Assembly: GCA_026625185.1 (NCBI GenBank)
Contig: CP113000.1
Span: 1,485,622 to 1,517,621, forward strand
Length of the DNA: 32,000 nucleotides
Direction of reading: 5' to 3'
From: Thermodesulfobacteriota bacterium
Lineage (GTDB): Bacteria > Desulfobacterota > WTBG01 > JAGOGO01
Shown one piece after another: positions 1 through 32,000 of the stretch. The notes below the pieces were generated by a model. That model worked only from the letters and a program-made list of their open reading frames with translations. It did no database searches and was not told where the DNA came from. Both the position numbers and the translations under genes were made by a program. Position 1 is the stretch's first letter, and each line of letters starts with the position of its first letter.

Positions 1-2
1 CC

Positions 3-536
3 TGGAGAAGACCTTTGTTTTTCGCTGCTTCAGTAATTGATATCTCCCAACGAAAAAAGGCGGAGGAAGCACTGAAAAAAAGGGAGAAGGAATTGGGGAT
101 TAAGACCAACAATCTTGAGAAAGCAAATAATGCATTGGAAGTCTTGCTGAAAAAAAGAGAGGAAGATAAAAAAAAGCTTGAAGAGGGGGTGTTGTTTAAT
201 ATGAGACGAGTGGTCGAACCCTACTTAGAAAAATTAAAGGACAGTAATTTGGATGAAAAACAAATGCTCTATTTAAACATCCTTGAGAAAAATCTAAATG
301 ATATTCTTTCAGCATTTCCACAAACATTATCTTCCAACCAAATAAAACTTACTCCCGCAGAGCTTGAGGTAGCAAATCTTGTTAAGCAGGGAAGAAGCAC
401 AAAACAGATTGCACTGGCATTGAATATTTCTTACCGAACAGCCGAAGTGCACCGAAAGAATATTAGAAAAAAATTTAATCTTAAGGACAAAAAAATCAAC
501 CTGAGAACCCACCTTTTATCTTCCATTTCTAATTAA
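3..536 (+). CDS. LuxR/GerE-family HTH transcriptional regulator, 5' end outside the window; likely PAS sensor end plus coiled coil upstream of the HTH
   Basis: The frame is open to the window edge. C-terminal 'LTPAELEVANLVKQGRSTKQIALALNISYRTAEVHRKNIRKKF' is a classic LuxR-type HTH. 'VIDISQRKKAEEAL' looks like a PAS C-terminal boundary followed by a K/E-rich coiled coil. Confidence 0.8.
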   Translation, partial: WRRPLFFAASVIDISQRKKAEEALKKREKELGIKTNNLEKANNALEVLLKKREEDKKKLEEGVLFNMRRVVEPYLEKLKDSNLDEKQMLYLNILEKNLNDILSAFPQTLSSNQIKLTPAELEVANLVKQGRSTKQIALALNISYRTAEVHRKNIRKKFNLKDKKINLRTHLLSSISN

Positions 537-734
537 CACGTATTTTTAATACCCGTTAAGTAACCATTAATTTGGTATTGATTTTAGCCCTAACCTCTTT
601 ATAATTCAGAAAATTTTTTTGGTGTCGGTGCGGTTATATGTTTCGAGTAACCCACTTTCGATAAAGCATAATTCTTAAAGACTGGCTTAGAGAGCGCACC
701 AGCAATATTAAACTGACCTCGATTATTGAAAATT

Positions 735-750
735 TGGATACCAATTTGCA
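735..750 (+). promoter_or_regulatory. Candidate sigma-54 (-24/-12) promoter
   Basis: TGGATA-N5-TTGCA has its GG and GC dinucleotides spaced as in the TGGCAC-N5-TTGCW consensus. It lies ~220 nt upstream of the first polysaccharide-locus ORF. This is a motif match only. Confidence 0.3.
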
Positions 751-972
751 CTAACGGGATAAAAGAGGATCGACTTAAAATGTCTTTTTCTTTGGAATTT
801 GGTTACGAATGGTGAATCAAAAACAGCGCCGCGAAGGAGCTATGGGGATATGTTAAACCGTCCTTAGATGATCTTTATGAATAGTAATCAAAAAATAGAT
901 CAGTTTTAAATTTACTTTTTAACAAAAAAATTTGCCGGCGGGATTTTACCTGCAAGCAAAGGAGGAAGGTAA

Positions 973-1383
973 ATGAAAAAGATATTAATAGCCTTATTGG
1001 TATTCACATTTGGTTTCTTTTTACTTGGTGGGTTTCAATACGCTTCTGCATCTTCAATCACCCAGGGTGAATACGCAATCAAGTTAGCTGAAAAATTAGG
1101 GCTGGGAAAAAACCTATCGGCTGATGCTGCTATTGCCGCCTTGACCAAAGTGGAAATAATGCCCGCGAATGGGTTTAAACCAGAGGATTCAATGAACCCG
1201 GTTATTGCTGATGAGATTGCTCAGGCCGCCGGAAAAGCTTGTGCGAAAGGATTACTTGCTCCGTTGTCCTGTAAGGAAGTTGATGCTATTGTTAGTTACT
1301 TAAACGAAGAACTGGAATTAACCCCACCTTCAGCACCAATACCTCCCCCCCCACCAAGGCATCCGGCAAGTCCCGCCTCGTGA
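973..1383 (+). CDS. Secreted hypothetical protein with proline-rich C-terminus
   Basis: SD AAGGAGGAAGG lies just upstream of the ATG. There is an N-terminal signal peptide (hydrophobic core, ASA/SS). The C-terminus reads PPSAPIPPPPPRHPASPAS. Confidence 0.65.
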   Translation: MKKILIALLVFTFGFFLLGGFQYASASSITQGEYAIKLAEKLGLGKNLSADAAIAALTKVEIMPANGFKPEDSMNPVIADEIAQAAGKACAKGLLAPLSCKEVDAIVSYLNEELELTPPSAPIPPPPPRHPASPAS

Positions 1384-1454
1384 TGATAAAGGCCGGAAGT
1401 GTAGGGTTTTCTTTCCCACGGGGTGATTGACTGACAGAACAAGAAGAGGGAATA

Positions 1455-2443
1455 ATGAAGATGGGATTAAAAAAAGATTATAAGCAAGGGAAGAATTTTG
1501 CTTTTGTGTTTGTTTTTCTCCTAATGTTTTGCATGAAGCCTTATCAAGGCGAGGCCAAGCAAATGCCGACCTCGACCGATGTTCAAAAAATGCAAAATCT
1601 TCCGGGTAACATCCATGTGGGCCCGCTTAAAATTCATCCCGGAGTCAGTGTAACCGAGTCCTATTCCAGCAATATATTTAAAGAAGAGGACCATAAGAGG
1701 GGAGCGTGGATCACCACTGCTTCCCTGGGGATTATCCTCCAACTCCCGATCAGACGTCATTTCCTGCAGCTTGACTACCACGCGGATATTATAGAGGCCG
1801 AGCGGTTTCACAAACAATACGATACCGCCAGCCATTTTGTTAATGGAATTCTCAATCTGGATTTTAACCGGCTCACTATTTTGGCAGGAGACAACTGGCA
1901 AAGCAACTCCACTCCTCCGGACAATAAAACGATATCCGCCAGGACTATCTTCAAAACCGGGCTTTTTGCGATGTCAGTTACCGGCTTGCCAACCGGTATA
2001 AGGTAACTGGTTTTTATCGGAACACCTCGCGGCAATTTGATAACTTTCGCAGTCCTTTTTATCCTTCCGTAGATCCCCATTGGGACAACTATATGGAAAA
2101 CGACATGGGAGTGGGTTTGTTTTACCGCTTTTTGCCCGTCACCTCAATGCTCTTCGAATACGGATTTACCCACCGAAACGTAACCGACCGGGGATTGCCC
2201 AACACTGACCGGGATTCCGATTCCCATCGGTACTGGCTGGGGTTGATGTGGGAGCCGACCGCAAAAATCGTAGGCATCATCAAAGGAGGCTATTACAAAA
2301 GAAATTATGATGAACGCGGCAACTCAAAAGACTGGTCCGGATTTGCAATGGAAAGCGACCTGAAATACAAGCTTACCTCCTATGACACCTTTACTCTTAG
2401 AGGATTCAGGACTCCTCTCGAAACAAGCGTAACCGAGGCTCAT
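1455..2443 (+). pseudogene. Outer-membrane beta-barrel protein of the polysaccharide locus, disrupted by a frameshift and 3' truncation
   Basis: ORFs 1455-2006 and 2093-2533 carry a signal peptide and beta-strand-like alternation. The second frame is open back to 1928 (DIRQDYLQNRAFCDVSYRLANRYKVTGFYRN...), so one indel near the A-run at 1926-1929 would join them. Beyond ~2440 the frame only reads antisense through the transposase fragment. Confidence 0.55.
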
Positions 2444-2935
2444 CTACCGGGTTTTGCGCCCGGCAAGAAACCGCCTTCCCAAACCATACCGTTTCTGGGG
2501 CCGTCGCCTTTTCCTCCCCCGCCGCAGGTTTAGATAAAGCTTGCCATTAACCTTCGCATCCTTATAAATCCAGCGATAAATTGTCTCATGGCACACTCGC
2601 ATCGTCTCATCATCAGGATAATTAATCCGCATATAATCGCTTATCTCCTCTGGAGACCATTGCAGATTCAGTTTTGTTTTTACATAATCAACAAGGCGCT
2701 CGTTGCCCTCCCGACGATAATGCCTGGCCTGATGCCGTCGTTTTAGAGCTACCGGATGCGTCCAGTCATACCAATAAACAGTGCAATCATATTCCGGCCC
2801 GTTGCGTTTAAGTTCACGACTGACCGTGCTGTGATCTCGGTTTATCCGGCGGGCAATTTCTCGTTTACTAAATCCAGCCACATTTAAATGGCTGATGACA
2901 TATCGTTCGTTTTCTGTTAAATGTATATATGACAT
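2444..2935 (-). pseudogene. IS30-family transposase, N-terminal fragment only (DDE catalytic domain missing)
   Basis: 'LTENERYVISHLNVAGFSKREIARRINRDHSTVSRELKRN' and the basic 'RRGRKRRRPQKRYG' linker match IS30-type transposase N-termini. The ORF stops at 163 aa, whereas family members are roughly twice that length and carry the catalytic domain downstream. Confidence 0.8.
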
Positions 2936-3050
2936 GGCAGGCTCTTTCTGGTTGCGAGTTGGTCGTTCTTCTCAACATACCAGAATTCCTGTCATGTCGC
3001 ATGCTTTTCTCAAATGGTGCACTTTGAAGTTGATTCTACCTGATTTTAAT
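2444..3050 (-). mobile_element. IS30-family insertion sequence remnant (boundaries approximate)
   Basis: A truncated transposase gene plus ~100 nt of 5' leader sits between two damaged genes. Terminal inverted repeats could not be identified. Confidence 0.4.
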
Positions 3051-3072
3051 CGCCACCCAGCTCGCGCCCTGG

Positions 3073-4458
3073 GTGCGGCTGGGAGAATTCTCTCCGATTT
3101 TTCAGGTCCATACCGGCGCCAGCGTCTTCACCCTCTTGCTGTACCTAACCACGTTTTATATATTTGACCTCTACAACCTCAGGCGCACATTTGCATTAAA
3201 AGACACTCCGTTACGCACTGCTATCGCGGTTACCGTTGCTTTTGTCGGCGCCACCTTGCTTTTTTACTCGTTCCCCAGCTGGAAGTTTGGCCGGGGTATT
3301 CTTCTGATCCAGATGATCCTTGCCTGGACCTTTCTTACCGGCTGGCGGCTTATCTTTTCCTTTATCTTTCACCTCGAGTCGGAAAAGAAAGACGTTCTTG
3401 TTCTCGGGGCCGGACACTGCGGGACAACCTTGTGCCGTTTACTCGCGAGCCCGCTTTCTCCTTTCCGGGTAGTGGGTTTTCTTGACGATGACCCCTTGAA
3501 ACAAGGAAAAGTTGTGGAAAGCGCCACGGTGATCGGCTTTACTCATCAGTTGGGAGCATTTGCCGCTTCTTTGGGAATAAAGACCGCTATCCTGGCGATT
3601 ACTGAAAACCGCCCCGCTTCTCTTATTAAGCAAATATTGGAGTTCCGGTTAAAGGGGATGGATATCCTGGATATGCCCGCGGTGTATGAACAGCTTACCC
3701 GCCGCGTGCCGGTGGAGCATATCCGCGATGAGTGGATCATCTTCGCCACGGGATTCTACCTGATTGCCAAGGATTACCTTCAAAAAATTAAACGACTCAT
3801 TGATTTTGGGGTTTCCGCTTTTCTCATGGCAATAAGTATTCCGATAATGGTTGTGGCGGCCGTGGCCATCCGCTTCGATTCAGCCGGCCCCGTATTTTTT
3901 AAACAGGGGCGGGTGGGAAAAGACGATAAGGTCTTTACCCTCTATAAGTTCCGCTCCATGCGCCTGAATGCTGAAGAAAACGGCGCGGTCTGGGCCGAGG
4001 GAAAAGACCCCCGGATAACTCGGGTCGGAAAATGGATACGGTGGTTAAGAATCGACGAACTACCGCAGCTCATCAATGTGTTTCGCGGAGAAATGAGCCT
4101 CATCGGCCCCCGGCCGGAGCGCCCTGAATTTATAAAGGAACTGGCGGAAAAGATCCCTTTCTATTATCTCCGCCACGCGGTCCGGCCGGGAATTACCGGC
4201 TGGGCCCAGGTAAATTACCGGTACGGAGCTTCGGTTGAGGATGCTCGCTTTAAGCTCGAATACGATCTCTATTATATTAAAAACATGTCCCTTCTGCTTG
4301 ACCTTAAAATCCTCCTCAGGACCATCGGTGTTGTCCTCTTCGGGCAGGGGAGCGAGGTAAAACGCCGTAAGGCGTTAAGCGTGAAACGTAAAGGGTTAAG
4401 GTTTAAATTTAAGATTAAAGCCTCACAAAAAAATGCAATTAGAATTAGGATGTGGTAA
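3073..4458 (+). CDS. Polyprenyl glycosylphosphotransferase (bacterial sugar transferase, EPS-locus type), probably 5'-clipped; last ~33 codons read into a repeat element
   Basis: Catalytic-domain motifs are '[21 protein letters not shown]', '[24 protein letters not shown]' and '[11 protein letters not shown]'. A central '[10 protein letters not shown]' nucleotide-binding-like segment is present. The frame opens only at 3034 next to the IS remnant, and the start is GTG. Confidence 0.85.
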
Positions 4459-4565
4459 AATGCTGAAAAAGACTAAACTTAATAAAACGGTAAATTTTGA
4501 ATTGCGATTACTAAGGGTTAGAAACTTAAAACTTAAACCTTTAACCTTAACCCTCGAAACTTGAT
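4357..4565 (+). repeat. TTAAGG-rich palindromic intergenic element, copy R1
   Basis: AGGGTTAAGGTT (4392-4403) is the exact inverted complement of AACCTTAACCCT (4543-4554). The right end reads CTTAACCCTCGAAACTTGA. Arms and terminus are shared with R2 and R5. Confidence 0.6.
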
Positions 4566-4577
4566 CCTTTATTTGCT

Positions 4578-6881
4578 ATGAAAATTCTGGCTCAAAATTA
4601 TAAAACCGGCGAGTTGGAAATGCTGGAAGTCCCGATGATGACTTCAATCAAAGGACTTCTGGTTAAAACCGTGGCTTCGCTCGTGTCCGTGGGTACTGAA
4701 AAAGCCATGATCGAGGTAGCCCAAAAAAGCCTTCTCGGAAAAGCGCTTGCCCGGCCGGACTGGGTCAGGCAGGTCATTGACAAGATCAAAACCGAGGGCT
4801 TGATGGAAGCCTGGCACCAGTCTCAGGCCTGGCTCGATACGCCGGTGCCCCTCGGCTATTCCTGCGCCGGGATCGTGACCAACAGCGGCACGGACATCAG
4901 CGCCACCGGGTTTTCTCTGGGAGACCGCGTAGCCTGCAGCGGCAGCGGACACGCCTCCCACGCGGAATTCAATGTGGTCCCCCCTAACCTCTGTGTCAAA
5001 ATACCCGAGAATGTCTCGTTTGAAGATGCCTCGTATGTCGCGCTCGGCGGCATCGCGCTCGAGGCAGTGAGGCTCGCGAAAGTGGAGCTGGGGTACCGGG
5101 TCGGGGTAATCGGCCTGGGGCTTTTGGGCCAGTTGGCGGTCCAGATCCTCCGTGCGGCAGGATGCCATGTGTTTGGGGTTGACGTAGTGCCCGAGCGGTG
5201 CGACCGGGCTTATCGCAACGGAGCGGAGGCCGTGGGCCTGATCGGCAGCACTGATCCCATCACGTTTGCTCAGGAGTTTTCCAACTTCGAGGGACTTGAC
5301 GCGGTCATTATTTTTGCCTCGGTTGACAGTGACCAGCCGCTAATCCAGGCGGCCGGCATGTGCCGGGAACGGGGGAAAATTGTTGCCGGCGGTCTGGTGC
5401 GCTTACACATTCCCCGCGAACTCTTTTACAAAAAAGAGCTTGAATTTGCCGTATCCCGCGCCTGGGGACCGGGCATGTACGACCCGGACTTTGAGGAACG
5501 GGGACTCAAGTATCCTCTGGCTTATGCCCGCTGGACCGCGCAGCGGAACATGGAAGAATTTTTGACCTTGGTTTCCCTCGGATCTGTCAAGCTCAATACG
5601 ATCACCACGCATCGGTTCCCGTTTGAAAAAGCACTCGAAGCCTATCAGATGATTCTGGGTCAGGACATTGACGCGGTGGGGGTGGTATTGCAGTACGACC
5701 CGAACGCTGAAGTCCAAACCCAGAGAATGATGGCGGGGGGGAGTGATGGTGATAGTGTTAGTGGTAGAGGGAAAAATTGGCTGGGTGCTCAAAAAGCCAC
5801 ATTAACTAACATCCACCACCTAATAACCAACACTATCTTTAAAATTAAAACCAACACTAAGACTATCACTGACACTGAAACTGTCCCCGCTCCAATCGGC
5901 ATTGGCCTCATCGGCGCGGGAATGTTTGCCCGGGGAACGATTTTGCCGGAATTGAAAAAAATAAAAGAGGTCGCGTACAGCGGCATTGCCACTGCCAGCG
6001 GCTTAAGCGGCCATCACATCGCGAAAAAGTATAAATTTGACTATGCCACCACTGACTATCACACTCTGCTGGCTGATCCCAACGTGAAACTTGTTTTTAT
6101 TCTCACCCGCCATGACAGCCACGCTCACTTGGTCTGCGAAGCCCTCAAAGCCGGGAAAGCGGTTTTCGTGGAAAAGCCTCTCTGCATCGCCAAAAACCAG
6201 CTTACCGACATTATCGCCGCCTATACCAGTTTCAGCTCATCCTTTCTCATGGTTGGGTTTAACCGCCGGTTTGCTCCGGCGACCAAACAATGCGCCAACT
6301 TTTTGGGACCCAGCCGTGCTTCGAGCGTGGTGCAGATCCGGTGTAACGCGGGATTTATCCCGCCCGAATCATGGGTGCACAAGCGGGATGAAGGCGGGGG
6401 AAGAATTATCGGGGAAGTTTGTCACTTTGTTGATCTGGCCCAGGCCATAACCGGCGGATTGCCCCAGCGGGTTTTTGCTTCTGCGTCTGAATCTCCGCAA
6501 ACCTTGCGGGATAATCTTGTCATCTCACTGAAAATGAGTAATGGGGCGGTTGCCGGCATTACCTACGCATCCAACGGAGACAAATCCTTCCCGCGGGAAG
6601 AAGTCCAGGTCTTTGCCGGCGGCTCGGTCTGCGTGATCGACAATTTTAGAACGATCCGGTTTGTTTCCGCGGGCAAGAAAACCGTTCACCGGGTGCTGAG
6701 GGTTGACCGTGGCCATGGTGATGAACTCCAAAGCACCATTGCCGCTCTTACCCTCAACGAGCCTTCACCGATCGATTTTAAATCACTTGTTGCCGCCACC
6801 CTTGCCACCTTCGCTATCGAGGAATCGCTTTCCACCGGCGAGGCAATCGACATAAATCTGGGAGCATGGGGAATCCATTAA
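4578..6881 (+). CDS. Bi-domain oxidoreductase (N-terminal MDR/zinc-ADH-like domain + C-terminal Gfo/Idh/MocA domain)
   Basis: There are two Rossmann signatures (GVIGLGLLGQLAVQILRAAG and IGIGLIGAGMFARG). 'VFVEKPLC' is the Gfo/Idh/MocA EKP motif. An atypical low-complexity linker spans 5740-5880. Confidence 0.8.
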   Translation: MKILAQNYKTGELEMLEVPMMTSIKGLLVKTVASLVSVGTEKAMIEVAQKSLLGKALARPDWVRQVIDKIKTEGLMEAWHQSQAWLDTPVPLGYSCAGIVTNSGTDISATGFSLGDRVACSGSGHASHAEFNVVPPNLCVKIPENVSFEDASYVALGGIALEAVRLAKVELGYRVGVIGLGLLGQLAVQILRAAGCHVFGVDVVPERCDRAYRNGAEAVGLIGSTDPITFAQEFSNFEGLDAVIIFASVDSDQPLIQAAGMCRERGKIVAGGLVRLHIPRELFYKKELEFAVSRAWGPGMYDPDFEERGLKYPLAYARWTAQRNMEEFLTLVSLGSVKLNTITTHRFPFEKALEAYQMILGQDIDAVGVVLQYDPNAEVQTQRMMAGGSDGDSVSGRGKNWLGAQKATLTNIHHLITNTIFKIKTNTKTITDTETVPAPIGIGLIGAGMFARGTILPELKKIKEVAYSGIATASGLSGHHIAKKYKFDYATTDYHTLLADPNVKLVFILTRHDSHAHLVCEALKAGKAVFVEKPLCIAKNQLTDIIAAYTSFSSSFLMVGFNRRFAPATKQCANFLGPSRASSVVQIRCNAGFIPPESWVHKRDEGGGRIIGEVCHFVDLAQAITGGLPQRVFASASESPQTLRDNLVISLKMSNGAVAGITYASNGDKSFPREEVQVFAGGSVCVIDNFRTIRFVSAGKKTVHRVLRVDRGHGDELQSTIAALTLNEPSPIDFKSLVAATLATFAIEESLSTGEAIDINLGAWGIH

Positions 6882-6883
6882 GC

Positions 6884-6946
6884 ATAATCCTCCTGCGAAC
6901 GATTGACCTGGTCCTCTTTGGCCAAGGCCACGATAAAATTCCGTAA
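6884..6946 (+). pseudogene. Relic of the last ~20 codons of a second sugar-transferase gene
   Basis: It translates to IILLRTIDLVLFGQGHDKIP-stop, paralleling [18 protein letters not shown] at 4306-4360. The nucleotide similarity continues into the following repeat element. Confidence 0.5.
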
Positions 6947-7178
6947 GGCTTAAAACGTGAAGTGTAAGGGGTTAAGATTTAAGGGATAAGAAGCGAGGCC
7001 GACAGCTCGTTGCGGTTCGCTGATAGCCATAAACGATGAACTAAGAACGATGAGCTAAAGGTAAGAGGAACGCAGGAGGAGTGAAGATTTAAGGGTAAAA
7101 AGAAAAAAGGGTTAAGATTCAAAATTTGAACTTAAAACTTTACCCTTAACATTTTAATCTTAACCCTTTAAACTTGAT
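6933..7178 (+). repeat. TTAAGG-rich palindromic intergenic element, copy R2
   Basis: GGGTTAAGATT arms (6977, 7111) face CTTAACCCTTTAAACTTGA at the right end (7159-7177). It is collinear with R1. Confidence 0.6.
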
Positions 7179-7181
7179 GGA

Positions 7182-7206
7182 TGGTGGAGGCGGGGGGAGT
7201 TGAACC
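7182..7206 (-). repeat. Orphan 25-nt copy of the tmRNA 3' end (old att scar)
   Basis: TGGTGGAGGCGGGGGGAGTTGAACC is identical to 24495-24519 and 9946-9970. The sequence diverges immediately afterwards. Confidence 0.75.
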
Positions 7207-7564
7207 TGACCGCCAACCAACTATGATGATTAATCTTTTTAGAATTAAACTTATCGGATTACCACCGAAAATACCCCTATTTCTAATTAAACCCGATATT
7301 AAACCTTACAATTAAAATTTTAACACCCTCAATAGCTGAACTCAAGTCCAATAATATTACCACCACCCCCAAGGCCCCAAGGGCACCCTTCGTTTGAGTT
7401 GTGACTGGACCAATTTTACACAGGTGGGAAATTTAGGCTCTTTTAATAGCCTCCGATTCACTCTCTTTTCTTATTCACCGACAAAAAATGAAATTTGACG
7501 GTTATTGACAACACCTACAGGTCAACGACCTCATATAGCGATAAGACCTAAGCATTACCGTTTA

Positions 7565-7596
7565 AAATGTGCAGAAAGGCAGAGCCATGCCCCGCC
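7565..7596 (-). terminator. Possible intrinsic terminator of the TPR glycosyltransferase gene
   Basis: On the minus strand, GGCGGGGC-AUG-GCUCUGCC (two G-U pairs) is followed by UUUCUGCACAUUUU. It lies ~40 nt after the stop codon. Confidence 0.3.
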
Positions 7597-7636
7597 TTCT
7601 TGTGGTTCATTTCTCTTTACTTCTTGAACCTTCGCT

Positions 7637-9586
7637 TTATTTTTGCTTTCTGCCACGGCCCTCCAGCGCCAATCGAAGATTATGATTTGCCTCCGCATAC
7701 CCCGGCTTCAACCGCAAAGCCTCCCTGAAATGAACAATACCTTCCTCCGTCTTCCCCTGCATGGATAGGATTATCCCCAGATCGTTATGGGCCTGTGCGA
7801 AATTCGGTTGCAAGCGGACGGCCTCTTTGAGGTGCCGTTCTGCTTCTTCACGTTCTCCCTGGTTTGCCATCACAATGGCCAGATCGTAATGTACCACCGC
7901 GGTTTTGGGCTTAAACCGCAAGGCTTCCCGATAATGAAAAGCCGCTTCTTTGAATTCCTGACGTGAGGCCAGCACCCTACCCAGGTTGATATGGGCGTCG
8001 AAAAAATCCGGTTCGAGCTTGATCGCCTCAGTGTACTGTGTGATAGCTTCCTCGGTTCTATTGTTTGCGGCCAGACAATTGGCTAAAATGTAATGGTATT
8101 TGGAGTACCTCGGGTTGATGCGGATTGCCTCGGCAAAGTGAAAGAAGGCGCGCTCCTTATCGCCGGAGGCATACATAGCGGCGCCGAGATTGTTGTGGGC
8201 CAAATGGTTGTTGTTTGTTACGGCTAAGGCATGGCTGAACAGGCTGATACTGTTGCGCCAGTGACCGACCTGCGTCCATGTGACAGCAGTCAGACATGCG
8301 ACGGTCAGCGTCGACACCGTGAAAAGCACTGCTTTTGCATGGCGCTGTTTCTTAAGAAGTTCCGGCACTCCCCAGGCGGCCATGATGAACAGTCCAATGA
8401 GCGGGATATAGGTGTAGCGGTCGGCCATGGCCTGCAACCCCACCTGCATGATGCCGATGACGGGAACCAGCGTTCCAATGTACCAGAGCCAGCCTACCAT
8501 CAGATAGGGTCCACGCTTCACGCAATAGAAGGCCGTCGTCGTGACGCCCGCTATCAACAAAAAAGCGCCACACACCTGCCATAAAGGCCATGCTCCAGGA
8601 TAAGGATAGAAAACGGAAAGGTTCTGAGGCCATATGGCCTTGCCGATATACAGGACATATGACATCAGGGCATTGGACAAGCGCATGAACAGGGACATAC
8701 GCTCCATGAACACCATCGCATATCCATGTTGTTGGGCGTAGACGGTGATTATCGAAGTAACGGCCGACAAAACGAAGAAAGGGATCTTTTCCCGGATGAG
8801 AGGGAGTAGACGCATCCACTGCATGGAGGCATCCGCGCTTTGTACTGCAACGGGTGTAGTCCTGACGACTACCTCTTTCGCCTTCCCTTTTTTCTTGTTT
8901 TTTCCCTTCTTTGTTAATTTCTCGACGGTCTCGACGCTCCGGTTTCGGATGGATTTCCCGGCGGACAAACGATCCAACGGCCAGACATCGAGTAAGAGCA
9001 GGGCAAAGGGAAGCGTCACCAGAATGGGCTTGGCCATCAATCCCAATGCAAAAAAGAAAAGGGCAACTAGGTATCTATCCAGGCATTTGTTTTCAACGTA
9101 AAGAACATAAGCCCCCAGTGTGAGCATCCAGAAAAAGGCGCTCAAGACATCTTTTCTTTCTGCAATCCAGGCCACCGACTCAACATGGAGCGGATGGAGG
9201 GCAAACAAAGCGGCTACAAAAACGCTGCGCCATAACCTCCGGGTCATGCGGTTGAGGATCAGAAAAAGTAGAAGCGTAGAGACGATATGAAAAAAGACAT
9301 TCACGAGATGGAAGCCCCCTGCGTTGACCCCGAACAGATTGACATCCAGCATGAGGGAAAGCCAGGTCATGGGGTGCCAGTTGGTCGCATAAACAGAAGT
9401 GACGGCCCATTGAAGGCCATCGAGAGTTAGTCCGGACAGAACATGTCTGTTTGCCAGAACGTACGTCCTATCGTCCATATTGACGAAGTCATGACCTTTG
9501 ACCTGCCAGAAGACAGCAAGGGTCATGATAGACAGGATCGAGCAGACTAGGATTTTTTGGGAAGATTCAGACAGGTTGACGACCAT
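7637..9586 (-). CDS. Polytopic membrane glycosyltransferase-like protein (TMTC/PMT-like, DUF1736-type N-domain) with C-terminal TPR repeats
   Basis: 'FVNMDD...NWHPMTWLSLMLD...GFHLVNVFFH...FALHPLHVESVAWIAERKDVL' is the conserved N-terminal signature. Multiple TM helices follow. The C-terminus carries at least 6 TPR-like units (AxxHYxxALRxxP...). Confidence 0.7.
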   Translation of the reverse strand: MVVNLSESSQKILVCSILSIMTLAVFWQVKGHDFVNMDDRTYVLANRHVLSGLTLDGLQWAVTSVYATNWHPMTWLSLMLDVNLFGVNAGGFHLVNVFFHIVSTLLLFLILNRMTRRLWRSVFVAALFALHPLHVESVAWIAERKDVLSAFFWMLTLGAYVLYVENKCLDRYLVALFFFALGLMAKPILVTLPFALLLLDVWPLDRLSAGKSIRNRSVETVEKLTKKGKNKKKGKAKEVVVRTTPVAVQSADASMQWMRLLPLIREKIPFFVLSAVTSIITVYAQQHGYAMVFMERMSLFMRLSNALMSYVLYIGKAIWPQNLSVFYPYPGAWPLWQVCGAFLLIAGVTTTAFYCVKRGPYLMVGWLWYIGTLVPVIGIMQVGLQAMADRYTYIPLIGLFIMAAWGVPELLKKQRHAKAVLFTVSTLTVACLTAVTWTQVGHWRNSISLFSHALAVTNNNHLAHNNLGAAMYASGDKERAFFHFAEAIRINPRYSKYHYILANCLAANNRTEEAITQYTEAIKLEPDFFDAHINLGRVLASRQEFKEAAFHYREALRFKPKTAVVHYDLAIVMANQGEREEAERHLKEAVRLQPNFAQAHNDLGIILSMQGKTEEGIVHFREALRLKPGYAEANHNLRLALEGRGRKQK

Positions 9587-9885
9587 CGGGGCATCGCTTT
9601 GCCATTAGAGTTTTATCTATGAGTAATTTAAGCAAGATGCGCAGTTGATTCAAGCAAATTTCATGTGTGTTGTCAATTTATTTCGTTGCAGAGACGACCG
9701 CTTCCGACCTTCAGGATCAGCTCTACCATATCCGATAGCATGTATTTCCGCACCAGGGTCGCAGGAGATAGCTGTAAAGATGGTTATATAGTCGTCATAA
9801 GCAAAGAAGTTTTCAAATCCGTTGCCTTTTGACCGAGTCACGGGTCCACCGGAAACAGCCTGGAACGGATGGGAAAGACAGAAAT

Positions 9886-9914
9886 AAAAAAACCCTTATT
9901 TTTAAGGGTTTTTA
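9886..9914. terminator. Bidirectional hairpin terminator
   Basis: AAAAAAA-CCCTTA-TTTT-TAAGGG-TTTTT is a perfect 6-bp stem flanked by an A-run and a T-run. Confidence 0.45.
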
Positions 9915-9945
9915 AAATTTTGTGAGACTATATAGGAATTTAATA

Positions 9946-9975
9946 TGGTGGAGGCGGGGGGAGTTGAACCCCCGT
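9946..9975 (-). repeat. Island-distal att repeat (30-nt copy of the tmRNA 3' end)
   Basis: TGGTGGAGGCGGGGGGAGTTGAACCCCCGT is identical to 24495-24524. Confidence 0.85.
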
Positions 9976-10017
9976 TTCCCGATAAAAAATCGTTTAAAAA
10001 CAATACGCTAAAAAAGA

Positions 10018-10037
10018 CTGACAAACGGCTGACAAAG
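10018..10037 (+). promoter_or_regulatory. Tandem CTGACAAA motifs (candidate integrase arm-type sites), distal end
   Basis: CTGACAAAcggCTGACAAAG lies 43 nt inside the distal att repeat. A near-identical block lies at 24425-24444. Confidence 0.5.
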
Positions 10038-10109
10038 TTAACAGGTTTTTTAAAGGTAAAAAAGCAGGAAGTTTGTTTGGAAAAATTAGTCTCCGGGAAT
10101 GGTTCACAT

Positions 10110-10138
10110 TTGACATGATACTTTTTTTGTAATATTAG
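10110..10138 (+). promoter_or_regulatory. Sigma-70-type promoter for the Panacea operon
   Basis: TTGACA, a 17-nt spacer and TATTAG lie ~35 nt upstream of the ATG at 10174. Confidence 0.45.
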
Positions 10139-10173
10139 GCTTCGTAGGAAAATTATTAAATGGTAAACTACCC

Positions 10174-10881
10174 ATGCCCCAAATAAGCAATTTAATACAA
10201 TTCATTGTTTGTTACGCCACACAGCGAGATATACAACTAACAACCGTCAGGTTGGTAAAATTTATATATCTTGCTGATTTATATTATGCAAGAGCAACAC
10301 AGGGTCGAACACTGACAGAATTACCGTGGGCGTTTGTTTATTATGGTCCCTACTGTCGCGAGGTAATGAGAGAAATTGATAAAACAACCGCTTTGGGACT
10401 AATCAATAAGACTTCGTATGAAAGTAGATTTTCAGGTTCTAAAGATTACAATATTTTTACTTGCATAGACGCAGACTTGGGAGACCTTGAAGATAAACTT
10501 TCAATTTATGTTACTTCACCACTAAAGGATGTCATTAAAAGATTTGGAGACGACACGCCTGCATTATTAGATTTTGTTTATTTTGAGACCGAGCCTATGA
10601 TTTCTGCCAAACCGGGTGAAAGCTTGAATTTCTCGGTTGCAAAGCCGTTAGAAAAACCAAAAGAAATCAAATTTAAGACGCTTTCTAAAGAAAAAATTGA
10701 GCTTGCCAAAAAGCACATCAGGAAATATGGAGAGAAACTCGAAGATGGAAGGGAAAGACTCAAACTTGATATGCTCGAAGAAAGAACACATAGAGATGAA
10801 TCATATTATCAAGCTCTTGAGTTTTGGGAGGAAGAAGATTTAGAGGTAGGATTTGAGGGAATCGCAAAAATAGAAATCTAA
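10174..10881 (+). CDS. Panacea-domain (DUF4065, SocA/GepA-like) protein with K/E-rich C-terminal extension; candidate antitoxin
   Basis: 'TTVRLVKFIYLADLYYARATQGRTLTELPWAFVYYGPYCREV' follows the Panacea/DUF4065 pattern (KLxKLLYxAD...G.PLt...w.a..yGP). Its stop overlaps the next start (TAATG). Confidence 0.6.
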   Translation: MPQISNLIQFIVCYATQRDIQLTTVRLVKFIYLADLYYARATQGRTLTELPWAFVYYGPYCREVMREIDKTTALGLINKTSYESRFSGSKDYNIFTCIDADLGDLEDKLSIYVTSPLKDVIKRFGDDTPALLDFVYFETEPMISAKPGESLNFSVAKPLEKPKEIKFKTLSKEKIELAKKHIRKYGEKLEDGRERLKLDMLEERTHRDESYYQALEFWEEEDLEVGFEGIAKIEI

Positions 10882-11591
10882 TGGGGATTCTACAGTTATA
10901 CTCGCCACAAGACTTTTATGTAACGGTTGATAGAACCGCTTATTGCCAGGGCCAATTTTGTTGGCTGCCCGTTCCTCATATTGATCCCATCCCACGAATA
11001 CTTGATGTTGAGAGGAGCTCACCAACCGAACATAACGAAATCAAATTTGTCTTGCGAAATGCCAATCGAGCGAATGACTTTCAAGCCCTCGACCGCCATC
11101 TTCCTGTTAAAAATCTTAATCTAAGAGCAAACGAGGAACTCTTTGTTCAAAGGGCAAAAAAAAGACCAGGCATTATTATTGCTTCTAAGGTTGATATTTT
11201 TCCCGAAATTACCAACTTATTGCGACAAAAAGGAAGACCCCATCTCCAACAAGATTCCATCTTTGTAATTCCAATTTATTCCATAGAAAATGAAGAAAAA
11301 AAAAGTGGTTTTCCCCAAGAGATAGTTACAAAAACACTCTGCCTCTTATATAAGCAGTTTTTCTATTTACCAAATGGCAAAAGCTTCAAGGAGGGAATTG
11401 CGAGGTTCGACCGAGTACAAGTGGTTGTTTCTCGAGATCGTGCCGCCATTGTACCAATGGATATTTGCTTATCACAAGATGTACTTAACCTTTTTTTTGG
11501 GTTATTTATATACTGTTTAACAGGTGTGGAGGATCCCGATATTAAAGTAGCACGTGATTTAATTAAAGAAACGTATTCTCCAGAATTATAA
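10881..11591 (+). CDS. Hypothetical 236-aa protein, candidate toxin/effector partner (distant PemK/MazF-like motif order)
   Basis: It is translationally coupled to the Panacea gene. The segments 'GQFCWLPVP', 'AKKRPGIIIAS', 'SIFVIPIYS' and 'GIARFDRVQVVVSRDR' occur in the same order as the MazF/Kid core strands, with large insertions. The family call is by eye only. Confidence 0.35.
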   Translation: MGILQLYSPQDFYVTVDRTAYCQGQFCWLPVPHIDPIPRILDVERSSPTEHNEIKFVLRNANRANDFQALDRHLPVKNLNLRANEELFVQRAKKRPGIIIASKVDIFPEITNLLRQKGRPHLQQDSIFVIPIYSIENEEKKSGFPQEIVTKTLCLLYKQFFYLPNGKSFKEGIARFDRVQVVVSRDRAAIVPMDICLSQDVLNLFFGLFIYCLTGVEDPDIKVARDLIKETYSPEL

Positions 11592-11797
11592 ACTTATTAA
11601 TGTACACCATTAAAGCTCTAAAACATTATACCCGGCCTTGAAATGGTTTTTTTATTACCTTTAGGATAAACCCCTACCTCTGGGAATTCTCCCTATAAAA
11701 ATGAGGTAGTTCCCCTATAGACAAGAAGTAAAATTCTTATTATTAAAATAGACTAACAGGACAATTAACTACCTTCCATTACCTCCTCACCCCGAAA

Positions 11798-11826
11798 CCC
11801 TTGCCGGAAACGGTAGGGGTTTTTTA
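11798..11826 (+). terminator. Intrinsic terminator
   Basis: The stem is CCCTTGCCG-GAAA-CGGTAGGGG (9 bp with two G-U pairs and a GNRA loop), followed by GTTTTTTATTT. Confidence 0.6.
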
Positions 11827-12064
11827 TTTCTTTCCCTTCTTTTTCCCCTCCCCTTCCTCAGAGATTTTAAAAGAATTCCTTTTCAATGGAATGTCCGTGG
11901 GAATTTTTTAACCTGAGAGGGACTCCGCTCAGGCGTATAGGTAAAAAATGAAAATTAAAAGTGTTGACTTTCGGAGGATTAAAGCGTTGAATAGAATAAC
12001 CTTCATTTAAAAAAGAAGTTATTCTATAGGGAAAGGAAAAAATGCAATATAAGTGATGGGATAG

Positions 12065-12100
12065 GCCGAATTATCCGTAAAGGGATAGTTCGGCTTTTTT
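12065..12100 (+). terminator. Strong intrinsic terminator with no upstream ORF (possible sRNA 3' end)
   Basis: GCCGAATTATCC-GTAAA-GGGATAGTTCGGC is a 12-bp stem with one G-U pair, followed by TTTTTT. Confidence 0.65.
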
Positions 12101-12174
12101 ATTGGCTGTGTAGAGGAAAAGTGGGAAGTGATAGAAAAGCTTAATAATAGTTAACTCTGAAAGGAGGAAATACT

Positions 12175-12816
12175 ATGAAAAAAATTATAATGTTTTTTAT
12201 TTTCTTTGGGCTTGTAGTTTTCTTTTTATTCCAATTCAGCATCCCAGTTTCAGCCGATAGCTTTCTTTACGATGGCACTACCTGGACTACCCTGAATTAC
12301 CCTGGCGGTGGTCAAACTGATGTCCAGGGTATTGACGGCAACAATATTGTTGGACACTGCGTGGATGGGGGGTTCCTTTATGACGGTACTACCTGGACCC
12401 TTCTGAATTACCCGGGGGGTACTTTCACTGCAGCCTATGGTATTGACGGTAACAATATCGTGGGAATATGTGCTGATTCTGATGGTCGTTATGGGTTCGT
12501 GTATGATGGCATTACCTGGACTACCCTGAATTACCCTGGCTCTGAGTACACTGTTTTCCATGGTATTGACGGTAACAATATTGTGGGAGAGCACTCAAAC
12601 TACTCTCCGGTTAGCCGTGGGTTCGTGTATGATGGCATTACCTGGACCCCTCTGGATAACCCTTGGGGGGATGTGACAATACCTCTTGGCATATCCGGTA
12701 ACAATATTGTGGGAGTATTCGATAAAAGTAATGTTCCCACCCCTGGGACATTACTTCTTGTTGGCTCCGGCCTCATCGGTCTTGCAGGGTTAAGGAGGAA
12801 GTTTAGAACAAGGTAA
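12175..12816 (+). CDS. Secreted repeat protein (four HAF-like ~40-aa repeats) with PEP-CTERM-type sorting signal
   Basis: SD AAAGGAGGAAA precedes the start and a signal peptide is present. The unit 'F(L/V)YDG(T/I)TWTxLNYPG...GIDGNNIVG' occurs 4 times. The C-terminus 'VPTPGTLLLVGSGLIGLAGLRRKFRTR' has a PEP-like motif, a TM helix and a basic tail. Confidence 0.8.
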   Translation: MKKIIMFFIFFGLVVFFLFQFSIPVSADSFLYDGTTWTTLNYPGGGQTDVQGIDGNNIVGHCVDGGFLYDGTTWTLLNYPGGTFTAAYGIDGNNIVGICADSDGRYGFVYDGITWTTLNYPGSEYTVFHGIDGNNIVGEHSNYSPVSRGFVYDGITWTPLDNPWGDVTIPLGISGNNIVGVFDKSNVPTPGTLLLVGSGLIGLAGLRRKFRTR

Positions 12817-12929
12817 TAACAGTAATCGCTTGTTCAGAAGGGACAACATCAGTAACAAGAAAAAAGGAAATAAAAAAAGGGCTTCAAGGATAATTTGTTT
12901 GAGGTTTCCTCCCAAACAATGCTTAACTT

Positions 12930-13043
12930 TCACAGAGTGCTCTTGTGTTGCTTATCCTGCTTCTTTTTTGCTCTTTTCTCCTGTTTGCTTATTTTCTGCT
13001 TCCGACTCTTATTCTTATCCTTTTTCCCGCCTTTGTCTCCCAT
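12930..13043 (-). CDS. Possible 37-aa lysine-rich peptide (MGDKGGKKDKNKSRKQKISKQEKRAKKKQDKQHKSTL)
   Basis: AAGGAG lies 7 nt upstream of the ATG, and the RBS is partly buried in the hairpin TTTTCGTT...AACGAAAA (13056-13083). The composition is low-complexity, so it may be non-coding. Confidence 0.2.
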   Translation of the reverse strand: MGDKGGKKDKNKSRKQKISKQEKRAKKKQDKQHKSTL

Positions 13044-13164
13044 TGCGTGACTCCTTTTCGTTATTAATTCTTAAACGAAAACAGTAATATTAAAAACCTT
13101 AATCGGCAAAGAATCAACTAATGTTTTTCCCCCATCCTCTTCCTCAGAAACTATTGTGCCTGCT

Positions 13165-13620
13165 TTACTTTCTCACGACGAGCACAGGGATTTTTATATC
13201 TTGATGTATTACCCCGAAGGTGACGCTTCCGAGAATCGCTGCCTTTAAAGCGCTTCTGCCCTGAGACCCCATTACGATGAGATCAACTTTTGATTTTACT
13301 GCCTCGTTGACAATTTCTTCCACCGGGTGTCCTGACCGGATGACTTTTTTTGATTGAATACCCTTTTTTGTACAGATTTTTTCACCCTCTTTAAGATAAG
13401 CCTCAGCAGTTTGCTTCAGGTAATGATCAATCGGCTCAATAATATGCGTTGGAGAATCTACCGCAGAAACGGTCTGGGCTATAAAGGAGCCGACATTGAT
13501 ATCGATTACACTCAACAAGGTAATTTTTGCGCCCAATTGCTTTGCGAGGCCAGCTGCATATTTAACAGATTTATTTGATGTTTCCGAACCATCGGTGGGA
13601 ACAAGAATTTTTGAAATCAT
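13165..13620 (-). CDS. Universal stress protein (UspA family)
   Basis: 'ILVPTDGSETSNKSVKYA' and 'DLIVMGSQGRSALKAAILGSVTFGVIHQDIKIPVLVV' are canonical Usp motifs. SD AGGAGGA precedes the start. Confidence 0.9.
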   Translation of the reverse strand: MISKILVPTDGSETSNKSVKYAAGLAKQLGAKITLLSVIDINVGSFIAQTVSAVDSPTHIIEPIDHYLKQTAEAYLKEGEKICTKKGIQSKKVIRSGHPVEEIVNEAVKSKVDLIVMGSQGRSALKAAILGSVTFGVIHQDIKIPVLVVRK

Positions 13621-13681
13621 ATGTCCTCCTTTATTAATAAGTTTAAACGATCGCCGGAGCTAATATTTCGGGAACCAGTTT

Positions 13682-13957
13682 TTATGAAGTCTCTCGTTTT
13701 GGTTTGTCCTTTAGTTTTCTTTTTCTTTCCCCTTCCTCAGGGATAATCGTCATTAAATCATTCGGGGTGCACCCGAAAAAAAGGCAAAGCTTTTCAATAA
13801 TTTCAACATTAGGTTTGTAGTGCCCCTTACTATGGGAAATTTTAGAGATGGTCACCCGTGAGATACCCGTCTTTTCAGCTATCTCATTAATCAAAATAGA
13901 TCGCTTTTCCTTAAATTCCTTATCCTCAAGCAATTGTCTAAAGTGAAATTGTATCAT
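13682..13957 (-). CDS. XRE-family HTH transcriptional regulator (start moved to the ATG at 13957)
   Basis: 'LINEIAEKTGISRVTISKISHSKG...NVEIIEKLCLFFGCTPNDL' is an HTH_3 pattern. The TTG at 13993 used by the ORF track is better read as part of a TTGACA -35 box. Confidence 0.8.
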   Translation of the reverse strand: MIQFHFRQLLEDKEFKEKRSILINEIAEKTGISRVTISKISHSKGHYKPNVEIIEKLCLFFGCTPNDLMTIIPEEGERKRKLKDKPKRETS

Positions 13958-13964
13958 GGTGTTA

Positions 13965-13993
13965 TCTTTACCAGCATTAAAGGTTTTTGTCAA
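13965..13993 (-). promoter_or_regulatory. Promoter giving a leaderless or near-leaderless XRE mRNA
   Basis: On the minus strand, TTGACA, a 17-nt spacer and TAAAGA precede the ATG, which begins ~7 nt after the -10. No SD is present. Confidence 0.45.
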
Positions 13994-14039
13994 TAGCTAA
14001 CAAAAATTAACTTTCGACAATAATTATTTCATTTTTCCT

Positions 14040-14068
14040 TTGACAAACCATTTTTATTGGAGTATTTA
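14040..14068 (+). promoter_or_regulatory. Divergent promoter for the recombinase leader
   Basis: TTGACA, a 17-nt spacer and TATTTA. The predicted transcript runs ~150 nt to the terminator at 14183-14228. Confidence 0.4.
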
Positions 14069-14182
14069 TTTATTATCTTAAGTTAAAAATTATTAACATT
14101 AATTAATTTAACAACTTACATGAAAACCCCGCGTAATCAAAAAGTAAATAGTAACGTTTCCATCCTTCTGGATGGCTTAAGG

Positions 14183-14228
14183 GCCTGGCGCAGGTTTAAC
14201 GTGGGGTTATCCTGTCCGGGCTTTTTTT
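14183..14228 (+). terminator. Intrinsic terminator/attenuator 18 nt upstream of the recombinase start
   Basis: GCCTGGCGCAGG...CCTGTCCGGGC is followed by TTTTTTT. It is preceded by the hairpin CCATCC-TTCT-GGATGG (14160-14175). A long-range pair is AACCCCGCGT (14125-14134) with ACGTGGGGTT (14199-14208). Confidence 0.55.
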
Positions 14229-14246
14229 GCAGAAAGGGGTGAAGTC

Positions 14247-14837
14247 ATGAAGGGAGCGCGTCATTTATCAAAGGAAGAAATTCAAAACCTCACTCAATCC
14301 TTCTATGGGGAATACGAGGTTAGAAACCGGACTCTCTTTCTCCTGGGCTTAAACATCGGAACGAGAATCTCAGAGCTACTGGCTTTGAACGTGGGGGACG
14401 TTTGGCAGTACGGAAAGCCAGTTGCAATCCTTGAGCTAAGGAAGGCCATTACCAAAGGGAAGAAGACCCGGCAAATCCCCTTGAATGAGCAGGCGCGGGA
14501 AGTCATTACCGAGCTTATCGGGTGGAAAGAATCTCAAGGGGAAGACCTCTCTCCCCACGCTCCGCTTTTTGCTTCCCGGCAAGGAAATAAGAGGCTATCC
14601 CGCTTTCGGGTTCATCAGATATTGAAAGAGTCCTTTCAATCAAGCGAATGTTCGGGAAAGGTAAGCACGCACAGCTTGAGAAAGTCATTTGCCAAAGCAC
14701 TCCTTACGGGCGGGAATAACTTAAGAGCGATTCAGATTCTTTTAGGGCACGCAAGCCTTGCTACCACGGAGAGGTATCTGCAAGTATCCCCGGAGGAACT
14801 AAATAGAGCGGTATCCTCTTTGAGCTTTGCAGCTTAA
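14247..14837 (+). CDS. Short tyrosine recombinase (196 aa, catalytic domain only; FimB/FimE-sized)
   Basis: 'NRTLFLLGLNIGTRISELLALNVGDV' carries the catalytic Arg, 'THSLRKSFA' the H-x-x-R, and 'LLGHASLATTERYLQV' the His and Tyr nucleophile. No N-terminal core-binding domain is present. Confidence 0.85.
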   Translation: MKGARHLSKEEIQNLTQSFYGEYEVRNRTLFLLGLNIGTRISELLALNVGDVWQYGKPVAILELRKAITKGKKTRQIPLNEQAREVITELIGWKESQGEDLSPHAPLFASRQGNKRLSRFRVHQILKESFQSSECSGKVSTHSLRKSFAKALLTGGNNLRAIQILLGHASLATTERYLQVSPEELNRAVSSLSFAA

Positions 14838-14846
14838 TGGGAGAGT

Positions 14847-14960
14847 TTGAGATAGAACTTTCTGGGGCTTCTCAGGCGGTCATTTTGTGGGATAGTTCAC
14901 AAGAAAAGGGGCGAGCGCGTGGGTGAGTAAGGGGGTGATTGAGATAGAGCTTTGTAGGGC
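14847..14960 (+). repeat. Pair of 22-nt direct repeats downstream of the recombinase
   Basis: TTGAGATAGAACTTTCTGGGGC (14847-14868) matches TTGAGATAGAGCTTTGTAGGGC (14939-14960) at 19/22 positions. A partial third copy, GAGCTTTGCAGC, lies at 14822-14833. Confidence 0.6.
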
Positions 14961-15010
14961 AAATTAAGTTACACAAAACAATGATTTTGTTGAGTTGGTA
15001 TTAACTATTA

Positions 15011-15316
15011 ATGAAAGGAAGGTGTGTTATGTGTACCGTGGCAGAAGAAGAAAAAACAATTGGCGATCTTCACTATTCCCTTTTAAGGGAAAAAAACAAG
15101 ATTCTATTTTTGGCCGACGTGTTTAATGGGGAAATGATGTTTATAGATAATACTGATGAGAAAAAAAATGCGGACATCTTGGCTGGACTGGGGAACGTCC
15201 TCGAAGACATCGCCGTGACCGTTAACGGCGTAGTTAATGAACTTGAGAAATGGGATTATAAAACCATTTCTTTAACCAACGAAAGGAGAGACCACGAAGG
15301 AAGAAAAAGAAATTGA
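15011..15316 (+). CDS. Hypothetical acidic protein (alternative start ATG at 15029 behind GAAAGGAAGG)
   Basis: The ORF has an SD. It has no recognisable domain. It resembles the following ORF (…LEDIAVTVNGVVNELEKW versus …VEDVAKNIMKYREEY). Confidence 0.5.
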   Translation: MKGRCVMCTVAEEEKTIGDLHYSLLREKNKILFLADVFNGEMMFIDNTDEKKNADILAGLGNVLEDIAVTVNGVVNELEKWDYKTISLTNERRDHEGRKRN

Positions 15317-15527
15317 AGTAACGGAGAAAGAAAAAATCCTGGATTTAGATGGTGGGTTGTTCGAGGTAGTTTGTAGGCTTAAGGTTTTAGATGAATTTTT
15401 GGATAGTTTAATAACCACAGATGAGTTGGGTGAGGAAAACCTTAAAAAACTCCAGGGGATGCAATTAATTGTGGAAGATGTGGCGAAAAATATAATGAAG
15501 TATCGGGAAGAGTATTTGGAGGCGTGA
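15276..15527 (+). CDS. Paralogous downstream ORF lacking a canonical start codon (possible frameshifted continuation)
   Basis: The frame is open from 15276 to the TGA at 15525-15527. A strong SD, AAGGAGAG, lies at 15283-15290, but there is no ATG/GTG/TTG within reach. The sequence is similar to the upstream ORF. Confidence 0.3.
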   Translation, partial: PTKGETTKEEKEIEVTEKEKILDLDGGLFEVVCRLKVLDEFLDSLITTDELGEENLKKLQGMQLIVEDVAKNIMKYREEYLEA

Positions 15528-15869
15528 AACTCCCGGACTGTCCAAAAAATACCCCGCAGAGCTTCTGTAGGACGTCTAAAAGGGGCCTAAAAGCTCTTAT
15601 CTCAGGCGGGTAATGGTAGGATAAGGGGGATTTAAGATCGAGGTTTTTTAGGGGAGAAAAAGACACTTTAGTCGAAGAACATTAAAAAATAGATGGCCTT
15701 GTTTATATCCTTGAGCACCGGGACCGTGGGTAAGACCCTCGATAGGCTTAACCATGAACATCTTGAAGCAAGTGAATTACAAAATCGTTTACATTAATAA
15801 AAGATTATTTTTTTTGGGTATGGTGTTTGACTGGGACAAGGTTAGGGTAGGGGGTAGAAGGTTAAGGAA

Positions 15870-15891
15870 GGGGTGGGGGTATGGGGTGGGG
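15870..15891 (+). other. Canonical G-quadruplex motif
   Basis: GGGG-T-GGGGG-TAT-GGGG-T-GGGG has four G-runs of at least 4 with loops of 1, 3 and 1 nt. Further G-runs lie at 15845-15854. Confidence 0.5.
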
Positions 15892-16153
15892 AGCGATCAG
15901 CGCCTTGACCTGATAATATGGTTTATTCCCTTATACTCTGGGGGTAAAAATTCACCTTGGGAAACTATTTGACCTTTTGCAAAAAAGATTGTTTAATGGA
16001 TTTTATTAAACCAACTTTTGGGGAAGGAATGAAACAAACTGTTTTTGATTTTTATAAGCCCTTCACGCTCCGATTTACAGATCAGAGTGCGATGGGTTTT
16101 TGTTTTTATAAATAGAGGTAAAACCTTCCCAAACTTTGTTGGAGTGAGATAAT

Positions 16154-16582
16154 ATGAAAAGGAGATATTGGATTGTCTTTGCGGCCTTTGGATTTATTGT
16201 TTTCTTTGCCTTAGTGTCACACGCGGCTGAGTGGAAACTTTTCGCAACCAGTGAAGGGGCATCTCATTATTATGACCCGCAAAGAATAAAGCATGTGTCT
16301 AAAGATACCATGCAGGTCTGGAAAAAAATGGTTTTTAAGGAAAAAAGTATACAGGATGTGGTTAAGATGCTTGGGCCTGAATTTAAAGAACTGAGTTATG
16401 AGATTATGTTATGTGAATATAACTGTGATGAAAAGAATCATCGCATCTTATCATCAAAATTTTATAACAAGAAAAGGAGTGTTATACACACATCTCCTAA
16501 AGGTTCTTTTTCTCCTTGGGGTTTTATCATTCCAGACTCTGTTGACGGAACTCTTTTCAATATCGTTTGCGGCAGTCGCTAA
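16154..16582 (+). CDS. Secreted protein resembling surface-adhesin protein E family
   Basis: A signal peptide is present. 'W..F...EGASHYYDPQRIKHVSKDTMQVWKK' and 'CDEKNHRILS...W..IIPDS' follow the pattern of that family. The assignment is by eye only. Confidence 0.45.
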   Translation: MKRRYWIVFAAFGFIVFFALVSHAAEWKLFATSEGASHYYDPQRIKHVSKDTMQVWKKMVFKEKSIQDVVKMLGPEFKELSYEIMLCEYNCDEKNHRILSSKFYNKKRSVIHTSPKGSFSPWGFIIPDSVDGTLFNIVCGSR

Positions 16583-16622
16583 GGTTTTTGGTAATTATAA
16601 AAAGCAATAGAGGGGTGGAGTT

Positions 16623-17324
16623 ATGAAAGGAATTTTAAAAAGCAAAATTTTCTTTATCGGTTTATTCCTTTTCATCTTTCTCATTAATGCCGCTCAAGCA
16701 ACCGAATATCGCCAGTGCACAAGGGTAGTTGACGGCGACACCATTATCCTTGATAGAAACGAGAGAGTAAGGTTAATAGGTGTTGATACTCCTGAAACCG
16801 TCTATCCAAGTAAGCCGGTTGAGTTCTTCGGAAAAGAAGCTTCTGCCTTTACTAAGCGGATGGTACAAGGTAAAAAGGTTCGGTTAGAATATGACTGGCA
16901 GCGCAAAGACAAGTACGGGCGCACCCTGGCCTATATCTACCTCTCGGATGGTACTTTTCTTAATGCCGAGATAATTAAACAAGGTTATGGTCACGCCTAT
17001 ACCAAATACCCGTTTAAATATTTAGAAGACTTCCGTAAATACGAGCGGGAATCACGAGAGAAAAGGCGAGGGCTTTGGGCTGATGATCCAGTGGCAAGCA
17101 CAGAAAGACTTGCTCAAGGTGAAGGGAACAAAAGTCCTCCTGGTCAAATTCTTCCTAACGTAGCACCACAGAAAAGCGAGGCAGTTACCGTCTATGTCAC
17201 AAGGACGGGAGCGAAGTATCATCGAGAGGGTTGTAGATATTTAAGAAGAAGTTCAATTCCAATTTCTCTTGAAGAAGCAAAAAAGCGTTATTCTCCGTGT
17301 AGTGTTTGCAGCCCACCACAATGA
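16623..17324 (+). CDS. Secreted thermonuclease (SNase/micrococcal nuclease family) with C-terminal Cys-rich motif
   Basis: A signal peptide is present. 'VVDGDTIILDRNERVRLIGVDTPET' and 'KDKYGRTLAYIYLSDGTFLNAEIIKQGYGHAY' are SNase core motifs. The C-terminal motif is 'KYHREGCRYLRRS...PCSVCSPP'. Confidence 0.9.
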   Translation: MKGILKSKIFFIGLFLFIFLINAAQATEYRQCTRVVDGDTIILDRNERVRLIGVDTPETVYPSKPVEFFGKEASAFTKRMVQGKKVRLEYDWQRKDKYGRTLAYIYLSDGTFLNAEIIKQGYGHAYTKYPFKYLEDFRKYERESREKRRGLWADDPVASTERLAQGEGNKSPPGQILPNVAPQKSEAVTVYVTRTGAKYHREGCRYLRRSSIPISLEEAKKRYSPCSVCSPPQ

Positions 17325-17330
17325 ATTGAG

Positions 17331-17398
17331 CCCAGCCGGAGGAAGGGAGATGCTTTTACTCCATTTCCTTAATTCCCTTACCCTCCGGCTGGGGTTTT
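17331..17398 (+). terminator. Long-hairpin intrinsic terminator after the nuclease gene
   Basis: CCCAGCCGGAGG (17331-17342) pairs with CCTCCGGCTGGG (17382-17393) and is followed by GTTTT. Confidence 0.5.
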
Positions 17399-17493
17399 AT
17401 CTGTAAGGCCCTACGGTTGAGCTCCCGGAAAAGGCGGGTATCTCCCCTGCCCTGGGCCTTATTTCTATTAGGAGAGCTACAAGGAGAGGTAGC

Positions 17494-18651
17494 ATGGCAA
17501 GAACCAAAAAGAAAGTTGTTGACCTTTTAGCAAATCTACCCCCAAAAACACAATGGCTTTTAGATTTTGCTAATTTGGGGAAAAAGCAAGGGAAGTTAAG
17601 TCCTCCGCGTTTTAGTGAAAAACCCAAGCGAGAACCAAAATATAACGCTAATAATATGCTTCCAGATAGCTTATCTAAGTTCAGAGAGATAGATAAAGAG
17701 GGTAATGTCTTTTTACACAGCGAGGATATAAAAGAGCGTGGTTTTGATGAAAATGGAAGTTCGATCTATGAGCACATAGGACGAAAGGTAACCTGGCTGG
17801 GAAATAGAAGTGCTTATCGCCCTAATAAGGATTTTCCTCTTAAGGAATTTAAGGAATGGGTTTTAAATGTAGGCCTTCCACCTTCTCAAAACCTTTCCAG
17901 GATAGAGATTGCCGAACCCTATTGTGATGACTCACTTGACGATGACCTTGTTACAGTGATGACATATTCCGGGGCAACAAATGAAGTTGATGGAAATCAG
18001 TTTAAATACAGAAATCATTTACTGAAGCTAAAAGAGAATACCACAGAGGACAGGGGGATTCAGGAACTGCTCGCTCGTTATCAGTTGTGGATTAAAAAAG
18101 TTCTTGAGTGGATAATTGACCCCAAGGATACTCAGTTTCTCCCTAAAGGGTTTTTAAAGATTAATTCATTAAATCCGCTTGCACCTTCTATTAACCATAA
18201 CCACAAAAACAGAAAAGAGGTATTTGAACATTCAACCCCTATGCCCTCTATCCCTAAAGCAGTTTGGGCTTACCTCTTGGACTTCTGGGTTAATCAACAA
18301 AACCTTTGTAAGCTACTGAAAGCATGCCCCACTTGTGGAAGGTTCTTCTTTAAAGAGGGGAAAATGACCTATTGCTGCACCAAGTGTAAAACCAGGTTTA
18401 ACCTAATAACCAGGGAAAGTGATGCGAAGAGAAAAAGAGATGGCAGAACAATGCAAAAAGAAAAACTGAGGTCGAGAGAAGAGACAAAGGAGCGTTGGTT
18501 TAAAGAAGAAGAAAAAAAATATCGGGACTACTTCAACGCATTGGGTTACTCACAGGAAGCAATTAATGGTGTAATTGATAATATACTTTATGGAGATGGT
18601 TTATCATTTGAGGAAGGGCTGAAAAAATATCAGTGGGGAAAACGTAGGTAA
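17494..18651 (+). CDS. Hypothetical 385-aa protein with CGNR-like zinc ribbon and basic C-terminal region
   Basis: SD AAGGAGAGG precedes the start. 'CPTCGRFFFKEGKMTYCCTKCKTRFN' is a four-Cys ribbon resembling CGNR zinc fingers. The N-terminal 270 aa have no recognisable domain. Confidence 0.6.
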   Translation: MARTKKKVVDLLANLPPKTQWLLDFANLGKKQGKLSPPRFSEKPKREPKYNANNMLPDSLSKFREIDKEGNVFLHSEDIKERGFDENGSSIYEHIGRKVTWLGNRSAYRPNKDFPLKEFKEWVLNVGLPPSQNLSRIEIAEPYCDDSLDDDLVTVMTYSGATNEVDGNQFKYRNHLLKLKENTTEDRGIQELLARYQLWIKKVLEWIIDPKDTQFLPKGFLKINSLNPLAPSINHNHKNRKEVFEHSTPMPSIPKAVWAYLLDFWVNQQNLCKLLKACPTCGRFFFKEGKMTYCCTKCKTRFNLITRESDAKRKRDGRTMQKEKLRSREETKERWFKEEEKKYRDYFNALGYSQEAINGVIDNILYGDGLSFEEGLKKYQWGKRR

Positions 18652-18682
18652 CTCGTAGAAACAAAATCATCATTTTATTGAG

Positions 18683-18716
18683 AAGCCACGGGGCACAAAG
18701 CCTTTGTGGCTTTTTT
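18683..18716 (+). terminator. Intrinsic terminator
   Basis: AAGCCAC...GTGGCTT is followed by TTTTTATTT, ~30 nt after the stop codon. Confidence 0.55.
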
Positions 18717-18720
18717 ATTT

Positions 18721-18851
18721 GTCCATTCGTTTCTCATTCTAAAACCATGAATAAAGAATGGACTCTAACTATATGTAATTATTATGATAATTGTGGTATC
18801 TATGATATATAGAATGAGGAAAAATAACCAAAAAACGAAGAGTAAATCTTT
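18721..18851 (+). repeat. Regulatory-region repeat, copy 1
   Basis: It is collinear with 19045-19184. The exact 23-mer AATTATTATGATAATTGTGGTAT (18777-18799) contains the palindrome AATTAT-N4-ATAATT. TAAAGAATGGAC and ATAACCAAAAAA are also shared. Confidence 0.65.
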
Positions 18852-18995
18852 ATGCCAAAGATTAACACCAAAGAGAAGGTTACATCACACACAGTTTATA
18901 GGGAGATAAATTATTATTTTTATTATAGCGAGCAAGGAAGTAAGTTATCAAATCTATTCAACAAAAAAGGAAATTTTAAACTTTTTTCATATTAG
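18852..18995 (+). CDS. Possible 47-aa ORF behind repeat copy 1
   Basis: The ATG sits at the same position relative to the repeat as the XRE start does behind copy 2. The SD is degenerate (GAAGAG). No similarity was recognised. Confidence 0.2.
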   Translation: MPKINTKEKVTSHTVYREINYYFYYSEQGSKLSNLFNKKGNFKLFSY

Positions 18996-19044
18996 TAGGG
19001 AGGAAAAATATGACCTTTTTAGTCAACTAAATGAAAAAAACAAT

Positions 19045-19184
19045 GTCCACTCTTTTTTATACTAAAAACCATAAGTAAAGAATGGACGCTAAGTATATAG
19101 AATTATTATGATAATTGTGGTATACATTGAGTGGGGAGAGAGAAAAGAAGTAAAAAATAACCAAAAAAGTAAGGAGTAAACACT
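19045..19184 (+). repeat. Regulatory-region repeat, copy 2 (upstream of the XRE gene)
   Basis: The same 23-mer lies at 19101-19123. The repeat ends with SD AAGGAG and the ATG at 19185. Confidence 0.65.
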
Positions 19185-19382
19185 ATGACAAAAAATCAGC
19201 TTCACGAGGTAAGGAGAGAGAAAAGAGTTCGTCAATGGGAACTGGCAGCAATAGCAAGAGTTCATCAAAGCAGGCTATCGCTTGCCGAGAATGGTTTCAT
19301 ATCTTTGAAGCCGGAAGAGGAAGAAAGAGTTGCTCAGGCCCTTGGAGAAGACCCTAAAAACATTTTCCCGGAGGTTAATTAA
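19185..19382 (+). CDS. Small XRE/Cro-like HTH regulator
   Basis: 'VRQWELAAIARVHQSRLSLAENGFISL' is an HTH_3-like pattern in a 65-aa protein. It is the first gene of the replication operon. Confidence 0.75.
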   Translation: MTKNQLHEVRREKRVRQWELAAIARVHQSRLSLAENGFISLKPEEEERVAQALGEDPKNIFPEVN

Positions 19383-19552
19383 TGAAGATAAACGAGATTG
19401 AACGCAGAAAATATTTAGCCCTTCAAGCTTTCTATCTTGAGACAAAGCGGGCAATGGAGGTCCTGGAAAAAAAGTTAAAGGCAAAGCCAATAGAGCTAAA
19501 ACACGTTGAGGTTTTAGAGTGCCAGGAGAAAGTGAATGCTTCAACTTGTTAA
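19382..19552 (+). CDS. Hypothetical 56-aa protein (below the ORF-track cutoff)
   Basis: Its ATG overlaps the preceding stop (TAATG). The predicted protein is helical and K/E-rich. Confidence 0.4.
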   Translation: MKINEIERRKYLALQAFYLETKRAMEVLEKKLKAKPIELKHVEVLECQEKVNASTC

Positions 19553-19709
19553 ACCACAACGGGCTAACGATACCGAACTTGAAATCACCCGGCTTGAGCG
19601 GGTTAGAGGTGAACTCGCTGACATTGCCATTGAGCGGAATTTGAGCGGGGAAGCGAAGCAATCCTTTAGCTCAACGATTGACTGGCTAACCTTTTTCATA
19701 AACGAATAG
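19536..19709 (+). CDS. Hypothetical 57-aa protein (below the ORF-track cutoff)
   Basis: Its ATG overlaps the end of the previous ORF. It ends 25 nt before the primase start. Confidence 0.35.
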   Translation: MLQLVKPQRANDTELEITRLERVRGELADIAIERNLSGEAKQSFSSTIDWLTFFINE

Positions 19710-19734
19710 AAAGGGAGAGATAGAGGGCTCGGAG

Positions 19735-21789
19735 ATGAAACCAATTTACGAAAACATACCGAAAGAAATTAAGCTATACCCACAATGGGTAAACTGGAGA
19801 GAGGTGGAACGGGACGGAAAGGCCACGAAGCCCCCATTCCAGCCTGACGGGAAATTCGCTGAATCGAACAACCCCTCAACGTGGAACACCTTTCCCACTG
19901 TGAAAGAGGCTGTTGATCGTTTTGATGGCATAGGCTTTGTTCTTACAGAAGATGATCCCTATGTTGGGATTGACTTTGACAAGTGCTACTGTCCCGCCTT
20001 CAAGATCATTGACCCGGCTATCGAACAACACATTAAAGCACTAAACACGTACACAGAGATTAGCCCATCCGGTAGGGGACTCCGAACCTTACTCCGGGGC
20101 CGTCTCCCAGTGGACGGTAAGAAAAACGGACGTGTGGAAGTTTATCAGGCCAAGCGGTATGTGACTATCACCGGAAATAAATTGCCTGGTTATCCGGCCT
20201 TTATAGAAGCGAGTCAGGCAGAATTAGAAACCTTCTATCAAAAGGTATTTCCCGAAAAAGCGGAAATTACAAAACAGACCCCGGCTAATGCAAGCCAAGC
20301 CCCTCAACCCCTCAACTGTGATTGTCGGGACAAACTGAAGGCCGCTTTCAATTCTAAGAATGGGGCAACCATAAAGCGATTATACGACGGTGATCTTTCC
20401 GGCTATCCTTCGCAATCGGAGGCTGATCTTGCCTTATGTGACCACCTTGCTTTCTGGCTTTCCGGTGATTCAGGGGCCATAGATCAGGCTTTCCGGGAAT
20501 CAAAGTTATTTCGCAAGAAATGGGATGAAAAACATTTTTCCGGTGGCAATACGTATGGTGAAGCAACGATTCAAAAGGCTTTGAGCGATCTTATAGATAC
20601 CTATAACCCGCAAACATATTTTTCCTCATTGGAGACCACTACCAATACACAGGAGAGTATTGAACCAGAAATAAAAGCCGATTCCTTACCCTTCCCGGAC
20701 ACAATGGAAGGCATGGCCGGGGACTTTGCAAGGATTTACTCGCGACACCTTGAAGCACCGGAGCATTTCTTCTTTTTATCCTTCCTAACCTGTCTTGGAA
20801 GTATCCTCTCTGGCCGCTTAACCTTAAATAGCGAGCTTTCACCGCAACCAAGACTCTTTGTTCTTTTGCTGGGTGAAAGTGCCGATGACCGAAAGAGCAC
20901 CGCTATATCTAAGACGGTTGAGTTTTTTCACGAGGCTATAACTGATTTTCGGACTTCGTGGGGCGTGGGAAGCGCGGAAGGTCTCCAACGAAAGATTGAG
21001 GAGAACAACCAACTTTTACTGTGCTTCGATGAATTTAAGCAATTTGTAGGGAAATGTAAAATCGAGACCAGCGTTCTCCTGCCATGTGTTTGCACTCTAT
21101 TTGAAAGCAACCGATATGAGGCCCGGACTAAGACGGTAGACATTTGTTTAAAAAACGCTCACCTCTCAATGCTGGCAGCTTCAACGCTCCAGACCTACCA
21201 ATATACCTGGGATAGTTCTTTCACTGATATAGGGTTTAACAACAGGCTTTTCATTGTGCCCGGTGGTGCTGAAAGAAAGTTTTCCATTCCTTCCAAAATT
21301 CCTGAAAACGAAAAAAGTTATCTGAGAAAAAACCTGAGAAATATTCTGGGAGACATTGGGACTGGCTTGACGTTGGACATTACAGGGGAAGCAAAGGATT
21401 TATACCACAATTGGTATTTGAACGGGGAGCGCACGATCCACGGCAAAAGGTTGGATACCTATGCCTTGCGGTTTATGAGTCTTTTGGCTGTCAATGAAGG
21501 TAAGGCGGAGATTGACCGGGAAATTATTGAGAAGGTTATTGCACTTGTCAACTGGCAATTAGAGGCTCGAAAGTTACACGATCCGATAGATGCGGATTCG
21601 AGTGTTGCAAAACTTGAAGAGAAGATAAGGCGGGTTTTAAAGTCAGACCCCAAAACAGAGAGGGAGTTAAAACTTTCTACCCACGCGCACCGAGCGGGGC
21701 TTTGGACTTATGAAAGAGCAAAACAAAACTTAATGCAATCACAGGAAATAGGGTGGGTGAAGGAAATAAAAAAATGGAAGCTTACTTAA
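19735..21789 (+). CDS. Bifunctional primase-polymerase (Prim-Pol + PriCT-like helix bundle) fused to a DUF3987-type helicase/ATPase domain
   Basis: 'YPQWVNW...KPPF...GIGFVLTEDDPYVGIDFD...EISPSGRGLR' is an AEP Prim-Pol N-domain. 'SQSEADLALCDHLAFWLSGDSGAIDQAFRESKLFRKKWDE' is a PriCT-type motif. C-terminal 'LFVLLLGESADDRKST' is Walker-A-like, as in DUF3987. Confidence 0.85.
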   Translation: MKPIYENIPKEIKLYPQWVNWREVERDGKATKPPFQPDGKFAESNNPSTWNTFPTVKEAVDRFDGIGFVLTEDDPYVGIDFDKCYCPAFKIIDPAIEQHIKALNTYTEISPSGRGLRTLLRGRLPVDGKKNGRVEVYQAKRYVTITGNKLPGYPAFIEASQAELETFYQKVFPEKAEITKQTPANASQAPQPLNCDCRDKLKAAFNSKNGATIKRLYDGDLSGYPSQSEADLALCDHLAFWLSGDSGAIDQAFRESKLFRKKWDEKHFSGGNTYGEATIQKALSDLIDTYNPQTYFSSLETTTNTQESIEPEIKADSLPFPDTMEGMAGDFARIYSRHLEAPEHFFFLSFLTCLGSILSGRLTLNSELSPQPRLFVLLLGESADDRKSTAISKTVEFFHEAITDFRTSWGVGSAEGLQRKIEENNQLLLCFDEFKQFVGKCKIETSVLLPCVCTLFESNRYEARTKTVDICLKNAHLSMLAASTLQTYQYTWDSSFTDIGFNNRLFIVPGGAERKFSIPSKIPENEKSYLRKNLRNILGDIGTGLTLDITGEAKDLYHNWYLNGERTIHGKRLDTYALRFMSLLAVNEGKAEIDREIIEKVIALVNWQLEARKLHDPIDADSSVAKLEEKIRRVLKSDPKTERELKLSTHAHRAGLWTYERAKQNLMQSQEIGWVKEIKKWKLT

Positions 21790-21793
21790 AACT

Positions 21794-21978
21794 GTTACCA
21801 ATTTTGTTGCCACCTAAAAAACAGGGGTATTCGTTCATAAATTCAAATGGTTACACAGTTTCTTATAATAGAGGAAGTAAAAAAAACCTCTCTCTTATAT
21901 ATATGGCTTTTTTTGCTGTTTTCCCCTTTATTTTCCTGTGGTTATGACCGAAAAAAAAGTGGCAACACTTTTGGTAAC
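21794..21978. repeat. 20-nt inverted repeats flanking a 145-bp promoter-containing segment (ori or invertible switch candidate)
   Basis: GTTACCAATTTTGTTGCCAC (21794-21813) faces GTGGCAACACTTTTGGTAAC (21959-21978); the outer 8+8 nt are exact and 17/20 match overall. Inside lie TTCAAA-16-TATAAT (21842-21869) and a further GGTTAC. Confidence 0.5.
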
Positions 21979-22061
21979 ACTTTGTTTTGAAGTGCCTCAA
22001 ACCGAGTCCGAGGTACGGGTGGATGGTGGACATAAAAAACCAATAAGGAAGGAAAATCGAA

Positions 22062-22499
22062 ATGGATAATGACCGTATTTCAGGGGAACTAAAACCGATT
22101 ATCAAGCGAGATGAATTAGGCAGGTTTTTACCTGGAACACTGGCAGGGCCAGGATGGCGCAATAGAAATGAGGAAACGCAAAAATTAGCACAACTACGAG
22201 ATGATTTATTAGCTGGCAGTGAAGAAGCAATTGCAGAACTTAGAAAGCTACTAAAGGAAAGTAAAAGCGAAAACGTAAAGGTAAACGCTGCTAAGATTCT
22301 AATCGTTTGCGCGAAGATCATTCCCGACCAGGTTTTTCATGAATCGTGGAAAATGATCCTCAAGAAGGAAGAAGGGGGCAAAAAGGAGGGATTGCTCGCC
22401 GCGCTCCCGGAGTTCGGGGAATATTTAGCCTGGAAAGCTCAACAGGACGCTAACAGAGTGATCGATGTTACTTCAAGTCACAAGGAGGGCAAACAATGA
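22062..22499 (+). CDS. Hypothetical protein with DUF5681/small-terminase-like N-terminal motif
   Basis: 'RDELGRFLPGTLAGPGWRNRN' resembles the G-R-F-x-x-G...G-x-G motif at the N-termini of phage TerS-like/DUF5681 proteins. The assignment is weak. Confidence 0.5.
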   Translation: MDNDRISGELKPIIKRDELGRFLPGTLAGPGWRNRNEETQKLAQLRDDLLAGSEEAIAELRKLLKESKSENVKVNAAKILIVCAKIIPDQVFHESWKMILKKEEGGKKEGLLAALPEFGEYLAWKAQQDANRVIDVTSSHKEGKQ

Positions 22500-22819
22500 C
22501 ACTGGGTGAAATACTGCAATTACAAAACCAAACACTTGGCGATTTTTCATCGGCGGCATATCCACAACAGGGGTTTCAGCTTCCTCCCGGCTGGCTGGAA
22601 TGGCTTTTGAGAAACTGGCAGATGATGGGTAGCACAAGACCCGAATATACGCCAGGGGCTGAAGATAGGACGGTGGGGCCGCAAGAGATGTATCAGCTAA
22701 AAATACCCGCCTGGCAACCAAACCCTGAGTATGGGGTGGATAAGATGAGAATTCCCCAGGAGAAACTACAGAAGCGATTAAAAAGGGTTTCTGACCCGAA
22801 CCGCTTGAGGAGAATTTAA
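22496..22819 (+). CDS. Hypothetical protein
   Basis: Its start overlaps the previous stop (ATGA). It lies in a compact same-strand operon. No domain was recognised. Confidence 0.5.
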   Translation: MTLGEILQLQNQTLGDFSSAAYPQQGFQLPPGWLEWLLRNWQMMGSTRPEYTPGAEDRTVGPQEMYQLKIPAWQPNPEYGVDKMRIPQEKLQKRLKRVSDPNRLRRI

Positions 22820-22821
22820 CC

Positions 22822-23118
22822 ATGCAGAAGTTTATCGCGCCAAGAGTTTTAACGGTCAACGGAAAGCCTTCTCCCTGCAAATGTACCGATTCAATCGTTT
22901 GTGAGTACTGCACGCAAGCGAACCTGATCCTCTGGGAGAAAAAAGAGAACCCGGAAAAAGAAATCCAAGACAAAATTATAGCCGATTTAAAGGCCTCAGG
23001 AGTCCGTAAAACGGCCCGATTATTAAAAGTACGTCCTTCAACCATAATTAGTTGGATTAAAACGGGAAATATCCCATCCGGGTATATAGAAAATTTAAAG
23101 AGCGTTTCCCGGACATAA
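22822..23118 (+). CDS. Small HTH protein upstream of the integrase (candidate excisionase / AlpA-like regulator)
   Basis: The C-terminal 'VRKTARLLKVRPSTIISWIKTGNIP' is an HTH. The N-terminal Cys cluster is CKC...CEYC. The function is inferred from position. Confidence 0.5.
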   Translation: MQKFIAPRVLTVNGKPSPCKCTDSIVCEYCTQANLILWEKKENPEKEIQDKIIADLKASGVRKTARLLKVRPSTIISWIKTGNIPSGYIENLKSVSRT

Positions 23119-23331
23119 TACCCTACGCACACGCAAAAAACCGTACCACTTCGCCATTGAAATTATTGAGGTTTTTAGGGGTAAAAATAGCAGTCCCGGA
23201 CTTTATCAACCATCGAAACTAAGACATTAATGATTTTCCCGCAAGCCACAAAAAAAGCATTTGCAAACCCTTCCGCAAGCTATGCTAATATTCCTTCTTT
23301 AACTACTTCATTTAAAGAAGGGAGGCTCTGT

Positions 23332-24492
23332 ATGCTCGGAGGCGTTTATAGCGACCAGAGGTGTCCGTTATGCGGGGGATCATTCAAGGATGATGGCAAG
23401 CGTGGTTTGTCCTGTCCGAATCATCCAGAACAAAGGGCAACTAATTTTAGGATTGCTTTCAAGGGGCTTTGTCTTAGGTTTATAAACTACGACGATGCTC
23501 AACAAGTGCTTTCTGGTATGCGGTTTAAATTCCGTGAGGGGTCTTTTGATGACCGGGACTACCGGAAGGATCAACCCCTTGGGTTCTCGAATTTAGCAGA
23601 CCAGTTTCTTATTTACAAGGCGACAGTAGAAAAGAAGCGATCAACCGGGAAAATGGTTTATCACTTAAATTATGGCAGAAACTTTTTCCAGAACCGGAAC
23701 ATCAAGGACATTGGCGAAGGGGAGCTGCAAGACCTCTTAGCCTTCCTGCCCTCTCACCTATCCGATAAGACCAAGAAGAATATTTTTACTACCCTTCATT
23801 CTCTGTGGGCCTGGGTTCAGAAGCGGGAGAGAAAAAAAAATCCGTTTTTTATTATTCCTGAATTCCCTTCTATCCAGTATCAGCTCGCATGGCGCAGGAT
23901 TGTTGATAAGCCTACTCAATGGCAGATACTTCAAGAGATAGAAAGAATAGCGCCTAATCCCAAGATATACTTAGCTTGTCTATGGCTTGCCACTTATCCG
24001 AATGTAAGACCGGGTGAGCTTATCCACGTTAAAGAAAAAGACTTTGACCTACTTAACGGTACTCTGGAAATTAATTTCAACAAGGAGAATAAACCCAAGA
24101 AGATTTATCTCCTCCCGGAAGACGTTGAAACCGTCAAGTCCTTCCCCCGCAGTTTTCCTGATCTTTATTTTTTCCGAAAAAAAACTGGAAGGACATTTGG
24201 AGGAAAACTTCTCTGGAGGTGGTGGAAGCGAGCTTGTGATAACTCAGGTGTTGAAGGTGTGCCTCTCTATCCAGGGACAAAACACTCAACCGCTACAGAC
24301 CTTAAGCGCTCTCTCGGTGCCACAAGAGCAAGAGAAGCAACTGGACATACAACCAACAAAGCTTTTGAAAGGTATATTGTGGGAGATCCAGAAGACCTCC
24401 GGGCACTCTATGCTTATGCACGGCCTGACAAAGGTCTGACAAAGAATTCTTGCCCTTCTGGGAATGGTAACTTATTGAAACTTAAAGAATAA
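23332..24492 (+). CDS. int: Tyrosine integrase with N-terminal zinc-ribbon (start set at the ATG behind GAAGGGAGG; the ORF track starts at 23230)
   Basis: 'CPLCGG...CPNHPE' is a zinc ribbon. 'YPNVRPGELIHVKEKDF' carries the Arg. 'GTKHSTATDL' and 'GHTTNKAFERYI' carry the His and Tyr. The stop lies 2 nt from the tmRNA 3' end. Confidence 0.9.
   Translation: MLGGVYSDQRCPLCGGSFKDDGKRGLSCPNHPEQRATNFRIAFKGLCLRFINYDDAQQVLSGMRFKFREGSFDDRDYRKDQPLGFSNLADQFLIYKATVEKKRSTGKMVYHLNYGRNFFQNRNIKDIGEGELQDLLAFLPSHLSDKTKKNIFTTLHSLWAWVQKRERKKNPFFIIPEFPSIQYQLAWRRIVDKPTQWQILQEIERIAPNPKIYLACLWLATYPNVRPGELIHVKEKDFDLLNGTLEINFNKENKPKKIYLLPEDVETVKSFPRSFPDLYFFRKKTGRTFGGKLLWRWWKRACDNSGVEGVPLYPGTKHSTATDLKRSLGATRAREATGHTTNKAFERYIVGDPEDLRALYAYARPDKGLTKNSCPSGNGNLLKLKE
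24425..24444 (+). promoter_or_regulatory. Tandem CTGACAAA motifs (candidate arm-type sites), ssrA-proximal end
   Basis: CTGACAAAggtCTGACAAAG lies 51 nt inside the proximal att core, in the same orientation as 10018-10037. Confidence 0.5.
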
Positions 24493-24494
24493 AA

Positions 24495-24848
24495 TGGTGG
24501 AGGCGGGGGGAGTTGAACCCCCGTCCGAAAGCATTCAGCTCAGAGTATCTCCATACACAGTCTCGGTTTTATTAAGCGTTTTTATTCTCCCCGAGACAGG
24601 ATGATAAAAACGCTCATCCGGGTTGTTTTCGCCTCACACCATCCGGATACTGAAATGAGGCTATCCTGCTTATTCGACGCCTCTTCCCGCTCCACAGGAG
24701 AAAGCGAGAGAGACGGAAGCCGCGTTAAGCGGCTACAGCGTAATTATAATCGTTGGCGATTATGTTATTTTCACCAGTTTAACGAGATGGTGAAACCTCG
24801 GTATGCAACTCCGGCCTCAATTACCCCCGTCGAAGCCATTTCGCCCCC
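24495..24848 (-). ncRNA. ssrA: tmRNA (transfer-messenger RNA)
   Basis: The minus strand begins GGGGGCGAAAUGGCUUCGACGGGGG and ends GGGGGUUCAACUCCCCCCGCCUCCACCA. The acceptor stem has a G3-U pair. The tag frame GCC AAC GAU UAU AAU UAC GCU GUA GCC GCU UAA (24725-24757) encodes ANDYNYAVAA. smpB lies immediately upstream. Confidence 0.95.
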
Positions 24849-24945
24849 CCTTTGAATTTTCCAATAATAGTATAATGCTTTTCTTAGAAAAATCAAACTC
24901 ACAAAAAAATAAGGAGTAAGGTCCGAGAAACAAGGAATTAGGTAA

Positions 24946-25042
24946 TGGGTTTAAGGTGTAAGCTTAATCCTCGCACCTCGATCCTTAACACTTTTACTTT
25001 TTACTTTTCACGTGTTACGCCTTACGCTTACGCCTTGCGAAA
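24946..25042 (-). repeat. TTAAGG-rich intergenic element, copy R3 (between smpB and ssrA)
   Basis: The minus strand reads CGTAAGGCGTAACACGTGAAAAGTAAAAAG...GTGTTAAGG...CCTTAAACCC. This resembles the start of R1 (CGTAAGGCGTTAAGCGTGAAACGTAAAGGG). Confidence 0.45.
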
Positions 25043-25044
25043 CA

Positions 25045-25515
25045 TTAGCGGTTTTTTCTTCGGAACTCAGAAGCAGCCTCCCGTCTCAGATCTTTCTTTT
25101 TTATATCCTCCCGTTTATCATAAAGTTTTTTCCCCCGAGCAAGACCCATCTCGACTTTAACTTTGCCCTTGCGAAAGTACATTTTCAGCGGGATAAAAGC
25201 ATACCCCTGTTCACTGGTCTTGCCAAAAAGTTTTTTTATTTCTTGCTTATGAAGCAAAAGCTTTCTTACGCGCAGCGGATCGTGTTGACTGAACCCCGCG
25301 TGGGAGTAAGGGCTAATATGCACATCGTGAAGAAACACCTCTCCGTTTTTAACCCGGCCATAACTATCCGTAAGATTCGCCTGTCCCTGTCGGCACGACT
25401 TTACCTCAGTCCCGGTAAGCACAATGCCAGCTTCATAGGTATCCTCGATCCGGTAATTAAAATGGGCTTTTTTGTTTTTGCAGATCAGTTTAGTCGGGTC
25501 TTTTTTTTCACCCAT
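25045..25515 (-). CDS. smpB: SsrA-binding protein SmpB
   Basis: '[27 protein letters not shown]...LHKQEIKKL...[30 protein letters not shown]' is canonical SmpB. SD GGAGGA lies before the ATG at 25515. The upstream extension in the ORF track was rejected. Confidence 0.95.
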
Positions 25516-26566
25516 GAGTTCCTCCGAGCTGACCACACGCGGCCAAAATATCATTCCCCCGGCTTTCTCGCACGATCGCGGTGTAGTCGTGAGAAACGAG
25601 GAAATCGTGAAAGGCGGCGATATGCTCTTGCTCCGGTCTTTTAAAGTCAACCCCCGGATGCTCATTAAACGGAATCAGGTTTATTTTACACCGTAAGGGA
25701 CGTACAAGGTCAACCAGTTTTTCCGCGTCGCGCAACGCGTCGTTCACCCCGGCAATAAGGATATATTCAAAGGTGATCCTTTTGCGATGAGGCAAGGGAT
25801 AGTCCCTGAGAACAGCGAGAAGCTCTTTAAGAGGATACTTTCGGTTTATGGGCATGAGAAAACTTCGGGTCTCGTGATCAGCGGCATTCAGCGATATTGC
25901 CAGGTTAACCGGACTTTCTTTTCCGAGGCGCTTTAATTCCGGGATCAAACCAGCGCTCGAGAGGGTAACCCGGCGATGGGAAAAATCAAACCCCTGGGGG
26001 TGAAAAATTATTTTTAAGGCCTTCACGGTATTTTCGTAATTACTCAAAGGCTCACCCATTCCCATGAGAACAACATTTTTAATAGTACCGTTACTTCCTA
26101 AATGCGTCAAAACCGCTTCCACCTGGCCCACAATCTCAGCCGTGGTAAGGTTTCGGACCAATCCTCGTTTGCCGGTATAACAAAATCGGCATTTGAGCGC
26201 GCACCCCAGCTGAGTGGAAATACAGAGGGTAGCCCCAGTTAGAAGGCTTTCACTCGGAGTGAAATGCTCCTTTTCCGGTATCAGAACACTCTCGATCACC
26301 CCATTGTCTTCCAGAGGAAAAAGATATTTTTTGGTCCCATCATCACTCACCAAAACCTGGCTGGGCCTCAAAAAAGAAAGTAAAGCAACCCTTTTTAATT
26401 CCTCGCGCAAGGAGAGAGAAAGGTTGGTCATGGAATCGATTTCCGTTACTCTCTTTTGATAAAGCCAGGACATTATCTGCCCTGCTCGATAGGGCTTCCA
26501 CCCGAGTTTTAAAACAAAACCTTCGAAATCTGCGGGGCTTAAGTTTTTGAGATCAATTTTTTTCAT
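25508..26566 (-). CDS. rlmN: 23S rRNA/tRNA adenine-C2 methyltransferase RlmN (radical SAM)
   Basis: '[11 protein letters not shown]' is the N-terminal motif. '[11 protein letters not shown]' is the radical-SAM CxxxCxxC cluster. C-terminal '...AACGQL' is present. It overlaps the smpB start by 8 nt. Confidence 0.95.
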
Positions 26567-26577
26567 ACTTATTGTCA

Positions 26578-26672
26578 GGGATAAGGTTTAATGGTTAAAG
26601 GTTTAAGGTTAAAGGGTTAAGCCCCCTATAGCCAATCACCCATGACCCAACACCCTTATTTTAACCCTTAAT
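26578..26672 (+). repeat. TTAAGG-rich intergenic element, copy R4
   Basis: GGATAAGGTTTAATGGTTAAAGGTTTAAGGTTAAAGGGTTAAG faces CCCTTATTTTAACCCTTAA. Confidence 0.5.
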
Positions 26673-26751
26673 TATTTTAGCGGAAAGCCGCGGTAATTAA
26701 AACTATTACTTTGTAAAAGCGCCTCGTTTCCTTCTACGCGAGTGTTTTTAC

Positions 26752-26780
26752 TTGACAATAATCGCCTGAGTTAATAAAAT
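26752..26780 (+). promoter_or_regulatory. Sigma-70-type promoter upstream of pilT
   Basis: TTGACA, a 17-nt spacer and TAAAAT. Confidence 0.45.
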
Positions 26781-26881
26781 GCTTTATGTTTTAAAGGTAA
26801 CGTGTTTTCCCCTTTGAAAAGATTGTTGGTTTGATCGGGGATGACGATGGATTAAGCCAACCAAATCACCGGGATATAGCT

Positions 26882-27991
26882 ATGGCCAGTTTACATGACC
26901 TTTTGAAAGAAATGGTAAAAAGAGGTGCTTCAGATCTGCACATCACTATCGGAACCCCCCCTCAGCTCAGGATCAACGGGGCACTGCTTCCCATGGATTC
27001 TGCCGCTCTCACCCCTAATGACACCAGACAACTTTGTTACAGTATTCTTACTGAATCCCAAAAACATAGGTTTGAAGAGGAAAACGAACTTGATCTCTCG
27101 TTTGGAGTAAAGGGGTTAAGCCGATTTCGGGCGAATATTTTTCTGCAGCGCGGAGCGCCGGCAGCCGCATTTCGTCTCATTCCATATAAAATATTGAGCT
27201 TTGCGGAGCTTGGCCTCCCCTCGATTGTGGATGAATTGGTGCGAAAACCCCGGGGACTTATTTTGGTTACCGGACCAACCGGAAGCGGAAAGTCGACTAC
27301 CTTAGCCTCAATGATCGACAAAATTAATGGGGAACGGCACGAACATATCATCACGGTTGAAGACCCCATCGAATACCTTCATAAGCACAAAGGGTGCCTG
27401 ATAAATCAGCGAGAAGTCGGGGCAGACACCAAAAGTTTTAAGAATGCCTTAAAATATATCCTTCGCCAGGATCCGGATGTGGTTTTGATTGGTGAAATGC
27501 GGGACCTGGAAACAATTGAAGCGGCGCTTATTATTGCGGAAACGGGTCATCTCGCTTTCGCTACGCTTCACACTAATTCTTGTGTCCAGACTATTAACCG
27601 AGTGATAGACGTATTCCCTCCCTACCAACAACCCCAGGTACGCGCCCAACTTTCTTTTGTGCTGGAAGGGGTGTTATGTCAGACTCTCATCCCAAAATTA
27701 AACGGGAACGGCCGGGTATTAGGCCTCGAAGTTATGATTCCCAACCCGGCAATTCGAAACCTCATTCGTGAGGACAAAATCCATCAAATCTATTCCCAGA
27801 TGCAGGTTGGGCAAACAAAGTTTGGTATGCAGACCATGAATCAGTCCTTAGCTTCCCTTTATTTGCGAAAATTTATCTCTTTTGAGGATGCTCTCGGCCG
27901 AAGTTCTGATCCTGATGAACTCCGGCAGGTAATCAGCCATGGACAGGTTGGTCCTTCTGCGGGGATGGCCCCTCGGAGACCAACTCGGTAA
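26882..27991 (+). CDS. pilT: Type IV pilus retraction ATPase PilT
   Basis: 'GASDLHITIGTPPQLRINGAL', Walker A 'GPTGSGKSTT', 'GEMRDLETI', 'AETGHLAFATLHT' and 'NPAIRNLIREDK' are present. The start is set at MASLHDLL. Confidence 0.9.
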   Translation: MASLHDLLKEMVKRGASDLHITIGTPPQLRINGALLPMDSAALTPNDTRQLCYSILTESQKHRFEEENELDLSFGVKGLSRFRANIFLQRGAPAAAFRLIPYKILSFAELGLPSIVDELVRKPRGLILVTGPTGSGKSTTLASMIDKINGERHEHIITVEDPIEYLHKHKGCLINQREVGADTKSFKNALKYILRQDPDVVLIGEMRDLETIEAALIIAETGHLAFATLHTNSCVQTINRVIDVFPPYQQPQVRAQLSFVLEGVLCQTLIPKLNGNGRVLGLEVMIPNPAIRNLIREDKIHQIYSQMQVGQTKFGMQTMNQSLASLYLRKFISFEDALGRSSDPDELRQVISHGQVGPSAGMAPRRPTR

Positions 27992-27995
27992 CACG

Positions 27996-28142
27996 GTCGA
28001 AGGGGAAAGGATCGAGGAAGAAGGATTAAGATCGATTAAGATCAAAGTTTCAACGTGTTAAGATTTAAGTTGAACGTTTGAATTGCCTTAACTTTTAACT
28101 CTTAATCCTTCATCCCTTAACCCTTAAAACTTTAAACTTGAC
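27996..28142 (+). repeat. TTAAGG-rich palindromic intergenic element, copy R5
   Basis: GGATTAAGATCGATTAAGATC...GTTAAGATTTAAGTT faces TTAACTTTTAACTCTTAATCC. The right end reads CCCTTAACCCTTAAAACTTTAAACTTGA. Confidence 0.6.
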
Positions 28143-28211
28143 CTGTTGTGCGACACCGAAAAAATAATTTTCGCCCAATTTAGAGTAAAAGCTTTTATAA
28201 AAGGAGGGCTT

Positions 28212-29426
28212 ATGCCGTTATTTCTTTGGGAGGGTAAAGACCGAACTGGAGGTGTGAAAAAAGGAGAGTATGAAGCTCCGACTGAAGCTGCAGTCCGTGT
28301 CTACTTGCGAGGAATACGGATAGCTCCTACCGTGGTCAAGCCAAAACCAAAAAGCATTTTCAGTAACAAATTAGGAGGCGCCCGACAGCAAAAAATCAAA
28401 ATTAAAGACGTGGTTATTTTTACCCGTCAATTTTCTACCATGATTGATGCGGGACTTCCTCTTGTTCAGGGCATGGAAATTTTAGCTGCGCAGCAGGTCA
28501 ATAAATCCTTCAAACGCGTCCTCACTGATATTAAAGAGACCGTCGAAGGTGGTTCCACCTTAGCTGATTCCCTTAAAAAACACCCCAAGGTTTTTGATGA
28601 GCTTTATGTTAATTTGGTCGCTGCCGGAGAAGTGGGCGGTATTCTCGACATCATCCTTCAACGGCTTGCTGTTCACCTGGAAAAAATCGCGGCCCTTAAA
28701 AGAAAAGTAAAAAGCGCCATGGTTTATCCCTCCATTGTTATGACAGTAGCTGTGGCCGTTGTTGCCGTACTCCTTATTTTTGTCATCCCTATATTCGCAA
28801 AAATGTTCTCTGAATTCGGCAAAGAGCTCCCCGCTTTTACCCAGATGGTTATTGATCTCAGCAACTGGCTTACCAGGGCGTTAATCCCCATACTTTTTTT
28901 TCTTGGCTTGTTCTCATTCCTTTTTGCCAAGTTTTACAAAACTCCAAAGGGCAGGTTGCTTGTCGATAGTTTTATCTTAAAATCTCCGATCATTGGTGAC
29001 GTTGTCCGGAAAGTAGCCATTGCCCGTTTTACCAGAACCTTGGGTACAATGATCAGCAGCGGTGTCCCTATCTTGGACGGCCTGGAGATCGTGGGCCGCA
29101 CTGCCGGCAACAAGGTAGTGCAAAATGCCATTGATGTCACCCGAAAAAGCATTTCGGAAGGAAAGAGTTTTGCTGAACCTTTAACCACAACCGGCGTTTT
29201 CCCTCCTATGGTGGTCCAGATGATCGCGGTTGGGGAATCAACCGGAGCCTTAGATTCCATGCTCAGCAAAATCGCTGATTTTTATGATGAAGAGGTTGAT
29301 GCCGCGGTGGAAGCCTTAACCAGTATGATTGAACCTCTTTTGATATTGTTTTTAGGGGGTACGGTTGGATCCCTGATTATTGCTATGTATCTGCCTATCT
29401 TTACGATGGCAAACGTAATCGAATAA
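28212..29426 (+). CDS. pilC: Type IV pilus assembly platform protein PilC (GspF family)
   Basis: SD AAGGAGGG lies before the ATG at 28212. There are two GspF-type repeats ('FTRQFSTMIDAGLPLVQGMEIL' and 'FTRTLGTMISSGVPILDGLEIV') and three TM segments. Confidence 0.9.
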   Translation: MPLFLWEGKDRTGGVKKGEYEAPTEAAVRVYLRGIRIAPTVVKPKPKSIFSNKLGGARQQKIKIKDVVIFTRQFSTMIDAGLPLVQGMEILAAQQVNKSFKRVLTDIKETVEGGSTLADSLKKHPKVFDELYVNLVAAGEVGGILDIILQRLAVHLEKIAALKRKVKSAMVYPSIVMTVAVAVVAVLLIFVIPIFAKMFSEFGKELPAFTQMVIDLSNWLTRALIPILFFLGLFSFLFAKFYKTPKGRLLVDSFILKSPIIGDVVRKVAIARFTRTLGTMISSGVPILDGLEIVGRTAGNKVVQNAIDVTRKSISEGKSFAEPLTTTGVFPPMVVQMIAVGESTGALDSMLSKIADFYDEEVDAAVEALTSMIEPLLILFLGGTVGSLIIAMYLPIFTMANVIE

Positions 29427-29580
29427 ACGCTTAAAGGTTTAAGGTTAAAGGAAAAAGGAACGAGGATGAATTTTCTTCGATCCTCGCTCTTCGAGCCTCG
29501 TTCCTCGCTCCTTTCGCCCTGCTCCATACTCTCTGCTCTTCGCTTTTTGCTCCTCGCCCTTCGGTCCTTTTTCCTTCCCC
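29427..29580 (+). repeat. TTAAGG/polypyrimidine intergenic element, copy R6
   Basis: CTTAAAGGTTTAAGGTTAAAGGAAAAAGGAACGAGGAT is followed by the hairpin CGAGGAT...ATCCTCG. A long CT-rich arm ends in CCTTTTTCCTTCCCC. Confidence 0.45.
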
Positions 29581-29602
29581 ATTAGTTTAAAAGAACTTTT
29601 TC

Positions 29603-29631
29603 TTGACTCTCTTCGAGGGTTAGAATATAAA
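29603..29631 (+). promoter_or_regulatory. Sigma-70-type promoter upstream of lysS
   Basis: TTGACT, a 17-nt spacer and TATAAA, ~60 nt upstream of the ATG. Confidence 0.5.
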
Positions 29632-29690
29632 TAATCGTTTTAACTTTAAAAAGATTTTTCGATTTTTCTTTAGAAATTTAGCTTAGTTCA

Positions 29691-31169
29691 ATGAGTAACA
29701 TCCTTTTTCAGCAAAGAATCAAAAAATTAGAAGAATTAAAAAAAGAGGGGGTAGCTCTCTATCCCAATACGTTCCGGGTTGATACTACTATTTTCCAATT
29801 TCGTAAAATGTTTGGAGAAGTTGACGCCCAAACCTTAGAACAGGAAAAAGGACCTTATTCTTTTGCCGGGCGCATCATGGCGGTTCGGAATTTTGGAAAA
29901 GCTGCTTTTTTTCACCTCCAGGATCGAACCGGAAAGCTTCAGGCTTTTATCCAAAAAGAGTCAACCAATAATTTTTTTCTTCTTTTTAAGGGGTTAGATA
30001 TTGGGGATTTTGTTGGCATCAAAGGGAAGCCCTTTCGAACCAAGACCAACGAACTCACCCTTCTGGTTGAAGAAATATGTCTCCTTTCTAAATCGTTGCA
30101 GCCGCTACCGGAAAAATGGCATGGTCTTACTGATGTCGAGACCCGTTACCGGCAAAGATACCTTGACTTAATCATGAACCCCGCGATCAGACGGGTATTT
30201 GAAATGAGAAGCGCGACCATTCAAGCTCTCCGCAATTTTTTTCTTGCTCGTGATTTTTTTGAAGTAGAGACACCGATGATGCACCCTATTGCCGGGGGAG
30301 CAACCGCCCGACCATTTAAAACTCATCACCATGCTCTGGGAATAGACCTTTATCTGAGGGTTGCTCCGGAATTATACCTCAAGCGACTGGTAATCGGTGG
30401 GATGGAAAGAGTATTTGAAATCAACCGAAGTTTTCGCAACGAAGGTATTTCCACCCAGCACAACCCGGAATTCACTATGCTCGAATTTTATCAAGCTTAT
30501 GCCACCTATAAAGATCTTATGGACTTAACTGAAGAAATGCTGTCTGAAGTGGTAAAGTCATTATTCGGAAGCCTCAGAATACCCTATCAAGGGGAAACAC
30601 TGGATTTTAATCCTCCCTGGAAACGGATGAGCTTAAGAGAGTCGCTTTTCTCAGTGGGTGGATTTGATTCGGAATTTTTGCGGGATCCGTTAAAAATGCG
30701 GAACTTTCTGGAAACTCACTCTGTTACGATAACTGACCAGGAAAACATCGGAAAACTCCATACCGACCTGTTTGAGGCCATCATTGAGCCTCAGTTGATC
30801 CAACCAACGTTTGTCATTAATTATCCGGTAGAAGTCTCGCCTCTTTCACGGCGACGGGACGACAATCCTTCTGAGGTTGAGCGTTTCGAACTTTTCATTG
30901 CCGGCCGAGAAATTGCGAACGCCTTCTCTGAACTCAATGATCCGAATGATCAAAAAGAACGTTTTTTAAAGCAACTGGAAGAACGAGAAAAAGACGCGGA
31001 TATTCCTCCCGAGATCGATGAAGATTATATTCGCGCCCTTGAATACGGAATGCCCCCAACCGCTGGTGAGGGTATCGGAATTGATCGTCTGGTCATGCTT
31101 TTAACCGATTCCCCTTCAATCCGGGATGTCATTTTATTTCCCCTTTTACGACCGGAGCTAAAGGGTTAA
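29691..31169 (+). CDS. lysS: Lysine--tRNA ligase, class II
   Basis: An OB-fold N-domain is present ('GRIMAVRNFGKAAFFHLQDRTGKLQ'). Class II motifs are 'FFEVETPMM', 'RVFEINRSFRNEG' and 'GEGIGIDRLVMLLT'. Confidence 0.95.
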   Translation: MSNILFQQRIKKLEELKKEGVALYPNTFRVDTTIFQFRKMFGEVDAQTLEQEKGPYSFAGRIMAVRNFGKAAFFHLQDRTGKLQAFIQKESTNNFFLLFKGLDIGDFVGIKGKPFRTKTNELTLLVEEICLLSKSLQPLPEKWHGLTDVETRYRQRYLDLIMNPAIRRVFEMRSATIQALRNFFLARDFFEVETPMMHPIAGGATARPFKTHHHALGIDLYLRVAPELYLKRLVIGGMERVFEINRSFRNEGISTQHNPEFTMLEFYQAYATYKDLMDLTEEMLSEVVKSLFGSLRIPYQGETLDFNPPWKRMSLRESLFSVGGFDSEFLRDPLKMRNFLETHSVTITDQENIGKLHTDLFEAIIEPQLIQPTFVINYPVEVSPLSRRRDDNPSEVERFELFIAGREIANAFSELNDPNDQKERFLKQLEEREKDADIPPEIDEDYIRALEYGMPPTAGEGIGIDRLVMLLTDSPSIRDVILFPLLRPELKG

Positions 31170-31171
31170 AA

Positions 31172-32000
31172 ATGAAGTTTGAATTATTCGTTAGCCTGAG
31201 ATATCTGATGGCAAAACGGAAACAAGCATTTTTTTCTATTATTACCATTATTTCTATTATCAGCGTTACCATCGGAGTAATGACCCTTATCACTGTATTG
31301 GGAGTCATGAGCGGATTTGAAAACGACCTTAAAGAAAAAATTCTCGGCACGAATGCCCATATCCGGATATTTAAGTTTGACAAGGGGATAGAGAACTACC
31401 CTGACGTATCCTCCCGGATTGCTAAGATCACGGGCGTTATGGCCACGACTCCTTTTGTCTATTCTGAGGCCATGCTTTCCTCGGAGGCTGCTGTTTCTGG
31501 TATTGTCCTCCTGGGAATCAACCCCGAAACCGTGGGTCAGGTTACTAACTTAAAACAAAACCTTATTAAAGGAAATCTCGATAATCTCATGCATCCCCCG
31601 CAAGCTTCCAACCTGCCGGGAATCTTTATCGGAAAAGAATTGGCAAAAATTTTCGGTCTTTCTTTTCTCGATGAAGTAACCGTTATCTCTCCCTTGGGTG
31701 AGCAAACCCCCATGGGGATGGTGCCGAAGATGAAAAAATTTCGGATAGTTGGTATCTTTGATTCCGGAATGTATGAATACGACACAAAATGGGCATACAT
31801 CTTTCTTCCTATCGCCCAACAATTCTTTCAGATAGGAGAAGCCGTTACCGGAATTGAGGTAAAAGTCTCCGATCCTTATGAAGCCCATACCATCGCTCGA
31901 GATATTGAGAAAAAATTGGGGTTTTCTTTTCAGGCTCGTGATTGGATGGAAATGAATAAAAACCTGTTTTCCGCCCTCCGGATAGAAAAAATTATTATGT
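31172..32000 (+). CDS. Lipoprotein-releasing ABC transporter permease (LolC/LolE family), 3' end outside the window
   Basis: It is not in the ORF track because it has no stop within the window. 'FELFVSLRYLMAKRKQAFFSIITIISIISVTIGVMTLITVLGVMSGFENDLKEKILG..AHI' is the typical LolC/E N-terminus with a MacB-like periplasmic domain. Confidence 0.85.
   Translation, partial: MKFELFVSLRYLMAKRKQAFFSIITIISIISVTIGVMTLITVLGVMSGFENDLKEKILGTNAHIRIFKFDKGIENYPDVSSRIAKITGVMATTPFVYSEAMLSSEAAVSGIVLLGINPETVGQVTNLKQNLIKGNLDNLMHPPQASNLPGIFIGKELAKIFGLSFLDEVTVISPLGEQTPMGMVPKMKKFRIVGIFDSGMYEYDTKWAYIFLPIAQQFFQIGEAVTGIEVKVSDPYEAHTIARDIEKKLGFSFQARDWMEMNKNLFSALRIEKIIM

Follow-up and report, generated by a model that had tools for sequence, protein, structure and literature searches.

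A Panacea-domain gene and its putative enlarged MazF-fold partner at the tip of an ssrA island: a probable toxin-antitoxin module

Two overlapping genes, ORF1 and ORF2, occupy the tip of an integrative island in the 32-kb window analyzed here (the whole stretch of DNA, 32,000 nucleotides). An earlier note, made from the sequence alone, had recognized a Panacea (DUF4065) protein in ORF1, could not assign ORF2 to a family, and proposed a new toxin-antitoxin (TA) or defense pair. What kind of protein is ORF2, and what would it do next to a Panacea gene? Our analysis indicates that the two genes probably form a bicistronic type II PanA-PanT TA module, translationally coupled, whose toxin would be an enlarged MazF-fold RNase. 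The module would be cargo of the ssrA island, placed at its tip. The features of the locus are listed in Table 1.

Table 1. Coordinates of the features of the gene pair and of the island (positions in the window)
Feature	Position	Strand	Basis or remark
Intrinsic-terminator-like hairpin, bidirectional	9888..9913	none	11-pair stem then T run, both strands
Island-distal att repeat (duplicated tmRNA-gene 3' end)	9941..9975	none	35-nt direct repeat
Candidate sigma-70-type promoter TTGACA-17 nt-TATTAG	10110..10138	+	sequence pattern
ORF1, panA-like antitoxin gene, 235 aa, pI 5.2	10174..10881	+	ORF call and Pfam
Panacea/SocA (DUF4065) domain, ORF1 residues 27-126	10252..10551	+	Pfam PF13274
K/E-rich C-terminal extension, ORF1 residues 156-235	10639..10878	+	composition and conservation
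TAATG stop/start overlap	10879..10883	+	sequence
ORF2, panT-like toxin gene, 236 aa, pI 7.6	10881..11591	+	enlarged PemK/MazF-fold protein (predicted)
Strand beta1, PemK core, G24-QFCWLPVP	10950..10976	+	aligns with PemK 'rGeIyw' (hhalign, insertion 1 excised)
Insertion 1, residues 33-84, beta1-beta2 loop	10977..11132	+	models' secondary structure
E85-E86, K93-x-R95-P96, strand beta2	11133..11183	+	EE aligns with PemK 'sEQ'
Strand beta3, P131-I-Y133-S134	11256..11282	+	aligns with PemK 'P-v-T-S'
Insertion 2, residues 135-167	11283..11381	+	gapped against PemK; helix 146-153 and short strand
Strand G-I-A-R175-F-D177-R178	11394..11429	+	aligns with Kid G-V-V-R73-C-D75-Q
C-terminal helices 199-214, 219-229	11475..11567	+	first aligns with PemK C-terminal helix; second is an extension
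First terminator-like hairpin 3' of ORF2	11794..11823	+	13 pairs then T run; ~200 nt past stop codon
Tyrosine-integrase-like ORF, weak, 420 aa	23230..24492	+	Phage_integrase E 4.8e-4, under Pfam cut-off
Proximal att copy	24490-24524		at 3' end of tmRNA gene (feature span 24490..24848, -)
tmRNA gene (ssrA)	24495..24848	-	Rfam tmRNA match, 224.9 bits

The ssrA island and the gene pair at its tip

The island is 14.5 kb long and is integrated in ssrA. The two att repeats (9941-9975 and 24490-24524) are 35 nt long and identical at 34 of 35 positions (97%), with an exact 28-nt core that occurs in two copies in the 32-kb window, against 0.00 expected by chance. The integrase-like ORF abuts ssrA at the island's proximal end. 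The island has an integrase and a primase-polymerase, and no restriction-modification (RM) or other recognized defense genes were found in it. Just beyond the distal att copy, on the island-external side, lies the bidirectional hairpin, which from its position is probably the displaced ssrA terminator. With the second copy of the tmRNA-gene 3' end at 9941-9975, the gene pair begins some 200 nt to the inside of the distal att copy, in agreement with the earlier placement of the pair directly inside this repeat. The GC content is 0.37, versus 0.45-0.55 in the host flank.

The TAATG overlap previously described between the two genes was found as such. Its context reads ATCTAATGGGG, with the TAA stop codon of ORF1 at 10879-10881 and the ATG of ORF2 at 10881-10883 having one base in common. 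No Shine-Dalgarno sequence was found ahead of ORF2, which makes translational coupling with ORF1 likely. Upstream of ORF1, both promoter hexamers and their 17-nt spacer are present as described (TTGACA at 10110-10115, TATTAG at 10133-10138, the latter ending 36 nt before the ATG). In the 32-kb window the relaxed pattern TTGACA-N17-TATNA has a single match where 0.04 would be expected, and the site did not appear in the list of the consensus scanner because its -10 hexamer ends in G. The further claim that this is the pair's own promoter is plausible from the pattern. In four related loci (L006, L007, L008 and L014) the pair is likewise preceded by a similar TTGACA promoter, and alignment of the upstream regions revealed no operator or promoter conserved across loci.

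Fold and predicted catalytic positions of ORF2

ORF2 gave no match at E<=1 in Pfam (PemK_toxin included), NCBIfam, PADLOC or PHROGs, and no match to a well-characterized non-toxin family was found. It is a member of a large family without a name, whose proteins have about 235 aa, form at least 557 clusters when grouped at 50% identity and come almost exclusively from uncultured MAGs. None of the fetched homologs is a named protein, and a large broad-alignment protein search likewise returned unnamed proteins only. A tblastn search with ORF2 and one distant member against PLSDB plasmids gave no match.

Two AF2 models of ORF2 were obtained (pLDDT 87.8 and pTM 0.82; pLDDT 92.4 and pTM 0.87). When both were compared with the PDB using Foldseek, a probability above 0.8 was reached only by MazF, Kid, MoxT and the B. 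cereus mRNA interferase. These matches had probabilities of 0.87-1.00 and target-normalized TM-scores of 0.48-0.64; the E-values ranged from 6e-3 to 0.4, the best being 6e-3 and 1.9e-2, and none reached 1e-3. CcdB was absent from the Foldseek matches of the models. The best BFVD match of ORF2 is annotated as a 'PemK-like protein'.

Profile comparison pointed in the same direction. Aligned with hhalign to a 70-sequence PemK profile, for which a diverse set was drawn from IMG/VR loci, the 85-member profile of the ORF2 family scored 43.7 (88.2% probability, E 2.9e-6), versus 11.2 +/- 1.8 for column-shuffled, 18.6 for reversed and 24.8 +/- 3.2 (maximum 33.5) for block-shuffled controls. Excision of insertion 1 gave 94.3% probability and E 1e-7 over 121 columns, including beta1. 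PemK_toxin was also the sole Pfam family matching more than one member of the ORF2 family, weakly and in 3 of 85 members (best E 0.0044), and our own PemK HMM gave matches to family members that were weak, yet consistently co-linear. The homology signal emerges with the broad family profile only, not with the close-family profile. The close-family HMM found nothing at E<=10 among PDB sequences, hhalign with the shallow close-family alignment A1 (Neff 2.9) gave E-values of 0.06, 0.11 and 0.013, and the signal was also weaker (E 0.009) with a PemK alignment in which Bacillus NdoA predominated.

At the level of sequence profiles, homology of the ORF2 family to the PemK fold is established, and the models support the view that ORF2 is an enlarged PemK/MazF-fold protein. 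The earlier note had left a choice between an unusually large PemK-fold variant and a new toxin class. The first is borne out by Foldseek and hhalign (88-94%), and the four ORF2 segments on which it had been based are present and placed on PemK strands by the profile alignment. A new toxin fold or class was rejected because MazF-type structures alone match ORF2.

As in canonical PemK, MazF and Kid (PF02452), the core of ORF2 is predicted to be an SH3-like barrel with a C-terminal helix, and the sequence motifs follow one another co-linearly (G-x-I-W, [ED]-E/Q, K/G-x-R-P, P-x-[TY]-S, R/x-x-D/E-Q/R, then the C-terminal helix). In contrast to these homodimeric, sequence-specific single-domain endoribonucleases of about 110 aa, ORF2 has double the size, its core presumably having grown to 236 aa through a 50-aa hairpin insertion between beta1 and beta2, another of 33 aa following beta3 and one more helix at the C terminus, and it fails the Pfam PemK model. 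Insertion 1 comprises an additional beta-hairpin (residues 39-45 and 54-60) and a loop, with R45, H51 and R59 invariant in the close family, while insertion 2 holds a conserved GFP...YxQFF motif. The ORF2 family would thereby show how far the MazF barrel can be elaborated, its size being doubled via an insertion in the loop that gates the active site.

Conservation across the family follows the PemK-aligned motifs. Among the 85 members, at a mean identity of about 26%, R95 and P131 are invariant, while G24, P75, K93, R175 and D177 reach at least 90% conservation; these are the only residues at that level, and all except P75, which falls in insertion 1, lie in PemK-aligned motifs. R95 aligns with the Arg of the PemK RP motif and with Kid R23, that is, the position of EcMazF Arg29 (BsMazF Arg25) where the beta1-beta2 loop ends, and, like Kid with its acid/base pair Arg73 and Asp75, ORF2 has an Arg and an Asp at positions 175 and 177. 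Arg29 of EcMazF and Arg73 and Asp75 of Kid are catalytic (PMC8887465). We thus predict from the alignment that Arg95, Arg175 and Asp177 are the catalytic residues of ORF2. A difference lies at the position of the catalytic or stabilizing Thr (EcMazF Thr52, BsMazF Thr48, Kid Thr46), which is invariant in Kid, MazF and EndoA. ORF2 has Tyr133 in its place, and at least 90% of the close family likewise have Tyr here. The chemistry or target of ORF2 could therefore differ from that of canonical MazF or Kid.

This substitution bears on the alternative that ORF2 has a PemK/CcdB-type fold and is no endoribonuclease at all, having another target, such as gyrase, or merely binding nucleic acids via its insertion subdomain. 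Such a reading would also fit the two large insertions, which remodel the beta1-beta2 loop region lining the active site of MazF, and the relatedness of the MazF and CcdB folds seen in HHpred lists (Kurata dataset, PMC8832971). CcdB, a gyrase poison, shares its broad fold superfamily with MazF. Against this, the high-probability Foldseek matches are RNases of the MazF/Kid type only and never CcdB, the K-x-R-P and R-x-D motifs of ORF2 are MazF/Kid features that set it apart from CcdB, and the most conserved residues of the family are the K-x-R-P motif and those at the positions of MazF Arg29 and Kid Arg73/Asp75. The hhalign comparison of the ORF2 family with F-plasmid CcdB (E 0.46) is uninformative because a single-sequence template was used, and Kid alone likewise gave only E 0.065. 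We therefore consider a non-RNase function unlikely; ORF2 would most likely act as a ribosome-independent endoribonuclease.

The Panacea partner and known toxin-antitoxin systems

The Panacea/DUF4065 assignment of ORF1 was corroborated by Pfam, where PF13274 (SocA_Panacea) matched with E 3.8e-7 and 31.4 bits, above the gathering cut-off of 25.7. The sole match of ORF1 in PADLOC, to JetB, is at chance level (E 0.015). The GPV motif is the signature of Panacea domains and is critical for neutralization (PMC8832971). ORF1 carries G58-P59-Y60 (nt 10345-10353) as its version of this signature; across 19 partner sequences G58 and P59 are invariant, and Y or W instead of V occupies the third position. 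A conserved block, LLDxVYFETEPM...F153, runs on to about nt 10632. The K/E-rich tail that had been noticed after the domain is real, K and E making up 37.5% of residues 156-235 versus 10.3% of residues 1-155, and it closes with the conserved acidic sequence EEEDLEVGFEG, in which G229 is invariant. PanA proteins can carry appended neutralizing domains (PMC10440598), and by analogy the tail is a candidate for a linear element that would neutralize the toxin. ORF1 lacks a DNA-binding domain. The TA model therefore leaves autoregulation unexplained, which we count against it.

The closest known counterparts of the pair are the PanAT systems surveyed by Kurata et al. 2022, in which the Pfam gathering score served as the criterion for PanA (PMC8832971); ORF1-ORF2 is a two-gene PanAT locus as defined in that survey. 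The survey includes MazF-like PanT clusters (T5, T6 and T29), for example the PanAT of Pseudomonas moraviensis and Bifidobacterium ruminantium, and MazF-like PanTs paired with PanA were toxic and were neutralized in experiments (PMC8832971). The present locus resembles T5, T6 and T29 in having a Panacea antitoxin without an N-terminal DNA-binding domain, an antitoxin gene that comes first with an overlap of -1 or -4 nt, a toxin without a conserved-domain match that is MazF/PemK-like by profile or structure, and a chromosomal, mobile-element-linked location. By description it would differ from them in its toxin of about 236 aa with two insertions and in its PanA with an 80-aa K/E-rich tail, yet it may still belong to one of these clusters. 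The termini of the P. moraviensis PanT, as deduced from primers (MPGNIL... and ...IRQNNF), match none of the 366 proteins fetched. Since the pairing of PanA with a MazF-like toxin is already known, ORF1-ORF2 is a further variant and not a new class. Compared with canonical PemK, MazF and Kid, the partner differs as well, being a Panacea protein instead of an AbrB- or RHH-type MazE, PemI or Kis.

In this reading, ORF2 would be toxic and ORF1 would bind it directly and block its activity, perhaps through its tail, which could then be expected to occupy the groove of R95, R175 and D177. If ORF1 were lost, degraded or triggered, RNA would be cleaved and growth would be arrested.

The Panacea domain is shared with SocA of the type VI SocA-SocB system of Caulobacter. 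SocB inhibits the replication clamp, and SocA is the ClpXP adaptor. In principle, the main task of ORF1 could be that of a proteolytic adaptor, handing ORF2 over to a protease of the host rather than binding it stably. That SocA is such an adaptor speaks for this mechanism, and according to Kurata et al. both mechanisms need not be exclusive (PMC8832971). However, SocB is unrelated to ORF2, nothing in ORF1-ORF2 points to a ClpXP-adaptor mechanism, and the antitoxin-first order and translational coupling are typical of type II systems. The conserved extra C-terminal region of ORF1 resembles an appended neutralizing element, and every PanAT pair tested gave a stable complex, consistent with type II (PMC8832971). 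A SocAB-like mode is very unlikely in our judgment, and a type II mode of neutralization is preferred.

Conservation of the pair, its neighborhoods and possible role

If ORF1 and ORF2 work together, they should stay together, a check that the earlier note had called for. An ORF1 homolog lies directly upstream of the toxin gene and on the same strand in all 19 related loci first fetched (phmmer E 1e-77 to 5e-20), which represent 18 distinct places, L002 being a duplicate of L001. The related loci come from Thermodesulfobacteriota, a gammaproteobacterial MAG, Verrucomicrobiia and Dehalococcoidia. Among the 22 pairs compared, including that of the window, 14 overlap by 1 or 4 nt, and intergenic distances range from -47 to +22 nt (-1 nt in the window). 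Several partner PanAs score under the Pfam gathering threshold; of two distant partners, that of L022 matches Panacea with E 4.5e-4 and that of L020 has no Pfam match. At two loci the toxin gene is damaged, by a frameshift in L015 and a truncation in L017, and the antitoxin gene is intact in both, a pattern that favors ORF2 as the toxin. The frameshift in L015 may be a long-read assembly error.

These patterns leave little room for the alternative that ORF2 is a harmless PemK-fold protein and that both genes serve another function of the mobile element. Harmlessness has precedents, since 8 of the 25 PanT candidates of Kurata et al. were non-toxic in E. coli, one MazF-like protein among them (PMC8832971). 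A TA pair nevertheless accounts better for the strict conservation of the antitoxin-toxin order and overlap, the residues kept at the catalytic positions in so divergent a family, the decay of the toxin gene beside an intact antitoxin gene, and neighborhoods rich in defense and TA genes. We give the absence of a TA function very little credence.

Of the 16 well-flanked loci, 10 have RM, BREX or TIR genes adjoining the pair. It lies within or next to type I RM operons at L003, L015 and L016 and type III-like RM operons at L005, L009 and L014; the remaining loci have integrase- or TA-rich contexts. Flanking genes vary from locus to locus, integrases also occur near the pair at L001 and L003, and L006, L007 and L008 have housekeeping genes around the pair and no obvious mobile element. 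Given this location in other genomes, the role of the module is likely to be abortive-infection-type phage defense and/or stabilization of mobile elements, and the two roles are not mutually exclusive.

The same molecular module could have been selected mainly for post-segregational stabilization of the ssrA island (addiction) rather than for phage defense. Its position at the very tip of the island, adjoining att, would suit this role, as would an island that holds an integrase and a primase-polymerase without recognized defense genes, and the integrases near L001 and L003. Kurata et al. also note that PanAT systems occur close to transposases and may serve as addiction modules (PMC8832971). 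By contrast, the RM, BREX or TIR neighbors of most well-flanked relatives and the three loci set amid housekeeping genes speak against addiction. We regard addiction as the principal role as possible but doubtful.

The RM-adjacent placement of the relatives suggests, for the TA module, a second-line, RNA-targeting suicide defense coupled to RM. A resemblance exists with PrrC/EcoprrI, in that relatives of ORF1-ORF2 lie within or adjoining type I or type III-like RM operons. PrrC is an ABC-ATPase-like anticodon nuclease without an antitoxin gene. Unlike the PrrC case, RM genes are missing from the island in the window itself, and PrrC has no relation to ORF2 in sequence or fold. The recurrent adjacency to type I and type III-like RM, BREX and TIR genes makes the pair a candidate for a new abortive-infection module.

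A more far-reaching proposal combines these observations. The module would be a widespread, so far unrecognized anti-phage back-up to RM and BREX, in which the Panacea domain of ORF1 detects either a phage cue or that a neighboring system has failed, and frees a MazF-fold RNase with altered substrate or chemistry. The beta-hairpin insertion and the Tyr-for-Thr site would then shift the target of ORF2, for example to a specific tRNA or rRNA. We put this forward tentatively and hold it to be rather unlikely as a whole. ORF1-ORF2 would in any case offer a test case for the hypothesis of Panacea as a sensor. If the TA reading is true, a large family from mostly uncultured bacteria joins the MazF superfamily and the PanAT network, and a family profile would make hundreds of pairs of 'hypothetical proteins' recognizable as TA or defense loci.

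Carriage by phages was also considered. The idea of a mainly phage-borne module was rejected, as it occurs on just one contig among the 2.9 million of IMG/VR. The viral locus L103 shows the matching two-ORF layout, as judged by ORF position.

Gene layout and position of the pair

The best-supported reading of ORF1 and ORF2 is a type II PanA-PanT module (a Panacea antitoxin with its toxin) whose toxin is a predicted enlarged MazF-fold endoribonuclease. Residues 27-126 of ORF1 matched SocA_Panacea (PF13274) with 31.4 bits against a Pfam gathering score of 25.7 (E 3.8e-7), which bears out the Panacea assignment of the earlier note, and the two ORFs were recovered exactly at the positions given there. 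The ORF1 stop TAA (10879-10881) and the ORF2 start ATG (10881-10883) have one base in common. No Shine-Dalgarno sequence precedes ORF2, and 1- or 4-nt overlaps were found in 14 of 22 pairs compared, the present one included; together these features fit translational coupling, as judged from the sequences.

A relaxed promoter pattern, expected 0.04 times in the window, has a single match there, upstream of ORF1. A consensus promoter scanner did not call this TTGACA-17-TATTAG site because the last base of its -10 hexamer is G. Of 21 related loci checked, 4 have a comparable TTGACA promoter ahead of the pair, and no conserved sequence emerged when upstream regions were compared across loci. The hexamers and spacer described in the earlier note are present, and an own promoter for this pair is therefore plausible, as a candidate. 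Elsewhere restriction genes precede the pair at distances down to 17 nt, the gap to an upstream methylase gene in L005, and pairs so placed may be co-transcribed with those genes.

Within 10146-10186 (plus strand), an 8-codon upstream ORF (ATG at 10160, MVNYPCPK, stop at 10184-10186) overlaps the ORF1 start codon (10174). An AGGA Shine-Dalgarno-like motif stands 10 nt ahead of it; ORF1 itself has no Shine-Dalgarno sequence. The small ORF could encode a leader peptide, act as a coupling device or be fortuitous. Downstream, about 200 nt on the plus strand (11592-11793), from the ORF2 stop to the first terminator-like hairpin, are apparently non-coding and matched no Rfam family at gathering thresholds.

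The 3' end of the tmRNA gene is duplicated 14.5 kb away (9941-9975 versus 24490-24524, 34/35 identity), the classic footprint of an ssrA-integrated island. The exact 28-nt att core occurs at only two places in the window, with zero expected by chance. From the distal att copy it is about 200 nt inwards to the start of the pair, which points into the island and has a GC content of 0.37 versus 0.45-0.55 in the host flank. The position of the bidirectional hairpin just outside this copy fits that expected for the displaced ssrA terminator.

Features of the island and of ORF2 (nucleotide positions in the window; residues for ORF2)
Feature	Position	Strand	Remark
Bidirectional hairpin terminator	9888-9913	both	just outside distal att copy
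Candidate promoter hexamers	10110-10115, 10133-10138		TTGACA, 17-nt spacer, TATTAG
ORF1	10174..10881	+	235 aa
ORF2	10881..11591	+	236 aa
First terminator-like hairpin 3' of ORF2	11794-11823		
PEP-CTERM protein	12175-12816	+	in island, just past pair
Universal stress protein (Usp)	13165-13620	-	
HTH protein	13682-13993	-	
Second integrase-domain ORF	14247-14837		196 aa
Adhesin-like protein (Adhesin_E)	16154-16582		
Staphylococcal-nuclease homologue (SNase)	16623-17324		
NrS-1-type primase-polymerase	19735-21789		
Weak integrase-like ORF	23230-24492		abuts ssrA
tmRNA gene (ssrA)	24495..24848	-	ARAGORN and Rfam
ORF2 strand beta1	G24-QFCW		aligns with PemK rGeIyw
ORF2 insertion 1 (beta1-beta2 loop)	33-84		extra beta-hairpin 39-45 + 54-60 in models
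ORF2 segment	E85-E86		aligns with PemK sEQ
ORF2 segment	K93-K-R95-P96		aligns with G-x-R-P
ORF2 segment	P131-I-Y133-S134		aligns with P-v-T-S
ORF2 second insertion	135-167		
ORF2 segment	G-I-A-R175-F-D177-R178		aligns with Kid G-V-V-R73-C-D75-Q
ORF2 helix	199-214		aligns with PemK C-terminal helix
ORF2 further helix	219-229		

Conserved features of the Panacea partner

An alignment of 19 ORF1 homologues, the toxins' partners in related loci, showed invariant K29, Y32, L33, D35, G44, W52, F54 and G58-P59, and a second invariant block, LLDxVYFETEPM...F153. The "GPV" signature of Panacea is critical for neutralisation (Kurata et al., PMC8832971), and G58-P59-Y60 of ORF1 corresponds to it. Lysine and glutamate make up 37.5% of residues 156-235 versus 10.3% of the remaining ORF1; this tail ends with a conserved acidic motif, and Gly229 is invariant in the 19 partners. 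No DNA-binding domain was detected in ORF1. PanA proteins neutralise in two modes, with the standalone Panacea domain acting directly (Ernits et al. 2023, PMC10440598). By analogy with the neutralising domains appended to PanA, the C-terminal extension, a new feature of this family's PanA relative to the sources found, is a candidate linear neutralising element. ORF1 would bind ORF2 directly in the favoured reading; SocA-like neutralisation, by proteolysis of the toxin, is less likely.

Family, fold and predicted active site of ORF2

Searches of Pfam, PADLOC, NCBIfam and PHROGs with ORF2 were empty at E<=1, yet the protein is no orphan. A word-indexed search returned 86 homologues (39-72% identity, all about 235 aa), every one "hypothetical" or unnamed. 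When 1.84 billion cluster representatives were searched exhaustively with an HMM, 557 clusters scored at E<=1e-3 and 318 at E<=1e-10, with nearly all full-length proteins between 225 and 260 aa. A family of this size, bearing no name in the libraries or source records covered here, is new relative to the sources found.

AlphaFold2 modelled ORF2 with pLDDT 87.8 and pTM 0.82 from the alignment of near homologues (close family), and with 92.4 and 0.87 from the broad alignment, where all five models agreed. Searched against the PDB with Foldseek, both models gave high probability for MazF-type toxins only (probability 0.87-1.00, target-normalised TM-score 0.48-0.64; all others <=0.06). These were E. 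coli MazF, Kid, MoxT, S. aureus MazF and a B. cereus mRNA interferase for the first model, and M. tuberculosis MazF-mt1, Kid, S. aureus MazF, MoxT and the B. cereus protein for the second. The top BFVD match was a "PemK-like protein". With modest E-values (6e-3 at best), the fold search does not settle the matter by itself.

The PemK alignment used for profile comparison contained 70 sequences: 61 IMG/VR PemK ORFs, six PF02452-labelled proteins, Kid (checked against PDB 1m1f), E. coli MazF and B. subtilis EndoA. With hhalign, the profile of 85 diverse ORF2-family members matched it at 88.2% probability (E 2.9e-6, score 43.7, 103 columns). Column-shuffled PemK scored 11.2 +/- 1.8, the reversed profile 18.6, and 8-column-block shuffles 24.8 +/- 3.2 (maximum 33.5), so the order of the motifs, and not the motifs alone, contributes to the signal. 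Excising residues 35-84 raised the probability to 94.3% (E 1e-7, 121 columns), with the alignment spanning the whole PemK domain including strand beta1. PemK_toxin was also the sole Pfam family matched by more than one ORF2-family member (3/85, best E 0.0044). The close-family profile was weak in hhalign (E 0.01-0.1) and found nothing among PDB sequences. The MazF/PemK likeness proposed in the earlier note is thus supported at the level of predicted structures and profiles.

The ORF2-PemK register was consistent between alignments with and without insertion 1, within which the close family keeps R45, H51 and R59 without exception. R95 and P131 do not vary across the 85 members, whose mean identity is 26%, and G24, P75, K93, R175 and D177 are kept in at least 90%. 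R95 aligns with Kid R23, a residue matched to E. coli MazF Arg29 in a three-way alignment. [quoted passage not shown] Given these roles and the register, the strongest-conserved residues of the family lie at known MazF/Kid catalytic positions. The exception is the Thr invariant in Kid, MazF and EndoA, which is Tyr in ORF2. This combination argues for a predicted active MazF/Kid-type enzyme with a modified active site. Poisoning of a target by means other than RNase activity, which the Thr replacement might suggest, is less likely given the retained positions.

MazF-like PanTs without conserved-domain matches make up clusters T5, T6 and T29, and the P. moraviensis and B. ruminantium PanAT pairs were validated as toxic and neutralised (PMC8832971); this kind of system is therefore already known. 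Kurata et al. 2022 (PMC8832971) established that the toxins partnered by Panacea antitoxins span dozens of folds. The ORF2 family may or may not be one of the three clusters; both termini of the P. moraviensis PanT, as read from its primers, had no match among the fetched proteins. Relative to the sources found, the toxin architecture (double size, two insertions, Tyr for Thr) is new.

Conservation and neighbourhoods of the pair

Conservation of the gene pair held throughout: an ORF1 homologue lies immediately upstream on the same strand in 19/19 related loci first fetched (phmmer E 1e-77 to 5e-20), which represent 18 distinct places as L002 duplicates L001. Hosts were Deltaproteobacteria, Desulfobaccales, Desulfarculales, Syntrophobacter and Syntrophaceae MAGs, a gammaproteobacterial MAG, Verrucomicrobiia and Dehalococcoidia. 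An upstream partner of 247-263 aa was again present for two very distant toxins taken from the search of cluster representatives; one partner still scored for Panacea at E 4.5e-4, the other had no Pfam match. In two Syntrophobacter MAGs the antitoxin gene is intact and the toxin gene is frameshifted (L015:6001-6700, frames 3 then 2) or truncated after residue 118 (L017:6001-6402). The frameshift could be an assembly error (long-read indel). Decay of the toxin beside an intact antitoxin is what a harmful ORF2 would lead one to expect. That the two genes are no toxin-antitoxin pair is less likely.

Neighbours were identified by Pfam in the flanks of the pair, which itself lies at about 5.3-6.7 kb in each of the ten loci named next. 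They comprise type I RM genes (L003, L015, L016, L017), an N6/N4 methylase with a ResIII helicase, type III-like (L005, L009, L014), an Eco57I-like methylase with a YhcG nuclease (L012), a TIR-domain protein (L004) and BREX BrxL with PglZ (L018). RM, BREX or TIR-type genes thus adjoin the pair in at least 10 of 16 loci with >=5 kb of flank, a lower bound because a subset of neighbours was scanned; this recurrent adjacency is new relative to the sources found. Other pairs lie in an integrase/DnaB element (L001) or among housekeeping genes (L006, L007, L008), and distant members have HipA/Phd and ParE neighbours. The pair was found on only one of 2.9 million IMG/VR viral contigs (L103:2039-5720), where a gpA-type large terminase gene lies about 300 nt upstream of it, and on none of the PLSDB plasmids. 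Across the family, the pair is associated with mobile elements and defence islands. These neighbourhoods favour abortive-infection-type defence, and in the window the island-tip position speaks for stabilising the element, a role compatible with defence.

The island itself (9941-24524) looks composite, with two integrase-type ORFs and an NrS-1-type primase-polymerase between the only two att copies found. An Rfam int-alpA RNA motif (17404-17475, plus strand; 38.2 bits, gathering score 35.8) immediately precedes a 385-aa ORF (17494-18651) without a Pfam match. A duplicated intergenic segment (18720-18859 and 19044-19192; 80 nt at 81% and 40 nt at 75% identity, spacing 324-333 nt) is situated upstream of the primase-polymerase gene. 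The PEP-CTERM protein contains four tandem repeats of about 37-42 aa, encoded by a 98-nt DNA repeat family with 64-82% identity.

Follow-up and report, generated by a model that had tools for sequence, protein, structure and literature searches.

A Candidate PICI-like Phage Satellite in the tmRNA Gene of an Uncultured Thermodesulfobacteriota Bacterium

A phage-type integrase, a replicase, and a protein with a small-terminase-like motif, encoded together without recognizable structural genes, raise the question of whether the locus that carries them is a phage satellite and, if so, which phage would package it. We address this question for positions 19185-24492 of a 32,000-nt stretch of contig CP113000.1 (hereafter, the window), in which the original prediction had placed a minimal satellite module of eight ORFs on one strand, all of which are recovered by exact ORF match.

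Extent and Attachment Site of the Element

The integrase gene stops 2 nt from the 3′ end of ssrA, the tmRNA gene (24495-24848, minus strand; 224.9 bits), and this 3′ end is duplicated as a direct repeat of 30-35 nt that flanks the element on both sides (9941-9975 and 24490-24524; 34/35 nt identical). The left copy, a tmRNA fragment in Rfam, is attL and forms the left island boundary, and the right copy includes the 3′ 30 nt of ssrA (24495-24524), which constitute attR. A 20-mer of the repeat occurs twice in the window, where no occurrence is expected. The element between the repeats spans 9976-24494 and is thus 14.5 kb long, larger than the region first described; the conserved core extends leftward past 19185 to about 17404, where an int-alpA RNA motif and a gene for a 385-aa protein come first. 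From these sequence features, we conclude that region 19185-24492 belongs to the conserved core of an integrative element, 14.5 kb long, that resides in the ssrA 3′ end and has the integrase at one end and the bounding att repeats that the functional definition of PICIs asks for. Two congeners were available for comparison, one without an island at ssrA and the other with only a 55-aa integrase remnant. To the left of the island, a third, truncated copy of the ssrA 3′ end (7182-7206; 25/25 nt matching) points to the remains of an earlier insertion (7207-9945).

The left part of the element is a variable cargo arm (9976-17400). Family searches of its ORFs identified a Panacea/SocA-like antitoxin with its partner (10174-11591), a PEP-CTERM protein, Usp, an XRE regulator, a 196-aa tyrosine recombinase consisting of the catalytic domain only (14247-14837), p101 (15011-15316), which is 98% identical in a related island (L006), an Adhesin_E-like protein, and a secreted SNase-type nuclease (16623-17324) that matches the PADLOC candidate C3a212 (E=6e-37).

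Regulatory and Replication Genes of the Conserved Core

The int-alpA RNA motif (Rfam RF02996; 17404-17475, plus strand) scores 38.2 bits against a gathering score of 35.8 and lies ∼20 nt upstream of the gene for p385 (17494-18651, plus strand), a conserved core protein with a C-terminal CxxC...CxxC zinc ribbon. Both recur at equivalent positions in a second related island (G028), where the RNA scores 54.1 bits and a 407-aa protein is 35% identical to p385 (E=4e-67); p385 has only two other homologs among the 5.8 billion proteins searched. The RNA motif is reportedly associated with the int/alpA regions of P4-like-type elements. A terminator-like hairpin (18680-18715) follows p385 on its 3′ side, and beyond it lies a tandemly duplicated promoter/operator unit (18720-19192, plus strand; copies ∼81% identical). 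Each copy contains a 17-nt inverted repeat (GTCCATTC...GAATGGAC) overlapping a promoter-like site, TGGAC[T/G]-18-TATGAT, the first copy being 5′ of a doubtful 47-aa ORF and the second 5′ of an XRE gene. The product of the latter (65 aa; 19185-19382, plus strand) is a Cro-like HTH regulator, as originally proposed (HTH_31, E=1e-5; phrog_3 repressor, E=2.5e-6), and the two overlapping small ORFs expected after it are found at 19382-19552 and 19536-19709 (56 and 57 aa, plus strand), the second being 71% conserved in island L006.

The 684-aa replicase (19735-21789, plus strand) had been described as a Prim-Pol-DUF3987 protein. Its first part (residues 1-300) is an NrS-1-type primase-polymerase (phrog_1829, E=9e-81; NrS-1 HBD PF22763, E=6e-26; PDB 6a9w, E=2e-32). 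Pfam does not match DUF3987 directly in the window protein; the assignment of a DUF3987-type P-loop helicase-like domain to residues 310-683 is indirect, through the G028 protein, which is 72% identical over this part and matches PF13148 (E=3.8e-10).

The noncoding segment that follows on the 3′ side (21790-22061) is repeat-bounded, as anticipated, by a 25-nt inverted repeat (21789-21813 and 21959-21983; 84% complementary). In the interval so delimited (21789-21983), an AT-rich spacer of ∼145 bp separates a pair of inverted TGGYAACA iterons from a pair of direct ones; a promoter-like site is located at 21842-21869, and all five TGGYWACA sites of the 32-kb window fall within this interval. An equivalent layout with the iteron TGGCTACA is present in G028, and in L006 a different replicase is followed by different iterons (GGAAAC). 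Because the iterons lie directly 3′ of the replicase gene and covary with replicase type in three islands, this segment is predicted to be a replication origin cognate to the replicase. SaPI origins, likewise 3′ of the replicase gene, are also built of iterons flanking an AT-rich stretch.

A Putative Small Terminase Shared with Uncultured Phages

The gene after the predicted origin encodes p145 (22062-22499, plus strand), which has the motif GRFLPGTLAGPGW; its N terminus bears a DUF5681-like motif, its C-terminal part is specific to the family, and it has a single HEAT-like repeat. Of the relationship to TerS or DUF5681, whose absence would refute the original prediction, there are weak but recurrent signs. 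Five members of the p145 family match PHROG 2538 "terminase small subunit" over one common region (E=4.9e-7 to 5.6e-3), the best being P0010 (E=4.9e-7) and the window protein reaching E=2e-4, and the G028 homolog matches DUF5681 weakly (E=0.01). Alignment of the close p145 family by hhalign with four phage proteins in TerS position is collinear at E=1.9e-4, with a probability of only 48-57%, and a distant family member retrieves the ORF overlapping the TerL start in 4/4 phages checked. No Pfam or NCBIfam TerS family is matched by p145 at threshold, and a PDB profile search returned a HEAT/alphaRep-like repeat only. The PHROG matches, the hhalign results, and the DUF5681-like motif make the TerS assignment weak but consistent, and we regard p145 as a probable small-terminase-like packaging protein. 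Monomer models from two AF2 runs are all-helical and of low confidence (pLDDT 58 and 64), and a Foldseek search of BFVD with the AF2 model gave nothing under E=0.4 and no significant match; a DUF5681 protein ranked first, and the list included three TerS entries.

The family is small and occurs in two settings. In at least four islands, the p145 homolog lies just upstream of an HTH/AlpA gene and the integrase; in phage contigs from metagenomes, at least two of them, it heads the structural module, together with HNH, TerL, portal, and capsid genes. The phage copies are the two, among ten close homologs, that lie on long contigs with TerL: L004, which also encodes HNH, an SU10-like portal, a PF25209 capsid protein, and an adaptor, its TerL being intein-split, and L013, with HNH and TerL. 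In both, the p145 homolog is 2.3-3.7 kb upstream of TerL and not adjacent to it, HNH and small ORFs lying between; since both phages are represented by incomplete contigs, they may encode a further TerS elsewhere. A 143-aa ORF just upstream of the phage TerL is an unlikely candidate for the true TerS, since its composition seems rich in beta structure and since, in the second phage, two additional ORFs intervene between it and TerL.

The closest homolog outside islands is the phage protein P0003, encoded within a phage structural module and 78-80% identical to p145, with the central and C-terminal part conserved. Similarity between island and phage DNA is confined to the p145 coding sequence, which evolves under constraint at the protein level (dN/dS 0.095) and has no clear block of suppressed synonymous change; the comparison revealed no noncoding similarity that could represent a shared pac site or late promoter, and no pac or cos site was identified. 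A vague G-rich patch lies upstream of p145. Searches for further relatives yielded little: pattern scans with the p145 alignment found none in IMG/VR or GTDB and three short contigs only in metagenomes, and tblastn with p145 and P0010 found no match in 50,697 phage records. For tail genes of the phage, PDB and tblastn checks gave no match.

Three genes complete the core. The start of the orphan protein p107 (107 aa; 22496-22819, plus strand) overlaps the p145 stop, and p107 has one homolog only and a dN/dS of 0.043, indicating strong purifying selection. For p98 (22822-23118, plus strand), predicted to be an xis-like HTH protein, the Xis/AlpA position of an HTH gene is borne out, while the protein itself matches HTH_17 only below threshold (E=0.003) and a carph-isopro HTH below cut-off (E=1.3e-6); the genes at the equivalent position in G028 and L040 encode clear HTH_17/AlpA proteins. 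The 420-aa tyrosine integrase (23230-24492, plus strand; phrog_1, E=7.5e-17) has an N-terminal Cys-rich motif (CPLCGG...CPNH), is 89% identical in L006, and has a dN/dS of 0.12.

Related Islands and Absent Gene Families

The island family has at least four members. The four islands, in the window, L006, G028:C168, and L040, have a common order of p145 homolog, small gene(s), HTH/AlpA, Int, and tRNA or tmRNA. Among them, replicases are of three types and integrases likewise of three, so that replicase-origin cassettes are swapped and integrases differ in the fashion of PICIs.

As the original prediction held, capsid, tail, and lysis genes are missing from the island ORFs scanned (17 main ORFs against PHROGs and 18 against Pfam; the Usp gene against Pfam and PADLOC only), in which no other structural family and no relaxase family was matched either. 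Nor did the ORFs searched match oriT-associated or T4SS genes, and there are no pseudogenized structural genes between the att sites. A resident helper was considered and rejected: the genome is without a homolog of the phage capsid or TerL, and p145 is single-copy. CRISPR spacers from 42 genomes of the class matched the phage at chance level only.

A Possible Life Cycle and Its Alternatives

The island thus combines its own integrase, replicase, and origin with a single phage-derived gene, a packaging-type gene ∼80% identical to that of an uncultured phage, and carries no recognized capsid, tail, lysis, or conjugation genes. On this basis, a PICI-like phage satellite that redirects its helper's terminase is the most likely interpretation, which we hold with moderate confidence. 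The helper would be of the type represented by contig ERZ27247771 k141_61985, the uncultured phage with an SU10-like portal that encodes P0003. Infection by such a phage would lift repression at the duplicated operator, Int and p98 would excise the element, and the PrimPol-helicase, as a self-priming enzyme of NrS-1 type, would copy it, starting at the predicted origin (21789-21983). Island DNA would then be directed into helper capsids by p145, acting as a small-terminase subunit still compatible with the large terminase of the helper. No capsid-size-remodeling gene is recognizable, which implies that multimers are packaged into full-size heads or that an unrecognized factor is involved.

We more tentatively suggest, at somewhat less than even chances, that the island is the first example of a hitherto undescribed satellite family, hosted by uncultured anaerobes of sulfate-reducer type. 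Such a family would be characterized by a novel small-terminase lineage, with DUF5681-like motif and HEAT-like repeat, exchanged with uncultured phages carrying an SU10-like portal; by replicase-origin cassette swapping; by interchangeable integrases targeting tmRNA or tRNA-Sec; and by a conserved unit of int-alpA RNA and zinc-ribbon protein.

Should p145 have a phage-shared role other than packaging, for example a regulatory or recombination-accessory one together with the HTH protein and Int, the element could be a self-replicating integrative island independent of phage particles, either cryptic and integrative plasmid-like or mobilizable by conjugation or vesicles. The position of p145 directly upstream of the HTH/AlpA-Int genes in 4/4 islands is compatible with its belonging to the integration module, its TerS homology is under curated thresholds, and sets of Int, AlpA, and DUF3987/PrimPol are also seen in elements whose satellite nature is unproven, elements with three markers ("Type C") being treated as ambiguous (de Sousa et al. 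2023, PMC10085698). However, the phage homologs lie in the structural/packaging region, by HNH and upstream of TerL and portal, and not near an integrase; PHROG TerS matches recur within the family, whose distant relatives occupy the TerS position; and the island has no match to a relaxase or to oriT-associated or T4SS genes. We consider this explanation unlikely, at about one chance in four.

It is less likely still, and in our view improbable, that p145 serves mainly as a decoy small terminase, poisoning helper packaging in a satellite or defense island (abortive or interfering) instead of promoting the island's own transfer. The identity of p145 to the phage protein, with its conserved central and C-terminal part, would suit a decoy, as would the other conflict-type cargo, the Panacea toxin-antitoxin pair and the SNase nuclease; yet purifying selection has maintained, across four islands, a dedicated replicase with an origin, an integrase, and an Xis-like gene, a set that suits a mobile life cycle better than a static defense gene. 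The two roles are not mutually exclusive, and known PICI TerS/Ppi systems combine transfer and interference. A decayed prophage that has lost its structural genes is very improbable: despite the phage-type integrase, XRE, primase, and terminase-like gene, and the adjoining older remnant with its third att copy, four independent islands that differ in integrase, replicase, and att site repeat the gene-poor architecture, the core genes are all intact and under purifying selection (dN/dS 0.04-0.12 for p107, p145, and int), replicase and origin iterons are conserved together, and no decayed structural genes lie between the att sites.

To our knowledge, phage satellites have been catalogued almost exclusively in Proteobacteria and Firmicutes with cultured helpers. 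If the PICI-like satellite interpretation is correct, a satellite family in uncultured anaerobes of hydrocarbon-degrading or subsurface communities would broaden the known satellite host range, the p145 family would be a new TerS lineage for annotation resources, and replicase-origin cassette exchange in satellites would extend beyond model systems. The helper lineage would be identifiable through one shared packaging gene, making a satellite-helper pair traceable in metagenomes, and the zinc-ribbon gene beside the conserved int-alpA RNA gives an orphan Rfam motif a functional context.

Comparison with Known Satellites

The original prediction had named both P4-like and PICI-type satellites as models, of which the PICI-like part is partly supported by the sequence tests and the P4-like part is not upheld. 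The island resembles P4-like satellites in its integrase, AlpA-position HTH, large primase-helicase, and tRNA-type attachment, but its replicase is an NrS-1-type AEP PrimPol and not P4 alpha, it carries a TerS-like gene that P4 lacks, and homologs of sid, psu, delta, epsilon, and P4-alpha have no PHROG or Pfam match in it.

In functional terms, the island contains the core trio of the PICMI of Vibrionaceae (Int, AlpA-type HTH, and DUF3987-type primase), and the two have in common a nonresident helper (presumed for the island, a virulent phage for PICMI) and the lack of capsid-remodeling genes, which makes multimers in full-size heads plausible. PICMI are, however, ∼6 kb long, have integration next to fis as their hallmark, and carry no packaging gene (no terS) (Barcia-Cruz et al. 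2024, PMC10803314); the 14.5-kb island lies in ssrA rather than next to fis and has a TerS-like gene, so it does not belong to them.

The PICI-like tycheposons of Prochlorococcus (Hackl et al., bioRxiv 10.1101/2020.12.28.424599) are elements with a tyrosine recombinase that lie at tRNA/tmRNA genes; their hallmark genes are of primase/helicase (VirE/DUF3987-type) kind, TerS or MCP is their sole phage-structural-type gene, and they are predicted to be satellites without a cultured helper. The island has the same kind of site, a primase/helicase, a lone TerS-type gene, and no cultured helper, but it belongs to another phylum, core-gene homology is not demonstrated, and it has a 7.5-kb cargo arm, whereas PICI-like tycheposons are reported without cargo (10.1101/2020.12.28.424599).

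Compared with PICIs (SaPIs, and Gram-negative PICIs such as EcCICFT073; SatelliteFinder, PMC10085698), the island differs in that sequence-level membership of its hijack genes was not found: its TerS-like protein, with its DUF5681-like motif and HEAT-like repeat, is of a different, uncharacterized family, and no capsid-morphogenesis, ppi, or rpp homologs were found. The TerS-like gene adjoins the HTH gene and int, the core genes are all on one strand, the presumed helper is nonresident, and the host, an uncultured anaerobic sulfate-reducer-type bacterium, is outside the taxa with catalogued PICIs. None of the tail, holin, portal, and connector genes forbidden by the PICI definition is present among the scanned ORFs, and none of the cfPICI genes (own capsid, portal, head-tail adaptor/connector, and TerL) is in the island; capsid-morphogenesis genes, unmatched here, are optional in the definition and absent in Type B. 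For the PICI regulation module (an alpA, merR, or stl homolog), the island has the XRE regulator and p98, the latter matching HTH_17 only at E=0.003, and for the primase-replicase module it has the PrimPol-helicase with its own iteron origin 3′ of the gene. Like PICIs, the island is ∼15 kb long, with an integrase at one end, a regulator, a primase/replicase with an origin immediately 3′ of its gene, a putative TerS homolog as sole packaging gene, no tail or lysis genes, cargo on an arm, and replicase modules exchanged between relatives.

Gene Content and Boundaries of the Island

The original prediction placed eight same-strand ORFs and no structural genes in the right 5.3 kb of the island, which lies at ssrA, the tmRNA gene, and an ORF listing recovers all eight at the same coordinates. 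Family scans identify an XRE HTH regulator (19185-19382), followed by two overlapping mini-ORFs, p56 and p57 (19382-19552 and 19536-19709), that have no matches, and by a 684-aa primase-polymerase (PrimPol; 19735-21789; phrog_1829, E=9e-81; NrS-1 HBD PF22763, E=6e-26) that also matches the NrS-1 primase in the PDB (6a9w, E=2e-32). Next come p145 (22062-22499), with a weak match to "terminase small subunit" (phrog_2538, E=2e-4), p107 (22496-22819), with no family matches, p98 (22822-23118), with a sub-threshold HTH match, and the 420-aa tyrosine integrase Int420 (23230-24492; phrog_1, E=7.5e-17). Scans of the main island ORFs against Pfam, PHROGs, and PADLOC returned no match to a capsid, portal, tail, lysis, or relaxase family.

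By ARAGORN and Rfam, ssrA occupies 24495-24848 of the minus strand, so that the integrase stop codon lies 2 nt short of the 3' end of the tmRNA. This end recurs as a 35-nt direct repeat (9941-9975 and 24490-24524; 34/35 identical), which sets the size of the element at 14.5 kb; the 20-nt core of the repeat occurs in the window at the two att positions only, with 0 sites expected. A third, truncated copy of 25 nt (7182-7206) marks an older insertion remnant to the left of the island (7207-9945; 2.7 kb), whose sole gene encodes a 649-aa TPR/membrane protein on the minus strand, and the two together suggest serial insertions at ssrA. Two congeneric genomes have the same flanks, the gene for a 767-aa oxidoreductase and ssrA-smpB, with other DNA between them. 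One of them, G023, has none of the island's genes there; the other, G024, retains only the island's Usp gene and, directly beside ssrA, a 55-aa C-terminal integrase fragment (locus L033 9037-9201, G024:C22), 80% identical to Int420 and 94% to the integrase of the related island L006. This is what an island of this family has left behind after decay.

Cargo fills the left 7.5 kb of the island, with genes for a Panacea/SocA antitoxin and its partner, a PEP-CTERM protein, Usp, XRE, a 196-aa recombinase, an Adhesin_E-like protein, and an SNase nuclease. At 10174-11591, the Panacea (SocA-like) antitoxin-domain gene (PF13274, E=3.8e-7) overlaps the start of a gene for a 236-aa protein without a family match, making the two, at the cargo end, a candidate PanA-type toxin-antitoxin pair. 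At 16154-17324, an Adhesin_E-like lipoprotein precedes the SNase nuclease, which has a signal peptide and a Cys-rich C-terminal extension, matches PADLOC candidate C3a212 (SNc+LTD; E=6e-37), and is possible defence cargo. Outside the island, an ORF of 163 aa (2444-2935) adjoins exopolysaccharide genes; it has an HTH at its N-terminus and resembles the first part of an IS30-type transposase.

Putative Origin and Regulation

The "repeat-bounded non-coding segment" of the original prediction proved to be an iteron array 3' of the replicase gene, and we read it as a putative replication origin. The window of 32 kb has five TGGYWACA sites, and all of them fall within 21793-21979: two are inverted right after the replicase stop codon, and an AT-rich spacer and two direct copies follow. 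The related island in G028, a genome that belongs to the same family but to a different genus, has the same layout with TGGCTACA (5/6 sites in 13 kb clustered, 0.2 expected), and L006, with an unrelated replicase, has at least nine GGAAAC repeats at the corresponding place. Iterons directly 3' of the replicase gene are the arrangement of SaPI origins, and the island's iterons resemble these in position and in varying with the replicase. A second NrS-1-type PrimPol (40% identical over residues 6-285) lies in a 637-aa ORF ~1 Mb upstream in the same genome (C1:487695-488558); it has no p145 partner, because the genome holds a single p145 copy.

A terminator-like hairpin (18680-18715) stands 3' of p385 (17494-18651), followed, upstream of the XRE gene, by a tandem operator/promoter duplication (18720-19192; ~330 bp, two copies 81% identical). 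Each unit has a 17-nt inverted repeat overlapping a TGGAC[T/G]-18-TATGAT promoter-like site. Downstream of the first is only a doubtful 47-aa ORF; the second is predicted to drive xre, p56, p57, and primpol, and p145, p107, p98, and int may be transcribed from a promoter-like site in the putative origin (21842-21869). No plus-strand terminator-like site interrupts either unit. The int-alpA RNA (Rfam RF02996) lies ~20 nt upstream of p385 (17404-17475; 38.2 bits, gathering score 35.8 bits), and in G028 (L019 347-418; 54.1 bits) it lies ~20 nt upstream of the gene for a 407-aa p385 homolog. Both copies thus precede a gene for a rare zinc-ribbon protein, for which the RNA may be a cis-acting leader; if so, this orphan motif gains a conserved genetic context.

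Related Islands

Close homologs of p145 are rare, numbering only ten among 5.8 billion proteins; a family profile found 26 matches among 1.8 billion representatives, several of them HEAT-repeat false positives. The genomic contexts of the homologs define an island family. L006 (JGI 3300015266) shares int (89%), p98 (92%), p107 (99%), p145 (95%), p57 (71%), and the island ORF product p101 (98%) with the window, and a DnaG-zinc-ribbon/AAA_25 primase-helicase replaces PrimPol, DNA similarity resuming at window position 21995. In the gene order of the G028 island (G028:C168), the int-alpA RNA comes first, with the gene for the 407-aa protein, whose identity to p385 is 35% (E=4e-67). An XRE-like gene, a primase with a DnaG zinc ribbon, and a DUF3987 protein that shares 72% identity with PrimPol residues 310-683 come next. 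They are followed by a p145 homolog matching DUF5681 at E=0.01, by one PC4-like and one HTH_17 gene (E=1e-12 for HTH_17), and by an integrase and tRNA-Sec. In L040, the p145 homolog P0010 is accompanied by HTH_17, AlpA/HTH_17, and an integrase that belongs to a third type. Comparison of these contexts leaves p145, an HTH/AlpA gene, an integrase, and a tRNA-type att site as the constant part; replicases and integrases are swapped. The dN/dS values between the window and L006 (p145, 0.095; p107, 0.043; int, 0.12) indicate that these three are working genes.

p145 and Its Phage Relatives

We consider it fairly probable that p145 is a small terminase (TerS). The TerS-like N-terminal motif of the original prediction resembles DUF5681, and p145 weakly matches PHROG 2538, but no curated TerS model reaches threshold against p145. 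Five family members match PHROG 2538 independently over the same segment (P0010, 4.9e-7; P0029, 1.9e-4; window p145; P0015, 8.9e-4; P0011, 5.6e-3), and the N-terminal GRFLPGNPPGPGW motif of the family resembles DUF5681. Searches with the distant member P0029 found a ~100-125-aa ORF in Acetobacter phage phiAX1, Xanthomonas phage PBR31, Enterobacter phage vB_Ecl_MII_001, and the assembled phage ctvy9321, overlapping the start of the TerL-position gene in all four; this gene is annotated as TerL in three, and in phiAX1 it is an ORF of 448 aa that carries no annotation and directly precedes the portal. Alignment of the close p145 family to the four ORFs with hhalign (E=1.9e-4, probability 48%) is collinear from the GNPxG motif through the AAK.I..A.G.P.Q helix; a wider alignment raises the probability to 57% and includes P0029, itself used to find the four proteins. 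AF2 models of the family were poor, and Foldseek returned nothing significant.

The closest phage relative, P0003 (78% identical to p145 by tblastn, 80% by homolog search), opens a metagenomic contig of 25.7 kb (ERZ27247771 k141_61985; loci L001, L004, and L007). It is followed by an HNH endonuclease and small ORFs, TerL, an SU10-like portal, a PF25209 capsid protein, an SU10-type adaptor, and a dozen more late genes, the largest of 1167 aa. The TerL P-loop (GNQGGG|C) is split by a ~420-aa intein with a LAGLIDADG homing endonuclease (L004 3370-6180). A second contig, L013, likewise a partial phage genome, has a DUF559 gene, P0006, HNH, small ORFs, and an intein-free TerL, 92.7% identical to that of L004 in the C-extein. 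That the phage p145 homolog is not adjacent to TerL counts against the TerS identity. The only positional rival, a 143-aa ORF before the phage TerL, looks beta-rich, and in L013 two extra ORFs lie between it and TerL; we judge it unlikely to be the TerS and retain p145 as the candidate.

DNA similarity between island and phage is confined to the p145 coding sequence, and the island copy is nearer to that of L004 (78-80%) than the L004 and L013 copies are to each other (68%), implying recent exchange. Neither the phage capsid nor TerL has a homolog in the island's own genome, so that the helper, if any, would be an incoming phage. A contig extending the phage leftwards begins with a CRISPR repeat-spacer-repeat (L002 1-87; 32-nt repeat GTCGCGCCCCATGCGGGCGCGTGGATTGAAAC), which may reflect either a mini-array carried by the phage or a prophage adjoining an array. 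At 30/31 aligned nt its repeat agrees with degenerate orphan arrays in the genome that holds the window (C1:2224165, 2226877, and 2227187), a hint that this host lineage is one the phage infects; the spacer had no match in the sequence data searched.

Comparison with Known Satellites

The original prediction of a P4-like or PICI-type satellite is supported in part, for the PICI half and by function, sequence-level family membership being unproven; P4 falls away, as the island has no sid, psu, delta, or alpha. It differs from cfPICIs in having no capsid genes and from PICMIs, whose hallmarks are fis-adjacent integration and no packaging gene (PMC10803314), in its site at ssrA and its candidate TerS gene. 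Measured against the definition of PICIs, including Type B (PMC10085698), it is Type-B-like by function: it has int, a candidate regulator, pri-rep, and a candidate TerS, whereas a capsid-morphogenesis gene and the forbidden components are absent from the ORFs scanned. The PICI-like tycheposons of Prochlorococcus are similar to it as well. With the defining features of PICMI, P4, and cfPICI failing, we file the island, as judged from its genes, as probably working like a PICI, and we infer that it is excised, replicated, and packaged.
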